Below are positions 1 through 64,000 of a stretch of DNA of 64,000 nucleotides, one piece after another. Position 1 is the stretch's first letter. The number at the start of each line of letters is the position of its first letter. This DNA comes from a virus. The position numbers were made by a program, and so were the translations under genes. The stretch covers positions 32,001 to 96,000 of the IMG/VR virus record IMGVR_UViG_3300035670_000034. One strand, given 5' to 3'. The notes beneath the pieces were generated by a model that saw only the letters and a list, made by a program, of their open reading frames with translations, ran no database searches and was not told where the DNA came from.

Positions 1-1089
1 GAGGCCCCCAAAGCACCCGCTCCGAAGGCACCAGAAAAGCCAAAACCGCAAAAGCCTGCATCAGCGCCAACCGACGGGCCGGACAGGGTGACTTCCCAAA
101 CCAAGAAAAAGATAAGAGCATGGGCAGACACAATCGCAGAGGCTGTCAACTCATCGGGCGTTGATGGTGACTTTGCTGATACCGCATACGACGGAGCGGA
201 ACGGGTTTTTTCAATTGCGTTTCCCGATGATTCAACGCCACTAACAAGAGAACTTGTTGACGATGCCCAGGAAGAACTTGACAATGTTATTGCAGAACTC
301 GGCAGCATCGCAAAAGAAAGAAAACTCACGAAACGTGAGAAGTCAACTCTTCAATTCATGTTCCAGGCAAGAAAATTCCTGGACGAACCATTTGGTGACA
401 GAGAAAATACAGAAGCAGAACTAAGGGGCGACGAGGCTGGCGAAGCCCTTGCTAGGCGTGGCAGACAAGTTTCAAGACTTGGACTTGACGATGACGATGA
501 AGAGGTTCTTGGTGGCGCAGACCTAGGAGATATATACGACAACGACGAAAGAAACCCAGGGGATTGGGACGACAATGACGGTGGCGGACTATCCAGCAGT
601 ACTGTAAACAACATTGTTGGTCTGCGTTCATCTACAAGAAAAGCGCGTTCGTTCCAATCAGCAAACCAAAGAAAACGCGAAGGCCGTTCCGGGCTTGCGT
701 CGTCCTCAAAGAGTCCAAGAACAGAAATAACCAAAGAATCAACTTGGTGGAAGAGAGTCGATGAATCTCTTCCAAAAGAAATACGAAGTGCTGACTCAGA
801 AGCAATTAAGCAAGGCTTGACAATACTTCAACAAAAAATATCGAAATATGAAGCAGGCTCGTTTAGGCCAAATTCCAAGAGAACAAATGTCGGTTCAATA
901 AAAATTACTGCCGACGAAGCCGACAAAATCCTTGATGCGGTCATGTCGGTAATCGACAGACAAAAAACTGCCGGAAGGGACGGCGGCGTTGGAAGTAGAG
1001 GAGAAATATTTGCAGAACTACTTGAGGCAGTTGCATCTTCCGCAATGTCAACGTTTGTTGATAAAACATCAAAACCAGCAGATGATTGA
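1..1089 (+). CDS. 3' end (5'-partial) of a large low-complexity virion-associated polyprotein with 3 GLxSS(T/S) linkers
   Basis: Frame 1 is open from base 1 (EAPKAPAPKAPEKPKP...) to TGA at 1089. GLSSST (586), GLRSST (619) and GLASSS (691) match the linker seen in the downstream giant ORFs. Confidence 0.8.
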   Translation, partial: EAPKAPAPKAPEKPKPQKPASAPTDGPDRVTSQTKKKIRAWADTIAEAVNSSGVDGDFADTAYDGAERVFSIAFPDDSTPLTRELVDDAQEELDNVIAELGSIAKERKLTKREKSTLQFMFQARKFLDEPFGDRENTEAELRGDEAGEALARRGRQVSRLGLDDDDEEVLGGADLGDIYDNDERNPGDWDDNDGGGLSSSTVNNIVGLRSSTRKARSFQSANQRKREGRSGLASSSKSPRTEITKESTWWKRVDESLPKEIRSADSEAIKQGLTILQQKISKYEAGSFRPNSKRTNVGSIKITADEADKILDAVMSVIDRQKTAGRDGGVGSRGEIFAELLEAVASSAMSTFVDKTSKPADD

Positions 1090-1226
1090 TGTTCAACTAC
1101 CAGAATTGCAATAATTCACGACAGAAATAATTTGGGTGAAGTATAATTTGTGAAAACGAATCTTTACACAGCGAGTCGACACGGCGCATGCTAATGTCGT
1201 CACGTCGATAACAAGGAGCCGAAACA

Positions 1227-2582
1227 ATGGAATACGACAAGAACGCAGTTGTCAAGTTGGATACCGATGGTTCGGTGTTGAAGTGTGCGAAGGGCGCCGA
1301 TGCTGGCTCCTGTGGATACACACCAGGCGCAAAGGTGTGCGCAAAGTGTGGCGCTATTCCGCTTCAAATGAAGGCGATGCCCATGTCGGATGAAGAGGAA
1401 ATGGACGACCAGGAAGAAATGGTTGATGCAGAGGAAGAAACCGAAAAGGGCTGGAGCAAAAAGAAGAAGCCCATGAAAATGAAGGCTGCTCCAGATGACA
1501 TGGACGACGAAGATGAAGACGAGGAAGACGTTGACATGGAGGCAGGCGACTCCGAAGAGGAAGACTCGGATGAGGAAGACGTTGACGTGGAGGCAGACGA
1601 CGAAGAGGAAGACGAAGAGGCTGACTCCGAAATGGAGCAAATGAAGTCAAGACGCCTTCGCACCATGGGCTACAAGAGCGCCGATGTTGGCGCAAGAGGC
1701 TATCTTTGCGCAATTGACCGCAAGGTTTACCCAGGTGGACAGCCAGTATGTGATGACTGTGTTGGCGGATGCATGGCAGAAAAGGGAATGCCAGGACTGC
1801 TTCATGTAGAAGGACTTGCAGAAGACATGTTTGACGGAAAGGTTCTTGACTCTGGCTATTCGGCGGAGGCAGACATGTTCGTTGTTGATGTCGAGGCCAA
1901 GGATGGTCGACCGGTGGAAGTCTTCATTGACGGCACTTCGGCAGAAGTTCTCGGTTGGCACAAACTTGATAACAATGCTTTTGAGCAGAAATCACTTGTT
2001 GATGAAATGATGCTCATCGACTTTAACGATGCTGCAGACATTGCAACCAAGTCAATCCAGGGCCATGTTGTGGCAGTGGAGCCAGATGTCTTCGAGGGAT
2101 ACGACGCATACGCGGTTGAAATTGACGGCATCGACGGCAAGTCGTATGACGTCTTTGTTTCGCTTGACGGCGAAGTTCTTGGCTACGACAAGTACGAAGA
2201 GGAAGATGCGCAGGCGATTGAAGCCGAGGCTGCAGAAATTGCCCTCAAGCGCGCATTTACGCCAGAGCAGAGAGAAAGAATGGCCGAGGAGGGAACAGCA
2301 CTCCCAGATGGCTCATTCCCAATCGGAAACAAGGAAGACCTTGGAAACGCGATTCAGGCATTTGGCCGAGCAAAGGATAAGTCGGCAGCAAAGCGTCACA
2401 TCATGAAGCGCGCAAAGGCACTTGGTGCTGAGGCGATGATTCCGGCAAATTGGATTGCTGGGAATAAGTCAGCCGATGACACTGGGTCAACAACCCTTGA
2501 TGACAACTTTATGTCTCAGTTGCTGGAGTTCGAACTGCTCAGCACAGAGGTTGAAGAACAAAATAAAACACCAGAGTCGTGA
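1227..2582 (+). CDS. Acidic head-associated (scaffold-like) protein: Cys clusters, D/E tract, two PepSY-like repeats, C-terminal DGSFPI...KRAKALG module (DUF6582-like)
   Basis: SD AAGGAG before the ATG. CxxC motifs (CAKCG, CDDC). Two repeats ending 'V(F/S)xDGxxxEVLG'. The 'PDGSFPIGNKEDLGNAIQAFGR...KRHIMKRAKALG' module resembles one I recall from actinophage head proteins. Confidence 0.65.
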   Translation: MEYDKNAVVKLDTDGSVLKCAKGADAGSCGYTPGAKVCAKCGAIPLQMKAMPMSDEEEMDDQEEMVDAEEETEKGWSKKKKPMKMKAAPDDMDDEDEDEEDVDMEAGDSEEEDSDEEDVDVEADDEEEDEEADSEMEQMKSRRLRTMGYKSADVGARGYLCAIDRKVYPGGQPVCDDCVGGCMAEKGMPGLLHVEGLAEDMFDGKVLDSGYSAEADMFVVDVEAKDGRPVEVFIDGTSAEVLGWHKLDNNAFEQKSLVDEMMLIDFNDAADIATKSIQGHVVAVEPDVFEGYDAYAVEIDGIDGKSYDVFVSLDGEVLGYDKYEEEDAQAIEAEAAEIALKRAFTPEQRERMAEEGTALPDGSFPIGNKEDLGNAIQAFGRAKDKSAAKRHIMKRAKALGAEAMIPANWIAGNKSADDTGSTTLDDNFMSQLLEFELLSTEVEEQNKTPES

Positions 2583-2599
2583 CCGACTACTAGAAAAAG

Positions 2600-5500
2600 G
2601 TGCCTGCCATGCAGGAACATAGGCTAGTTGTATCCCGAACTATCACGAGTGGCAGATTTTCTCCAGTAATAGAAAAATCAATTCGTGAACGCATTGAGGA
2701 CTTTGCTGAAGTTCGCCAACTATTAAGTCTTTATCCATTTTCCGCTGACTATGCAGTGAAGGCGGCAATGGGCGGCTCAAAGAGAACCGGCGGAGCGAGA
2801 AACCCGGCAGCAGATAATAAGGCAAAGCGTCAGAAAGAACTTAATTTTCGTCGACTGGGGACTTATTGTTTTGACCCAAAAGCAACAAGGAAGCCGAATC
2901 AATACTTTGAAACAAAACCGCGTTTCAATCTTGATGGGCAAATGGGTGATGTCGCGAATGTTGGGTGGCTAGATGTACCAAAAGCAGTTGAGCCAGAAAA
3001 TCTAGTCAAAAGAGCAAATGAGTTTTACGCATCTCAGGCGGGCAAACCAAAAATAATTGCGCGTGCAGCAAAAATAAACAAACGAACAGGACAACTTGAA
3101 GCAAAAGCCCTTGGGCAGCCAATTGGCCGGGTAGCAGGAAACATCGGTCAGGCCGCAGCAAGGGCAATAGGAATTGTCCTGGACCCAAGCGGAAGAATGC
3201 GTTGCCCGCCTGGTGTGCCTGCCGCAAATCAATTTACTGATGAAATTGGAAGTAACTGCTTTGACTTTACGCCCGCAATTGGTAGGGCAGTTATGAATAT
3301 TGTTCGCAGAGCAACCCAATCAATAATTGACGATGTCAACAAGATTGACGGTGCTTTGCCGATAGTCAGAAATGAAGATGGAAGCATTTCTGAAGTTTCA
3401 GCAGAAACTGCATCATTGATTCGCGGTGGACTACGAAGTTCAACTGGAACCATAAGGGGACCACGCGGAGAATTGCTTGGACCCGACGGCATGCCCATAA
3501 GAAGACCAGAGCCGCCTGCACTCCCAGACGTCACCCCAGAGTTTGATAGAGATGTTGCCGATATAGCATCACGCTCTAGAGCAATACCACCAGAAGAGTA
3601 TGAAGAAGTTTTTGAAGGAATGATTAGGCGCGCCTATCCGGAACTTTCACTTAGCGAAGTTAAAAGATTGGCAAAACAGGCTGTCCGAAGACAAAGAATG
3701 AAGGACAAGCAAAGAGCAGATGTAAAAGAGGTTCTTGATTTTGCCAGCAGTCTCGGCATAGAGATAGACCCAACCGACCCCAACTCGGTTCAAGATGGGC
3801 TAGCAAAAGTTCTCAACGCCCTAAAACAACCAGAAAATGGCGCCTGGGACATCAATCTCAAGTCATATTTTGGAAATAGATTTGGGTCGGGCGACATGTC
3901 GGTGGCCATGCTTGAACACAGGGCAAGACAACTTGAATCGATAATTAACTATGCAATTACAAATCCAGCAGCATTTGGTATGGATTCAGAGGAATTTAAA
4001 TCACTTATTGTCTCAAGGTTCGGTGGAAGTCCACAACGCCTTCATGACGGAATGCTTGAAGTTCTCACGGGAATAAAAAGCATTGAAGAAGTCTTTGGCT
4101 CGGAACCAAGAGCAAGAAGTCTTTTTGCTTCAATTGTTAAAAAGCATAATCAAATGCGAATGCAAGAGGCCGGATTGCTGATTGGTTTAATAAATCAACG
4201 TCGTCGAAATCCGGAACTCACAAAAGACATGCACACACTAAGCATTCTTGACCCGTTTGATAGACGTGGGGAAATGAGCGACGCAATAACTTATGTGGAC
4301 CCTAGAAAAAATGGATACGGGATGCATTTAAACCCGCTTGCAACGGTGATGCAAAGTGATGAGTTCATGGGCGGACCTACACCTGACTACATTCTTTTTG
4401 AACCAGATGGCGCAGCGGGAACGGAAGTGGCAAAACTTGCCGCAATTACGTCCTCCCTTGATGCACATGGAGCGGCAAGAGCAAAACAAGCATATTTGTC
4501 GGAATTGCAAAATATTGATGTGTACCAAGAGTCAGTGGGAAGGGGTGACGGCTGGCAACAGTTTGACTTATTGCAAAACCTCGGTCAGGCCGGCTCAGGA
4601 ATGTACATTATGGCCCACGAAATGGTGCATGGAAGACAGTTGATGCTAATTCAAAAGTATCTAAAGTCCATACCTGGCCTTACGGATTCAATGACAAACG
4701 AAGACATAATTCAGTTGTCCCAAGACCTGCTTGCTGGGGACCGTAAATTTCCAAGCGTTTTTGGTCATGATTGGGATTACTCATCAATAATCTCAAATAA
4801 AGATTGGCTTCCATCGGCAGTAGAAAACATGCCAGAAATTATTCAAATATTACTCCGGAAAAATGCCGGCGGTAAGTATGCAATGAATCAATATTGGCAC
4901 GCAGCGTTTACTGACCCATTTTTGAGCGCGAAATCGACAGACGAACTATATCTACATTTGAATAATTTACGTCAAAAAATGGAGACGATGGACCCAAACT
5001 CAACCCAATTCGAACAAGCATTATTGGTTTTCAATGAAATGGCGCAAATATACAATTCTGGGGACATGGGAAAGATGCAAGCGGCGTTTGCATCACATAA
5101 ACAAAAATCAGCGCTTGTGTTTGCCGAAATGCAAGCAGAATTAATGGCTGGCATTGAGTCTGGGTTGATTGAAATGACGCCTGAAATAGAAGCATTTTTG
5201 GGTCCGCTCGCACCAGGTAGGGATATCCCATCAGATTTTGGAATAGTGAATCCAGACGCAAAACCAGTTGTGGCAGTAACAAGGGAAAGCATAAAAGAGG
5301 GAATCAAGAACACAATAAGTATCCGCAAAAACATTGAAAGAGGAAAACGCAAACTTCGCGAAAGAATGGCGATGAATGATTTGCCGGACTCAATCCCAGG
5401 ACTTGGAAGTGATACCACTGGTGATTCGCGCAGAATATTCGACGCACTATCTGGAGTTGCGTCAAGAACGGATATGTCAAAGCGTGGATTCTTGGTGAGA

Positions 5501-8500
5501 GAAGCCGTTCTCGATGCAGCCACAGAGCAACAAAAACAAATTTTGTCAGGAAACTGGCGTGATGCTTCCTGGAACACGTCAGACCCGGTCGACTGGGGCA
5601 GGGCTCTGCGTTCGAGGCCGGAAGATGTCGTTAACGCGGTAGAAAATCAACTAATTCCATTTATGGATTTAATTGACTCCTCAGAAGTGCCAACTGATAC
5701 GGTTGCCGAAGTTCAACTGCCACTTGGCTCACTTGGTTTTCCTGGTGACGAAGGGGGTTCAATGCTGTCTGTGAACAAACACTTCACGGCCGTAATGCAC
5801 TCTGCTGAAGACGCTGATTTTGGTGGTTCCGAAAATGCAGAACGAATTCTATTGCTCGTGCCAGAAGGTTCGACTGGACTTCCCGATTACACCCCAGGAA
5901 CGCAAAGGGGGGAAGTTGGCTCCCTCATAATGCCACCAGGAGACATAGAAATACTAGGCAGGGCAGATGATGGGGCGGTAATAGGAAAAGTTTCATCGCA
6001 AAAACCAACAAGCCAACAACTGAATGAATTGCGACAAGTTCTTCATTCTCTCGGCTCGAACGAATCGATGCCGCTTGGAAAGAGGATTGTCGCCAAGCGG
6101 GCTGAAAACAGAATTGAAAGGCGCCAAGAGGCATCGCGCATTGGTCGAGCGCAGGCGGCAGTGGCCATGGAAATGGACCCAAGAAATTCAAGGTTGGCTA
6201 GACAAATTGAATATGACCCACAAACACGAACGCTTTCCGTCTCATATAGAAATGGCCACAAACGCGAATTTCAAAATGTTCCGTATGGGAAAGTTAGAGA
6301 TGCGGGCGCCTCAAGTTCTCCCGACAAACTCATTAGAGAACTTGAAGACATTCCCCAGGAATACAACCCAAGCGCTCCGCTACCAAGAAATTTTGGACTT
6401 GCCTCCAGTACTGTTTCGCAAATCAATGAATCAGCCAGAAAACAAAATGCCAGACAAAGAACAGTGGATATTTTGGCACGTGCTGGAGATATTGGTGTTG
6501 ACATAGACAGACAGGAAAGAGAAATAGTTCCAAGAATAAAAGAACAAATATCTGACAATCTCAAGTATGCACGCGAGCAGGTTCGACTTCTGGATATTGA
6601 CCAGGACACTGCAACACTCATAAGACAAAGTGCCGCAAACGGCATGTCAGATTCAGAAATATTACGCAATGTTGTTGGAGGAAGATTCGAAGACAATTTT
6701 GCATCACGACTGTCGATACTCAGGGCGGTTGCGGAGGGCAAGGGCGATACCGAATTGGTTTCTCAAATTGATGATTTTGTAAAAGATATTTCAGATATGA
6801 GTGATGACGAATTCAAAAAAGCCTACGAGGAAGCACTGGAAACTTTTACCAGCCCGTTTGATGACAGGCCAGTTGTTTTGGTGAGAGACCCACTTGCGAT
6901 AGTTGGAAGAGGTAGATATTTAACAACCCATGAGGGCACAAGAACCATGGGCGGAACCAATACATTTGATGACGACACGGTAAGAAACGCAAGAATGGCA
7001 ACAGAATCAATGCTATTTGGTTTTAATGGAGACACAGATGTAGACACGCAGGCTTTGCGTCCATCAAGTGGTTTGACTATGAGCAAGCACCACTCAGAAG
7101 ACAGGGCGGAAAGACTGAGGGCAATTTACGGCGACGGAGTTGAAATACAACACAATTACCCCACCGCAAGCACCGCAGGGCAGAATGTTGCGACCACTGG
7201 AAGTGGCAAAAATGCTTCATCAACAGGCAGGGCATATGGCGACGTTTCCATAATCCTTCGCCCTGAAACATCAGACAGAACACTCTCGGTTAGCGGTGAT
7301 TCAATAAGCGGAGTCAGCACCAGTGGCTCTGATGTGCTGGAGCCAAGCGGAAAACTATCGAATATTGCCAAAGATGGAAAATTGGCATCTACGTTTTTTA
7401 ATCCCGCAGCAGTAATTTTTGACGCAAGAACAAACAGGAAAAACACCATTGCGAGCGCGGCTCAATCAAATAGAAAAACATACATTGAAAGCCTTACTTT
7501 GGGAAGTTTTGAAAATCAAGATATTCAAGCCATAGTTGGCGGTGCACAGCAACTTCGCGGCGACAAAATATGGCGCGCCGACGAATCAACAATGAGCATG
7601 TCGGGGGTTAACCCGAGCGCAAGTTTCACAAGCATGATTGGCGCTGCTCGCACTAGAGACGACATGCTCGAAAAATACGGGATAGACGTTGTTCCACAAA
7701 GTAGATTTTTTGACCTTGACGAAGTTGAACCGTTTAACGCCTCGATGACAGAAAAATGGGTTGAAGAAAAAATCAAAAAAGGTGATTTTTCAAACGTTTC
7801 CGCATCTGACTTAATACCAAACGAAAAAACAACTCCATACGAGGCTCTTTTGCGCTACCAAAAGAGAAGAGCGGAAAACGATGGAGAATTTCCGGTATTT
7901 GACCATCCAGACAATGCTTCAGGATTTGATGATGCAAGCAAAGCAAAGAATAGAGCAAACTTCATATCCATGGTGGACGAAGAACTCAAACGAGTTGGTG
8001 GTGGGGGAAGTGACTCCACGACACGCCGAAGTGCTGGCCTGGCCTCCTCAACGGAAAATTATGGTTCTGAAACCATAAAAAGAAATATTGAGAGAGCAGA
8101 CGAAAGAGTAATAGAGGCGGACAGACGGGTTAGCGCCCTAGAAAAAGCACTTGACCATCTTGAAAAAACAGGTGAATGGAGGGGGGAGGATTTTGGTGTT
8201 TCGGCATCAATGGACCCCAACTACATGGGTGATGTTGACCTCTTCGATAGCACGGGAATAAGGAACCTATCAAAGGCCGAGGTGGAGGAATTAAACATTG
8301 GCCTAGATGGTCTCAAAACAAAAGTTCGCAAGAAAATACAACTAGCCAAAAAAGAACGTGTTTTTCAAGAGCATTTAGCAAAAAGCAAAAAGAAACGACA
8401 TTCTCAAAATGTGCTTGACGTAGAAGACATACCAGACGAAGAACTCGATGTCTTGATTAAAGAAGCATTGGATATGGCCGACATGGAACCAAGCGCCAAA

Positions 8501-11500
8501 CGACAAGAATTTGTTGATGGCGATGGCCGTACTGCGGTTGTTCACGTTGGCTCGCCGGAGTTGGACGGCGATGCCCTAGACCCTTCGAAGACAAGCGGAG
8601 TAGATACCAGAACATCAAGTTCTGGCAACACTGGTCAATTGAATCAAATGGCAATAGCATCATTTAGAAATCAACACGAACGAATCAAGGGTGAGGTTTC
8701 TGCAATTAACGGCGTTGTCAACGCAGTCAAAACAAATCGCGGAAAATATAAGCCGCGAAATAGCACCGAAGCAAACTATCTCAATTCTGTATTTTCAATT
8801 CCGCGCGACACAAAGACAAGGTCGTACACAAGATTTACTGAAGGTTATGAGTTTGATTTGCTAAAAGATGGACCAAAATTTTTCATGGGTGTTAGCAAAG
8901 ATGATGAACCAGATAGGTATCTTTCGGCAATAGCGGAAAGATTGCCAGAAAGACTTCAAGACTTAACAAAACGACTTGAAAAATCACAGAGAGTCATAGA
9001 CAAGATAGATACGAGCCCAGAATTTGGTTTCCTGAGTTCGTACCCAGCATCACTGCCTTTTACTGACAGAGGATATTTTGGTAGAAATGCAGGTAAAGCA
9101 ATTCCAAAAGACGTCGGAGAGTGGAGAACCGAATACGAAAGAACACGTGATGGCGGGGACAAGGGCCATGTGGTTCTGGACGACGAAATGTGGTCGAGAT
9201 GGAACAATCATCTGAGGGGTACTGGCTGGCTTGTACCAGACGATGGTGACAACATTACGACAGACCTTGGACCGGGTGACGGAGAACACCAAATTCTTGG
9301 TAAAACAAAACCGATATTTGGGTTTTCTGCTCCAGTATCTGACAATGCAGTGAGAGAAAGGCTCAGGGGTAGGTCGCCATCTGCACGAAGCGCAGTTTCC
9401 CTTATTGGCGATGCACTAATGGCTCGAGCAATGAGGCTAAAGAGGGAAGGTCGCGAGATAACACCCGCTTCGGTGCTTTCCGCCCGCCGTGGAAAACCAC
9501 TTCCAGATGTCCAACCGCCTCGTTCGATAGCGTCTGGTGCCGGAAACGTAGTGTCTGGTCTTGCGTCGTCAACGACTGATGGTCCAACAAAACCACAGTA
9601 TCCAAGAAAACCAACCTATGGACCGTTGCTTGGCAAGGCCAATGAGATATTTGATGGAGTTAAAACGTGGGAAGAGTTTAAGAAGAGATACGAAGATACC
9701 GAAATTACATTTATCGACTACGAAACAACTGGACTCAAGTTTGACGAATGGAATTTCTCCAACGGAAACGGCAATGTTGTACAAATAGGCGGAGTAAAGG
9801 TAAAAAACGGCAAGGTTGTTGACCGTTTTTCCACATTTGTTAACCCAGGAATGAAGAGAGACGAATGGGAAGATTGGTCAAAGAAAACACTGAAAGACGG
9901 CGCTGGCAACCTGCTTTCAGATGATTTTTTGGCTGACAAGCCTTCTGTGGCTGATGCTCATAAGCAATTTGCTAAATGGGCAGGACCAAACGCAATCATG
10001 GGTGTTCAGAATGCAGCCTTTGATAAAGACGTCCTTGATGATGCATTGCGCGAAAACGGCATTGATTGGAGCCCAGACGGCTGGATTGACCTTAAAGATG
10101 TTGCGGCAATGACCCTCCCCAGGTGGAGCGAGGAAAATCCGGATGGTCCATTTAGGTTTGACAAAAAGAAAAAGAAAAATGTTCCGTCCAACTCACTTGC
10201 CGACATAACTAAGTATCTTGACGTAAAACTTGATGAATCCGACCATCACGACGCAAGCAATGATGCTGAGGCAACTGCGAAATCTCTTCAAACACTAATT
10301 GATAGGGCAATAGAAAAACGATGGTCGCCAGATGTCTTTGATAAGACAAAACGCGACAACTACGTGCGCGCCTCAGAAGAAAAATTTAAAAATGACATAG
10401 AGATATTTGAAACAGAAAAAACGAATTGGATTAATCAATCTAATGGCCTTGCAAGTAGAACAACAGACCAAAAAATCACTCAAGGTCCACAATTCGAAGC
10501 AGGCGGCAGAGACGACAAGGGTATGCCAAGAATGATTGACCCATCAGAAGCAAATGTGAGGTTTGGCGGAAGTAAGCGCGCTGCTAAAAAATATTTTAAA
10601 GATAAATATGGAATAAATGTAAAGATGCGAACTGGGCCTAAATCCTTTTCTGACATTGACGGTCCGACTGCAGGTGTACTGCAGGCAATTGATGATGCGC
10701 TAAGTCAAATTCCAAATTTAAAAAAATTGATTGGAAAAGACAATTTAGAAATATCAACTCAAGCGCAGTATAGTTCTACATTCGATTTTGATGTTGGCAC
10801 CCGCGGTGCAATAGTGCGTAGGCAGAAATGGGGCGGCTGGGCAAAATTTATTCCCGGAATACAAGGCCAAAAATATAATATAATTCTCAACGGAGAAGCA
10901 CTACAAAGTGCTGAACTGAAGTATATTTACGGCAAGGGGAGCAGAGTTAGAAGAGAAAAATTTACGACTGGTTCTACCGAACTGACAGACACTTGGAGCA
11001 TGGCTAACTTATTTGCACAATTTGGCATACCTGATAGGACTGACTTTGATGATGTAGCCAATGACCCTGATTTTAAATATGGCGAATTATCTGGAAAAGC
11101 CGCAAAGGAAAAATTGGAAGATGAAGTTAGACAAAGACTTGCATATGCGATAACAATTCATGAATTGGGTCATTTCTTCGATTCGCAGGCCAGGGATAGA
11201 AGAGACATAGAGTCTCGGGGTGGTTTTTCAGAAACATATGGCGGCGGCAAAGGGTTTCACGAAGAGATGTTTTTTAGTTCGAGTTCGGCCGCAATGTCAG
11301 GCGAAGATGTTTCTCGTGGTGTTGATTGGCGAACTGCACCATCTGTATCACAATACGGGAAAACAAACGAGAAAGAAAGAATGGCTGAAGCCTTTATGGC
11401 TTGGTTTTTGTTTTCTGGAAGTGAATCAGTAGATGTGGCAATTGAGGGAAATGACAAAATCACACAATTCAGAGAAGCAATGGCCACAATCGTTAGGCCG

Positions 11501-11719
11501 CTTTTGGAAAAACTTGGTGATGGAATAAAGAGCGCCAAAAAACCAAAGAAAAAAGACGACGGCATATCCTTGGAGGATTTACCGCCTTTTGCCGTCCTAT
11601 ACGCCTTAATGCCGCTTGCACGTGTTGCCCAAAAGGGTAACAATGAGTCTGGTAAAATTGCTCGTAGGCGCGCGCGCAGAATGCGACGCAATGAAAAAAA
11701 GAACGAAGAACTTGTGTGA
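2600..11719 (+). CDS. Giant polyvalent protein (3039 aa): RCPPG..FTD tag, zincin, degenerate ART-like, KTSC, DUF3626-like, DEDDh exonuclease, second zincin
   Basis: 9.1-kb ORF. HEMVH (4616); HELGH...SVSQYGKTNEKERMAEAF (11159); IDYETTG...NAAFD...HDASNDAEAT (9716-10280); KTSC pattern 'EYDPQTRTLSVSYRNG...NVPY' (6173). Five GLxS(S/R)T linkers. Confidence 0.8.
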   Translation: MPAMQEHRLVVSRTITSGRFSPVIEKSIRERIEDFAEVRQLLSLYPFSADYAVKAAMGGSKRTGGARNPAADNKAKRQKELNFRRLGTYCFDPKATRKPNQYFETKPRFNLDGQMGDVANVGWLDVPKAVEPENLVKRANEFYASQAGKPKIIARAAKINKRTGQLEAKALGQPIGRVAGNIGQAAARAIGIVLDPSGRMRCPPGVPAANQFTDEIGSNCFDFTPAIGRAVMNIVRRATQSIIDDVNKIDGALPIVRNEDGSISEVSAETASLIRGGLRSSTGTIRGPRGELLGPDGMPIRRPEPPALPDVTPEFDRDVADIASRSRAIPPEEYEEVFEGMIRRAYPELSLSEVKRLAKQAVRRQRMKDKQRADVKEVLDFASSLGIEIDPTDPNSVQDGLAKVLNALKQPENGAWDINLKSYFGNRFGSGDMSVAMLEHRARQLESIINYAITNPAAFGMDSEEFKSLIVSRFGGSPQRLHDGMLEVLTGIKSIEEVFGSEPRARSLFASIVKKHNQMRMQEAGLLIGLINQRRRNPELTKDMHTLSILDPFDRRGEMSDAITYVDPRKNGYGMHLNPLATVMQSDEFMGGPTPDYILFEPDGAAGTEVAKLAAITSSLDAHGAARAKQAYLSELQNIDVYQESVGRGDGWQQFDLLQNLGQAGSGMYIMAHEMVHGRQLMLIQKYLKSIPGLTDSMTNEDIIQLSQDLLAGDRKFPSVFGHDWDYSSIISNKDWLPSAVENMPEIIQILLRKNAGGKYAMNQYWHAAFTDPFLSAKSTDELYLHLNNLRQKMETMDPNSTQFEQALLVFNEMAQIYNSGDMGKMQAAFASHKQKSALVFAEMQAELMAGIESGLIEMTPEIEAFLGPLAPGRDIPSDFGIVNPDAKPVVAVTRESIKEGIKNTISIRKNIERGKRKLRERMAMNDLPDSIPGLGSDTTGDSRRIFDALSGVASRTDMSKRGFLVREAVLDAATEQQKQILSGNWRDASWNTSDPVDWGRALRSRPEDVVNAVENQLIPFMDLIDSSEVPTDTVAEVQLPLGSLGFPGDEGGSMLSVNKHFTAVMHSAEDADFGGSENAERILLLVPEGSTGLPDYTPGTQRGEVGSLIMPPGDIEILGRADDGAVIGKVSSQKPTSQQLNELRQVLHSLGSNESMPLGKRIVAKRAENRIERRQEASRIGRAQAAVAMEMDPRNSRLARQIEYDPQTRTLSVSYRNGHKREFQNVPYGKVRDAGASSSPDKLIRELEDIPQEYNPSAPLPRNFGLASSTVSQINESARKQNARQRTVDILARAGDIGVDIDRQEREIVPRIKEQISDNLKYAREQVRLLDIDQDTATLIRQSAANGMSDSEILRNVVGGRFEDNFASRLSILRAVAEGKGDTELVSQIDDFVKDISDMSDDEFKKAYEEALETFTSPFDDRPVVLVRDPLAIVGRGRYLTTHEGTRTMGGTNTFDDDTVRNARMATESMLFGFNGDTDVDTQALRPSSGLTMSKHHSEDRAERLRAIYGDGVEIQHNYPTASTAGQNVATTGSGKNASSTGRAYGDVSIILRPETSDRTLSVSGDSISGVSTSGSDVLEPSGKLSNIAKDGKLASTFFNPAAVIFDARTNRKNTIASAAQSNRKTYIESLTLGSFENQDIQAIVGGAQQLRGDKIWRADESTMSMSGVNPSASFTSMIGAARTRDDMLEKYGIDVVPQSRFFDLDEVEPFNASMTEKWVEEKIKKGDFSNVSASDLIPNEKTTPYEALLRYQKRRAENDGEFPVFDHPDNASGFDDASKAKNRANFISMVDEELKRVGGGGSDSTTRRSAGLASSTENYGSETIKRNIERADERVIEADRRVSALEKALDHLEKTGEWRGEDFGVSASMDPNYMGDVDLFDSTGIRNLSKAEVEELNIGLDGLKTKVRKKIQLAKKERVFQEHLAKSKKKRHSQNVLDVEDIPDEELDVLIKEALDMADMEPSAKRQEFVDGDGRTAVVHVGSPELDGDALDPSKTSGVDTRTSSSGNTGQLNQMAIASFRNQHERIKGEVSAINGVVNAVKTNRGKYKPRNSTEANYLNSVFSIPRDTKTRSYTRFTEGYEFDLLKDGPKFFMGVSKDDEPDRYLSAIAERLPERLQDLTKRLEKSQRVIDKIDTSPEFGFLSSYPASLPFTDRGYFGRNAGKAIPKDVGEWRTEYERTRDGGDKGHVVLDDEMWSRWNNHLRGTGWLVPDDGDNITTDLGPGDGEHQILGKTKPIFGFSAPVSDNAVRERLRGRSPSARSAVSLIGDALMARAMRLKREGREITPASVLSARRGKPLPDVQPPRSIASGAGNVVSGLASSTTDGPTKPQYPRKPTYGPLLGKANEIFDGVKTWEEFKKRYEDTEITFIDYETTGLKFDEWNFSNGNGNVVQIGGVKVKNGKVVDRFSTFVNPGMKRDEWEDWSKKTLKDGAGNLLSDDFLADKPSVADAHKQFAKWAGPNAIMGVQNAAFDKDVLDDALRENGIDWSPDGWIDLKDVAAMTLPRWSEENPDGPFRFDKKKKKNVPSNSLADITKYLDVKLDESDHHDASNDAEATAKSLQTLIDRAIEKRWSPDVFDKTKRDNYVRASEEKFKNDIEIFETEKTNWINQSNGLASRTTDQKITQGPQFEAGGRDDKGMPRMIDPSEANVRFGGSKRAAKKYFKDKYGINVKMRTGPKSFSDIDGPTAGVLQAIDDALSQIPNLKKLIGKDNLEISTQAQYSSTFDFDVGTRGAIVRRQKWGGWAKFIPGIQGQKYNIILNGEALQSAELKYIYGKGSRVRREKFTTGSTELTDTWSMANLFAQFGIPDRTDFDDVANDPDFKYGELSGKAAKEKLEDEVRQRLAYAITIHELGHFFDSQARDRRDIESRGGFSETYGGGKGFHEEMFFSSSSAAMSGEDVSRGVDWRTAPSVSQYGKTNEKERMAEAFMAWFLFSGSESVDVAIEGNDKITQFREAMATIVRPLLEKLGDGIKSAKKPKKKDDGISLEDLPPFAVLYALMPLARVAQKGNNESGKIARRRARRMRRNEKKNEELV

Positions 11720-12177
11720 CCATGAAATCAATACTTGTCGGGAAAAAAGGAAACAACAGGGTTTATTTTGTGGTCGACTCGAATAGCCAGGAATCAGATG
11801 GAATTGTTAAAAATATTGTTGGAGACACAGAAGTTGTTAATTTTTGGCAATATGTTGACGACAATCCATCTATGCACAAAATTAAGGGAACGGTCTTCCA
11901 CGACTACCTTTGGGACGGACATCAATCCAAAACGGGAGTTCACTGGTATTCTGTTTTTGTAAGCAAATCTTTGCCGATAAGTGATAATTTGCTGGATGGC
12001 GCCATAGTCAACAAAGATATTTTGCGCCGTATACCAAAGTCACTTGATTACGAAAATAGGGCAATGGATTTCAAACTGGCCAAAAACACTGGGAATTGGT
12101 CGCAGAAAATGATTTCGCATTGGATAGATAACCCAAATAGGCAATTTAAAACCAAAAAACGAAAGAAAAAGAAGTGA
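11716..12177 (+). CDS. Hypothetical protein
   Basis: 153-aa ORF with 4-bp overlaps to both neighbours (GTGA coupling). Confidence 0.7.
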   Translation: MTMKSILVGKKGNNRVYFVVDSNSQESDGIVKNIVGDTEVVNFWQYVDDNPSMHKIKGTVFHDYLWDGHQSKTGVHWYSVFVSKSLPISDNLLDGAIVNKDILRRIPKSLDYENRAMDFKLAKNTGNWSQKMISHWIDNPNRQFKTKKRKKKK

Positions 12178-12833
12178 ACGAGTTTGATTTCAAAGCGCCG
12201 CAGGATGTTATTTTTGACCTCCCGCAAGAAAGAATCACTGGTGACATTCTTCGTGGGTATGGTCCGCGTCGAGGAAATCTAGAAAGACTTTTAAGATACT
12301 GGCGCCCGATAATGCGAAAGCCGGGTGGATTCAGAAGGTGTCGTGTTATCTTGGCCAACCACCCAGAACTCTACCCGCTTAATAATATTTGCGCATGGCT
12401 ACACCATGAAACAACTGGCCTATGGCCAAATGAGGGATGCCACCATCCGGGTATGAAGAATTGCAAGGGAAAACTCAAGAAAAGAAATTGGACCAATTCT
12501 GAATTCGGTGAGCGACTTAGCCGTGCAATTAGGGCCCCCAAGAAACTCGCAAGAAGTGTTGGTTCCGCAAAGCCACTCGGAAAAACAGCAGAGCAATTAG
12601 AAAATAAAGATGAATTTTTTTCAGAGGATATATGGCGGGAAAAATCAGAAGAGGTAAATCTTTTGACCGCTGGCGACATGGAGTACGCTGATAAGGTCCT
12701 CATGGAATTCATGGATGCAGAATCAGAATTCGTAAAATACCTGCGTAATGATGACAATTGGGAGATAGAGGGCGAGGATGCTGCCGGAATGCCAGTAAAA
12801 GCACAATACATCGGAATGAAGTGTTGCGGATAA
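12174..12833 (+). CDS. Hypothetical head-region protein with 'LLRYW...GGFRRC...CAWLHHETTGLWP' Cys/His motif
   Basis: 219-aa coupled ORF. The motif resembles small metal-binding modules in actinophage head proteins. Confidence 0.65.
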   Translation: MNEFDFKAPQDVIFDLPQERITGDILRGYGPRRGNLERLLRYWRPIMRKPGGFRRCRVILANHPELYPLNNICAWLHHETTGLWPNEGCHHPGMKNCKGKLKKRNWTNSEFGERLSRAIRAPKKLARSVGSAKPLGKTAEQLENKDEFFSEDIWREKSEEVNLLTAGDMEYADKVLMEFMDAESEFVKYLRNDDNWEIEGEDAAGMPVKAQYIGMKCCG

Positions 12834-12834
12834 T

Positions 12835-14901
12835 ATGCAAAACAAACTCGTAGTTTCTGAAATTAAGTCAATTGTCACTAAGAGTTTGTGCTGCCCTGAC
12901 ACAGAAATAAAAAAGACTCGAGTTGTGTTTGCTTCTAATGGAAATGCACCAACAAAAATAATGAAGCATTTTGCCGCAACCAGGCAGGAACTAATTTCCT
13001 ATAAGGCCCTCATCAAACGCTCTGGACGTGGCAGGGACATGGAGTTCAAGAGAATCGGCACAGTCGCTTCAAATAGTCGATTGCTGCAAGGTGCGCAGGC
13101 AGTCGGTTCCGCGATAACGCCCGGAAACCTAAGCGTAGTCAGAAGTCCAATTAGGTCTGCGCTCACAAGAGCGATAACGCCAGGAATCCCTGGAATTCCA
13201 GGGCGTGGTCGTGGTGGTGATGGTTACTCTAGGTGTCCAGAGGGATATCAATACGGCGGAAGATTTACCGATAATAGATTTTCTACGTGTGGTCAAAAAT
13301 TATTTGCATTGCCAGGACCATTGGGTGCCGCAATAGGCCTAATAAGAAGGATTATTAGACAGGAAACTCCAAGCGCAACAACAACGGGAACTGTTCTTGG
13401 CGCTGGCAATTACCCAGAAGGCAACGTTTCTAGTAGGGCACCGCAAATTCCAAGAGTTTCACTTTCTAACCCAGCAAGAGCACGCGCAGAAATTCAAAAA
13501 CTCGTAAAACCACTTGGCGCAGTTGACCAAGCGACATCGAGAATGGTGAGAAGAGACGGGTTTGTTCTTGAGCCTGTCGTTCCGCCGTCTGTTTTGCGAA
13601 CAATCCCAGACAACAGGGATATGGAAGGCGCCACATACATGATGAGCGTCTCTAGTCCTGACCTGATTGGCAAAGATGAACTTGGCCTATTGTCAAATAC
13701 TGGTGTTCAAAGTCTTAAGTACATTCTCCCTGGCGGTAGTGAATTGACTCTTGAGAAGCGTCGCCCGCTTACGGTTGGTGAAAGAAGAAAACTTGGACGA
13801 ACCGTTAACTCTGCAATTGAATCCAGCAACTCAAAGGACCCGGCGTCACGCTTAAAGATGGTCGCCATGGAAACTGGCGATGGAATTGGTTATTCGGAAA
13901 AATTTGTTGGAATAAAGAACCCGAATGAAATAGGCAAAGATGGACGTCAACGTTGGGCCAGCATGGCTTTTGCGAAGAGAAATATTAAACCGAGAAATAC
14001 CGAAGAAGTTGACGTTCCGGCAGCGGAGGAGGCGGCACCAACTCCACAAGCGGCACAAGAAATCGGCGGGAAAATCACCACTGTCGCCGATGCAGTTGCC
14101 CATATTGCTCGTGGAGGTTCGTTGTCTCAAATATCGCCAGAGATATTGCAGCAAGCACTCGCAAAAGCGAACGGAATCAAGAGGGACAGAATTTCTGACT
14201 CTCGCTTCATGATGACATTGCCCAATGGGGATAAGTACATAGAGAATGTGAAGCCCTCCAAGTACGAAGCCTTGGGGCAAAGATTTGCCTCAGAAGTTCA
14301 GCAACATCTTGGCCTTGAGTCACCGGCAATATCTTTCATTGGAATTGGCGATTCACGAAGGTATTTGGTTGAAAGTCCAGAAATTGCACTAAAAGGCGGA
14401 AAAGTAAACGACGATGCAACATTTAGAAGTTCACCCTGGCAAGAAGTTTCGAGACTTATGATTGCAGACGTTTTAACCGATGTACAGAACAGAAATCCTG
14501 GTTCTGTTGAGATAGTCGACTCAAATAATCGACAAAAAATTGTTCCGATGGTTAATGATGGCGCGGGTTTGGTTGAGTTGTCAAAAATATCAATCCGCGA
14601 AAGAACAGAGCAATCTTTAACTGATTTGTTTTCGCCAACACAAAGCCAGTTGTACGCCCAGTACTTTAGGGAACTGAGGGAAAGCCAGCGCGCCCAGCAA
14701 CTTAAATTTATTGCTACACTTATTCAACGCGCCAGAGAGTTTAACTTTTCTAACTTTAAGTCAAAACTTTACAACGACGGAAAACTTACCGATGGCGAAA
14801 AGATACACCTAAATATTCTGCAAAAACTTTACGAGCAGAGATTGAATCAATTGGTAACCCAAAATGAAGTATTCAACGAGATAGTTTCTGGTAAGAAATG
14901 A
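12835..14901 (+). CDS. 688-aa virion-cargo-like protein: RCPEG..GGRFTD tag and C-terminal PI3/4-kinase/HipA-like pseudokinase
   Basis: RCPEGYQYGGRFTD at 13231 parallels RCPPGVPAANQFTD in the 3039-aa ORF. The C-terminal 'IADVLTDVQNRNPGSV...NDGAGL' aligns with the kinase catalytic loop, but NRN replaces DRH. Confidence 0.6.
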   Translation: MQNKLVVSEIKSIVTKSLCCPDTEIKKTRVVFASNGNAPTKIMKHFAATRQELISYKALIKRSGRGRDMEFKRIGTVASNSRLLQGAQAVGSAITPGNLSVVRSPIRSALTRAITPGIPGIPGRGRGGDGYSRCPEGYQYGGRFTDNRFSTCGQKLFALPGPLGAAIGLIRRIIRQETPSATTTGTVLGAGNYPEGNVSSRAPQIPRVSLSNPARARAEIQKLVKPLGAVDQATSRMVRRDGFVLEPVVPPSVLRTIPDNRDMEGATYMMSVSSPDLIGKDELGLLSNTGVQSLKYILPGGSELTLEKRRPLTVGERRKLGRTVNSAIESSNSKDPASRLKMVAMETGDGIGYSEKFVGIKNPNEIGKDGRQRWASMAFAKRNIKPRNTEEVDVPAAEEAAPTPQAAQEIGGKITTVADAVAHIARGGSLSQISPEILQQALAKANGIKRDRISDSRFMMTLPNGDKYIENVKPSKYEALGQRFASEVQQHLGLESPAISFIGIGDSRRYLVESPEIALKGGKVNDDATFRSSPWQEVSRLMIADVLTDVQNRNPGSVEIVDSNNRQKIVPMVNDGAGLVELSKISIRERTEQSLTDLFSPTQSQLYAQYFRELRESQRAQQLKFIATLIQRAREFNFSNFKSKLYNDGKLTDGEKIHLNILQKLYEQRLNQLVTQNEVFNEIVSGKK

Positions 14902-17900
14902 AAAAGTACGCATTACTCAAAAACATTTCAAAAGGAATTAACTTTGGAATTGTTGTCAAGTCAGAAAACGGATACTCCTTTTACGGATGGAGCGACAAGG
15001 GCATTGAATGGTCAAAATGGGCCAATGAGAATAACGGCGGGCTAAAAGACCTTCCAGTGGGAATTTCTGTCAGCGAATTTAAGTCTCTCTCCGAAGAGAT
15101 GATGAATAAAATTGTCATCAATACAAAAGACGCTGTTGCTGCTGGGTCCGGATTGCTCAAATCGGAATCAAGCATGGTGCTGGTGGAATCAGAAAAGTTT
15201 CCAAATGCTTCCAAATTCCCTTCCGTAACAAACAGCCGTATTTTGATTGGGTCAACCAACAAGAAAACTTCTGTTGCCTATAAGGCAAAACATTTTAAGC
15301 ACTCTATTGCGCGAAGCGAGATTGCTTTTAAGGTAAGAAATAATGAACTTGCATTCAACCCCAAAACAAAACAATTTAACGCAAAACCAAACAGGGCTTC
15401 GCAATTTGCAGAGAGAAACAATATCCAGTCAAAGATGTCGCGTGGAGCAGAAAGAAAGTTTGGCGAAAGAGTTGTCAAATCTATTAATGACCAAGTATTT
15501 GAAACCGAAAAGGTCAAACTTACCAAGCGCGACAGCGTTGGCGTAAACACAAAAGAGGTAGTTGAGTTCTTTGCAAAGGGAAGACTTGGCTATACAATTG
15601 GTCGCGCCGGCAGCGCTGCTGTTCGCGGAATTACCCCAAACAGACGCACTCGCGGTGCCGCTTCGCGGGTAATTGCTGGAGTTCTTGACCCAAGAAAGAG
15701 AAGAGACGTCGACGGCGATGGAATGATTTTTGACGGCACCTGGCGAGAAATGCCAGACCCAACCAGATTTGTGAATAAGCCCGAAAACTTCAGTGGGGGA
15801 TTGGCTCGCCGCAACAGGGAGGGGGCTGGGAGGGTTGTTCCGCTTCCGAGTCGAAGTAACGACGATAGGGGCGGGTATGCGCTATTGAGCAGCACTCAAG
15901 GTGAGCGACAGCGCCCGAGAAATATTACCCAAACTGCAGCGGCTGGAGGTGGAGACGGTCCAAACCCGCCACGTGTCGCAACTGCACGACTGATGAGAAT
16001 GGACCCGAAGAATTCTCGCCTTGCAAGAGAAATGACATATGACCCACAAAATGGGGATTTTACCGTCAGGTACAGAGATGGTCGTGTCGAAAAATTTACT
16101 GATGTTCCATACGAAAGAGTCAGAAAGGCTGGTTTTGATGACAAGCCAGACCCGTTAATCACCGCGCTAGAAAACGAGCAGAACAAGAAGCCAAGTCGCC
16201 CGATGGGATTAATGTCATCGACTGACAAAACACCTTCATCGAAGAAACCAAAAGTTGTTAACAGAACTTCATTTGTTGAACCGAATAAGGGAAGTAAATC
16301 TTCCACAAAAATGACGATGGAACGAGCCGCCGACATTCTCGGTGATATGACCAAAAATTCTGAAGACCGTGGTTATGGTGCATGGGATGAGGCAATAAGC
16401 AAAGTCTTTGGCACAGACAGAACGGATATGACCGGATTCCCGAGGCTCATATCAAATATTGGCGCTCGAATTGACCAGGCCATAAATTCTCCGTCAATGT
16501 CCGATGAAAAAAATAAATCAAAACTGAAGACGTGGACAAAAATTGTAAACGACGTTGCCGATTCACTCTCTCCAAACGAGGGCAGATTCAATGCAGATGC
16601 CATAAGCGAATTAGCAAAGTTCATTGATGATGTTTGGCTAAACAGAGACGCCGACGCAAGCGCCGTTATCAGGGCGTTTGACCCAGATGACAAAAATTCC
16701 AATTTTGCAACCGCGATTGAAGCGGTTATGGCGTATTCGCTGGGCAAATTGAAGGACGCAAAATCTCGTGGCCTATACATGGACGGCAGAGGGAGAAAAT
16801 CAAGAACCGGAAGCGTTATAGACGAAATTCTTGATTCTGCTGGTGGGGCGAACGAGCCAGAACTTGCACGAGGCCTCAACAAGGTACGACGGGGAATGAC
16901 GCTAAATTCAGAAGAGCGTTCCGGCCTTCTCGAATCATTGGACAATATTAAGAAAAATAATGAAGATTTTGATGGCGATTCACGTCTTGATGACCTTATC
17001 GACGAAGTTAACTCCCTCGGCGATGGAGGCGACATCATAGATGATTTGCTTACTGCTGCAGATGGTGCCAACGAGCGAGAACTGGAAAAGAATCTTAAGA
17101 AAGTTAGAGATAACAGAAAACTAACCCCGCAAGAACGAGCAAACTTGCTCGAAGATTTAAGAAACACCCAGAAGAATAATGATGATTTCAGCGGCGACAA
17201 GAGACTCGAAAAACTAATTAACGATGTTAAAAAGGGTGATGACCGTGGCGGCCTCGCGTCTCGGACTTCTGGGCCGGATGATGACGACTCGCGAGAAGAC
17301 GCATACATTGAATCAAGAAGAGAAAAAGAACGTGAACAATTGCAGGGTGTCGCAGATGATATGGCAGAAGATGCGTACATTGAGCAACAGAGAGAGTCTC
17401 GTGGTCTGTCATCATCCACTTCTTCCCTAAAGCCAAAGCCATCAAATCCACAAAGAAACAGCGATGGGAGTTTTGTTAACGTCTTCGATGATTTTGAAAC
17501 GGATGACCTTTTTGGCCGTCTAGGTCACCACAACAAGATAATTAAGCAATTACAAAAGTGGCTGGATGGTGACGGGCCTTTCCCAAAGTCGCTGAACGAT
17601 TGGTACCGCGACCGTGACCGCGCTGAAAAATTTCTTCGCGAATCTAGACAAGAACGCCTTAAGGTAATCAAAGCCTTAAAGGACAGGGGTTACGAAAGTC
17701 CAAATGAGGCAAGGAAAGAATACAATCGTTCCAAGAAAAAGCCAAAAAGTGATTCCCAAAAGCCGCTTACCTATTTGCCATTAGATGCTTTGCCAGATGT
17801 TTTGAGACGGCTCAAGGACAATTTGGATAAAGAAGACAAACCCTCTTACAGGCCACAAAGAGAAGACAAACCCTCTTATAAGCCACTAATTAACTCAGAC

Positions 17901-20900
17901 CTACTCAGTTCTTGGGATGATTTTGCTGAGCAAAGGCCTGCGATGGTCTACAGAGGGAGCGGGCAAAAGCGCCCATCACGTGGACTTGCATCTTCCACCG
18001 ACACAAATAAGCGTGGCTCGATAGTCAATGAACTAATCGATTCAGCGCGCGGCGCAAATGAACCAGATTTTGAAGCCAATCTAAAGAAATTCCGCTCTGG
18101 CGCTGACTTAACCGATGATGAGCGTTCAAGTTTGTTGGAGTCACTCAACGATGTTAAAAATAATAATGCCGACTTTAGCGATGATGCGCGTCTTGACGAT
18201 TTGATTGAGCAGGTTGGCGGAAAGAGCGATACCGAAGACGCCATAAACGCAATCAATAAAATTAGGCGTGGACAAATGCCAACACCAGAAGAAAGAAAGA
18301 GGGCTCTTGCATCTCTTAAATTGATGCGTTCGCCGGATAAGAATCTTAGCGAGGATGAGCGCGACACCATCATGGCGTTGGAAAAGCAAATTTCAGGTCT
18401 CAAGTCGAGCACCGAAGATGATGGTGCAGATATCGACGATGCAATTAAAGCAATCGAAAAAGTCAATCGCGGTGAAAGACTTACCCCTGACGAAAAACAA
18501 AAGGCTCTTAATGCCCTAAAACTTGCCAGGACGCCAGACAGGGGGCTCAGTGAAGACGAGAGAATAGGCGTAATGGATATGGAGAAGCGGATTTCACAAT
18601 CCGCTTTGGCATCCAGAACAACAGGCCGCTCAACAAGAAGGCCAGTTGAACAACCGCTGTCAACAAGAATGGCTATGGTCACAACAGAAAGAGCGAGCAG
18701 GCCAAGGGGACTTGCATCAACAACTGGCACTGACGCTCGCACTGAAGCACCAAAGAAAGATGCCAAACCAAAGAGGCGCAGTCGTCTCATTATTGATATG
18801 GTCGACAATTTTGGAAAAACCAAAAAAGATGGTGACGGAGAACTTTGGGAGTCGATGTCCGACGAACAAAAGTCTCAAGCAAAAGAAGCGATTGCAGCAC
18901 AAAGGAAAGTCATCGAGGACAGACTCAAGACAAAATCATTTAAGGGTTGGTGGCAAAAAGCCGAGCAAGGAAGCGACAAAGAGACACTGCGCGCAGTAAA
19001 GAAGCGTGCCAAGGGTCAAGCCGGCGGCACATACGAGGGAAGACCCAAGGACGACCCACTAAACAAAAATGACGTTCAAGACCTTCTTGTGGTTCTTGAT
19101 GATGCCGTTGCTAAAGGTCGAATTAAGAAATACAAACTCAATGATGACGGAACAGTCAAAACTGATAAAGATGGAAGGCCGATAATGACGGAGGCCTATT
19201 CGCGTGCAGCGAGAGACCTTGACGACCTTCTCACAATTCTGAACATGGAAGAAGAGGGTGATTTTTCGGCGCTTGAACATTTCCATACCGGAACAAGGGC
19301 CGCAATTCACAAAAAAGTTGGAACCACCGCAACCGGAAAATTCAAAATGGGCGATTCCTCAATCGCTGGCCAGGCGGGCGGCCTATCAAAGGCGCAAAGC
19401 GTCGAGGAACTCAGCGATGTCGACCTTGGCAAAGCCAAAAAACTCTCCATTGGCCGCAGACTGCTGCGCGTCAATGAAAGGCGTGCCGCACGAGCACGAC
19501 AGCGAGCACTGAGAAGACAGGGTGCTTTCAGAAAGGGAAGAATCCTTACATCGGGAGACCCCGAACTTGAACTAAAGAGAGCACGCCTGCGTGCTCGCGC
19601 CCTGAAGAGAACAATGGTTTCGAAATTCAGAAAGTCAAGAGATGCCGACGGACTCTCAAGGGACATGAGCAAGGCAAAGGCTGAGGTTGGAGCGGTAACA
19701 ATTGATAACGATGGCAAAGTCACAATAACACCACGCTATGTATCGATGCTTTCCAAACTTGGCGGAGAGTACAACAGAGCAAAGAATGTTGGCGATGACG
19801 ACGCAAAGAGAAAAGTGTTTGACCAATTGCTTGCAGACCTGTGGGTGAACAGTGGAATGTCTGGAGAACCAACACTAATCACCGAAGATGAAGCGCGAAA
19901 ACTGGTTGCCGCTGGCTGGCAGCCAGTGATTCGTGGAACTGGTAGTGAAGAGGTAAACAGCGAGTCTTATGTTGAACAGTTTTTGACGAACAAGGAAGAA
20001 CTGCGATTCATTCCGGGCCAAGGCATGAGGGCATACGGCGTTGGCGAATATTTTGCATTCCCGGGAAGCAACTGGAGCGGATATAGAGGAACCGGGGACC
20101 AAAGACACACCATTCTTGCCCTCATTCCACCAAGTGCCGACATTGTCAGTGTTGGCGAACTTACCCGCGAACGAGACAAGATGCGCGATTTGACTTCCCG
20201 TGCGGTTGATGCGACCAAAGCACTCGGTGGGCGTGATGCCGCTGCTGCACTCTCACCTGGAGAACTGGCTGAGGCTTACAGAAAGGCGTTGCCAAATCTT
20301 GATGCAGAAACATCGAGAAGTGGTCAGATTGTGAGCCAACTCGTGCAAAGACTTGAAGAACTTGACAAGATGCCAGCATCTGATGAGGCAACAAAAGAGA
20401 AGAAAGAAATTTTGGGAGCATTTGACTACCTGCAAAGTTTCACAAGACAAAAGGATGTCGGCTACTTTGCGCCACTTATCGGTGTTGACGGAATTGACAC
20501 GAACGATAACACTGGAACAGGTTCGCCATTCTTGTTGCACAACAGAGCAAATGTTGCCGCTGTGCTCAGGCCGCTAACCAGCGACGAGGCAGAGGGCCTC
20601 GCAAAACAGGAGAATGGTGGCTCCGTTGGAAACATTTGGAGAAACTGGAAGACAAGACCAGATAGAAGCCGCGAGGGTGCAGCAATTGAGGACCGAAGAA
20701 GAGTTCTTGTTGGCGGCAAGAGAAGACGCCTGTCGACAAGACGTCCTGGCTCAGATGGCGGTGACTCTGGCTCATCGGCACCCGATTCCCCAGCACCAAC
20801 ACCACAAAACGTAACGCCAGTTTCAAAGAGCGCAGTAAACACTGACTCATGGAAGCAAGGAAGACCCCAGTCAGTTGGCTCAAATCCAGCAACTCTTCTT

Positions 20901-21518
20901 ACTGACCCAAATGGAACCACCTATTACACAAAACTAAAGAAGGCTGGCGAAACAACGCAACAGGCACGCGAGAGAATGGAGACCGAGGTTCTTGCCGGAA
21001 AACTGTACGAACTTGCCGGAGTTCCGGTTGCTGACCTTCAAATGGGAACAAACAATGGCGACCCTGTCATGTTGTCCAGAATGATTCAATCAAGAATGCC
21101 ACAAGGCGCTGGTGACAATAACGCCGCTAGAGACGGTTTTGTTGTTGACGCTTGGTTGGCCAACTGGGACGCCCCACTAAATGACAACATTAAAATCGAC
21201 AACAACGGCAGGGCGGTCAGACTTGACGTTGGCGGCTCCCTCGACTACAGGGCGCAAGGCGCCAAAAAGGGGAGCGGAGGAAGCGTTTCTTTTGGAAATA
21301 GTGTAGGCGAAATGACATCTCTACAAAAAAGAGGAAATATTGACTTTACCGCAATGGATGCAAATGAACTAAAGAAGCAGGCTCAAAAATTAGGAACAGT
21401 AACAGATGACCAAATTAGAAAAACTGTATCTGCGATAGTTTCTGACCCTGCACGTGCAAAAGTTCTTGCTGATACACTCATTGCTCGCCGCGACGATATT
21501 GTGAAACGATATGGGTGA
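14898..21518 (+). CDS. Giant polyvalent protein (2206 aa): DxDGDG tag, KTSC, internal helical repeats, ART-like domain, C-terminal PI3K/HipA-like kinase
   Basis: DVDGDGMIFDGTWRE (15705); KTSC copy (15999); three ~66-aa and two ~55-aa repeats; 'PVIRGTG...YGVGEYFA...LLHNR'; 'TEVLAGKLYELAG...VDAWLANWD...RLDVGGSLDYRAQG'. Eight linker motifs. Confidence 0.8.
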   Translation: MKKYALLKNISKGINFGIVVKSENGYSFYGWSDKGIEWSKWANENNGGLKDLPVGISVSEFKSLSEEMMNKIVINTKDAVAAGSGLLKSESSMVLVESEKFPNASKFPSVTNSRILIGSTNKKTSVAYKAKHFKHSIARSEIAFKVRNNELAFNPKTKQFNAKPNRASQFAERNNIQSKMSRGAERKFGERVVKSINDQVFETEKVKLTKRDSVGVNTKEVVEFFAKGRLGYTIGRAGSAAVRGITPNRRTRGAASRVIAGVLDPRKRRDVDGDGMIFDGTWREMPDPTRFVNKPENFSGGLARRNREGAGRVVPLPSRSNDDRGGYALLSSTQGERQRPRNITQTAAAGGGDGPNPPRVATARLMRMDPKNSRLAREMTYDPQNGDFTVRYRDGRVEKFTDVPYERVRKAGFDDKPDPLITALENEQNKKPSRPMGLMSSTDKTPSSKKPKVVNRTSFVEPNKGSKSSTKMTMERAADILGDMTKNSEDRGYGAWDEAISKVFGTDRTDMTGFPRLISNIGARIDQAINSPSMSDEKNKSKLKTWTKIVNDVADSLSPNEGRFNADAISELAKFIDDVWLNRDADASAVIRAFDPDDKNSNFATAIEAVMAYSLGKLKDAKSRGLYMDGRGRKSRTGSVIDEILDSAGGANEPELARGLNKVRRGMTLNSEERSGLLESLDNIKKNNEDFDGDSRLDDLIDEVNSLGDGGDIIDDLLTAADGANERELEKNLKKVRDNRKLTPQERANLLEDLRNTQKNNDDFSGDKRLEKLINDVKKGDDRGGLASRTSGPDDDDSREDAYIESRREKEREQLQGVADDMAEDAYIEQQRESRGLSSSTSSLKPKPSNPQRNSDGSFVNVFDDFETDDLFGRLGHHNKIIKQLQKWLDGDGPFPKSLNDWYRDRDRAEKFLRESRQERLKVIKALKDRGYESPNEARKEYNRSKKKPKSDSQKPLTYLPLDALPDVLRRLKDNLDKEDKPSYRPQREDKPSYKPLINSDLLSSWDDFAEQRPAMVYRGSGQKRPSRGLASSTDTNKRGSIVNELIDSARGANEPDFEANLKKFRSGADLTDDERSSLLESLNDVKNNNADFSDDARLDDLIEQVGGKSDTEDAINAINKIRRGQMPTPEERKRALASLKLMRSPDKNLSEDERDTIMALEKQISGLKSSTEDDGADIDDAIKAIEKVNRGERLTPDEKQKALNALKLARTPDRGLSEDERIGVMDMEKRISQSALASRTTGRSTRRPVEQPLSTRMAMVTTERASRPRGLASTTGTDARTEAPKKDAKPKRRSRLIIDMVDNFGKTKKDGDGELWESMSDEQKSQAKEAIAAQRKVIEDRLKTKSFKGWWQKAEQGSDKETLRAVKKRAKGQAGGTYEGRPKDDPLNKNDVQDLLVVLDDAVAKGRIKKYKLNDDGTVKTDKDGRPIMTEAYSRAARDLDDLLTILNMEEEGDFSALEHFHTGTRAAIHKKVGTTATGKFKMGDSSIAGQAGGLSKAQSVEELSDVDLGKAKKLSIGRRLLRVNERRAARARQRALRRQGAFRKGRILTSGDPELELKRARLRARALKRTMVSKFRKSRDADGLSRDMSKAKAEVGAVTIDNDGKVTITPRYVSMLSKLGGEYNRAKNVGDDDAKRKVFDQLLADLWVNSGMSGEPTLITEDEARKLVAAGWQPVIRGTGSEEVNSESYVEQFLTNKEELRFIPGQGMRAYGVGEYFAFPGSNWSGYRGTGDQRHTILALIPPSADIVSVGELTRERDKMRDLTSRAVDATKALGGRDAAAALSPGELAEAYRKALPNLDAETSRSGQIVSQLVQRLEELDKMPASDEATKEKKEILGAFDYLQSFTRQKDVGYFAPLIGVDGIDTNDNTGTGSPFLLHNRANVAAVLRPLTSDEAEGLAKQENGGSVGNIWRNWKTRPDRSREGAAIEDRRRVLVGGKRRRLSTRRPGSDGGDSGSSAPDSPAPTPQNVTPVSKSAVNTDSWKQGRPQSVGSNPATLLTDPNGTTYYTKLKKAGETTQQARERMETEVLAGKLYELAGVPVADLQMGTNNGDPVMLSRMIQSRMPQGAGDNNAARDGFVVDAWLANWDAPLNDNIKIDNNGRAVRLDVGGSLDYRAQGAKKGSGGSVSFGNSVGEMTSLQKRGNIDFTAMDANELKKQAQKLGTVTDDQIRKTVSAIVSDPARAKVLADTLIARRDDIVKRYG

Positions 21519-21921
21519 GGAAAATATGGAAAAAAAGAGAGATTACGAGGCATATAAAGCCGCAGAAGCAAAAATGGAGAAGATGGAGCGCGAATTGCAC
21601 CAACTTATTGAGTATCCTCCCTTTTCAGAGATAGACGATGGAAGTGGCGATGAAGATTATGACGGATTGAACCCCAAATGGGGATTTCCGGACCTAACCG
21701 AAAGAGGATTGCAACTTCAGGAAGCAGTGAAAGACGCAATCAAAGGAATGAATGAGGAAACCGCTGGCGTCGACTACTACGACGTTGACCCTTCGGTTAT
21801 GGCAAAGTGTTTTACTAAAGTTTTTGATGAATTCAAAGATGATATTGAGGAGGCTCGCTTGTATGCAAAGCGACACCCGGGGAATAACATTCCCGCCCTC
21901 AAGGCTTACAAAATGAAGTAG
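21511..21921 (+). CDS. Acidic hypothetical protein
   Basis: 136-aa ORF filling the gap between two giant genes (alternative ATG at 21526). Confidence 0.7.
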   Translation: MGEENMEKKRDYEAYKAAEAKMEKMERELHQLIEYPPFSEIDDGSGDEDYDGLNPKWGFPDLTERGLQLQEAVKDAIKGMNEETAGVDYYDVDPSVMAKCFTKVFDEFKDDIEEARLYAKRHPGNNIPALKAYKMK

Positions 21922-21922
21922 G

Positions 21923-24556
21923 TTGCCCATGGCGGCAGAAGAAGATACGAACTCAAAGGTTTTTGCACTTCGTGCTGCTCAATGGATTGGGTGTTCTGGG
22001 GCACACAAAAAAGACGGCAAATGGATGCCGTGCGAAACACACGAAGAACTTGAAAGAATTTCCAATGAAGCGGAACCCCAAAAAAAGACAGGTTTTGAAG
22101 CCCTCACCGAAAATTATACAAAGCGCAAGGCAAAGGGTAAAAAGAAAAGAAATCGCGGTTGGGAAAAACTAAAAGAAAGAAAACCGCTTGGTTTTGCGAC
22201 GCTTGAGGGTGGGGGAATAGTTTCTGCCCCAATCGTTGCCTTTCCAAACGTAACCCTTGGCAACAAGTCCTATATTCCCGGAGTATCTCCAAGAGATAAC
22301 GACCCAGACGTATTTACTGACATTGAGTCGGCGCGCAAACGCTCAAGAATGCTTGGCTGCATCGGCGTACGAAGAATGCCATCGTCAACTGGTCGAACTA
22401 TATGGATGCCATGCACAAACAATTCTGATTATTCACGTCTTGCCGGAACAACGTTTCTTGGAAGAAGAAATCAACGAGAAGCACAACGGAGAATGATTAG
22501 AACAATATTGCGTCGCGAAATGGCAAATAACAACAGACGGAACAAAATTAGAAAGAAATCATTATTTGATGAATTAAACGAAACAAAAGGAATTGGTAGG
22601 GCGATAGGTAGAGCCGCTTCTGGAAACTCATTGAGCAGAAGATTAAGGCGCTCAGTTGAAAAAATTGAAGGAGTTTTAAATCCACTCGAACGCCGAGATA
22701 TGGATGGGGATGGCTTTATTTTTGACGGCACATGGCGGGAAATGAGGGCGCCAAGATTGGCCAGTTCAACCGGGGAGCGACCAGAAATGGAAAAGCCTTC
22801 ATGGGTTTCACCAACCGACAATAGATGGATGAAACCTGCAAAAATCGGAAAAGGTGGACCATTGAAAGCAAGTGAACTGCTTAACTACGACAGATTGAGA
22901 ATTAGAAAAAACAGAGACGAACAGGCTCGAGTCCTCGGAGTGACCAGAGACGTCATAGACGCAATGCACGAGCCGGATGCATCAATAGATGCGTTCGATG
23001 CCGACAGGTTGACAATGTCCGCACTTGGCCTTCACCCAGCGTTGATTTGGGGAGAATCATGGCTTGATGCCGACAAACAACCAAAACCCGAAAAACCTAT
23101 TCGAATAGCAAAAAGAACTGGAAAGCCAGACCAACGCTCTGTTGTGAACGCAAAACGCCGCGACCTAAACGATAGGGACAGGCAAGTTCTTGAGATGCGA
23201 AGAAATGGTAAAACGCAACAAGAGATAGCGGACGAAATTGGAGTAAGCAAGGAGCGGGCAAGACAAATACTTAATGCCGCCATAAAAAGAAACGAAGATG
23301 AAATCGATAAAAATGATGGTCTTGCGTCATCGACTAGTTCCGACCCAATTAACAGACCTGGTCAAATCCCAAGGGATTCGCGCGGAAACATTCTAAAACA
23401 AGGTGATAGAAGAAAAGAAACTCTTGATAAAACCATTGAAAAACTCAAATCAATTGGATTTACCCAGGAAGAAATAAATTTGTTAATGACTGGAGATGCA
23501 GGAACTCCAGTTGACACGGCAACGAGAGATGTTGATATCGCTGCGGCAAAAAGAGGTTCTTTGGCCAGCAGGACAACTGGCCTTGCGTCAATGACATTGT
23601 CCGAAATGGCGCGCACAAACTCATCCGAATGGGCCCAAAATCAAAAAACCCACATAGTCGACTGGGCAAATTCGCGCCCATCATTCAACGTTCCATACTC
23701 TCTTGCTCAGCAATACAAGAGAGACGGTGACCTGAAAGATTCCGAATGGAAAAGATTGCTTAGGTTCTACACGCAGTATGGCCCGGAAAACAGGGGTTTG
23801 CGCTCAACAACTGAAGCAAATCCATTTGAAAATGTCGGCGCAAAAAGAATGGCAAAAATTATTCTTGACAGAGTAAGACAGGATAAGAGAAACAAAAAAC
23901 CAGGTGAAAGAACCCACTATCACGTTGTCGGACCGGGCGCTGTTGGCAAAACAACATTAAGAAAGTATCTAGTTGAACAAGGAATAATCCCCGGGGATAG
24001 CGAGTCAGCCCATGTTGACCCAGACTTCATAAAGCAGGGAATTGAGGGGTACAACGGCGGCGCTGGTTCAATGGCAGTTCATAGAGAATCCGCATATTCC
24101 GCCACAAGAACTGTTAACAATGCCGCAAATGAAGGGATGGACATCGTCACTGAAGGGACCGGATACAGATTATTTGAGTACAAAACAACAAGCGACCCCG
24201 CCTACAAAAAGGTCCTACATATCCCCTATCTCTCATTTGACGAAGCAGAAAAAAGACTCAGAAAACGGAATGCAGAAGGTAAGCGGCAACTTCCCGAAAG
24301 CCAAATAAGAATAAAGGGTCAGCAATTTTATGGATGGCTTGCCGACCACATCCAAAGGGGCGAAGTTCAAGATATGTATATCTGGGATATGGATGTACCC
24401 AAAGGTGCTGCGCCAAGAGTCATCGCAAAAATAGAAAATGGTGTGTTTAGAGCAATAGACGAGCCGGCATTTAAGAAGTGGTCAGAACAATCTGGCGGGC
24501 ACAGGGGTGGCGACGCAAACCTCGCATGGTTCAAGAGACGTTTTCCAGAAAAATAA
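21923..24556 (+). CDS. Polyvalent protein (877 aa): two 'GCxG...WMPC' repeats, DxDGDG tag, XRE-like HTH, sigma70-region-4-like HTH, C-terminal zeta-toxin/AAA_33-like P-loop kinase
   Basis: GCSGAH..WMPC and GCIGVR..WMPC; DMDGDGFIFDGTWRE (22697); LNDRDRQVLEMRRNGKTQQEIADEIGVSKERARQI; VVGPGAVGKTT...VDPDFIK...DIVTEGT. Five linkers. Likely ATG at 21929. Confidence 0.75.
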   Translation: MPMAAEEDTNSKVFALRAAQWIGCSGAHKKDGKWMPCETHEELERISNEAEPQKKTGFEALTENYTKRKAKGKKKRNRGWEKLKERKPLGFATLEGGGIVSAPIVAFPNVTLGNKSYIPGVSPRDNDPDVFTDIESARKRSRMLGCIGVRRMPSSTGRTIWMPCTNNSDYSRLAGTTFLGRRNQREAQRRMIRTILRREMANNNRRNKIRKKSLFDELNETKGIGRAIGRAASGNSLSRRLRRSVEKIEGVLNPLERRDMDGDGFIFDGTWREMRAPRLASSTGERPEMEKPSWVSPTDNRWMKPAKIGKGGPLKASELLNYDRLRIRKNRDEQARVLGVTRDVIDAMHEPDASIDAFDADRLTMSALGLHPALIWGESWLDADKQPKPEKPIRIAKRTGKPDQRSVVNAKRRDLNDRDRQVLEMRRNGKTQQEIADEIGVSKERARQILNAAIKRNEDEIDKNDGLASSTSSDPINRPGQIPRDSRGNILKQGDRRKETLDKTIEKLKSIGFTQEEINLLMTGDAGTPVDTATRDVDIAAAKRGSLASRTTGLASMTLSEMARTNSSEWAQNQKTHIVDWANSRPSFNVPYSLAQQYKRDGDLKDSEWKRLLRFYTQYGPENRGLRSTTEANPFENVGAKRMAKIILDRVRQDKRNKKPGERTHYHVVGPGAVGKTTLRKYLVEQGIIPGDSESAHVDPDFIKQGIEGYNGGAGSMAVHRESAYSATRTVNNAANEGMDIVTEGTGYRLFEYKTTSDPAYKKVLHIPYLSFDEAEKRLRKRNAEGKRQLPESQIRIKGQQFYGWLADHIQRGEVQDMYIWDMDVPKGAAPRVIAKIENGVFRAIDEPAFKKWSEQSGGHRGGDANLAWFKRRFPEK

Positions 24557-24703
24557 GACGTCTATTTACATACATTCGTTTGCCAAGTTTTATTGGTAGT
24601 TCCACTACAGAAACAATATTTTCTGTATCTTAGATACCTAAGGGCTGGGTGCTTACCTGAGCCAAGCAACAAGTCCATAACTCACAAGAAAGTAAAAATC
24701 AAC

Positions 24704-26023
24704 ATGTCTACAGAAGACACCAACAGATTGAGCGAACTGCAAGGCGCACTTCGCTCGAAGATGGCGGAGAATAAGGCAATTGCCGATTCGTTCCGCGTCG
24801 AGGAAGGCGTTGTCGTCGTTTCGACTGCGCAGAAGACCGCGTTCGACAAGAACATGGCCGACATTCGCGAAATCAAGTCGCTCATCAGCGGCCTTGAGGC
24901 AATGAGTGAAGTCGAGTCGTGGGGTGGCGCACAGGCCAAGGAGTCGGTTGCTCAAGCAGCCGCCGCACAGGCTCAGACGTTCAACCAAGCGGAAACCCGC
25001 AGCATCGGTGAGGCGTTCCTTGCCTCAGCCGAGTTCAAGTCGTTGGCCAATGGCCGCAACGGCGCGAACATGGCTGCTCCGTTCCAGTACAACGGTGGCA
25101 TTCAGGTCAAGGACGTGTACACCACGCTCCCGACCGGCAACTTGGGCAACAACGCCAACGCAGTGTTCGGCACCGTGCAGCGTGACCCGATGATTGTTCC
25201 GCCGAAGCGCACCAAGAGAGTCCGTGACCTCTTCCCAGCGCGTTCGACGTCCTCGACCGTCATCGAGTACTTCCGCATGACCGGCTTCACCAACAACGCC
25301 GCAGCAGTTGCTGAGCGTGTTGGCAACCAGTTCGGCATCAAGCCACAGTCGAGCATGTCGTTCGAAGGTGCGCAAACGTCCGTCAAGACGCTTGCACACT
25401 GGGAGGCGGCGCACCGCAACGTTCTGGCCGACGAGCCACAGTTGCGCGGCATCATCGACAACGAACTGATGTACGGCTTGCGTCTGCAGGAAGATGCTCA
25501 GATTCTTCTGGGTGACGGCACTGGTGAGAACCTGCTCGGCATCCTCAAGACCCCTGGCATCCAGACCTACAACTGGTCGTCGGGCGCAACCGATGCGCAG
25601 AACAACAAGAAGGACTCGCGTGCGGATGCAATTCGTCGCGCGTTGACCCTCTCGATGCTCGCCTACTACGAGCCATCTGGCGTTGTTCTTCACCCGAATG
25701 ACTGGGAGCAGATTGAACTGACCAAGGATGCAAACGGCCAGTACCTCATCGCAACTTCGGTTGCGCTGGGTGGCGAGCCGCGCGTCTGGCGCACGCCGCT
25801 TATTGAGAGCGTCGCAATGCCAGAGGGCACTGCCCTTGTCGGTTCGTTCGGCCAAGGCGCGCAGTTGTACGACCGCGAGCAGGCCAGCATCCGAGTCAGC
25901 GAGCAGCACGCGGACTTCTTCATCCGCAACGCCATTGTGATTCTTGCCGAACAGCGCCTTGCGCTGGCCGTCAAGCGTCCAGAGTCGTTCGTGCGTGTCT
26001 CGTTCGACCAGGCCCCTGCCTGA
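24704..26023 (+). CDS. Major capsid protein, HK97 fold
   Basis: N-terminal coiled-coil delta-like region; 'FEGAQTSVKTLAHW...LADEPQLRGIIDNELMYGLRLQEDAQILLGDGTGENLLGIL'; C-terminal 'FIRNAIVILAEQRLALAVKRPESFV'. Strongly C/G-ending codons. ATG at 24704 preferred over 24593. Confidence 0.93.
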   Translation: MSTEDTNRLSELQGALRSKMAENKAIADSFRVEEGVVVVSTAQKTAFDKNMADIREIKSLISGLEAMSEVESWGGAQAKESVAQAAAAQAQTFNQAETRSIGEAFLASAEFKSLANGRNGANMAAPFQYNGGIQVKDVYTTLPTGNLGNNANAVFGTVQRDPMIVPPKRTKRVRDLFPARSTSSTVIEYFRMTGFTNNAAAVAERVGNQFGIKPQSSMSFEGAQTSVKTLAHWEAAHRNVLADEPQLRGIIDNELMYGLRLQEDAQILLGDGTGENLLGILKTPGIQTYNWSSGATDAQNNKKDSRADAIRRALTLSMLAYYEPSGVVLHPNDWEQIELTKDANGQYLIATSVALGGEPRVWRTPLIESVAMPEGTALVGSFGQGAQLYDREQASIRVSEQHADFFIRNAIVILAEQRLALAVKRPESFVRVSFDQAPA

Positions 26024-26044
26024 TAGGACAGCCAATTAAGTAGC

Positions 26045-26094
26045 GCCCCCGCTACCCGCCGTGAAACATACGGCGGGGGCGGGGGTTCTGCTTT
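26045..26094 (+). terminator. GC-rich hairpin after the capsid gene, probable intrinsic terminator
   Basis: CCCCCGC-TA-CCCGCCGT GAAACAT ACGGCGGG-GGCGGGGG followed by TTCTGCTTT. Confidence 0.7.
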
Positions 26095-26100
26095 ATACTG

Positions 26101-26334
26101 ATGACTATGCAGATGCCATCGTTTACACAAGAAGAGCGAAACGCGATGCGAGAGAGTTTTCTTGAGGTGAACCCAGAACAACTACGCAAAGCGAAACTGG
26201 TGGCGTCACTCCTCGCTGACGAGGAAGAAAACCCAGAAGATGCGCGACTTGCCCTAATGTTTTATTTCTCGCTGGACGAAAATAAGGACGAATTAGAGTC
26301 CATAATGGGCGAACTTATGCTTGATGGGGAGTAA
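26101..26334 (+). CDS. Small acidic hypothetical protein
   Basis: 77-aa ORF directly after the terminator. Confidence 0.55.
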   Translation: MTMQMPSFTQEERNAMRESFLEVNPEQLRKAKLVASLLADEEENPEDARLALMFYFSLDENKDELESIMGELMLDGE

Positions 26335-26353
26335 CCCGAAGGTATTATTGTTT

Positions 26354-26491
26354 ATGGCCAAAAATAACGATTTCAAGAGCGAATTTGGCCGTTTTGCGCT
26401 TAATACAAAAGCAAAACCGGAAAGTTTTGAAAAGTGGATGGTCGCAATGTACGGCATGACACCCAAATCATCAAAAAAGAAAAGGCGTTAA
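26354..26491 (+). CDS. 45-aa basic ORF (below the ORF-track cutoff)
   Basis: MAKNNDFKSEFGRFALNTKAKPESFEKWMVAMYGMTPKSSKKKRR*. The stop lies 2 nt before the next ATG (26494). Confidence 0.5.
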   Translation: MAKNNDFKSEFGRFALNTKAKPESFEKWMVAMYGMTPKSSKKKRR

Positions 26492-26493
26492 AG

Positions 26494-26913
26494 ATGCAAC
26501 TTCACGGGATGAGCCCAAAGGAAACACAGAGACTCGTCAATTGGTATTGGGGAAACATTCCTAAGGATGCATGGGCCATTATCGCAGCGTGGGATGACAA
26601 AGCGCGCGATGCGGCCCGTGAAATAACCGAAAGCATTAAGGACTTTTCCGACAAGGACAAGAAGGCGCAATTTGCGGACAAATGGAATGATTGGCTAAAG
26701 GAGAATCCGCCACCAAATGAAGTTGATGACATCAATAGGTATCAACTCAGCCAGGGGAAAAAGCCGGTGAACTGGGAAGAAGTAGCCAAATGGGATTTGC
26801 CAAAACTTGACGATATTGAAAAGTACAAAGATTTTGATTTTTCAAAAATTATGGACCCCAAGGTGTATGAGTATTACAAGAAACTCGAGGAGGATGACGA
26901 CGATGACAAATGA
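26494..26913 (+). CDS. Hypothetical protein
   Basis: ATG at 26494 is in the 26434 frame; Trp-rich; overlaps the next start. Confidence 0.65.
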   Translation: MQLHGMSPKETQRLVNWYWGNIPKDAWAIIAAWDDKARDAAREITESIKDFSDKDKKAQFADKWNDWLKENPPPNEVDDINRYQLSQGKKPVNWEEVAKWDLPKLDDIEKYKDFDFSKIMDPKVYEYYKKLEEDDDDDK

Positions 26914-27808
26914 GGAGCCAACGACACTTGAGGAAATGGTCAAAAGGTATGGTCGTGCTGTCGTTGTTGTAGACGAGCAGTCAGACGGACTTAAGGTCAT
27001 GGGTGCTGCTAGGGCGCACAGTGTTGACATGGATGGAAAACCCAAGAAGGGCACCAAACGCCCAGCGGGTGACGGATTCATCCCGGAAGACGACGATGAG
27101 GAATATTACATGCACGGCATGGAACTTGACGACAATCAAAGAAAAGTCTTGTCGTACATATCCGATATGGATGAAGTTGAATTCGATTCCACGTTTCCGG
27201 AAGACAAAGACGAGGAATCTGCAGAAGAGGTAAAAGTATTTTTTGATACGGCATTTGCCTTTGTTAGAAGAGCACTCACAAATCGTAGAAAAAAGCGCCG
27301 TCGACTAAAAATAAAAGACGGGGAGCAAGACGACATAGAGCAAAAGGCGTCTCCATGTTGGGATGGATACATTCAGGTCGGCATGAAAGCCGGCAAGAAT
27401 GGGAAAATGGTACCAAACTGTGTTCCAGAGGGTCAAGAAAAGTCTTTTTTTGCCGATGACATTGAGCAAAAAGCCGCAAAGAAGCCACTGAAAGACCCAA
27501 AGGGTGGATTGACTGCTGCGGGTAGGGCGCATTTCAAGAGAAAGGAAGGTGCGAATCTAAAACCCGGAGTTAAGGGCGCTGCAAATACGCCAGAAAAGAT
27601 GAGACGCAAGGGTTCTTTCCTAACCAGATTTTTCACCAATCCCTCAGGACCGATGCAGGATGATAAGGGGAGGCCGACAAGGCTCGCACTATCTGCTGCC
27701 GCGTGGGGTGAGCCCGTACCAAAGAACGCACAAGACGCCGCAGCACTGGCCGCAAAGGGCAGAAGAATGCTGGAGCGATACGAAAATACAAAGAAAAAGA
27801 AGAAATGA
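26903..27808 (+). CDS. Head-region protein with 'PCWxGYxQxGMK...VPNCVP' motif and 'DPKGGLTAAGR...RRKGSF...TRLALSAAAWG' (DUF6321-like) module
   Basis: Both modules are recurrent small phage-head domains as I recall them. Each is preceded by DIEQKA. Start ATG at 26903. Confidence 0.65.
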   Translation: MTNEEPTTLEEMVKRYGRAVVVVDEQSDGLKVMGAARAHSVDMDGKPKKGTKRPAGDGFIPEDDDEEYYMHGMELDDNQRKVLSYISDMDEVEFDSTFPEDKDEESAEEVKVFFDTAFAFVRRALTNRRKKRRRLKIKDGEQDDIEQKASPCWDGYIQVGMKAGKNGKMVPNCVPEGQEKSFFADDIEQKAAKKPLKDPKGGLTAAGRAHFKRKEGANLKPGVKGAANTPEKMRRKGSFLTRFFTNPSGPMQDDKGRPTRLALSAAAWGEPVPKNAQDAAALAAKGRRMLERYENTKKKKK

Positions 27809-28206
27809 ATCGCTTCTGGTACGGTGCTCGAGTTCTCAACGTAGTTGATGGTGACACCGTCGACTTGATGATTGACCTTGGGTTTAATATTCACCACAAG
27901 ATTCGCGTTCGTTTGTTTGGCGTAAATACCCCCGAATCGAGAACAAAAGATTTGGCAGAAAAGCAAATGGGCCTAAAAGCAAAATCGTTTACCAAGGACT
28001 GGCTTGACCGTCACCAGTGGGTTTTTATTAATACAATTCCAGATAAAAACGATAAATACGGAAGAATACTTGCGAAAATTTATTCTTCAGAAAACGTTGA
28101 AGACCCAATTACTGCATGTCTAAACACTGACATAATCGAAGCAGGATATGCGCGAGAGTATTTTGGCGTCGGCGATAAGACCTGGACAGAATTTAAAAAA
28201 GCATAA
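27805..28206 (+). CDS. Staphylococcal-nuclease (thermonuclease)-like protein
   Basis: VVDGDTVD...RVRLFGVNTPE...DKYGRILA are the hallmark SNase motifs. Confidence 0.85.
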   Translation: MNRFWYGARVLNVVDGDTVDLMIDLGFNIHHKIRVRLFGVNTPESRTKDLAEKQMGLKAKSFTKDWLDRHQWVFINTIPDKNDKYGRILAKIYSSENVEDPITACLNTDIIEAGYAREYFGVGDKTWTEFKKA

Positions 28207-28371
28207 TTCAACACTGTCAACAAAATTTATTAAATAAAAAAACGAGCACTTTTCCCTAGGTTTTATTGATTTTTTTTAATGTGTAGAGATGTTGCAATAA
28301 AAAGTTGCAACACGACCAATGTTGTTGTGTTACTGTTGTAGTCAACAACAATTCCATAGGAGGAATTCATC

Positions 28372-28881
28372 ATGGCAAGTCAGCCAACTGCATATCCATA
28401 TCCATCAGTAGTCACCGCCCAAATCGAGGGCACGCTTACGACCGACTCGTCGGTCAAGTTCGTGATGCCGTTCAAGGGTCGCGTCGCAGGTGGCCATGCC
28501 GCCGTCACGACTGCCCCAGCAGGTTCGGCTCTTACGTTCGACCTGAAGAAGGGTTCGACCGTCATGGGTGCGTTCTCGATTGCCGCTGGTGCATCGACGG
28601 ACGAAATTGCAATGTCGTCCACTGAGGCCTACACGACGTTTGCCGCTGGTGAAGTCCTCGAAATCGACGTCACCGCTATTGGTTCTGGCACTGCTGGCGC
28701 AGGCCTCGTGGTCACCCTGGTCGTTGACCAGTACAACCTCGACGGCGCAGGCACCAACGAGTACGCACTCACCTTCCGCCGTGGCGGACACGATGGTGGC
28801 GTTCTCACCGCAGCCAACACCAACACCTACCAGGAGAATGGCACCACGACTGCTGGCGCCGCGACCCCGAAGACTGTCTGA
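28372..28881 (+). CDS. Probable capsid decoration or other abundant structural protein
   Basis: SD GGAGG. Same high-GC codon style as the capsid gene. Ala/Gly/Thr-rich beta-type sequence 'AAGEVLEIDVTAIGSGTAGAGLVVTL'. Followed by a terminator. Confidence 0.6.
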   Translation: MASQPTAYPYPSVVTAQIEGTLTTDSSVKFVMPFKGRVAGGHAAVTTAPAGSALTFDLKKGSTVMGAFSIAAGASTDEIAMSSTEAYTTFAAGEVLEIDVTAIGSGTAGAGLVVTLVVDQYNLDGAGTNEYALTFRRGGHDGGVLTAANTNTYQENGTTTAGAATPKTV

Positions 28882-28920
28882 TTACAGACAAATAGTTCGC
28901 CCTACTACCTTAGGACGCTC

Positions 28921-28956
28921 AAGGCCCGTTGCCGAAAGGCACGGGCCTTGTGTTTT
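28921..28956 (+). terminator. Intrinsic terminator
   Basis: AAGGCCCGT-TGCC GAAA GGC-ACGGGCCTT stem with a GAAA loop, then GTGTTTT. Confidence 0.8.
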
Positions 28957-28967
28957 ATAATAGTAAG

Positions 28968-29165
28968 GTGAAGAGGGTAATTTTCGCATCTGTTTTTGTC
29001 ATTCTGTCCGCCTCCTGCGGATATGACGGCTACTACAGATACGAGTGTCAAGACCCTGAAAATTGGGAAGAAGATTACTGCAACCCCCCAATCTGCCTAG
29101 TTGACAATATGTGCACGGAAACACTTTTGGGTTTTGACCCAAGAGAGGAAACAATAGACCCATGA
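28968..29165 (+). CDS. Small Cys-rich lipoprotein
   Basis: GTG start; MKRVIFASVFVILSAS-C lipobox; CQDPENW...CNPPIC...C. Confidence 0.6.
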   Translation: MKRVIFASVFVILSASCGYDGYYRYECQDPENWEEDYCNPPICLVDNMCTETLLGFDPREETIDP

Positions 29166-29860
29166 CGGAAAACTTCGCAACAGGAATTGATGTCTCTGAG
29201 TACCAAGGAAACATAACTTGGAAAAAGGTAAAAGATGCGGGTATAGATTTTGCCTACGTCCGAAGCAATGTGGGGCTAAAGGAAGATGCACTACTGAAGC
29301 AAAACTGCAGTAGGGCCCGAAAAAACGGCATACCTTTTGGCCTTTATGTTTATATCAAGCCAGAGGAAGATGTCGTTGAGCAGATGCGCATGGTTTTGGA
29401 TAACCACAAAAAGCACGGCGCAACACTTGTCCCTCAAATTGACATTGAACATCATGGTGGTGTTACGCCAAGGATTATGAAGCAAATTGTCAGGATGTGC
29501 GTGAAGATGGCGACCGATGCACTGGGAAAACCACCGGTGATTTACACTTACGCAGTTTTCTGGAACGCACATGTAAACATGAGATTTGGAATCTCCCATT
29601 GTCCACTGTGGGTTGCCCGCTATGTGTATTACTCGGATGCCGAGTTCAAGGATAAGCCAATACCCAAAGACCCCTCCTTGTGGGCAGATTATGCATTTGA
29701 TTCTCAAAAACTCCCACAACCCGTCAAGGGGTGGAAGACATGGGACGTTTGGCAGTTTGCAGCAAACCACAACCGTGCGGGCAGGAAGTTTGGCATGACA
29801 TCTGCACACCTTGACTTGAACATATTGAAAATCGCATCCATGGAACGGCTAAAACTATGA
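29162..29860 (+). CDS. Glycoside hydrolase family 25 lysozyme (endolysin)
   Basis: GIDVSEYQG...IDFAYVRS...DIE catalytic pattern...LWVARY...WQF...DLN. Confidence 0.88.
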   Translation: MTENFATGIDVSEYQGNITWKKVKDAGIDFAYVRSNVGLKEDALLKQNCSRARKNGIPFGLYVYIKPEEDVVEQMRMVLDNHKKHGATLVPQIDIEHHGGVTPRIMKQIVRMCVKMATDALGKPPVIYTYAVFWNAHVNMRFGISHCPLWVARYVYYSDAEFKDKPIPKDPSLWADYAFDSQKLPQPVKGWKTWDVWQFAANHNRAGRKFGMTSAHLDLNILKIASMERLKL

Positions 29861-30129
29861 AACAACGCCTAACCCCTGACGAAATTGACGCTCGACTCAA
29901 GTTTGTTGTCGGTTGTGTTTTGGCTGCTGTTCTCACTATCACCACCGTTGGTGTCCTCTATGCTCTTGTATTCGTAACACAGCCCATAGGCGCGCAAGCA
30001 GAGAACGACAAAATGTTTTTTGGAGTTCTATCATCCGTGGCAACTTTTATTACTGGAACACTTGCTGGATTAATGATTTCAACTGGAAGAAATGGAAAAA
30101 ATGATGATGAACAACAAGACTTGGGCTGA
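29857..30129 (+). CDS. Two-TM membrane protein, holin candidate
   Basis: Two hydrophobic segments; coupled to the GH25 gene. Confidence 0.5.
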   Translation: MKQRLTPDEIDARLKFVVGCVLAAVLTITTVGVLYALVFVTQPIGAQAENDKMFFGVLSSVATFITGTLAGLMISTGRNGKNDDEQQDLG

Positions 30130-30493
30130 ATATAAGGGCGAAATAAAGGGGGTTCGATTTGAATCCCACGAAATGCAGGAGATGGCTGACCCCACCTCCA
30201 CCAAGCCACCGTATTACCCCCCAGCAGAACAGGAATTCATTTCCGCAATGCAAGTTATTGCCAGGAGGTTCGGGAAATTAGCCGACAATGATGGCAACGG
30301 GATTTGGGTTGGCTACGTTGACAAGAAGAACAACGACAACTACTCAAAGGGCATTTACTGTGAGCACTGCGCACACTACGAATCAGAAAAAGTATGCAAG
30401 ATTATTGCGGCAAAGATAGAGCCGGGTGGCTACTGCAGACTGGCTGCAATCCCTTCGGAAAAAGTGACTATAAAAGGCAAAAAGAAGAACTAA
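30092..30493 (+). CDS. Hypothetical protein with C-terminal CxxC...C...GGYC cluster (HiPIP-like pattern)
   Basis: CEHCAHY...CKII...PGGYCRL. Confidence 0.55.
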   Translation: MEKMMMNNKTWAEYKGEIKGVRFESHEMQEMADPTSTKPPYYPPAEQEFISAMQVIARRFGKLADNDGNGIWVGYVDKKNNDNYSKGIYCEHCAHYESEKVCKIIAAKIEPGGYCRLAAIPSEKVTIKGKKKN

Positions 30494-30665
30494 ATCTTAA
30501 TCTGCCCATAATCTCCGTCATAATTCTCAACTGCTCTCTTGACGGCAACATGCAGGGCCCCATACATGGTCAGTGCGATTAGTGCTAAAATCATAGGGAA
30601 AGATTATGGACAAAAACCCACCCACCATGGTGGAACTATGGGGTAGCATTTGTCACTAGGCACTT

Positions 30666-30803
30666 ATGAAAAAAATTAAAGACGACATAACGGTTATGGC
30701 AAAATTCTTTGTATTTCTGCCTTTTATCGTTTTCTCAATGCTGAAAATGGCCATAAAGGTGCGCAAGGATATGAGCCACCCCAATCCGGAAATGTGGGAG
30801 TAA
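30666..30803 (+). CDS. 45-aa putative membrane peptide
   Basis: MKKIKDDITVMAKFFVFLPFIVFSMLKMAIK...; stop lies 2 nt before the MazG-like ATG. Confidence 0.4.
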   Translation: MKKIKDDITVMAKFFVFLPFIVFSMLKMAIKVRKDMSHPNPEMWE

Positions 30804-30805
30804 AC

Positions 30806-31135
30806 ATGGTCGGATTTAACGATTATCAAGCAGCAACAGAATCAACTGCCGTATACCCAAAGGACAAGGCTCTTGAGTATCTAGTTCTTGGATTGACGTC
30901 CGAGGCTGGCGAGGTGGCAGGAAAATTAAAGAAAATCATTAGAGATAATGAGTCTGTTGTCGGCATCCATGAGCAACAGGTGATTTGCAAAGAACTTGGT
31001 GATGTCCTTTGGTACATCGCCCAGATTGCTCTGGAACTTAACACAACCCTAGAAACAGTGGCGATGATGAACATCGAAAAATTATCTGACCGAAAGACGC
31101 GAGGCGTAATTGGTGGCAGCGGCGATAGTCGCTAA
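30806..31135 (+). CDS. MazG-like nucleotide pyrophosphohydrolase
   Basis: LGLTSEAGEVAGKLKK...KELGDVLWYIA. Confidence 0.88.
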   Translation: MVGFNDYQAATESTAVYPKDKALEYLVLGLTSEAGEVAGKLKKIIRDNESVVGIHEQQVICKELGDVLWYIAQIALELNTTLETVAMMNIEKLSDRKTRGVIGGSGDSR

Positions 31136-31380
31136 CCAAGTATTTTTCTATATAGGTCTGAAAGGGCTTCGTTTGGCGTTTTGCCAAGTCCAATCTTTTC
31201 TTTATTTTCAATAAACCAGTTATTGCATTCCGAGTCGTCGCCGTGTGCGTCAAATGGAACGGCATCACACTCAGCAACCGCAAACCAATTGGCGCCGAAT
31301 TCGTATGTCCCCTGATAGCGAGCCTCGAATATCGCAATTGGCCAAAGGGAGAGTTTTGAAGATTCCGAGTATTCTTCCAT
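31132..31380 (-). CDS. Hypothetical protein
   Basis: 82-aa ORF converging on the MazG-like gene. Confidence 0.55.
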   Translation of the reverse strand: MEEYSESSKLSLWPIAIFEARYQGTYEFGANWFAVAECDAVPFDAHGDDSECNNWFIENKEKIGLGKTPNEALSDLYRKILG

Positions 31381-31395
31381 CCAGACAGTCTAGCG

Positions 31396-31468
31396 CGCCC
31401 CCGCCAGGGCTCGAACCTGGAACCTACTGATTAGAAGTCAGTTGCGCTATCCATTGCGCCACGAGGGC
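31396..31468 (-). tRNA. tRNA-Arg (anticodon UCU)
   Basis: Reverse complement folds as GCCCTCG/CGGGGGC acceptor stem, ACTGA-CTTCTAA-TCAGT anticodon arm and CCAGG-TTCGAGC-CCTGG T arm. Confidence 0.92.
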
Positions 31469-31479
31469 CTACCGAAATA

Positions 31480-33399
31480 TTACTTAATCGGGCAGGCGCC
31501 AGTCGCGCAGTCATCCATGGTCAGTTCGCCGTCAAAAGAACGCTGAACAAGCGGAATCGACATGTCAATCTTTGATACTGCCTTTTCGTATTCCTCTTTT
31601 GTTGTCTCCTCGTATGGGGGGAGCGGGAAATTGTGGTCGGTATGCAAAAGGAACGACACGGATTTCACCGAACTGTCGTAGTTTTTGGACAGCCATTCCT
31701 TGATTTCAGGTAGTTCCTCAAGTCGGTAGTAAACGGTAACCGACACGGCGTTGTCGGCCCAAATCGTCTGCATTTTCTTCACCCACTCCAACTGCTGAAC
31801 GGCGGTCATCTCAGAAGCGAGGATTGCGTTGTCTGGAGACTTGCACGGGAAGTCAACCACGTAACGCGTGTGGTCTTCTCGGCCATCGATACCAATATCC
31901 CACTGCACTTTGTAGCCACGCTTGCGGCAAGCCTCAACAAGTGGGTCAGAAGACCCGAATCGAACACGGCGCGTGTAGTACTTAGCGTATGCGGGGTGGA
32001 TTCCTGGCGTAACGCCTGGAAGAAGGCTCAGGGTCCCAGACGGTTGGACCGTGGTGAGACGCACCGACTTTGGAAGGCTCTTAGAAACGCTCCAAGAAGC
32101 GTCGAACTTCTCCAAGTTCGTATAGGTGTCGTCAAGCCATGAAATCTGCTCCTCCGAACACTGGAGGATTCCCGTAATCGACTGACCCAATCGAGCATTC
32201 TTCCTAACGATGTTTGTCGTTTTTTCATATGGGTAAGACATTGTCGTAATGTGCTTCTGCACCTTGTAGAGCAACTGTGAGATATCCATCAACTGCTCTT
32301 TATCCTCGACATTTGGAAGGAAGATAGTTGCCAGGTTGCAGGACTCACCGTCAGCAAGGCCGATTTCTGCACATGGGTTGAATCCCTCGATTGAGTTATC
32401 TGTTTTTTGTTCGCCAAGTCGGCCGTACTTACGCGCCAACTTGCGATTTACGAGACCGTATGGCTCACCGGAGCCGTCATAGCCCTTCCACAACTCCGGC
32501 ATGATTTCTTCGTATGCATCTGCGTAAATGCTGTTATTGCTGTTTGCGCGCCATGCGGGAACAGAGCCAGATGACCAATTCTTGGCGCGAATGAAAAGAA
32601 CGTCATCCGGGTCGCCAATTGCAATTTGAGCAGAGCGGCGCGATGAGCCAGAAACAACGATGCGCCCGATGATATTGCAAATATCCAAAACATCAATTGA
32701 ACGGAGTTTCTTGCCGACTCGATTTTCCATGACCTTGCAAATATCCGAAACACCATCAATGAGCGCGCCAGGTCCGCTTGCTGTTCCGCCAAATGTCTTA
32801 AGCGGCGCTCCATATTCGCGCACCAGAATTGTGGAGTAAGTGAACGACTTTCCAGTGTCAAAATAAGATTTCAAAACAGCATGAAGCAAGCGCTTCCATC
32901 CGTGTCGTGAGTCTGGGACGATAATGTCAGCGTCATTGCTGCGTTCGTGAGTGATTGATACACCAGCCTTGACTTTTGGAAGTTCGTGTATTTTGGAGCG
33001 CTCAACGGAGAAGCCAACACCGCCACCCAACATGAGGTACTCGAACAGCATCTCAAAATCTTCGATTGATTCAATGTTGGTGAAGTAACAGTTATTGAGC
33101 GACGTGGCATTGAACTTCTTTACAAGAGGTGTTCCCATTTGCCAAAGTGAGCGACCCGAAAAAGAACAGCGAAGATTAAAGCAGTGGTCAAATAGACGTT
33201 CGGCCTCGGCATCTGTCAATGGCACGCCAGACTCAATGGCGCCATTAATAACTCGCTGAAGAGTTTCGGTCCATGTCTCGTTGTCGCCGTTGTCCTTCTT
33301 GCGACTATATGTACGCAAGAAAACTATTTCCCCAAGACCACCAAAACCCCAAGGGGGTGTTTTTTGAGAATATGAGTCCACAAATGATTGTTCAAGCAT
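31480..33399 (-). CDS. nrdJ: Class II (adenosylcobalamin-dependent) ribonucleotide reductase, monomeric RTPR type
   Basis: SLNNC; EGFNPCAEI; TTVQPSGTLSLL; C-terminal CATGACPIK. Start ATG at 33399. Confidence 0.9.
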   Translation of the reverse strand: MLEQSFVDSYSQKTPPWGFGGLGEIVFLRTYSRKKDNGDNETWTETLQRVINGAIESGVPLTDAEAERLFDHCFNLRCSFSGRSLWQMGTPLVKKFNATSLNNCYFTNIESIEDFEMLFEYLMLGGGVGFSVERSKIHELPKVKAGVSITHERSNDADIIVPDSRHGWKRLLHAVLKSYFDTGKSFTYSTILVREYGAPLKTFGGTASGPGALIDGVSDICKVMENRVGKKLRSIDVLDICNIIGRIVVSGSSRRSAQIAIGDPDDVLFIRAKNWSSGSVPAWRANSNNSIYADAYEEIMPELWKGYDGSGEPYGLVNRKLARKYGRLGEQKTDNSIEGFNPCAEIGLADGESCNLATIFLPNVEDKEQLMDISQLLYKVQKHITTMSYPYEKTTNIVRKNARLGQSITGILQCSEEQISWLDDTYTNLEKFDASWSVSKSLPKSVRLTTVQPSGTLSLLPGVTPGIHPAYAKYYTRRVRFGSSDPLVEACRKRGYKVQWDIGIDGREDHTRYVVDFPCKSPDNAILASEMTAVQQLEWVKKMQTIWADNAVSVTVYYRLEELPEIKEWLSKNYDSSVKSVSFLLHTDHNFPLPPYEETTKEEYEKAVSKIDMSIPLVQRSFDGELTMDDCATGACPIK

Positions 33400-33462
33400 G
33401 ATTTTCCCCGTGATATTGTTTTGAGTTGCCCAGAGTACCACAGGGCCAAATACAGAAAGAGT

Positions 33463-33783
33463 CTAAATTAGACCTAAATTTTTTGCTTGCGTGACGGATA
33501 TGACTTTTCCTGCCACCGCCACCAAAACTCTGGTTTTTGTTGTTGGGGTTAATTGTCTTTCGACGTAAACATCTTCTTTGACAACAAATTGTTGAGCATC
33601 TGGGTTGGGTTCTTCGACCCCAAAGCCTATGATGTGGTCTGGTTCTGCTGTGCTTTCCCCAACGCAATCTCCAGTTGGGTGCCCGCAGACTGGGCAAGGC
33701 TGCCTATCGGCAGGGCTTATTTTGATATTGTCACCAATTGAGTATGGTCTCAAAAAATTATTTTTATAAAAAACCATGAACAA
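33463..33783 (-). CDS. Hypothetical protein (CPVCGHPTGDC)
   Basis: 106-aa ORF with a CxxC-H-C cluster. Confidence 0.6.
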   Translation of the reverse strand: MFMVFYKNNFLRPYSIGDNIKISPADRQPCPVCGHPTGDCVGESTAEPDHIIGFGVEEPNPDAQQFVVKEDVYVERQLTPTTKTRVLVAVAGKVISVTQAKNLGLI

Positions 33784-33795
33784 TTATAACCCTCC

Positions 33796-33868
33796 GGGCC
33801 AGTAACTCAGTGGTTAGAGTAGCACTCTTATAAAGTGCAAGTCGCGGGTTCAATTCCCGTCTGGCCCA
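33796..33868 (+). tRNA. tRNA-Ile with anticodon UAU
   Basis: GGGCCAG/CTGGCCC acceptor stem, ACTC/GAGT D stem, GCACT-CTTATAA-AGTGC anticodon arm, GCGGG-TTCAATT-CCCGT T arm, A73. TATAAC lies 5 nt upstream. Confidence 0.9.
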
Positions 33869-34495
33869 CTAAAATTCTTGTATCAAAAACCCACTTCCTG
33901 TTATGTCGTATGCTATTTCTGGTGTTAGTTGGGTATCTGCAATATCTTTATCTATTTGCCTTCTAAAAGCACTGTGAAGCATGGATGGATATGCATATCT
34001 TTGCACAGTATGTATGGCGTTCTGGGAAAACTCCATTAAGTGCCCCCAGTCGACCCTTCTCCCCAATCCATATTTGTATGGCATGGAAAAAAGATATATA
34101 TCCGGTACACCAACCAATTCGTTTTCCTCACAATGTATAACGGTTAGGCACTCTTTGACTTTGGTCTCGGGTTCCAGAAAAGCCAAGGACAGTTCCCTGT
34201 TTTGCGGTTCGTCCGCAACATACCCCTCGGCAATAAAAGTCAAAGACGTTACACCCAATTGAAATCTTAGAATTTTCATTAACTCATAACACCTGGCAAA
34301 CCTTTTTTGATGGGGCTCTTTCATAAACTTTGATTCAAGTTGGGCACACAAAAATGGCCTATTATCACGCCACGCAAAAAAGTTAAAGGACAGGTCCTCC
34401 CCAACACCTTCGGATTTAACAATTAGATTTTTTGCAAGTTGCGACGCAGTAAGTGTCAATGCAATCTTTGAAAAAGGGTCAAGATATTTGTCCAC
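33869..34495 (-). CDS. Hypothetical protein
   Basis: 208-aa ORF ending immediately at the tRNA 3' end. Confidence 0.65.
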   Translation of the reverse strand: MDKYLDPFSKIALTLTASQLAKNLIVKSEGVGEDLSFNFFAWRDNRPFLCAQLESKFMKEPHQKRFARCYELMKILRFQLGVTSLTFIAEGYVADEPQNRELSLAFLEPETKVKECLTVIHCEENELVGVPDIYLFSMPYKYGLGRRVDWGHLMEFSQNAIHTVQRYAYPSMLHSAFRRQIDKDIADTQLTPEIAYDITGSGFLIQEF

Positions 34496-34556
34496 GCGCT
34501 ACGACATTAGCAATAGTTGCAATGACGATGGGGGATAATGGATTAAGGTTCAATTT

Positions 34557-34799
34557 ATGAGCAAAAAGAAAACATCCAGCAAGAAGCCTTCGACTGCAAA
34601 GAAGAAGCCTTCGACCGCAAAGAAGAAGCCTGCCAATAAGGTCCCACAAAAAATTGAAGTTGATGTGCCGACCGTCGATGAAGTGAAGGACCTTGTTTCC
34701 GACACACTCAACGCCGTGAAGGACAACAACTGGCAAATCACGCCAGCCGTCAAAAAGGGATTTTTGGCAAGAGTTAAGTCTTGGTTTAAGGTAAGTTGA
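34557..34799 (+). CDS. Small Lys-rich protein with KKPSTAK tandem repeats (histone-H1-like N-terminus)
   Basis: 21-bp tandem AAGAAGCCTTCGACYGCAAAG x2 plus a partial third copy. Confidence 0.65.
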   Translation: MSKKKTSSKKPSTAKKKPSTAKKKPANKVPQKIEVDVPTVDEVKDLVSDTLNAVKDNNWQITPAVKKGFLARVKSWFKVS

Positions 34800-34950
34800 A
34801 GAAAAAGAGCAAAAACCCTTCAGGTTTGCTCGCCTCAAACCTGGTTGGTGAAAAACTTGCTCGTCGCATGCAGTATGACGACGCTCAAGAACTCATCAAA
34901 TCAGTTACGTTGAGGAACGGCGCGTTCCGAAAAGTCGCCAAGAAGCGTTC

Positions 34951-35793
34951 TTAATCGACAACTTCTGGGAAGTTCTCCCATGCACCGCCAAAAGGCTTTA
35001 TGACGAGCGTCTTTTCGCGCGTCATCCACTTATTGAATGCGCTGATATAGACGGCAATATTTGTCTTGCTGGCCTGTCGTGACCATTGGCCACGCTGGCG
35101 AGACAGCCAATTGCGCAAGGCTAGGGGTGATTCTCCCGGCTTCAGCCCTGCTCCATCAATGACCAGATTGATAAATGTGTCAACCTTTTCTCGCCCGTGC
35201 TTCTGAGCAGCAAGAATTGCAAACACGCCCCATGCGTGGCGAATGCCACCAACGGCACCATCAGCACGTCGGCTAAGCGAAAGCGCCCAATCCAGCATCT
35301 CGTCGTTTTTGTTGACGTATTCGACAATGTCGTGTCGCTGAACCAAGGACATTGAATTTGAATCCATCGGATTGAGGCCTGCCTCCATGCAAATCATGGT
35401 GCGAGCCATTGGGGTGATGTGTGTTGCGTTGGCTGGCATTCCCGCAGCAGCAAGAGCATCATTCACCGAGCGACCCAGACCCGAGTCAATTGACGTGTAT
35501 GCGGAATCATCAACACCACGCAAGACAAGGCACTGACATGGCTGATTTGACTCAACAATTGCAGTGAGGCGATGCTGACCATTCAGCAATTTGCCACTCT
35601 TGGAGATGGTGATTGCGTCGTTCTGGATTTCCCACAAACCACGCTTCATTGCGTCCGTGTATTGGGCGACACGGTGTTTGCGCAATTTGCGGTTATCGGT
35701 GTTGCCCTCAAGCAACTTTTTGGCAGAAGAGGGAGTGATTACCTCAATTGCAACGGTTATGTCGGATGGGATTGTGTAGTTTTTGTTTGTCAT
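34951..35793 (-). CDS. ParB/Srx-N-terminal-like domain protein
   Basis: NRKLRKHRVAQYTDAMKRG...ITISKSGKLLNGQHRLTAIV matches the ParB-like GxxRxxA motif. Confidence 0.6.
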   Translation of the reverse strand: MTNKNYTIPSDITVAIEVITPSSAKKLLEGNTDNRKLRKHRVAQYTDAMKRGLWEIQNDAITISKSGKLLNGQHRLTAIVESNQPCQCLVLRGVDDSAYTSIDSGLGRSVNDALAAAGMPANATHITPMARTMICMEAGLNPMDSNSMSLVQRHDIVEYVNKNDEMLDWALSLSRRADGAVGGIRHAWGVFAILAAQKHGREKVDTFINLVIDGAGLKPGESPLALRNWLSRQRGQWSRQASKTNIAVYISAFNKWMTREKTLVIKPFGGAWENFPEVVD

Positions 35794-35846
35794 AGTAAGT
35801 TGTACCCTATCGGTGTTACGGACCTATTCCAACCTGTTGGGAGGAA

Positions 35847-36062
35847 TTATTTCGCGCTCTCTGTGACTCCGGTCATTGACGCCAACTCCTGCTCTATTAG
35901 TGCCTCGAACTCATCACGGTGGTTGTGCTGGAGAACCAGGGAAGCCCGTCTGCGCGCCTCGGCCCTAATTCGGTATTTTTCATGATTGGGCTTGGTTTCT
36001 CCTTTTGCCTTACGTCCACGAGAGATGACTCCGTCTCGCTTTAATTGCTCAAAATTACTCAT
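35847..36062 (-). CDS. Small basic hypothetical protein
   Basis: 71-aa ORF with an AAGGA SD upstream. Confidence 0.65.
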   Translation of the reverse strand: MSNFEQLKRDGVISRGRKAKGETKPNHEKYRIRAEARRRASLVLQHNHRDEFEALIEQELASMTGVTESAK

Positions 36063-36190
36063 TAGTTGTTAATCCTTTATTAGTAGGTGATTTAAACCTA
36101 CAGGTAACGCAGAATAAAAACAACCCCATAATTACCTATTTATGGGATTGGGTTGCAAAAGCCCTTTTATGCCTGTTGAATGTAGGCACT

Positions 36191-36415
36191 ATGGCAAGAC
36201 AACACGGCTCAAAGCAAATAAGAAGATTTCTTTCCGAAATCCAAAAACTTGGTTTCAGGGTAGAAAACATGAACAATAAGTACAAAATCACACCGCCAAG
36301 GCATCTTGGAACACGTGTGTACTTCACGCATGGAACACCAAAGGCAATCAAACCTTTATGCGCTGATTTTAGGAAAATTTACGGAGTTGAACTTGACTGG
36401 CAAGACTTTGTTTAA
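36191..36415 (+). CDS. HicA-like small protein
   Basis: 'IRRFLSEIQKLGFRVE...YKITPP...FTHGTP' resembles the HicA dsRBD-like fold. Confidence 0.45.
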   Translation: MARQHGSKQIRRFLSEIQKLGFRVENMNNKYKITPPRHLGTRVYFTHGTPKAIKPLCADFRKIYGVELDWQDFV

Positions 36416-36708
36416 GTGTTTCTCCTGAGCGGTTTAATTCCCATTTTTTCTGCCGCGCGTTCAAGTCTTTCCGGCAAATCAGAAGATGTTCTGAACTTCG
36501 GAAAAACTTTCGGATACCCAAATCTCGTGTCCATTACAGAAACCCGACCATCGACAGATGTTTTCCAATCTGGAATATTTTTATTCAACCACGCCTCTCC
36601 GTTGCCATTTTTCACGTTTGCCTTGCGAAGTCGCTGATTGAGAACATTTGCATGCTCAGTTAATTTAAGCATCGACTCAATTGACTCTGGCTCGAATGTG
36701 GATGACAT
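36412..36708 (-). CDS. Hypothetical protein
   Basis: 98-aa ORF coupled to the upstream minus-strand ORF. Confidence 0.6.
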   Translation of the reverse strand: MSSTFEPESIESMLKLTEHANVLNQRLRKANVKNGNGEAWLNKNIPDWKTSVDGRVSVMDTRFGYPKVFPKFRTSSDLPERLERAAEKMGIKPLRRNT

Positions 36709-37142
36709 TACTTTTTACCGTTGGCCATGATTTCATCAACGATGATTGTGGAATACTTTTTTCTTAGACGCCATATTTTGCTATTCATCTCCATAATGGC
36801 CTCCGTCTGGCGAGCCTTACTGCAAATTTGCGGGTCATACACACCATACTTCTTGAACAACACATCATCAAAATCAGAATTCTCAATGAGGATGTCGGAA
36901 ATCCATTGACCTTTATTATCTATTTGAATCATCAGATTGCAAAGCCCCTCATAACCAAAATCATCAAATACCTTATGAACCACTAATTCACAAAAGTTAT
37001 CGCGGAACATTCTCTCTGCGTGACGACCATCTTTCATGAACTCAGATAAAAAGTCCATTATTTGTTCTTTGTCGTACCTATCGGCATCCGGGTCTTGTGC
37101 ATCGCCTTCGATGTTTTCATTTTCATCTGACATATGAACCAC
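36708..37142 (-). CDS. Hypothetical protein
   Basis: 144-aa acidic ORF. Confidence 0.6.
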   Translation of the reverse strand: MVHMSDENENIEGDAQDPDADRYDKEQIMDFLSEFMKDGRHAERMFRDNFCELVVHKVFDDFGYEGLCNLMIQIDNKGQWISDILIENSDFDDVLFKKYGVYDPQICSKARQTEAIMEMNSKIWRLRKKYSTIIVDEIMANGKK

Positions 37143-37182
37143 CGCCTAAGAGTGACTTAAAACATTATCTCACTAAGCGACG

Positions 37183-38202
37183 TCACGCAAACGACAGTAG
37201 TAGTGCCTCTGTCTGTTTTTTGGTTTTTGTAACCCACGAATAGGTGCTCATGGAAGCATTCGCTTTATTATTAACAGTTGCGTCTCGGTAGTGGTCAAGA
37301 TATTCACCAACTGAGTTGAGCATTGACCAAGCATTATTGCCATATCCGCCAGCGTTATTGGAATTTACGTACAGGCCCTTTACCGTTGACCAGGTTTCCT
37401 CGCGATTTTTCTTTTGACGCTCACTTTCTTCATTTTTCATTGGAAAAATATTGTTGAGGACCTTGTCAATCTTGATTGGATTCATGTCAATTTTCAACAA
37501 TTTCTCCGCCGTGGCGGAGAATGCCTTTGCCCACTCAACGGACATTCCAAGAATTGTCCTAGCCTCTTCCATGGCATTGTCTGCGTTGCGTGTGTGGCGG
37601 GCAGTAAAAACACTCTGAGCAGAACTGAGGCCTGCTATTACCGTGTTCTTGCAAACCGCCCTGATGCTGGTATTGGCAAATGTAATCGGGGTTTTCCCAT
37701 CATGGCCATTGCGAACAAGCAGATAGCGCTGAATCTCGTCCTTAACGCCAATTGGGTCAATAATCAGAGAGCCCAAATCAATGCAGGCAAAAAATTCTCG
37801 CCCTTCATCGAGTACTCCGCATGTATCAACAACAGCGTCGCCACCGGAAGCACCGACAACGTCCAGTGCTCTATCCATAACCTCTCGATTTTGCTGAACA
37901 GTAAAACGTGTTCCAACGGTGGAGAGGCCGTCAAAACTGCCATCTGCGTTAATTCTGATGGTGGCCCTAGAGTCATTGACCCTCACAATCTGCCCATCTG
38001 GATTGCGCAAGATTTCTCCGTTTGCATCCACTGCCGCCACTTCGGCCAGCACGACATCAAAGTCCGCTTCGGCAGCAGCAAGCATTGCCTCTGCTGTTTG
38101 CAAACCCCTCATCGCAACGCCCAACCTGTGCCAGGGGATTTCCCTATCGGCGTAGGCCATTTTTGCTTTTCCTGCTTTGTTTATTTCTATGTTGTGAGCC
38201 AT
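37183..38202 (-). CDS. DUF932 / phage-plasmid TIGR03299-like protein
   Basis: PWHRLG...TAEAMLAAAEADFDV...RFTVQQNRE...YLLVRNGHDG...IRAVCKNT...RHT. Confidence 0.8.
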   Translation of the reverse strand: MAHNIEINKAGKAKMAYADREIPWHRLGVAMRGLQTAEAMLAAAEADFDVVLAEVAAVDANGEILRNPDGQIVRVNDSRATIRINADGSFDGLSTVGTRFTVQQNREVMDRALDVVGASGGDAVVDTCGVLDEGREFFACIDLGSLIIDPIGVKDEIQRYLLVRNGHDGKTPITFANTSIRAVCKNTVIAGLSSAQSVFTARHTRNADNAMEEARTILGMSVEWAKAFSATAEKLLKIDMNPIKIDKVLNNIFPMKNEESERQKKNREETWSTVKGLYVNSNNAGGYGNNAWSMLNSVGEYLDHYRDATVNNKANASMSTYSWVTKTKKQTEALLLSFA

Positions 38203-38217
38203 ACCCTCAACTATATC

Positions 38218-38232
38218 GGATAAATCTAACCA
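38218..38232. promoter_or_regulatory. 15-bp element GGATAAATCTAACCA, copy 1 of 4
   Basis: Exact copies at 38218, 44301, 47234 and 47452. This copy lies between divergent genes. Confidence 0.65.
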
Positions 38233-38278
38233 AAAACAACGGTTGTCAAGTTGGTTTGGGTGCGGGTAGGCTGAAAAT

Positions 38279-38485
38279 ATGAATAATTATGAAAAAGAAA
38301 CTAATGTTTACAAATTTATTGATAAACAAATTGGAGATTTATTATCAATGAGTATTAGAAATACGCATAAACGAATTCCAGTTTTACAAGTAATTAAATT
38401 ACTTTGTGAAATAGAAGATTTGATTCCAGAAGTTGTTATTGATGGCGATGAAATGGTTAAGTATTTTAATAAAAAGAGTCACTAG
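38279..38485 (+). CDS. Small hypothetical protein
   Basis: 68-aa ORF. Confidence 0.5.
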   Translation: MNNYEKETNVYKFIDKQIGDLLSMSIRNTHKRIPVLQVIKLLCEIEDLIPEVVIDGDEMVKYFNKKSH

Positions 38486-38589
38486 GGGAGCAAATCTGCT
38501 AAACTGGTACTAGTCTGTTAGAGAGATAATACGGCGGTTTTTACTAACCAATCGCCAGTTCATATTCCCGACACTCAGGAGAGACACAC

Positions 38590-39204
38590 TTGAATACGTT
38601 TATGGGTTGGGGTTTATCTTTTACCCTATTTTTCCTAGGTATAAACATTCCCGCAAGAGCCGACGCCCCCATGTCGGCCGTTGAGGCCCCAGCAACCCCA
38701 TCGGTACCCGAAGGGCTCGAACACCAATGGTCCCCATGGCCAAGTGAAAAACTTGAGACGTCTAGGGCCGAGGCAAATAAGCCACCAGAGACGGTTTTTA
38801 AATGGGGCGACATTTCCTGGTTGCCGAAACTGGCAACCGAGGCTGGCTGGCCGCCCGAAACCCACAAAAAACTTGGCCAAATCATTCTGAGAGAATCCGG
38901 GGGGTGTCCAAATAGGCGTGGCGGTGATGCCGTTGACCCAAATTGCAATATCACCCACGTAACCACGTGGACTCATCGTTCTGATACTGGATTGTTGCAA
39001 ATCAATGGCGTAAATTACAACACCAAACGCAATAAGTGGGCGCGTGTCTGCCTTGACATGGGCATCTGTTCGCAAGAACCGCTTCTAGACCCCCTCCTAA
39101 ACCTTAAGGCTGGCTATCTTCTCTACACCTACTCAGGCTGGGACCCATGGGACCCCTGTGCGTGGGGTGAAGCGTGGGCGCACCGTTGCAAAAAGAAACC
39201 GTAA
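38590..39204 (+). CDS. Secreted lytic-transglycosylase-like (SLT/lysozyme-fold) protein
   Basis: Signal peptide with AxA site; 'IILRESGG...DTGLLQIN...LLDPLLNLKAGYLLY...GWDPW'. SD AGGAG, TTG start. Confidence 0.75.
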   Translation: MNTFMGWGLSFTLFFLGINIPARADAPMSAVEAPATPSVPEGLEHQWSPWPSEKLETSRAEANKPPETVFKWGDISWLPKLATEAGWPPETHKKLGQIILRESGGCPNRRGGDAVDPNCNITHVTTWTHRSDTGLLQINGVNYNTKRNKWARVCLDMGICSQEPLLDPLLNLKAGYLLYTYSGWDPWDPCAWGEAWAHRCKKKP

Positions 39205-39231
39205 CGGGTTTCTGCGGCTAGTATTTGCCGC

Positions 39232-39540
39232 GTGACAAAGAAAAACATCAGGGGAGAAATCCTAAACGAAACAGAAGCCATCATTAATGGCAAACGCAAC
39301 AGAGACTATGGCGACCCAGTAGAGGACTTTACGACAACTGCCGCACTCTGGCAGACGTATCTTGCCAGAATTTATGCGCGTAGGGGAGAATTAACACTTC
39401 TGCCCCACGATATTGCAGCCATGATGATGCTCCTTAAGATGGCGCGACTTACTTGGACGCCGGAAGAAAAAGACCACTGGATGGACACAATCGGATATGG
39501 GGCACTTGGGTGGGAATGCGCGGTTAGAGAAGATGACTAG
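39232..39540 (+). CDS. DUF6378-like (dNTP pyrophosphohydrolase-like) protein
   Basis: RNRDYGDPVEDF...AALWQTYL...DIAAMMMLLKMAR...DHWMDTIGY. Confidence 0.7.
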   Translation: MTKKNIRGEILNETEAIINGKRNRDYGDPVEDFTTTAALWQTYLARIYARRGELTLLPHDIAAMMMLLKMARLTWTPEEKDHWMDTIGYGALGWECAVREDD

Positions 39541-39721
39541 CCGAGACACTCACGACATTATTGCCTACGAAACAGAATTGGGTACAAAAGAACCCACCTA
39601 TAGTCCCCCAAGGGAACTGTATGAAGCATATTTGAGGCATATCAATGCAGCAATTATCCATTCCTCCGAGCAGGTTAAGTACTTCGAGGAACTTTTCGAG
39701 GAAACTGACCAAAATGCCTGA
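39533..39721 (+). CDS. Small hypothetical protein
   Basis: ATG at 39533 overlaps the previous gene; coupled to the next. Confidence 0.55.
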   Translation: MTSRDTHDIIAYETELGTKEPTYSPPRELYEAYLRHINAAIIHSSEQVKYFEELFEETDQNA

Positions 39722-40139
39722 CGAAAAAGAAGAAGAACTTCTTACCCCTGACGAAATTAAGTCAGTTTTAGTCGAAATAATCGACAAAATTCAACCGCCG
39801 TGGGGCAAAACGATTGCATGCGATGATGGTTGGCATCAATTGGTCGCAAAATGCCACTTGGAACTCAAGGCCATGGACCCCAACTATGAGATTTTTCAAA
39901 TAAAAGAGAAGTTTGGGACACTTCGTTTCTATTTTTTGACTCGAAAAAACGATTATGTCGAATTGGAAATGTGGAAAATATCCCAAAAATATGAATTGGC
40001 TTCAGCCGAGATATGTGAAATAACTGGAAAACCTGGAAAATTGATGCATAAAAATGGCCGCTACAAAACTCTTGCAGAGGAATACGCCCAGGATGGTTGG
40101 ATGGTAGTCGAAACTGCAACTACCGACCAATTATCATAG
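39714..40139 (+). CDS. Conserved phage protein (GW...QIKEKFGTLRFY family)
   Basis: Characteristic 'QIKEKFGTLRFY...CEITGKPG' pattern. Confidence 0.65.
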   Translation: MPDEKEEELLTPDEIKSVLVEIIDKIQPPWGKTIACDDGWHQLVAKCHLELKAMDPNYEIFQIKEKFGTLRFYFLTRKNDYVELEMWKISQKYELASAEICEITGKPGKLMHKNGRYKTLAEEYAQDGWMVVETATTDQLS

Positions 40140-40143
40140 TGAA

Positions 40144-40542
40144 GTGACCACGGAACACAGAAAAGCACCGCGTAAAAAAGTTATCTCAATTCATAGAGTC
40201 GGAGCATGGGGCCACATACTCTACGAACATAGACTTGAGTGTGGTCACACAGAGAGGAGGCCCAGGGCGGCTTCTTCTGAAACCCTTGCTTGCGCTTGGT
40301 GCTTTCGCTCACAAGCAAAAGAAATAGAAATAAGAGCGCTTGGCACACCCGCAAAGTCGGTAGATTTTGACGCTGCAGACAATGAAATAGATATTGCACG
40401 AATAAAAGCACAACTTGCGCACGTCCTTAGCGTGGCGCTTGAGCAGGTCGAAATATCCGTGGTTGACAAACTTGGCGAGCAAAAAATATCTGGCGCCGTT
40501 GTGTTCCTGTCGGAGGGGAATGTACGTAAACTAATCGGCTAA
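40144..40542 (+). CDS. Hypothetical protein with H/C metal-binding cluster
   Basis: HRLECGH...CAWC. Confidence 0.6.
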   Translation: MTTEHRKAPRKKVISIHRVGAWGHILYEHRLECGHTERRPRAASSETLACAWCFRSQAKEIEIRALGTPAKSVDFDAADNEIDIARIKAQLAHVLSVALEQVEISVVDKLGEQKISGAVVFLSEGNVRKLIG

Positions 40543-40558
40543 TGGGAAAGGGGACAAA

Positions 40559-41167
40559 ATGAGCAAGCGCAAAGAGTTCACCGAAGAGCAAAAGCAGGAG
40601 ATAATCCGATATCGGAGGGAAGGAAAATCATGCGAACTTATCGCCTTCTTTTTGCATTGCGGAAAAGAACGGGTTCGTAGATTCTGCAAGGAAAACGACA
40701 TTCCAGTCGGCCAACCATCACGACAAAATAGTCATTATCCATCAAAATCCGTAGCAGAAGCGCAGATAATCTACACGCCATATCCGGATTTCTCGCTTGC
40801 CGCATGTCGAGGAGAAAGTATTCAAACGTTTTTTCCATCTGCGCGAATGGCAAATGGGAATAAATCGGAAAAATTAAATTACTCGAGAGTTGTTATTAGG
40901 GCAAAAAAATTTTGTTCAGATTGTCCAGTGCAAGAAAAATGTCTTGATTATGCACTGCTTGCAGAGCCACATGGGATATGGGGTGGGACAACCGAAGAGG
41001 AGCGCGAATACCTTCGTTTAAAACTAAACATTAAATGCGAACGTGATTCTGGCCTTTCTACACGAATGGTTCGTCGCCATCTGGGCACGCATACATTCAA
41101 AATGAACAATTTGACCAAGTATGACTTGAATCCGATTGTTTCTTCGAGGCTTTCAACACGTGTCTAG
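40559..41167 (+). CDS. whiB: WhiB-family transcription factor with N-terminal HTH
   Basis: AACRG...FFP...AKKFCSDCPVQEKCLDYAL...HGIWGGTTEEER (4 Cys plus GIWGG). Confidence 0.88.
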   Translation: MSKRKEFTEEQKQEIIRYRREGKSCELIAFFLHCGKERVRRFCKENDIPVGQPSRQNSHYPSKSVAEAQIIYTPYPDFSLAACRGESIQTFFPSARMANGNKSEKLNYSRVVIRAKKFCSDCPVQEKCLDYALLAEPHGIWGGTTEEEREYLRLKLNIKCERDSGLSTRMVRRHLGTHTFKMNNLTKYDLNPIVSSRLSTRV

Positions 41168-42878
41168 CATTTCGCCACAACTACAGAATGTTCTTGACCG
41201 CCTACAGGGCGTCGTGCGCATTTCTGGAGGGTTTCAGGCGAAGTGCCCATGTCGCAACGATGACGACAATCCATCGTTTTCAGTATCCGAAGGTGAGGGT
41301 GGTAAGGTCGTTGTTTACTGTCATGCAGGGCGATGCAACACCCAGCAGGCGTGCGAGGCGATGGGCATAAAAATGGCAGACCTTTATCCGCAGAAAGCAA
41401 AAAAAGAACTTGACTTTGTTGCCAAGTATCAATACCTTGACGCTGACGGAACTCTACTTTTTGAAAAGTTGCGCTACATAGATAGGTCGTCTGGGAAAAA
41501 GGAATTTCGTCAGCGCAAGCCAGATGGCAATGGTGGCTGGGAGTACAAACTTGGCGAAACTCCTCGGGTGCTTTACAACCTGCCAGCAGTTCTTAAAGCA
41601 AAACAGAATGGCGAACCAGTTTGGCTGGTCGAGGGGGAAAAAGATGCAGACACTCTCATCAAAATGGGTATATGTGCGACGACTATGCCCAATGGGGCTG
41701 GAACATGGTTGCCCATCCACACCGAAGCCCTCTCTGGTGCAGTTGTGGAAATTATCGCCGACAAAGACGAAGCAGGGCTCGAACACGCAAAGTCGGTTTA
41801 TCAGGAGTTAATAGATTCCGGTTGCGACGTTCAGGTGTGGACGTGCACACATGGCAAGGACATGACCGAGCATGTTGGTGCTGGGGGTCAGATTGACGAA
41901 TTGGAAACTGTAAATCTCGATGCGATTGTCATTCCTAAGCCAACCGAAAATAAGTTGCAATCGGACACGCACGAGGGTCGGGCGATGAATGAAATAACCG
42001 ACATGTTTTTGCGCGACGACATGTCGGAAAGTCAAAAATTACAGCGCGCACAACTTATTATTTCTCGCACGACTAGCACAAAAATAGTCGACACCGGAAG
42101 GCTTGTAACTTGGTCAGATTTCGTTGGTGAATCAGACGACGATTCATACGATTGGGTAATTCCTGGTTTATTGGAGCGCAACGAGAGGGTCATTATTGTT
42201 GCCGCAGAGGGTGTTGGCAAGACCATGCTTGCTCGCCAAGTGGCAATATGTGTTGGAATGGGAATACACCCATTTACATATCAACCAATAAAACCTCAAG
42301 TAACACTTTCTGTTGACCTTGAAAACCCGGAAAGAATCATTAGGCGCACATCACGCTCGATATATGGGGCAGCAAAATCAGTGTCTCGTAATCCAAGCCC
42401 GCAAGCACATTTGCTAATAAAGCCCCAGGGTCTTGACCTTTTGCGAGCAGAAGACAGGGCAGTGTTGGAAGAAATGCTGGAAAAGACCAGGCCATCAATT
42501 CTGGTGATGGGTCCCCTGTACAAGGCATTTATAGACCCAGGCGGGAGAACCAGTGAGGCTGTAGCAATTGAAGTTGCCAGATACCTTGACACCATTAGGG
42601 ATGTTTTCCAGTGCGCAATGTGGCTCGAACATCACGCACCGCTTGGAACATCGATGACAACCAGGGAACTTCGCCCATTTGGTTCTGCGGTTTGGTCTAG
42701 GTGGCCAGAATTTGGCGTATCACTTCAGCCCGACTCAACTGGAATGCCATTCCATTACGATGTGCGACACTTCAGGGGTGCTCGCGATGAGCGCCAATGG
42801 CCAACTAGAATTAAGAGAGGCAAACGTTTCCCATTTGAGGTGGTCGAATGGCCATCCTCCATTAAGGCACCAACATGA
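41160..42878 (+). CDS. Primase-helicase (Zn-binding, TOPRIM, AAA_25/RecA-like)
   Basis: CPCRNDD...CHAGRC; VWLVEGEKDADTL; IIADKD; AAEGVGKT Walker A. GTG start at 41160. Confidence 0.85.
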   Translation: MSSISPQLQNVLDRLQGVVRISGGFQAKCPCRNDDDNPSFSVSEGEGGKVVVYCHAGRCNTQQACEAMGIKMADLYPQKAKKELDFVAKYQYLDADGTLLFEKLRYIDRSSGKKEFRQRKPDGNGGWEYKLGETPRVLYNLPAVLKAKQNGEPVWLVEGEKDADTLIKMGICATTMPNGAGTWLPIHTEALSGAVVEIIADKDEAGLEHAKSVYQELIDSGCDVQVWTCTHGKDMTEHVGAGGQIDELETVNLDAIVIPKPTENKLQSDTHEGRAMNEITDMFLRDDMSESQKLQRAQLIISRTTSTKIVDTGRLVTWSDFVGESDDDSYDWVIPGLLERNERVIIVAAEGVGKTMLARQVAICVGMGIHPFTYQPIKPQVTLSVDLENPERIIRRTSRSIYGAAKSVSRNPSPQAHLLIKPQGLDLLRAEDRAVLEEMLEKTRPSILVMGPLYKAFIDPGGRTSEAVAIEVARYLDTIRDVFQCAMWLEHHAPLGTSMTTRELRPFGSAVWSRWPEFGVSLQPDSTGMPFHYDVRHFRGARDERQWPTRIKRGKRFPFEVVEWPSSIKAPT

Positions 42879-43546
42879 GCAATACCCCAATGACAAAAGA
42901 GTTTCTCGCAGAAAGAGACACAAGAATTTTCAAGATGAAACAGGCTGGTGTCTCAATTTCAGAGATAGCCAAGCGATTTAATGTCTCCACAAAAGTTGTT
43001 TCAATGGCCATTTCGCGCCAATTGGAAAAATTAAATAAAGAAAACGTCCTTGTTTACCCAGAAGTCCTTCGAATGGAACTGGAGAGGCTTGACGCAATGC
43101 AGGCAGCCCTATGGCCAATGACTCAGCACAGGAAGATAACACTGGATGACGGAACAGAAGTTGCCGTTGAGCCAGACATGAAAGCCGTAGACAAGGTTTT
43201 GGCGATAATAAACACAAGAACAAGGCTGCTGGGCATGGAGCAGACCAAGGTAAGCATTCATACGGACGCAGTCCCAGATGGTGGCGGCGCTCCAATTAGG
43301 GCCTCTCTTGCCGGTCAGTCTGGAAATATTGGGGAAATAGATTCCTTTGACCCGGAGTCTGAGGCCAAAAAATTGCTCGAACTTATGGCTATTTCCGGTG
43401 TTCTTCCAGAGGAAACTGTCACCAAAATGCTTGGACAAGCGCCTATTATCGATGCCGAGGTGATTGAAAATGACGAATCAGGAGCAGGACAATCAGGAAC
43501 AGGACAACTTGCAAGCGGCAGTGAGCAAGGTGGCGGAAACCCTTAA
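42875..43546 (+). CDS. HTH protein resembling actinophage terminase small subunits
   Basis: 'RDTRIFKMKQAGVSISEIAKRF...ELERLDAMQAALW...KAVDKVLAIINTRTRLLGM' follows the pattern I recall for actinophage HTH/TerS-like proteins. Confidence 0.55.
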   Translation: MSNTPMTKEFLAERDTRIFKMKQAGVSISEIAKRFNVSTKVVSMAISRQLEKLNKENVLVYPEVLRMELERLDAMQAALWPMTQHRKITLDDGTEVAVEPDMKAVDKVLAIINTRTRLLGMEQTKVSIHTDAVPDGGGAPIRASLAGQSGNIGEIDSFDPESEAKKLLELMAISGVLPEETVTKMLGQAPIIDAEVIENDESGAGQSGTGQLASGSEQGGGNP

Positions 43547-43802
43547 TCCAACGGTTTCAACAATCAGCAAAGACGACAGCGGCCCTGCGGATAAACAGGT
43601 TTTAATTCGAACAACCGAGTCAGAAAAAGAAAAGTGGAAGAACGCAGCGGCAAAAGAAGGGATTCCGCTTTCCCAATTTGTTAGAGACACGCTTAACCAA
43701 AGGGCAACCGAACTTCTTGATTGTTCTCACCCAATTGAGCATCGACGATGGTATCCATGGGCTGAGTTTTGTCTTAAATGCGACACTAGATTGAGGGGAT
43801 GA
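43470..43802 (+). CDS. Ribbon-helix-helix DNA-binding protein with C-terminal Cys cluster
   Basis: KQVLIRTTESEKEKWKNAAAKEGIPLSQFVRDTL; C..H...C..C. Confidence 0.6.
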   Translation: MTNQEQDNQEQDNLQAAVSKVAETLNPTVSTISKDDSGPADKQVLIRTTESEKEKWKNAAAKEGIPLSQFVRDTLNQRATELLDCSHPIEHRRWYPWAEFCLKCDTRLRG

Positions 43803-44296
43803 AAATAGTTGAACTTGAACCATTCGAATATGAATGGGCTTCGCATGTTGGTACGCGTCGATACATAGAAAACTGGCCCAAAAAGGATGCTCCGTACTAC
43901 AAAAAAGAACTTATGGAAGACGATAGAACGGCTCAAGTCGCGGCAGCCGTATGCGAGTTGGCTGTTGCAAAAATAACAAATCGCTATTGGTCTGGCCATG
44001 TATGGACTGCCAGTGAACACAACTACTACAAAAACAAGACTCAAGATGTTGGCAGAAATATAGAGGTTCGCCGTGTTCGCACCGGGGATTCTGCCGCTGT
44101 CAGAAAACGTGACATGGGCAAAGGGCTTGTTCTTTTTGTGGCGAAAGCAATAATGCCAGAATTACGACAAGTTGAGGTCTGGGGGTACATCGACTATGAC
44201 TACGCATGGGAAATTGGCGAGCCAGCGCCATATTCTCCGGAAGATACGAGACTCGTGCACCGCAGTCACCTCACTGTGCACTATGGTCATAACTGA
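43799..44296 (+). CDS. Hypothetical protein
   Basis: 165-aa coupled ORF. Confidence 0.65.
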   Translation: MKIVELEPFEYEWASHVGTRRYIENWPKKDAPYYKKELMEDDRTAQVAAAVCELAVAKITNRYWSGHVWTASEHNYYKNKTQDVGRNIEVRRVRTGDSAAVRKRDMGKGLVLFVAKAIMPELRQVEVWGYIDYDYAWEIGEPAPYSPEDTRLVHRSHLTVHYGHN

Positions 44297-44300
44297 TGTT

Positions 44301-44315
44301 GGATAAATCTAACCA
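44301..44315. promoter_or_regulatory. 15-bp element GGATAAATCTAACCA, copy 2
   Basis: Intergenic, 15 nt upstream of the ATG at 44331. Confidence 0.65.
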
Positions 44316-44330
44316 GAAAGAGAGAACTTT

Positions 44331-44576
44331 ATGAATTTTATAGATAGCCATGAAGTATCGCTTGACGTTCTTGGTGACGGTAAAGATATTTGGACTTGCA
44401 AGTGGTCCGGTAGTGATAAGGTTCAGGTCTTCAGAGGTGACTTCATCAATAATCGCATCCTGTTCAATCACATGCTTACGCTTGATTGCGCTGCGACGAT
44501 GACGGTGGCAGAGTTCTGCGAGTGGGCTGAACAGTTGCTTTTGGGTCTAGTCAAACAGGAGTACAAAGAGATATGA
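44331..44576 (+). CDS. Hypothetical protein
   Basis: 81-aa ORF. Confidence 0.6.
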   Translation: MNFIDSHEVSLDVLGDGKDIWTCKWSGSDKVQVFRGDFINNRILFNHMLTLDCAATMTVAEFCEWAEQLLLGLVKQEYKEI

Positions 44577-45016
44577 GATATGTCGAAAAAAGGGCGCCGC
44601 AGCACAATCATTTGCTAATCAATGCAAAAACTCCGTTTCCGCTTACGAACAAGCGGAGAATGAAAAAGTGGCTAAAAGGGCTCGTTCACGATATTGGGAT
44701 GTACAGAATCGCTGGACCCTTTGTTCACTACGTTGACAAGCCTGGCAATAAGGGTTTGACGGCTGTTGTAATGATTGAGACAAGCCACATCGCCCTGCAC
44801 ATCTGGGATGAGCCGGTACCAGCACATATACAATTCGATATATACACCTGCAGTGGGCTTGATGTTGAATTGACTCTTTTGAAAATTGTTAGTGATTTCC
44901 AAATCACACAAATTGACTGGGTCTTCTATGACCGGGAAAAAGGCTTTAAGGAAGTCTCCAAGGGAAATTCAGTTGGCGACATTATGAAGGGCCGCAACAA
45001 GCCTCCAGTAATTTAG
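44573..45016 (+). CDS. S-adenosylmethionine decarboxylase-like (pyruvoyl-dependent) protein
   Basis: GLTAVVMIETSHIALHIWDE...QFDIYTC. Confidence 0.75.
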   Translation: MRYVEKRAPQHNHLLINAKTPFPLTNKRRMKKWLKGLVHDIGMYRIAGPFVHYVDKPGNKGLTAVVMIETSHIALHIWDEPVPAHIQFDIYTCSGLDVELTLLKIVSDFQITQIDWVFYDREKGFKEVSKGNSVGDIMKGRNKPPVI

Positions 45017-46983
45017 TCGCTAACTTTATTCAAAAGCGACAAAACCAACTGCGTTCCAAGGTCAGATTCTTCGTCAAGAGAAGCGCCGTCAACTGCAGTG
45101 TTCACAACGCTTCGCTTGGAGGCAATGAGTGAGTAAATCTCCTCATCTATCGTTCCAGCACAAAGCGCATAGGTGGCGGTAACTGAACCCTTTTGGCCCA
45201 TTCGGTGAAGTCGCGAGTATGTTTGGTCAAGGTCGGCTGGTGTCCACGGCAATTCAACAAAGATGATGTCTTGGGCTGCCGTAAGGGTGTGTCCAGTCTT
45301 TGCAGCCTGAATTGAAATGGTTATCACTTGCGCTTTGGGGTCGCCCTGAAACTTTCGTTTGACGTCTTCGACTTCCTCAACACTCATTCCGCCTTGTATT
45401 TTCAAACCACCAAAACGATTAGCAAGTTCATCAACGATGTCTCTGTGATGAGCGGCAATAACGACTTTGGCGCCACCTTCAGTTCGTTGCTGAACCCACT
45501 CAATGACGCTCTCCATCTTTGCTTTGGCGGCCAAGCGCCGCAAAACCGACAGCCTGACCAAGTTCTGTGCGTGCTCTGCTTTTATCCTGGCTATTACTGC
45601 TGCAGACTTGGGATTTGTGCCTAGTTCTTTTGCTATTTCTTTTGCTCGCTCTACGAGATACAAAACAATGTCTTTTTCTGCCTTTGCATACTCCGCCATC
45701 GCTGCGGTTGTTCCAACCAGGGTCATTTCCTGATGAAACACTGGAGGCAATTCAGTCAAAACCTGGTCTTTTGTGCGGCGTATGTAGCAAACGGAACGAA
45801 GTTTGTCGTTTAATTCCTCCAAATTGGACGAACCCTCAAGATGCCACTGCCCCCATTTGTCTTGAAACGCAGCGCAATAACGGCGGTAAAAACCCCATAC
45901 CCCACCAAAATCCTTAATCTTGCCAAGTATGTCGAGTTGCGCCACATACTCTGCTGGTCGGTTGGTGACTGGTGTTCCAGTTAGGCAAAGAACAGGAGTT
46001 CCAGATGGAGAAGAGCCGACAATCTTTCTGGCTGACTTGGTGCGCTTGGCGGTCAAGGTCTTGCAGTAATGGCTCTCATCCAAAACATACGCATGATGTC
46101 CGATGAGGTGTGACTCCCAATATGAAATATTCGAATACCCAATCACCAAAACGTCGTAGTCGCCCTTTTGCGGAAATTCTTTTTGCCCTTTTCCGGCAAG
46201 CACCGTAGCCACTCGCCTAGCGGGTAGCCATTTGCCGTATTCGGCCTTCCAGTTAAGGACCAAGTTGGGTGGACACATTACTACCGCCGGGTAACAACCA
46301 GCACCATCTGCATACAACGCCTCTAACGTGGCTATTGCTTGTAGGGTTTTACCAAGACCCATCTCGTCTGCAATGAAACAGCGCTTGGCGCGCTTGGCGT
46401 ATGCAACTCCTGCCTTTTGGTACGGGAGCATGTTGTTTTCAAGGTTGGTATCGCCAATCTTTATTTCTGCTTCTGTGGCCCTGGATGCCTCATTGAGTTC
46501 CAGTAGTTGCGCATTGATTTGAGCAGCCATCATCGTGACATCGGCAGATACCGACTTGTTAAAGCGCTGCGCCCACTGGATGCTTTCGTTTATTGCGGTT
46601 AGCGGCGCACGCCACGCTCCGGTAGATTTATCCCAAGTGACAGAAGGTATCTGTTTAACCGACCTCACCATAACGGGGTCATACGGAAAGGATATGTAGA
46701 TGTCACCGTCTTTCTCATAGACCCCAACATCTTGGGCACTTCGCCTGGTCGGAAGTGTAAATACAAGCACCTCATTGTCTATGTCAAAGCCATGCTTGGT
46801 CGCAAATGAGCGCGCCTGGGACACCTGGGCAACTGGACAGCGCCACAAGCGAGCAACTTTGTCCCACTTGCAATCCGGTATCCGCTTTACCTCGGCTACC
46901 TGTTCTTGGTTGTATGGGAAATCCAAAGCAAGGGTGTCATTGTCCAAAAATAGCCGTGCCATCGGACTCAATTTTATCTCCAA
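45013..46983 (-). CDS. SNF2-family helicase with two N-terminal HARP-like repeats
   Basis: IADEMGLGKT, VLDESH, LTGTP, QTYSRLHRMGQ. Repeats 'FPYNQEQVAEVKRIP...WDK...W' and 'FPYDPVMVRSVKQIP...WDK...W'. Confidence 0.88.
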   Translation of the reverse strand: MEIKLSPMARLFLDNDTLALDFPYNQEQVAEVKRIPDCKWDKVARLWRCPVAQVSQARSFATKHGFDIDNEVLVFTLPTRRSAQDVGVYEKDGDIYISFPYDPVMVRSVKQIPSVTWDKSTGAWRAPLTAINESIQWAQRFNKSVSADVTMMAAQINAQLLELNEASRATEAEIKIGDTNLENNMLPYQKAGVAYAKRAKRCFIADEMGLGKTLQAIATLEALYADGAGCYPAVVMCPPNLVLNWKAEYGKWLPARRVATVLAGKGQKEFPQKGDYDVLVIGYSNISYWESHLIGHHAYVLDESHYCKTLTAKRTKSARKIVGSSPSGTPVLCLTGTPVTNRPAEYVAQLDILGKIKDFGGVWGFYRRYCAAFQDKWGQWHLEGSSNLEELNDKLRSVCYIRRTKDQVLTELPPVFHQEMTLVGTTAAMAEYAKAEKDIVLYLVERAKEIAKELGTNPKSAAVIARIKAEHAQNLVRLSVLRRLAAKAKMESVIEWVQQRTEGGAKVVIAAHHRDIVDELANRFGGLKIQGGMSVEEVEDVKRKFQGDPKAQVITISIQAAKTGHTLTAAQDIIFVELPWTPADLDQTYSRLHRMGQKGSVTATYALCAGTIDEEIYSLIASKRSVVNTAVDGASLDEESDLGTQLVLSLLNKVSD

Positions 46984-47001
46984 TCCATGTAGTGTGTCGG
47001 G

Positions 47002-47457
47002 GTGGGAAAAAACTCGGCGTACGACATTCCTTCTTTACGTTCTACTTTTCTCAAAGACCTGGAATACGGAGAGCAGGGAGAAGCACTCGTATCATCGTTC
47101 CTAGAATGCATTTCTGAAGGCGATTTTGAGGTAAAAAGCGACAGATACAGGAATGGGCGAATGGCAGTAGAAACTGACCAAAACCCGAGGGCAGCCCTAG
47201 ATGAACAAGGCAATCCTATCTGGGTAAAAAGCGGGATAAATCTAACCAAAGCGAAGTGGTGGGTATATATTTTTTCCCCTGATGGTGCTTTTATCGTCGT
47301 TTCAGTTGACAGGCTCAAAAAATACTTGCGAGCCAATAAACGCATATTCAATGAATCAACAAAAATCAATTTTGGTAAGCCAGACAATCCAGCAAAAGGA
47401 TTCCTTTTGTATCCACAGCATGTTCAGGACCTGATGACCAATCCTGCGTTTGGATAA
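47002..47457 (+). CDS. PD-(D/E)xK nuclease-like protein
   Basis: KDLEYGEQGE...DFEVKSD...GRMAVE. Contains copy 3 of the 15-bp element; copy 4 overlaps its stop. Confidence 0.55.
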   Translation: MGKNSAYDIPSLRSTFLKDLEYGEQGEALVSSFLECISEGDFEVKSDRYRNGRMAVETDQNPRAALDEQGNPIWVKSGINLTKAKWWVYIFSPDGAFIVVSVDRLKKYLRANKRIFNESTKINFGKPDNPAKGFLLYPQHVQDLMTNPAFG

Positions 47458-47466
47458 ATCTAACCA
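47452..47466. promoter_or_regulatory. 15-bp element GGATAAATCTAACCA, copy 4, at the left edge of the repeat array
   Basis: Exact match; the first GYCCCG follows at 47529. Confidence 0.6.
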
Positions 47467-47528
47467 GAGTTTGGGAGTTCACAAATTGTGGTGTAGGTGC
47501 CCCCGCGCACACCGAGAGCGTCGAAAAA

Positions 47529-48795
47529 GTCCCGCACACTTTTGGTCTATGGGGTTGGCAAACGCCTGTTCGCTTACGGCAACGACGAACACTCGTTCGC
47601 ACCCTCCAAATAGCGTCCCGATGAGCGCAAGAGCAACGCTGAACAACACCACGCCCAACCATAGCACAGGTCAAATACACGTCCCGTTTGCCGAAGTGGT
47701 GCGCCACAAACCTGAGTGTGTCGCAGAAATAGTCGCACTCAACGCCATACACGCCCCGTTTGCCATATCAGTCGTGTATCGCAGTCGCAACACGCCGTTT
47801 CACTACGCCCCGTTAGGCGCATAGCATTGTGTGTTGTTACGCATACGCATACGAAGTTGCCCATCACCTAGCCCCGTAGCGCATAGCGTTTCGCATAGCG
47901 CAGCGCAGTCGCATACGCATACGCCCCGTATTCATTAGTCTTTTCGTGTGTGTCGCATACGCATTTCGTATCGCTTGTCGCATCTAGCCCCGTGAGCCAT
48001 AGCCATAGCAACACGCAGGCACACATACACGTCCCGTATGCGCCGTGCGCTGGTGTGTGTGAGCATACGCATAGCCAACCCATAGCCACTATGCCCCGTA
48101 TGTCGCATACGCATTCAGATACACACGCCCCGTTGAGTTTTTCGCAGGCTTCACGGGTGACCTACGGGCATACCCTACCTATGACAACACCACACACCAC
48201 CACGCATCTAGTCCCGTAGGTAGTGATAGGTATTTGTAATCAGTAGTCACGCACCATAGCAAGCCCATACCCCTACCCCTATGTGTGTCGCATCTAGCCC
48301 CGTAAGCACTACACCATAGGGATACCCCCACACCACGCCTACCGTGTGTGGCTTCATCTAGCCCCGTGACGCATACAACCTTTCGTAAAGGACTTGATAC
48401 TTAGCCGCCCCGTGTTTTCGCAAGGCTCACGGGTGGCTTACGGGTGCTTACACCTACCTACACCACTGCCTACACCACACACGCATCTAGCCCCGTAGGC
48501 ACTTGACTACACGCCACCTGCCCATAACCACATTTGGTCGTTGCTGAACATAGGCCCCGTAGTCGCCTATCGCAGTCAAGCGATACGACATCTCGCTTAT
48601 GAGAGTGCTTCACTATGCCCCGTATGGCGTGTGAGAGACTGAACACGGCGCAAGAGCCGTGTGTCTACTTGCGCCCCGCACAACATAGTCGCAGAACAGC
48701 ACTTGTAGACAAACGATAATCAGCCCCGTACAAAACACGGATTTTGAGGGTTTTTTCAGCGTTTTTAGTGCTGTACTCAGCGCACTCAGCCCCGT
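47529..48795 (+). repeat. Non-coding polarised array of 21 G(C/T)CCCG(T) repeats
   Basis: Copies at 47529, 47615, 47681, 47753, 47807, 47871, 47923, 47987, 48031, 48093, 48127, 48211, 48297, 48361, 48407, 48490, 48554, 48617, 48673, 48723 and 48789, all on +. Extended CATCTAGYCCCGT x5. No credible ORF. Confidence 0.85.
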
Positions 48796-48835
48796 GCCAT
48801 AATAAAAGAACCCGATTACACCAAAAAGGACTTGT

Positions 48836-51800
48836 GTGACGCAACTTGGCCCCGAAAACAAAGACATTTACGAAGTTGATGTAAAAGACGGCAACCGTCT
48901 AGGTCGTCGCTTGTCTCGGGGCTTGAGGTCACTATCCAGAAGTGTCGGAAACACGGCAAGGTCGGGACTCGTTGTGGAACCATTTGACCCAAACGCATAC
49001 GACGGTGATGGTGACGGCATAATCCAAGACGGAACACAGTGGGAACGCCCCGCAGTGCTAAGAAGTCAGTCAATACCAAACGCAGACTTGCCCAAAACAC
49101 CTGATGCCGGGACTGAAACAGAAACAGAAAAGACACAAAAAGAGACAAGAAAACTCGTTGACGCAGCAGAGCGAGCCGGGACTCGGATTTCGCCAGAACG
49201 CTCACGGGTGACTACGGGTGGACTACGCAGTACGACAGTAACGCCGTTGCTTGACCCAGAGTGGCGAAGAACAGCAACGCCCCGAGAACTCGCTGAAATA
49301 ATCGTGCCAGACACGCTTGATGAAGCAGACGCACTAGCAGAACAGTTGGCAGTGCCCCGAAGTGCTTATGAAACCGAAGCAGACTACCAAAACGCACTAA
49401 AACTACTCAGAAGAACTCGGGACGCAGAAAGAGCCGCATCCAAGCGTCGTATGGAAGCACTTATCGCGATTTACGAAAAAAGACACCCCAAAACAACCAA
49501 AACAGGCTCGTTTGAGCGGGACCTAAGAGATGACCCTATTGAGTGGGACAAAAACCTCAAAAAAATCTTTGGCGACCAAAATGAGTGGGGCGAACAACTC
49601 GGGGCAACAAACAAACGGAGCGTTGAGCGGGCTCAAATAGAGTTTTTGGTCGCTTACAGAACAGAACTGGAACGGGACCCAGTAACAAACAAAACACTAT
49701 TGGACATAATAAATGAAATAGAAAACGCCTATCGAAACGGAGTGAGGCTCACGCACGGGGCTTTTTGGAGAGACAGTACTCACATACCAATCAGTCCCGT
49801 TGAGTATGTGCTTGCTCGTTTGTTTATGGAACACTCAAACCACCCACAAGACCCGTTGTTCATAACCGGCATTCGGGACGTAGTAACGCCGTCGGGCGAC
49901 ACCGACGCAGTTATCAGATGGGCGACTGAGTTCCTTGATGGATACCAAAGGTTCTACGAAGCACGAAAGGGGTCCCGTGCTCTTTCCAAGCAACAAATAA
50001 AGAACAGAATAGAAGTAGCAATGAACTCTGGGTCAAGAGGAGGCTTTTTCGGGACCCTTTTTGGTAGGGCTATTCCAAACGAACAATACATACAAACACA
50101 CCAAATGGTGGAAAGCAACGACCCTCGGGACCTTGCGCTACTACGGGCACTGTTACAAAGAACGCTAGAACAAAACCCTGAGTTTTTGGAAGCAGTAAGG
50201 AAGTTTGGACACCCGCCTCTCTATGTCCCGCACCGCGCTTACCATTTCATTGCCCCGCCAAGAGAGTTCCAAGAAAAGTTTTTGCTTGTTCCAGAAAGCG
50301 AACTAACGCCATCTGAACTGCGGGACAAACTTATTTCAGGAAAAGAATACGAAAAAGGTTTGCTTGAAGCAATCCGCGCCCAAGAACTCGGAAAAGGAGA
50401 TGTCACGTTCGGGGCAGGTGGACTACTTGGTGTACGGGCGGGACTTGGTGGACAGTATTCATTTCCTGATGGGCAAATAACACTTACCCCAATGCAACTG
50501 AGAAACACAATACTCAACCGCCCCGAGGCTGATGAAAACATAATCAACATGACCGGGACACAAGGCGCATACACGCTTGTTGGAGAACCAGCAATTCTCA
50601 TACACGAATTTGGCCATCACGTTGATTGGACTTTGCGCAACACCTTGTACGGGGCCTTGTGGGAGAGACGCAAGAGGGCTATTCGTGACTTTGCCAACGA
50701 CCCAAATAGAAATACAAGCCCCGACGTGTTCAAAGATTTTGTTCGTCAGCAGATAGTAGATTTTCGTGACGAACTAAAAGGCTTCACGGGCTTGGTAGAC
50801 CCCGATAACCCAAGCAAGTTGTCCGGGGCATCAGATAGACAAAACATTCATAGAAGTCGCTTGAAGTACTTAGGAGTGAACGTCCCCAGACAAGGCCCCG
50901 ACGAAGTTCCTGTTGGTAGTCGTCTGTTTGACCCATCAACGCTAACCGACGAAGAACTAGATGACCAAATAAGGGAAATAGCGGGGCAACTAGATGAAAT
51001 TCACGGAATGGTCGACATGCTGACTGGTCGCCAGCAAATACGACGAATGAAAGAAAACGGCACGTGGCAACGTGGCATCCACCCATCAGAAGGAGACGTA
51101 GGCGATTACGCCATAAACAGCCCCGAACCTTATGTAACTACGCCATACGGAAATAGCAGTGCGATTGAGCGTTTTGCTGAAATAACAGCGTTTGTTTTGT
51201 CCCGCAACGGACAAAAACAGCCTGTTGCGGTGAATAACGCCGCCGTGCGTCTATGGGCTCGGATACTTGGCATAGATGTAGAACCACAAGATGTTGTTTC
51301 TCAGTCCCGTCGCAAAAGACTTCCTTCGGGTGGCTACTCAGACGAAATGGAAGACATAACAAACCGCATACTCTCAGACATAAAGATTGTTGCGCCAGAT
51401 GTTCAGAGGCAGCCAGACGGTCACCGCCCCGGTTTGCAATCATCAACGTCATCATCAGATTTTCGTTTTGACCCAGATGAACGAAGCATGTTGCAGTCCC
51501 GTAGCAACATAGGCTTGGACACAGACCAACGCCTGTACGCACAAGATGAGCCGATAGGCGTTATGGATTTCATGAATAGGCCCCGTGTCTACTCAATAGG
51601 CGACCATCATTTCTACGATAACGAAGTTCGCTATGGCTCGCAGATGAGTTTTGCGATGAGAAAGCGACTTGGAGAACAAGCGGGACGCAGATACATCAAC
51701 AGAAACAGACCCCATCACGGAGATATGGTGCGGGCGATTTCAGCAACGCAGTTTGGACTGTTTATTGACGACCTTCCAACTTACGACACAACTACATCGG

Positions 51801-54800
51801 GGCAAATGAACGTTCTTCGTGGACTTGTTACGGGCAGAATAGCCAAACTACGCCCCGAAGAACGCTCACAAATAGAAGAAGCACTTAGAGACGCAACGAG
51901 AATACACTCGGCTATTTACGGCGCAACTCCGAACAAACGGGACACATACAGAGCGATAAAGACTGATAGAAAAACATTTTTGGAAAGCGTTGCCGTTGGC
52001 GACGAAATACCTATGCCGATTACGGCCTTCAGCCCCGATAAGCCCGACAACAACGAGAATGTGATTATCCGACTAGAAAAAGGCGCAAAAACCATAGATG
52101 TCGGCAACAGGCAAGTTCTTACTCAGGGCAATTTTGAGGTCGTTTCGGTTGATGACGACGGGACCCGTGTCATTGCCACGTTGCGCCATAAGGAAACATT
52201 TGACCCACGCCACGACGCACTTAGACCCGTGGACAAGTTTTCGGATAAGCCGAACGCAATGCGCAAGATGGGCAGTCCAATGCCCCGATACACCAGAGAC
52301 GAACAACAAAAGATGGAAGTTGATTTGGAGCGCAGACAGGACAAAGACAAAGTGTTTGGCTTGCGCTCAACAACGGGTATGGTCCCGGAGGATTTGAGCG
52401 AAAAAGAGATTGACGATTTCCTTGATGAAGAAGTGAACCTGTTTGAGGAAAAGCGGGTCCCGAAAGAAGTAGTTGATAAAGCGAAAAAGAATTTGCGTGA
52501 TTACTTGCAGAGAAGTGCTATTCGTCGTTTTGTCAAGACAAAGCAAGCCCTTATCCAAAAGTACGGGGCCGATAAGCCGTGGGAAAGAGACGCAGACGCA
52601 ATACGCAAATGGAGAGCAATCGACAGGGAAACCGCCGCACGGGTAAGCACAGTCCTGAGACGCAGCCTAAGAAACGCAATTGACAATAGAACTCGGGACA
52701 TGATGGATGCCGACACGGGCGAATTGTTTGACGACGCAAAGGTTGGCTTGTCCAGAGTACTGGACAGGTTCAACTATTACATAAACGACTACGAAGGTAT
52801 TGACTTGTCAGCGGGGCAGATTAGGCATCTTCTCGAAACTGGTCAGTTCGTTTACTGGAGACGGGACGACGAACTGTTCCCAACTGAGAAAATGGTAATC
52901 AATTTGCCAATCAACTCACCAGAAATGGCAGAACTCAAACAGGTTTTGGAGACGACACTTCCAGCATTGGAGGCGATGTCTCGGGCTTACTTGCTCGATG
53001 GTTCGGTCGACGTCCCGAATGCCAACAGAAGCATTTGGGAAGACCCAAAGATTGGCGGAAAGATAATCCTCAACAACGAGGAGTTGAACATAGTCCCGAA
53101 CGGTAAGGGCGTTTATGCAATATTCCAGCCAGATGGTTCTGAAAGCATAAGCCTTGTTGCGAACGCATCTTTTGGAGTTGGCAGCCAACGACCCAATGGA
53201 ACAACTGGTTTTACTCGCAAAATAGGGCTAGACCGGGACGGGAATATTGTCATTGGTCATGACCGTTTCTGGATGGGCAGCAAGGACAGAGAACGCAAAG
53301 GTTCTGGTGTGGCGACGCTATTCAACCAGCATTCGTTTTTGTGGTGGAAGCAGCATGAGGGCACTGAGGTTGTGGTCCCGAATGCCGTGAGTGACGGCGT
53401 GATTGTGTGGCCACGTCAAGGTTTCCGTCGGATTGGTCAAGCACGACGGGACGCATTGGAAGAACAAGAAGGATTTTTCCATATGGTCAGGGCTTTGGTG
53501 CTGAAATCAAAACGACAAGAACTGTTTGACGCAAACCGTCCCGAACGCGGGGGAACGGCAGAATACGAAGCGGCGCAGTTGGTGAAATACGTTGATGATG
53601 TTGATAGTAAATACGGACTTGATAATCCAGAGTTTGCAAAACGCCTAGTGAACTGGCTTGCGCTTGCTCGCACAGCAAATGATAATCAAAGCCCCGAAAC
53701 AGACCTCATCAACATATTGGCAAACATTATTGAGCCAAGAGAATTGAACGACAGCCAACGCCTGAGTTGGGCTGAACTGTTTGGACAAGTAGCGAAAAGC
53801 AATAGTTTCAGCATGTTTTTGAATCGGGACGAAAGCGACAATGACTACCTACCATCATTCGTCATCCCAGACCCGACTGACGACCTAGACCCGATGGAAG
53901 TACAACGCCAAATAGAGCGTGGCAGATTGTTGCGCCAAGAGTTGGAGAACTCACAGGCCCCGAGCGAAGTATCAAGAGATATTTACTTCCCAGAAGATGA
54001 CAAGGAAATTTCTAGCAACCGACTGCTTGGGGAAAGACAAGCGGGACGCCTATTTGCAGCCGTGAACATAGACGAAGCGACCAGTTCGGATACACGAACT
54101 TTTTCCTCAGCACGGGCATTCATGTATGCGAGAGAGGGTTCTGGCTTCAACGTCCCGCCAAGACTTCTCACACGGGTGGAAACAGAGGAACGAATTAGCA
54201 GGGGTGAAATACCCCTCTATGGTTGGATTGACCTCAATCGTGTCGGCATTTACACGAGCGACAGAAACAACATGCAAGAACTTTACGAGCAACGAGTTCG
54301 CAACAATATGGTCGGACTGGCGGGGCCGAGTGAAGTCATGCGTTTCACCGATAAGCCATTTGACCACATTGACGATTTCCACGACACGAACAATCCAGTT
54401 ACAGACCCAGCAGCAGTTCGCAGTGGAATGCTTGGCTACCTAGCCCCGTGGGCTCGTGTTTACAAAGGTAAGCGAAATGCTTTGCCAGAAATGTTTTGGG
54501 GCAACAGCACGGAGATTTCAATCGCAAGAGACATGCGGGACAGGGGCGATTTTGATGGTTTGATGGCTTTGCTTGTCAATAAGTTTGGCGAGGAGGTAGA
54601 TAACTCGGTGATGGGCACGGACGTTGCGTTAGTAGAAACCCTAGATGGATTTTTGCCAAATGGAAACTCCGAAACAGCACAGACGGGACGCCGAGTGTTG
54701 GGGGCATTGTTCCAAATTGAAAATAATCGAAGAATGGCCGAAGCAGGTATCTCAACGGCAATTAGGCAAGATAAGATACAAGGACTTAGAGATGGCTTGC

Positions 54801-57800
54801 TTGCCATCATGGCAACAGAGTTTGACCAATCATTGCTGGTTTTGATGGGATATGACGCAATACAGCACAAAGACGGGGAGTTCACAATCCTCAACAACAT
54901 GGCTGTCGAACTAATGGATGAGCCAGTTTCGTTCGCCCAAGCAGCGAGGATGATTGACGACCCGAGATTCAGAGCCATACCGTCCGATAGGTCCCGTTAC
55001 TCAACGTTCATTGAAACAAGACTTGTGGATAACCCTGACTGGTTTAGTGGCGACGACCCACGCCTGCTTGCCGACGAACCCATTTCTCTTACAAAAGCGG
55101 GTTTGAACAGTTCGACATACATAAGGTCTGTGCGTCAAGACCACAACATCAACCTAGAACGGGGACTACGCAGTAGAACACGGGGCTCGATTGCAAGCGC
55201 AAGAGAAAGACAGCGCCGAGAATCAGCAAGAGAAGGTAAGTCAGATGGGTGGGTAAATCCTGACGACGCATCATTCAAACAAGAAGTTGTAGAACTCGAG
55301 GGTCGCTTCAACGCGTTGGTTGCCCAACTTGAGGAGTGGGACGATAGGAACCTTGAACTCGACCGCCCCGATTGGGCCGGCCGCGAAGAAATCAAGAAGC
55401 AAATGGATGAAATCTCGGACCAGTTTGCGTCACTCATCAACACATCTAACATCGTCATTGAGAAATCCATGGAACACCAGGCGCTCATTGACGCCCTTGA
55501 CGCCATAATCAACGAGCGGGACGCCGACTACCTAGACGGGCGACCAAAGGTGAAAGATATTTCGCCAGAAATGCTTGACAAGATAAGGGCGTTGCGGGAT
55601 AAACTGGTACAAGAGAAGCAAGATAATCCAGGCTTGCTTGACTTCACACGGGCACGTGTCAGACACAAGACAATCAAGAACGCAATGGAAAACTTCGACC
55701 TTCAGTACGAGGTTCGTTGGTTCAATAATGAACCTGACACAGTTGAACTTGAAGACGTAGTCAAAGCGGATGTTTCCGACAAGGCCGAGGCTTTCGTAGA
55801 ACACATTTATCGTGGTCTGTTCGACGAAAGATACGACGCTTGGAGGGAGTACATGAAGCCGACGATGGCATTCGGCGTACCCCTTTACGACTCGACTTGG
55901 GAGTTGGGCCACAAGAGAGTTGGCGAACTGTTTGACGGGGTGAGCCCTGATGAACGGGACGCTTGGAGGGCGGCGCACAAGGACTTCCTCGATAGTGAAT
56001 ACAACGCAGAATACGAAGAGGACATCATCGACTCAACACCAGTCGGTGGTTCGACCAGACCACGTGACGTCCCCGCCCCGATTTGGCGTAAAGTCAGGGC
56101 TGCCATGTCACGGGCACGCTCAACTCCATACAACGGCGAGAAAGAGGCTGCCACAAACGCAGCGATACGACTCCTCAATCCACACCGACCAGATTTGGCT
56201 AACGAAGACTTTGTTTCGGGCATTAGGTCGCACACTATTGTCAGCACACCTCGGTCGGTAGTGAACTTCTCTTCCAAGCAAATGCGGGGCGCCAGCCCAA
56301 CCTCTCCAACAACCGCAATTGAGAACCACGCATTCTCACGCATCATTGATGAGGTGAGGAGCCAAGGCATAGAAATAGAAGAAGCAGACCTATTGCCCAC
56401 TGGTAAGTACGGAAGCAAGTTGCGCCAGATTATGGACGACAACCAATCCACACAGTCGGTTAATTGGTTGATTAGACAAACAGAAGACGACCCAGTTCTT
56501 TCTGCCGTCGTAAATGCGGCGATAAAGCAGGCTCGACTCACAATGGGCATAACCCCAATCGAGGGTCACAGAATCAAAAAGGTGAACGGCCCCGTTGATG
56601 AGGAGATTGCTGATGTTCTCGTAGACGACATCGACTTGGCTTTGTTGCGTAATCAGGGTGCGCCAACCTATGACCAAATTATCCAAATAGCAGCAGCAAA
56701 ATACATAGAACACGATAGACTGAACAAAGCATTCGGTTCTTACCAAGACCCAGAAGGCAAACTCATCGGCGCTGGCTTTACCCGCATCGACAAAAACAGC
56801 ACTGCCTACCTGACGACGATGACCAGCGCCCCAGACGTTGATGGGAAAGACTACGTCTATAGGGACATTCGGGGCAACGAGGTTGCCCGCTTAAAGCGTT
56901 ATGACAGCGTGAAGTCAGATAACGTTGCAAGTCGCAAACCAAAAACCTTGAGTAATTTCGCCACGCAACACTCACTCATCAAGACCAATGACGCCATTTT
57001 CGGGGTAATGGCGGAGGCGGTTGAGTTTACGGGTGACTACGAAAATGCAAGTTTGAAGAAACTAAGGGCGACTATAGAAGAACTACAAAGCATTTACAGG
57101 AACTTTGAGTTTGCCCCGACTCCAGCGGGCCAACACCTGAAAAAACTATTTGAAGCGAACCTTGAAAGCGAAGTAAAAACTTTAGAACTTCTGGAAAGAA
57201 TTGGGCAGCGATATGTACACCTGTTGCGTGAGCGGGGCATTTCGGACAAAGAAATAAGAGAGATGCTCTCAACCGTCAGGAAACAAACACTCAAGACAGC
57301 CGTTGACCCCGTGGGGAGGGAGGACCTATTCCTGAATGGCAGCCCGATTCCAATCGGCAGTTCCAATGACGGAACAGTCGCAGAGCAGGCACTTTATGGC
57401 TTTTTGAACAGCAAACTCGGTAGTGCCATGCTGCCCCGTTTCGCCGACTCAGACGCACCTGCTGGTTTTCACGAGATTGGTCACTTTTCTTTTGGCCAAG
57501 CCTTCTCACGTCACGGTGAGTTCGTCGCCAATGCTTGGCCATTCTTTGTGCATGGCGACGCATTCTGGAGGTCGTTTGTCGCCTTACAGCGCAATCAGGC
57601 ACCCACCTTTGACAAGTGGACAATATCTGAGCATCTTGGGAAAGCCCTGAGCCCCGAACAGAAAGCAGCCTTCAAGGATGCCTCAAGGCTCATAGGCAAA
57701 ACACTTAGCCGAGACTTCGTCGCTGCATTTGAGAGAGAAAGATACATATCTCTTGGCGATTCAGAACGACAAATAATAGCCTCGGATGTCATTGCGGCAG

Positions 57801-63868: not shown

Positions 63869-64000
63869 TTGTCCAGCACCCACTCGATTACTTCGGCTTG
63901 TTCGTCAGTGACATCGTCGGTGAGTGGGGCAGAGAAGTAGTCCTCCAACTGGCCAGTAGCCCACTCGTAGAACTGCTCCATTACCTGCTCAGCCTCTTCA
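63865..64000 (-). CDS. 3' end of an acidic hypothetical protein (partial)
   Basis: EEAEQVMEQFYEW...EWVLDK* is open to the window edge. Confidence 0.5.
   Translation of the reverse strand, partial: EEAEQVMEQFYEWATGQLEDYFSAPLTDDVTDEQAEVIEWVLDK

What the first reader, a model, noticed from the sequence alone, without database searches (positions are those of the whole stretch)
47452..48835. 1.3-kb non-coding, single-orientation repeat array with near-helical spacing (pac site, origin or nucleation site candidate)
Seen: 21 GYCCCG(T) copies, all on +, with spacings 86, 66, 72, 54, 64, 52, 64, 44, 62, 34, 84, 86, 64, 46, 83, 64, 63, 56, 50, 66. These cluster at 62-66, 83-86 and 52-56 bp, about 6, 8 and 5 helical turns. 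Spacers are rich in alternating purine-pyrimidine steps (CGCATACGCA, CACAC, GTGTG). CATCTAGYCCCGT recurs five times (47981, 48205, 48291, 48355, 48484). A ~90-bp block is imperfectly duplicated (48127-48220 vs 48407-48499) and holds inverted ACGGG half-sites. Established: phased direct repeats with flexible DNA occur at SPP1-type pac sites bound by terminase small subunit, at iteron origins and at plasmid centromeres. Inference: this is the nucleation site for the GYCCCG-binding protein.
Basis: partly seen in the sequence, partly recalled or inferred. Interest (0 to 1): 0.75.

Follow-up and report, generated by a model that had tools for sequence, protein, structure and literature searches.

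The report
Phased hexamer array bounding early segment
A 1.3-kb gene-free stretch of an uncultured 136-kb actinobacterial phage holds 22 same-strand, helix-phased copies of GYCCCG and is the dense end of a 40-kb field of that hexamer, which is written into genes by silent codon choice, is absent from the rest of the genome and overlaps a restriction-site-poor early segment, so it is most likely a protein-bound boundary of the part of the genome that acts first.

Summary
The 21 non-coding GYCCCG copies, plus a 22nd at the start of the next gene, lie at the stated positions, all on the + strand. They are in phase with the DNA helix (period 10.66 bp, R 0.74, 0 of 500 controls). The stretch shows no conserved frame, no Rfam match and no unusual RNA folding.

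The array is the pole of a genome-scale pattern. All 199 GYCCCG copies lie in genome 79.5-119.3 kb and none in the other ~96 kb. Every one-letter variant is common there. Spacing grows from 63 bp to about 600 bp away from the array and is far more regular than chance near it.

Relatives carry the same field. An 83%-identical helicase has 9-10 sites when it sits inside the field and 0-1 outside, made by synonymous codons. Sparse sites sit upstream of each early promoter in one orientation. 4- and 6-bp palindromes are 2-4 fold depleted in 78.9-112.4 kb, starting at the array.

Best reading (0.38): a protein-assembly boundary or stop element of a first-stage, restriction-exposed segment, like the T5 injection-stop region. 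Pac site, origin and centromere readings are not supported. The reader protein and the genome ends are unknown. Other first-reader notes flagged this hexamer on this genome; none on other DNA.

The parts
47455..47534 (+). Conserved leader directly after the stop of the 151-aa gene (TAAATCTAACCA ... GGTGTAGGTGC ... CGAAAAAGTCCCGCA), ending in the first site at 47529
   Evidence: It aligns with L023 and with the G002 orthologous region. The 15-mer around the first site is identical in G000, L023, G002-type contigs and L285.
47529..48794 (+). Non-coding array of 21 GYCCCG(T) sites, all on +, mean spacing 63 bp, helically phased at 10.66 bp. Spacers are rich in GTCGCATACGC and alternating purine-pyrimidine runs.
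   Evidence: No Rfam hit, promoter-like and terminator-like sites no more than in shuffles, and fold z-scores equal to controls.
48127..48499 (+). Two imperfect ~90-bp copies (48127-48220 and 48407-48499), each holding TCACGGGTGRCYTACGG between two sites
   Evidence: Alignment. The core is conserved in G002, which has no array.
48789..48838 (+). Last non-coding site (48789-48794), abutting a conserved TGCCATAAT (-10-like, 48795-48803), an AAAGGA ribosome-binding site (48825-48830) and the GTG start of the 3355-aa gene (48836)
   Evidence: Sequence, compared with G002. The promoter assignment is an inference.
48836..58903 (+). 3355-aa polyvalent-protein gene carrying 83 sites on both strands (43:40). 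Spacing grows from 73 to about 220 bp. Palindromes are depleted (6-bp observed/expected 0.30).
59037..64000 (-). Start of the early-promoter cassette region, which runs on to genome 112.9 kb. About 5 sites per kb. One oriented site lies 10-85 bp upstream of most promoters, and none in the first ~190 bp after a promoter.
47002..47457 (+). 151-aa gene (phrog_13596) that always precedes the non-coding region. It has an invariant E-V-K-x-D motif, and its weak fold matches are to PD-(D/E)XK nucleases.
   Evidence: Z 4.7 or less, inconclusive
45013..46983 (-). SNF2-family helicase gene with 0 sites here. Its 75-85% identical orthologues that lie inside the field of relatives carry 9-10 regularly spaced sites.
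46900..64000 (.). In-window part of the palindrome-poor compartment (genome 78.9-112.4 kb)
   Evidence: Change-point and 1-kb profiles

Best explanation
The array is the high-density, helix-phased end of a field of exact GYCCCG sites that marks one compartment of the phage genome. That compartment holds the early-promoter cassettes and, in this phage, the adjoining giant gene.

Shown:
- The sites are read as double-stranded DNA.
- They are kept by selection according to genome position.
- They are forbidden everywhere else.
- The compartment is strongly depleted in restriction-type palindromes.
- The array sits exactly at its inner edge.

Inferred:
- The compartment is the part of the genome exposed to host restriction before protection is in place, that is, a first-stage segment like the first-step-transfer DNA of T5.
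- An unidentified hexamer-binding protein loads ever more densely toward the array.
- At the array, 22 sites on one face of the helix let this protein build a compact nucleoprotein complex.
- This complex acts as the stop, anchor or barrier that separates stage one from the rest of the genome, for DNA delivery and/or for polymerases coming from the early region.
- A site elsewhere would cause an unwanted stop, which would explain the total avoidance.
For: Exact, all-or-none hexamer:
- 199 copies lie in genome 79.5-119.3 kb and 0 in about 96 kb.
- GCCCCG and GTCCCG are the only 6-mers with such a split.
- All 18 one-letter variant patterns occur 12-105 times in the site-free part.

Gradient and regularity:
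- Mean spacing runs 63, 73, 93, 128, about 220, then a plateau near 200, then 384 and 608 bp.
- The coefficient of variation is 0.22-0.30 near the array, and no spacing is below 27 bp.
- Phasing occurs only in the non-coding array.

Position-dependent selection:
- The helicase has 9-10 sites about 215 bp apart when inside the field (G002, G004, G005, L016, L026) and 0-1 outside (G000, L020-24).
- Sites are made at conserved residues by synonymous codons, in all three frames and on both strands.
- Lost sites are replaced nearby.

Palindrome compartment:
- 4-bp palindromes occur at 22.6 per kb inside against 46.3 per kb outside. The best-fit segment is 78,900-112,400.
- This giant gene has a 6-bp observed/expected ratio of 0.30, against 0.67-0.81 for the phage's other giant genes.
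- The two signals go together along G002, G004 and G005 (Spearman -0.63 to -0.72). The G002 giant gene has neither sites nor depletion.
- L023 shows the same step at its array (0.71 against 0.25).

Precedent: T5-like phages are restricted only through sites in the first-step-transfer DNA. They have a long non-coding repeat region at its border (PMC10644984; bioRxiv 10.1101/866236).
Against: - The physical genome ends and the order of entry are unknown. The record is 'linear', 91% complete.
- The 127-bp 'terminal repeat' of relative G001 is probably an assembly overlap (my reading).
- The nearest large terminases (about 43-44% identity) belong to psiM2 and Gordonia phages. The Gordonia record starts on a gene. 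From my own knowledge these look like headful, permuted packagers, which would leave no fixed first-entering segment.
- The block at 113-120 kb has sites but normal palindrome content.
- In G003 and G001 the two signals overlap only partly.
- Close relatives manage with no array.
- The oriented, promoter-linked sites speak of transcription rather than entry.
- No reader protein was identified.
Confidence: 0.38

Rival explanations
1. Stoperator-like silencing or insulation. A phage regulator binds GYCCCG and blocks RNA polymerase. Single oriented sites close each early cassette. The dense field and the array shut the early region off, or stop leftward read-through into the replication module.
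For: - 22 of the 26 promoters that have a site within 200 bp on their upstream side have it as CGGGRC on the sense strand (extended consensus CGGGGCNNNCG), 10-85 bp before the -35.
- Only 1 of 83 sites lies within 190 bp after a promoter.
- The phase relative to the likely reading frame varies, so this is not a peptide signal.
- The same rule holds in G002 (17 of 19 early promoters), G004 and G005, although their promoter words differ.
- Orientation flips with transcription direction in the block at 113-120 kb (7:1).
- The array has the orientation that faces leftward transcription.
- Total avoidance in middle and late operons fits a blocker.
- Stoperators show the same orientation rule (PMC9283540).
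Against: - Orientation is random in the giant gene (43:40) and among internal early-region sites.
- The densest sites lie in a gene that must itself be transcribed.
- This reading does not explain the palindrome-poor compartment, the gradient or the helical phasing.
- A 6-bp exact site is short for a repressor.
- No repressor was found.
Confidence: 0.25
2. Target field of a restriction-like enzyme, such as a site-specific nickase, a cutter or a DNA-modifying enzyme. The marks or nicks would distinguish, brake or later destroy the early segment.
For: - All-or-none recognition with one degenerate position is typical of such enzymes.
- Specificity drifts among relatives: G004 is almost only GCCCCG, and G001 uses GTCCCG mostly followed by A or T.
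- A PD-(D/E)XK-like gene abuts the array.
- A ParB-PAPS-reductase-ParB cluster is present.
Against: - No C5 or N4/N6 methyltransferase was found.
- The 151-aa gene also occurs in phages without the motif.
- Two opposite-strand sites 4 bp apart exist in G004, which would break the DNA if both were nicked.
- The fold evidence is weak (Z 4.7).
Confidence: 0.09
3. Replication origin made of iteron-like repeats next to the replication module.
For: The array lies 0.5-6 kb from the SNF2 helicase, the primase-helicase and the WhiB-like gene. It is made of phased direct repeats.
Against: - Only 6-7 bp are conserved per unit.
- The G+C fraction is 0.49-0.53 in the two 1-kb windows that span the array, and I noticed no A+T-rich unwinding tract (reading).
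- There are no DnaA boxes.
- The only initiator-like gene found is about 39 kb away.
- G002-type relatives keep the non-coding region without the repeats.
- An origin does not explain 177 further sites inside genes.
Confidence: 0.07
4. Centromere or ParB-type loading site from which a protein spreads, giving a macrodomain-like mark.
For: - The site density decays from a cluster, as spreading proteins do.
- Two ParB_N proteins are encoded.
Against: - The ParB-like genes lie about 58 kb away in a PAPS-reductase cluster.
- No partition operon lies at the array (ParA was not searched).
- The sites are asymmetric 6-mers, not palindromic parS.
- From my reading of the gene layout, the phage looks lytic.
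Confidence: 0.05
5. Pac site for the small terminase subunit, or Chi-like protection of a DNA end.
For: - Phased direct hexamers recall the P1 and SPP1 pac sites.
- Oriented sparse sites are symmetric about roughly 113 kb.
Against: - The terminase and portal genes are 52 kb away.
- Relatives lack the array.
- Both orientations are equally common in the dense field.
- Neither reading explains total avoidance elsewhere.
Confidence: 0.05
6. Long leader or non-coding RNA with 22 protein-binding GYCCCGU motifs.
For: The words are strand-specific. The array lies upstream of the giant gene on its sense strand.
Against: - The 10.66-bp phasing is a property of duplex DNA.
- There is no Rfam hit, and fold z-scores of -0.48 and -0.40 match the controls.
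- The motif is avoided on both strands elsewhere.
Confidence: 0.02

Closest known systems
Injection stop signal region and first-step-transfer DNA of T5-like phages
   Same: - A non-coding, repeat-rich region of more than 1 kb at the border between an early segment and the rest of the genome.
- The early segment is the only place where restriction sites matter (PMC10644984; bioRxiv 10.1101/866236).
   Different: - The T5 region uses inverted repeats and DnaA boxes inside a 10-kb terminal repeat. Here there is one exact hexamer in direct, phased copies.
- Here there is also a graded field of 177 more copies inside genes and total exclusion elsewhere.
- Two-step entry is not shown here.
- There is no sequence kinship.
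Stoperators of Cluster A mycobacteriophages (L5 gp71-type repressors)
   Same: - An actinophage system.
- Many dispersed asymmetric sites.
- Orientation follows the direction of transcription, and sites lie at gene borders (PMC9283540).
   Different: - Stoperators are 13-mers, about 20-30 per genome and spread over the whole genome, bound by the immunity repressor of a temperate phage.
- Here there is a 6-mer core with 199 copies in one compartment only.
- Most copies lie inside ORFs with random orientation, with a density gradient and a phased array.
Compartment-marking site families of bacterial chromosomes (matS/MatP, RacA ram sites, ParB-parS, Noc sites)
   Same: A short motif confined to one chromosome region and absent elsewhere, marking a domain for a DNA-binding protein.
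   Different: - Those sites are 13-16 bp long, few in number and mostly palindromic.
- They are not evenly spaced and not graded.
- This comparison rests on my own knowledge, not on a test.
Hexamer or box arrays of pac sites (P1, SPP1)
   Same: Several direct short repeats with helical spacing, bound cooperatively.
   Different: - Pac sites lie in or beside the terminase genes and span 100-300 bp.
- Here the terminase is 52 kb away and the motif extends over 40 kb.

Membership tests
T5-type injection stop / first-step-transfer boundary | Long non-coding, repeat-rich region at the border of the early segment | tested here: met
   A 1.38-kb stretch with no conserved frame between genes, holding 21 repeats, lies at the edge of the early/giant-gene compartment.
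T5-type injection stop / first-step-transfer boundary | Early segment poor in restriction sites relative to the rest | tested here: met
   6-bp palindromes have observed/expected 0.35 inside against 0.75 outside. 4-bp palindromes occur at 22.6 against 46.3 per kb. The change-point segment is 78.9-112.4 kb.
T5-type injection stop / first-step-transfer boundary | Segment lies at a fixed genome end (terminal repeat) and enters first; entry pauses | not testable with these tools
   No reads are held. The record is linear and 91% complete. The terminase relatives hint at headful packaging.
T5-type injection stop / first-step-transfer boundary | DnaA boxes and large inverted repeats | tested here: not met
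   The pattern TTNTCCACA gives 4 matches in the window (chance level) and none in the array. The repeats are direct.
Stoperators | Asymmetric site whose orientation follows transcription | tested here: inconclusive
   Met for promoter-linked sites (22 of 26, and 7:1 in the opposite block). Not met in the giant gene (43:40).
Stoperators | About 13-bp site bound by a phage repressor, dispersed over the whole genome | tested here: not met
   The core is an exact 6-mer. Only cassette-end sites extend, to CGGGGCNNNCG. The sites are confined to 30% of the genome. No repressor was identified.
Iteron origin | 17-22-bp iterons, an A+T-rich unwinding tract and an adjacent initiator gene | tested here: not met
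   Information content is confined to 7 positions. The G+C fraction is 0.49-0.53 in the two 1-kb windows over the array. The initiator-like ORF lies at genome 118.6 kb.
pac site | Located in or next to the terminase genes | tested here: not met
   The large terminase is at genome 25.8-27.1 kb and the portal at 27.3-29.3 kb. The array is at 79.5 kb.
ParB-parS centromere | Palindromic parS next to a parAB operon | tested here: not met
   The site is an asymmetric 6-mer. The ParB_N genes lie at 19.9 and 21.8 kb, flanking a PAPS-reductase gene. ParA was not searched.
Structured non-coding RNA | Rfam match or folding beyond shuffled controls | tested here: not met
   No Rfam match at E up to 1. Mean z is -0.48 and -0.40, against -0.38 and +0.28 in the coding controls.

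The most novel reading that the evidence does not exclude
The hexamer field is a sequence-encoded metering device for genome delivery. It would be a graded series of protein-binding 'rumble strips', written into genes through silent codons. These would progressively slow incoming DNA, or the polymerases that pull it, and finally arrest it at the phased array. Delivery would thus be timed and the genome split into a restriction-proof first stage and a protected second stage.
Probability: 0.25. Interest if true: 0.92.

Novelty: new variant of a known kind. Interest (0 to 1): 0.82.

Why it matters
If this holds, it shows a spatial code laid over protein-coding DNA. An exact hexamer would be kept at chosen spacings in one genome compartment and purged from the rest, and re-written within a few tens of percent of protein divergence whenever a gene moves across the border.

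It gives a purely computational way to recognise a first-stage or early compartment in uncultured phages, using the motif field together with the palindrome step. It also offers a new model for how staged genome delivery or early shut-off is encoded in cis, which is still unexplained for T5 after 50 years. Finally, it points to an unknown DNA reader with restriction-enzyme-like exactness that could be found by pull-down with the array.

Tried and rejected
- **DNA search of the array in phage records:** no match.
- **Relatives through the 151-aa protein (L001-L015, about 50% identity):** different gene context, no motif field and no other strongly enriched 6-mer.
- **N-terminus of the giant protein:** no relatives found.
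- **Pattern scan of IMG/VR for three spaced sites:** it returned mostly tandem runs with spacings in multiples of 3, 9 or 15 bp, which I read as coding (collagen-like) repeats, and no new arrays.
- **Scan for the conserved leader 15-mer:** only L023 has an array.
- **'One site per turn of the packaged DNA spool' idea (spacing growing as the square root of distance):** the square-root fit is no better than a linear or power fit. Spacing plateaus at about 200 bp for 15 kb. Dropped.
- **Terminal repeat of relative G001 as a marker of the genome ends:** the repeat is only 127 bp, which I take to be an assembly overlap.
- **Terminator hairpins at cassette-end sites:** the site has no consistent position within a stem, and the lower folding energy goes with higher local G+C.
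- **Peptide-level explanation of cassette-end sites:** they occur in all three phases.
- **Helical phasing in the coding field:** none.
- **Contig breaks of relatives near 118-120 kb as physical ends:** the G002 contig begins inside a gene, so these are assembly breaks.
- **Literature searches for a graded or regularly spaced phage motif:** nothing comparable found.
- **Calls that failed on input format and gave no result:** 24, 34, 35, 38, 45, 98.

Full report
**What is there.**
- The window is genome 32,001-96,000 of a single 136,198-bp viral contig.
- Between the stop of a 151-aa gene (47,457) and the GTG start of a 3,355-aa gene (48,836) lies a stretch with only short, unconserved ORFs.
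A 22nd copy lies at 48,849.
- 18 of the 22 are followed by T, and CATCTAGYCCCGT occurs five times.
- The positions are coherent with the DNA helix over the whole 1.3 kb. Rayleigh R is 0.70-0.74 at 10.65-10.66 bp, the best period anywhere between 5 and 120 bp. P is 0.0005 against random spacings, and 0 of 500 against spacings jittered by +-5 bp.
- The spacers carry a second strand-specific word, GTCGCATACGC, and five-fold more alternating purine-pyrimidine runs than the genome.
- The ~90-bp duplication is real.

**Not RNA, not coding.**
- There is no Rfam match at E up to 1.
- Promoter-like and terminator-like sites are no more frequent than in shuffles.
- Mean fold z-scores are -0.48 and -0.40, the same as coding controls.
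- The orthologous array in contig L023 keeps the sites but not the spacers or any reading frame.

**The array is one end of a genome-scale field.**
- All 199 GYCCCG copies of the contig lie between 79,529 and 119,320. The other ~96 kb has none.
- An unbiased scan finds GCCCCG (128 against 0) and GTCCCG (71 against 0) as the only 6-mers split this way.
- All 18 one-letter variant patterns occur 12-105 times in the empty part, so recognition is exact.
- Away from the array the mean spacing is 63, 73, 93, 128 and about 220 bp. It then plateaus near 200 bp across the early genes, and ends at 384 and 608 bp.
- Within 5 kb of the array the spacing is far more even than chance. The coefficient of variation is 0.22-0.30 and no interval is below 27 bp.
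- Inside genes the sites lie on both strands (43:40 in the giant gene), have no flanking preference and are not helically phased.

**The field is kept by selection on position.**
- Relatives found through the neighbouring SNF2 helicase (56-85% identity) carry the same hexamer field over their early region and none elsewhere.
- In G002, G004, G005, L016 and L026 the helicase gene sits inside the field. It has 9-10 sites about 215 bp apart.
- In this genome and in L020-L024 the helicase sits outside and has 0-1.
- A codon alignment shows that sites are made or avoided by synonymous codons at conserved residues. Examples are Cys-Pro-Val as TGC CCC GTT against TGT CCA GTT, and Thr-Gly-Leu as ACG GGA CTC against ACT GGT CTT.
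- This happens in all frames and on both strands, and lost sites are replaced a few bases away.
- Specificity drifts between relatives. G004 uses almost only GCCCCG, and G001 uses GTCCCG mostly followed by A or T.

**Link to transcription units.**
- Thirty-one near-identical early promoters lie on the - strand between 91.0 and 112.9 kb.
- Only 1 of 83 sites lies within 190 bp downstream of a promoter.
- Of the 26 promoters with a site within 200 bp on their upstream side, 22 have it as CGGGRC on the sense strand, 10-85 bp before the -35. The extended form is CGGGGCNNNCG.
- These sites fall in any reading phase and have no consistent hairpin.
- The rule recurs in G002 (17 of 19), G004 and G005, whose promoter words differ.
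- It flips with gene direction at 113-120 kb.
- The array has the orientation that faces leftward transcription.

**A second, independent signature.**
- 4- and 6-bp palindromes are 2-4 fold depleted in one block. The best two-rate fit is 78,900-112,400, that is, from the array to the last early promoter.
- The giant gene next to the array has a 6-bp palindrome observed/expected ratio of 0.30. The phage's other giant genes have 0.67-0.81.
- In G002, G004 and G005, palindrome depletion and hexamer density go together along the contig (Spearman -0.63 to -0.72). The G002 giant gene, which has no sites, has normal palindrome content.
- GATC and AGCT are absent genome-wide.
- Compartment-specific restriction-site avoidance is what T5-like phages show for their first-step-transfer DNA. 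That DNA is bordered by a long non-coding repeat region.

**The array itself is lineage-specific.** G002-type relatives keep a ~0.9-kb non-coding region with the same leader, the first site and the TCACGGGTGACCTACGGG element, but no repeats. Only this genome and L023 have the array.

**Reading.**
- *Shown:* a duplex-DNA signal, positional selection, exclusion elsewhere, and coincidence with a restriction-site-poor early compartment that has the array at its edge.
- *Inferred:* an unidentified hexamer reader assembles most densely at the array and forms the stop, anchor or barrier that closes a first-stage segment.

I put this at 0.38. A stoperator-like transcription blocker is the main rival (0.25), and the two may be aspects of one system.

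**Caveats.**
- The genome ends are unknown.
- The terminase relatives hint at headful packaging.
- G001 and G003 fit only partly.
- No methyltransferase was found.
- The adjacent 151-aa protein looks PD-(D/E)XK-like only weakly.
- The terminase lies 52 kb away and there are no DnaA boxes, which argues against a pac site or an origin.

**Earlier scan notes.** Other first-reader notes flagged this hexamer on the same genome. A look-up for look-alike stretches in other genomes found nothing.

Noticed in passing
window 47455-47470; L023 2745, 3487, 4004: The word (G)ATAAATCTAACCA follows the stop codon of successive replication-module genes in this phage and in L023. It may be a middle-gene promoter or a gene-end signal.
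   Followed up: no
whole genome (G000): GATC and AGCT are completely absent from the 136-kb contig, and so are all 6-bp palindromes that contain them. This suggests strong genome-wide pressure from two 4-bp restriction systems.
   Followed up: partly
window 45013-46983 compared with G002 23075-24997, G004 10899-12827, G005 18124-20046, L023 815-2752: The SNF2 helicase gene occupies a different place or orientation in three related gene layouts: among the early cassettes (G002, G004, G005), beside the array, or co-oriented in the replication module. It looks like a mobile gene.
   Followed up: partly
window 47002-47457: The 151-aa protein (phrog_13596) has an invariant E-V-K-x-D-R motif. Its best fold matches, all weak (Z 3-4.7), are restriction endonucleases, the homing endonuclease I-Ssp6803I and Hjc resolvases. 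It is probably a PD-(D/E)XK nuclease.
   Followed up: partly
G001 (L053-L060), whole 140.6-kb relative: CATGG occurs 267 times but is missing from one 27.8-kb stretch (log10 P about -23). This would be another compartment-specific word. The location of the gap was not examined.
   Followed up: no
genome 79.4-120.5 kb compared with the rest: GCCGGA/TCCGGC shows the opposite split to the hexamer (1 copy in the field, 41 outside).
   Followed up: no
genome 114199-116471 (L196 2199-4471): A MoxR/AAA_5 ATPase gene followed by a 517-aa partner (phrog_33218), together with two small ribbon-helix-helix-like proteins (L196 4563-4850 and 7746-8111), lies at the sparse end of the field. The small proteins are possible DNA binders.
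   Followed up: no
G003 (L070-L072) 21-51 kb: This relative has an extreme palindrome desert. The 6-bp observed/expected ratio is 0.00-0.20 over 30 kb and ends abruptly at about 51 kb. Hexamer density rises steadily away from that edge.
   Followed up: partly
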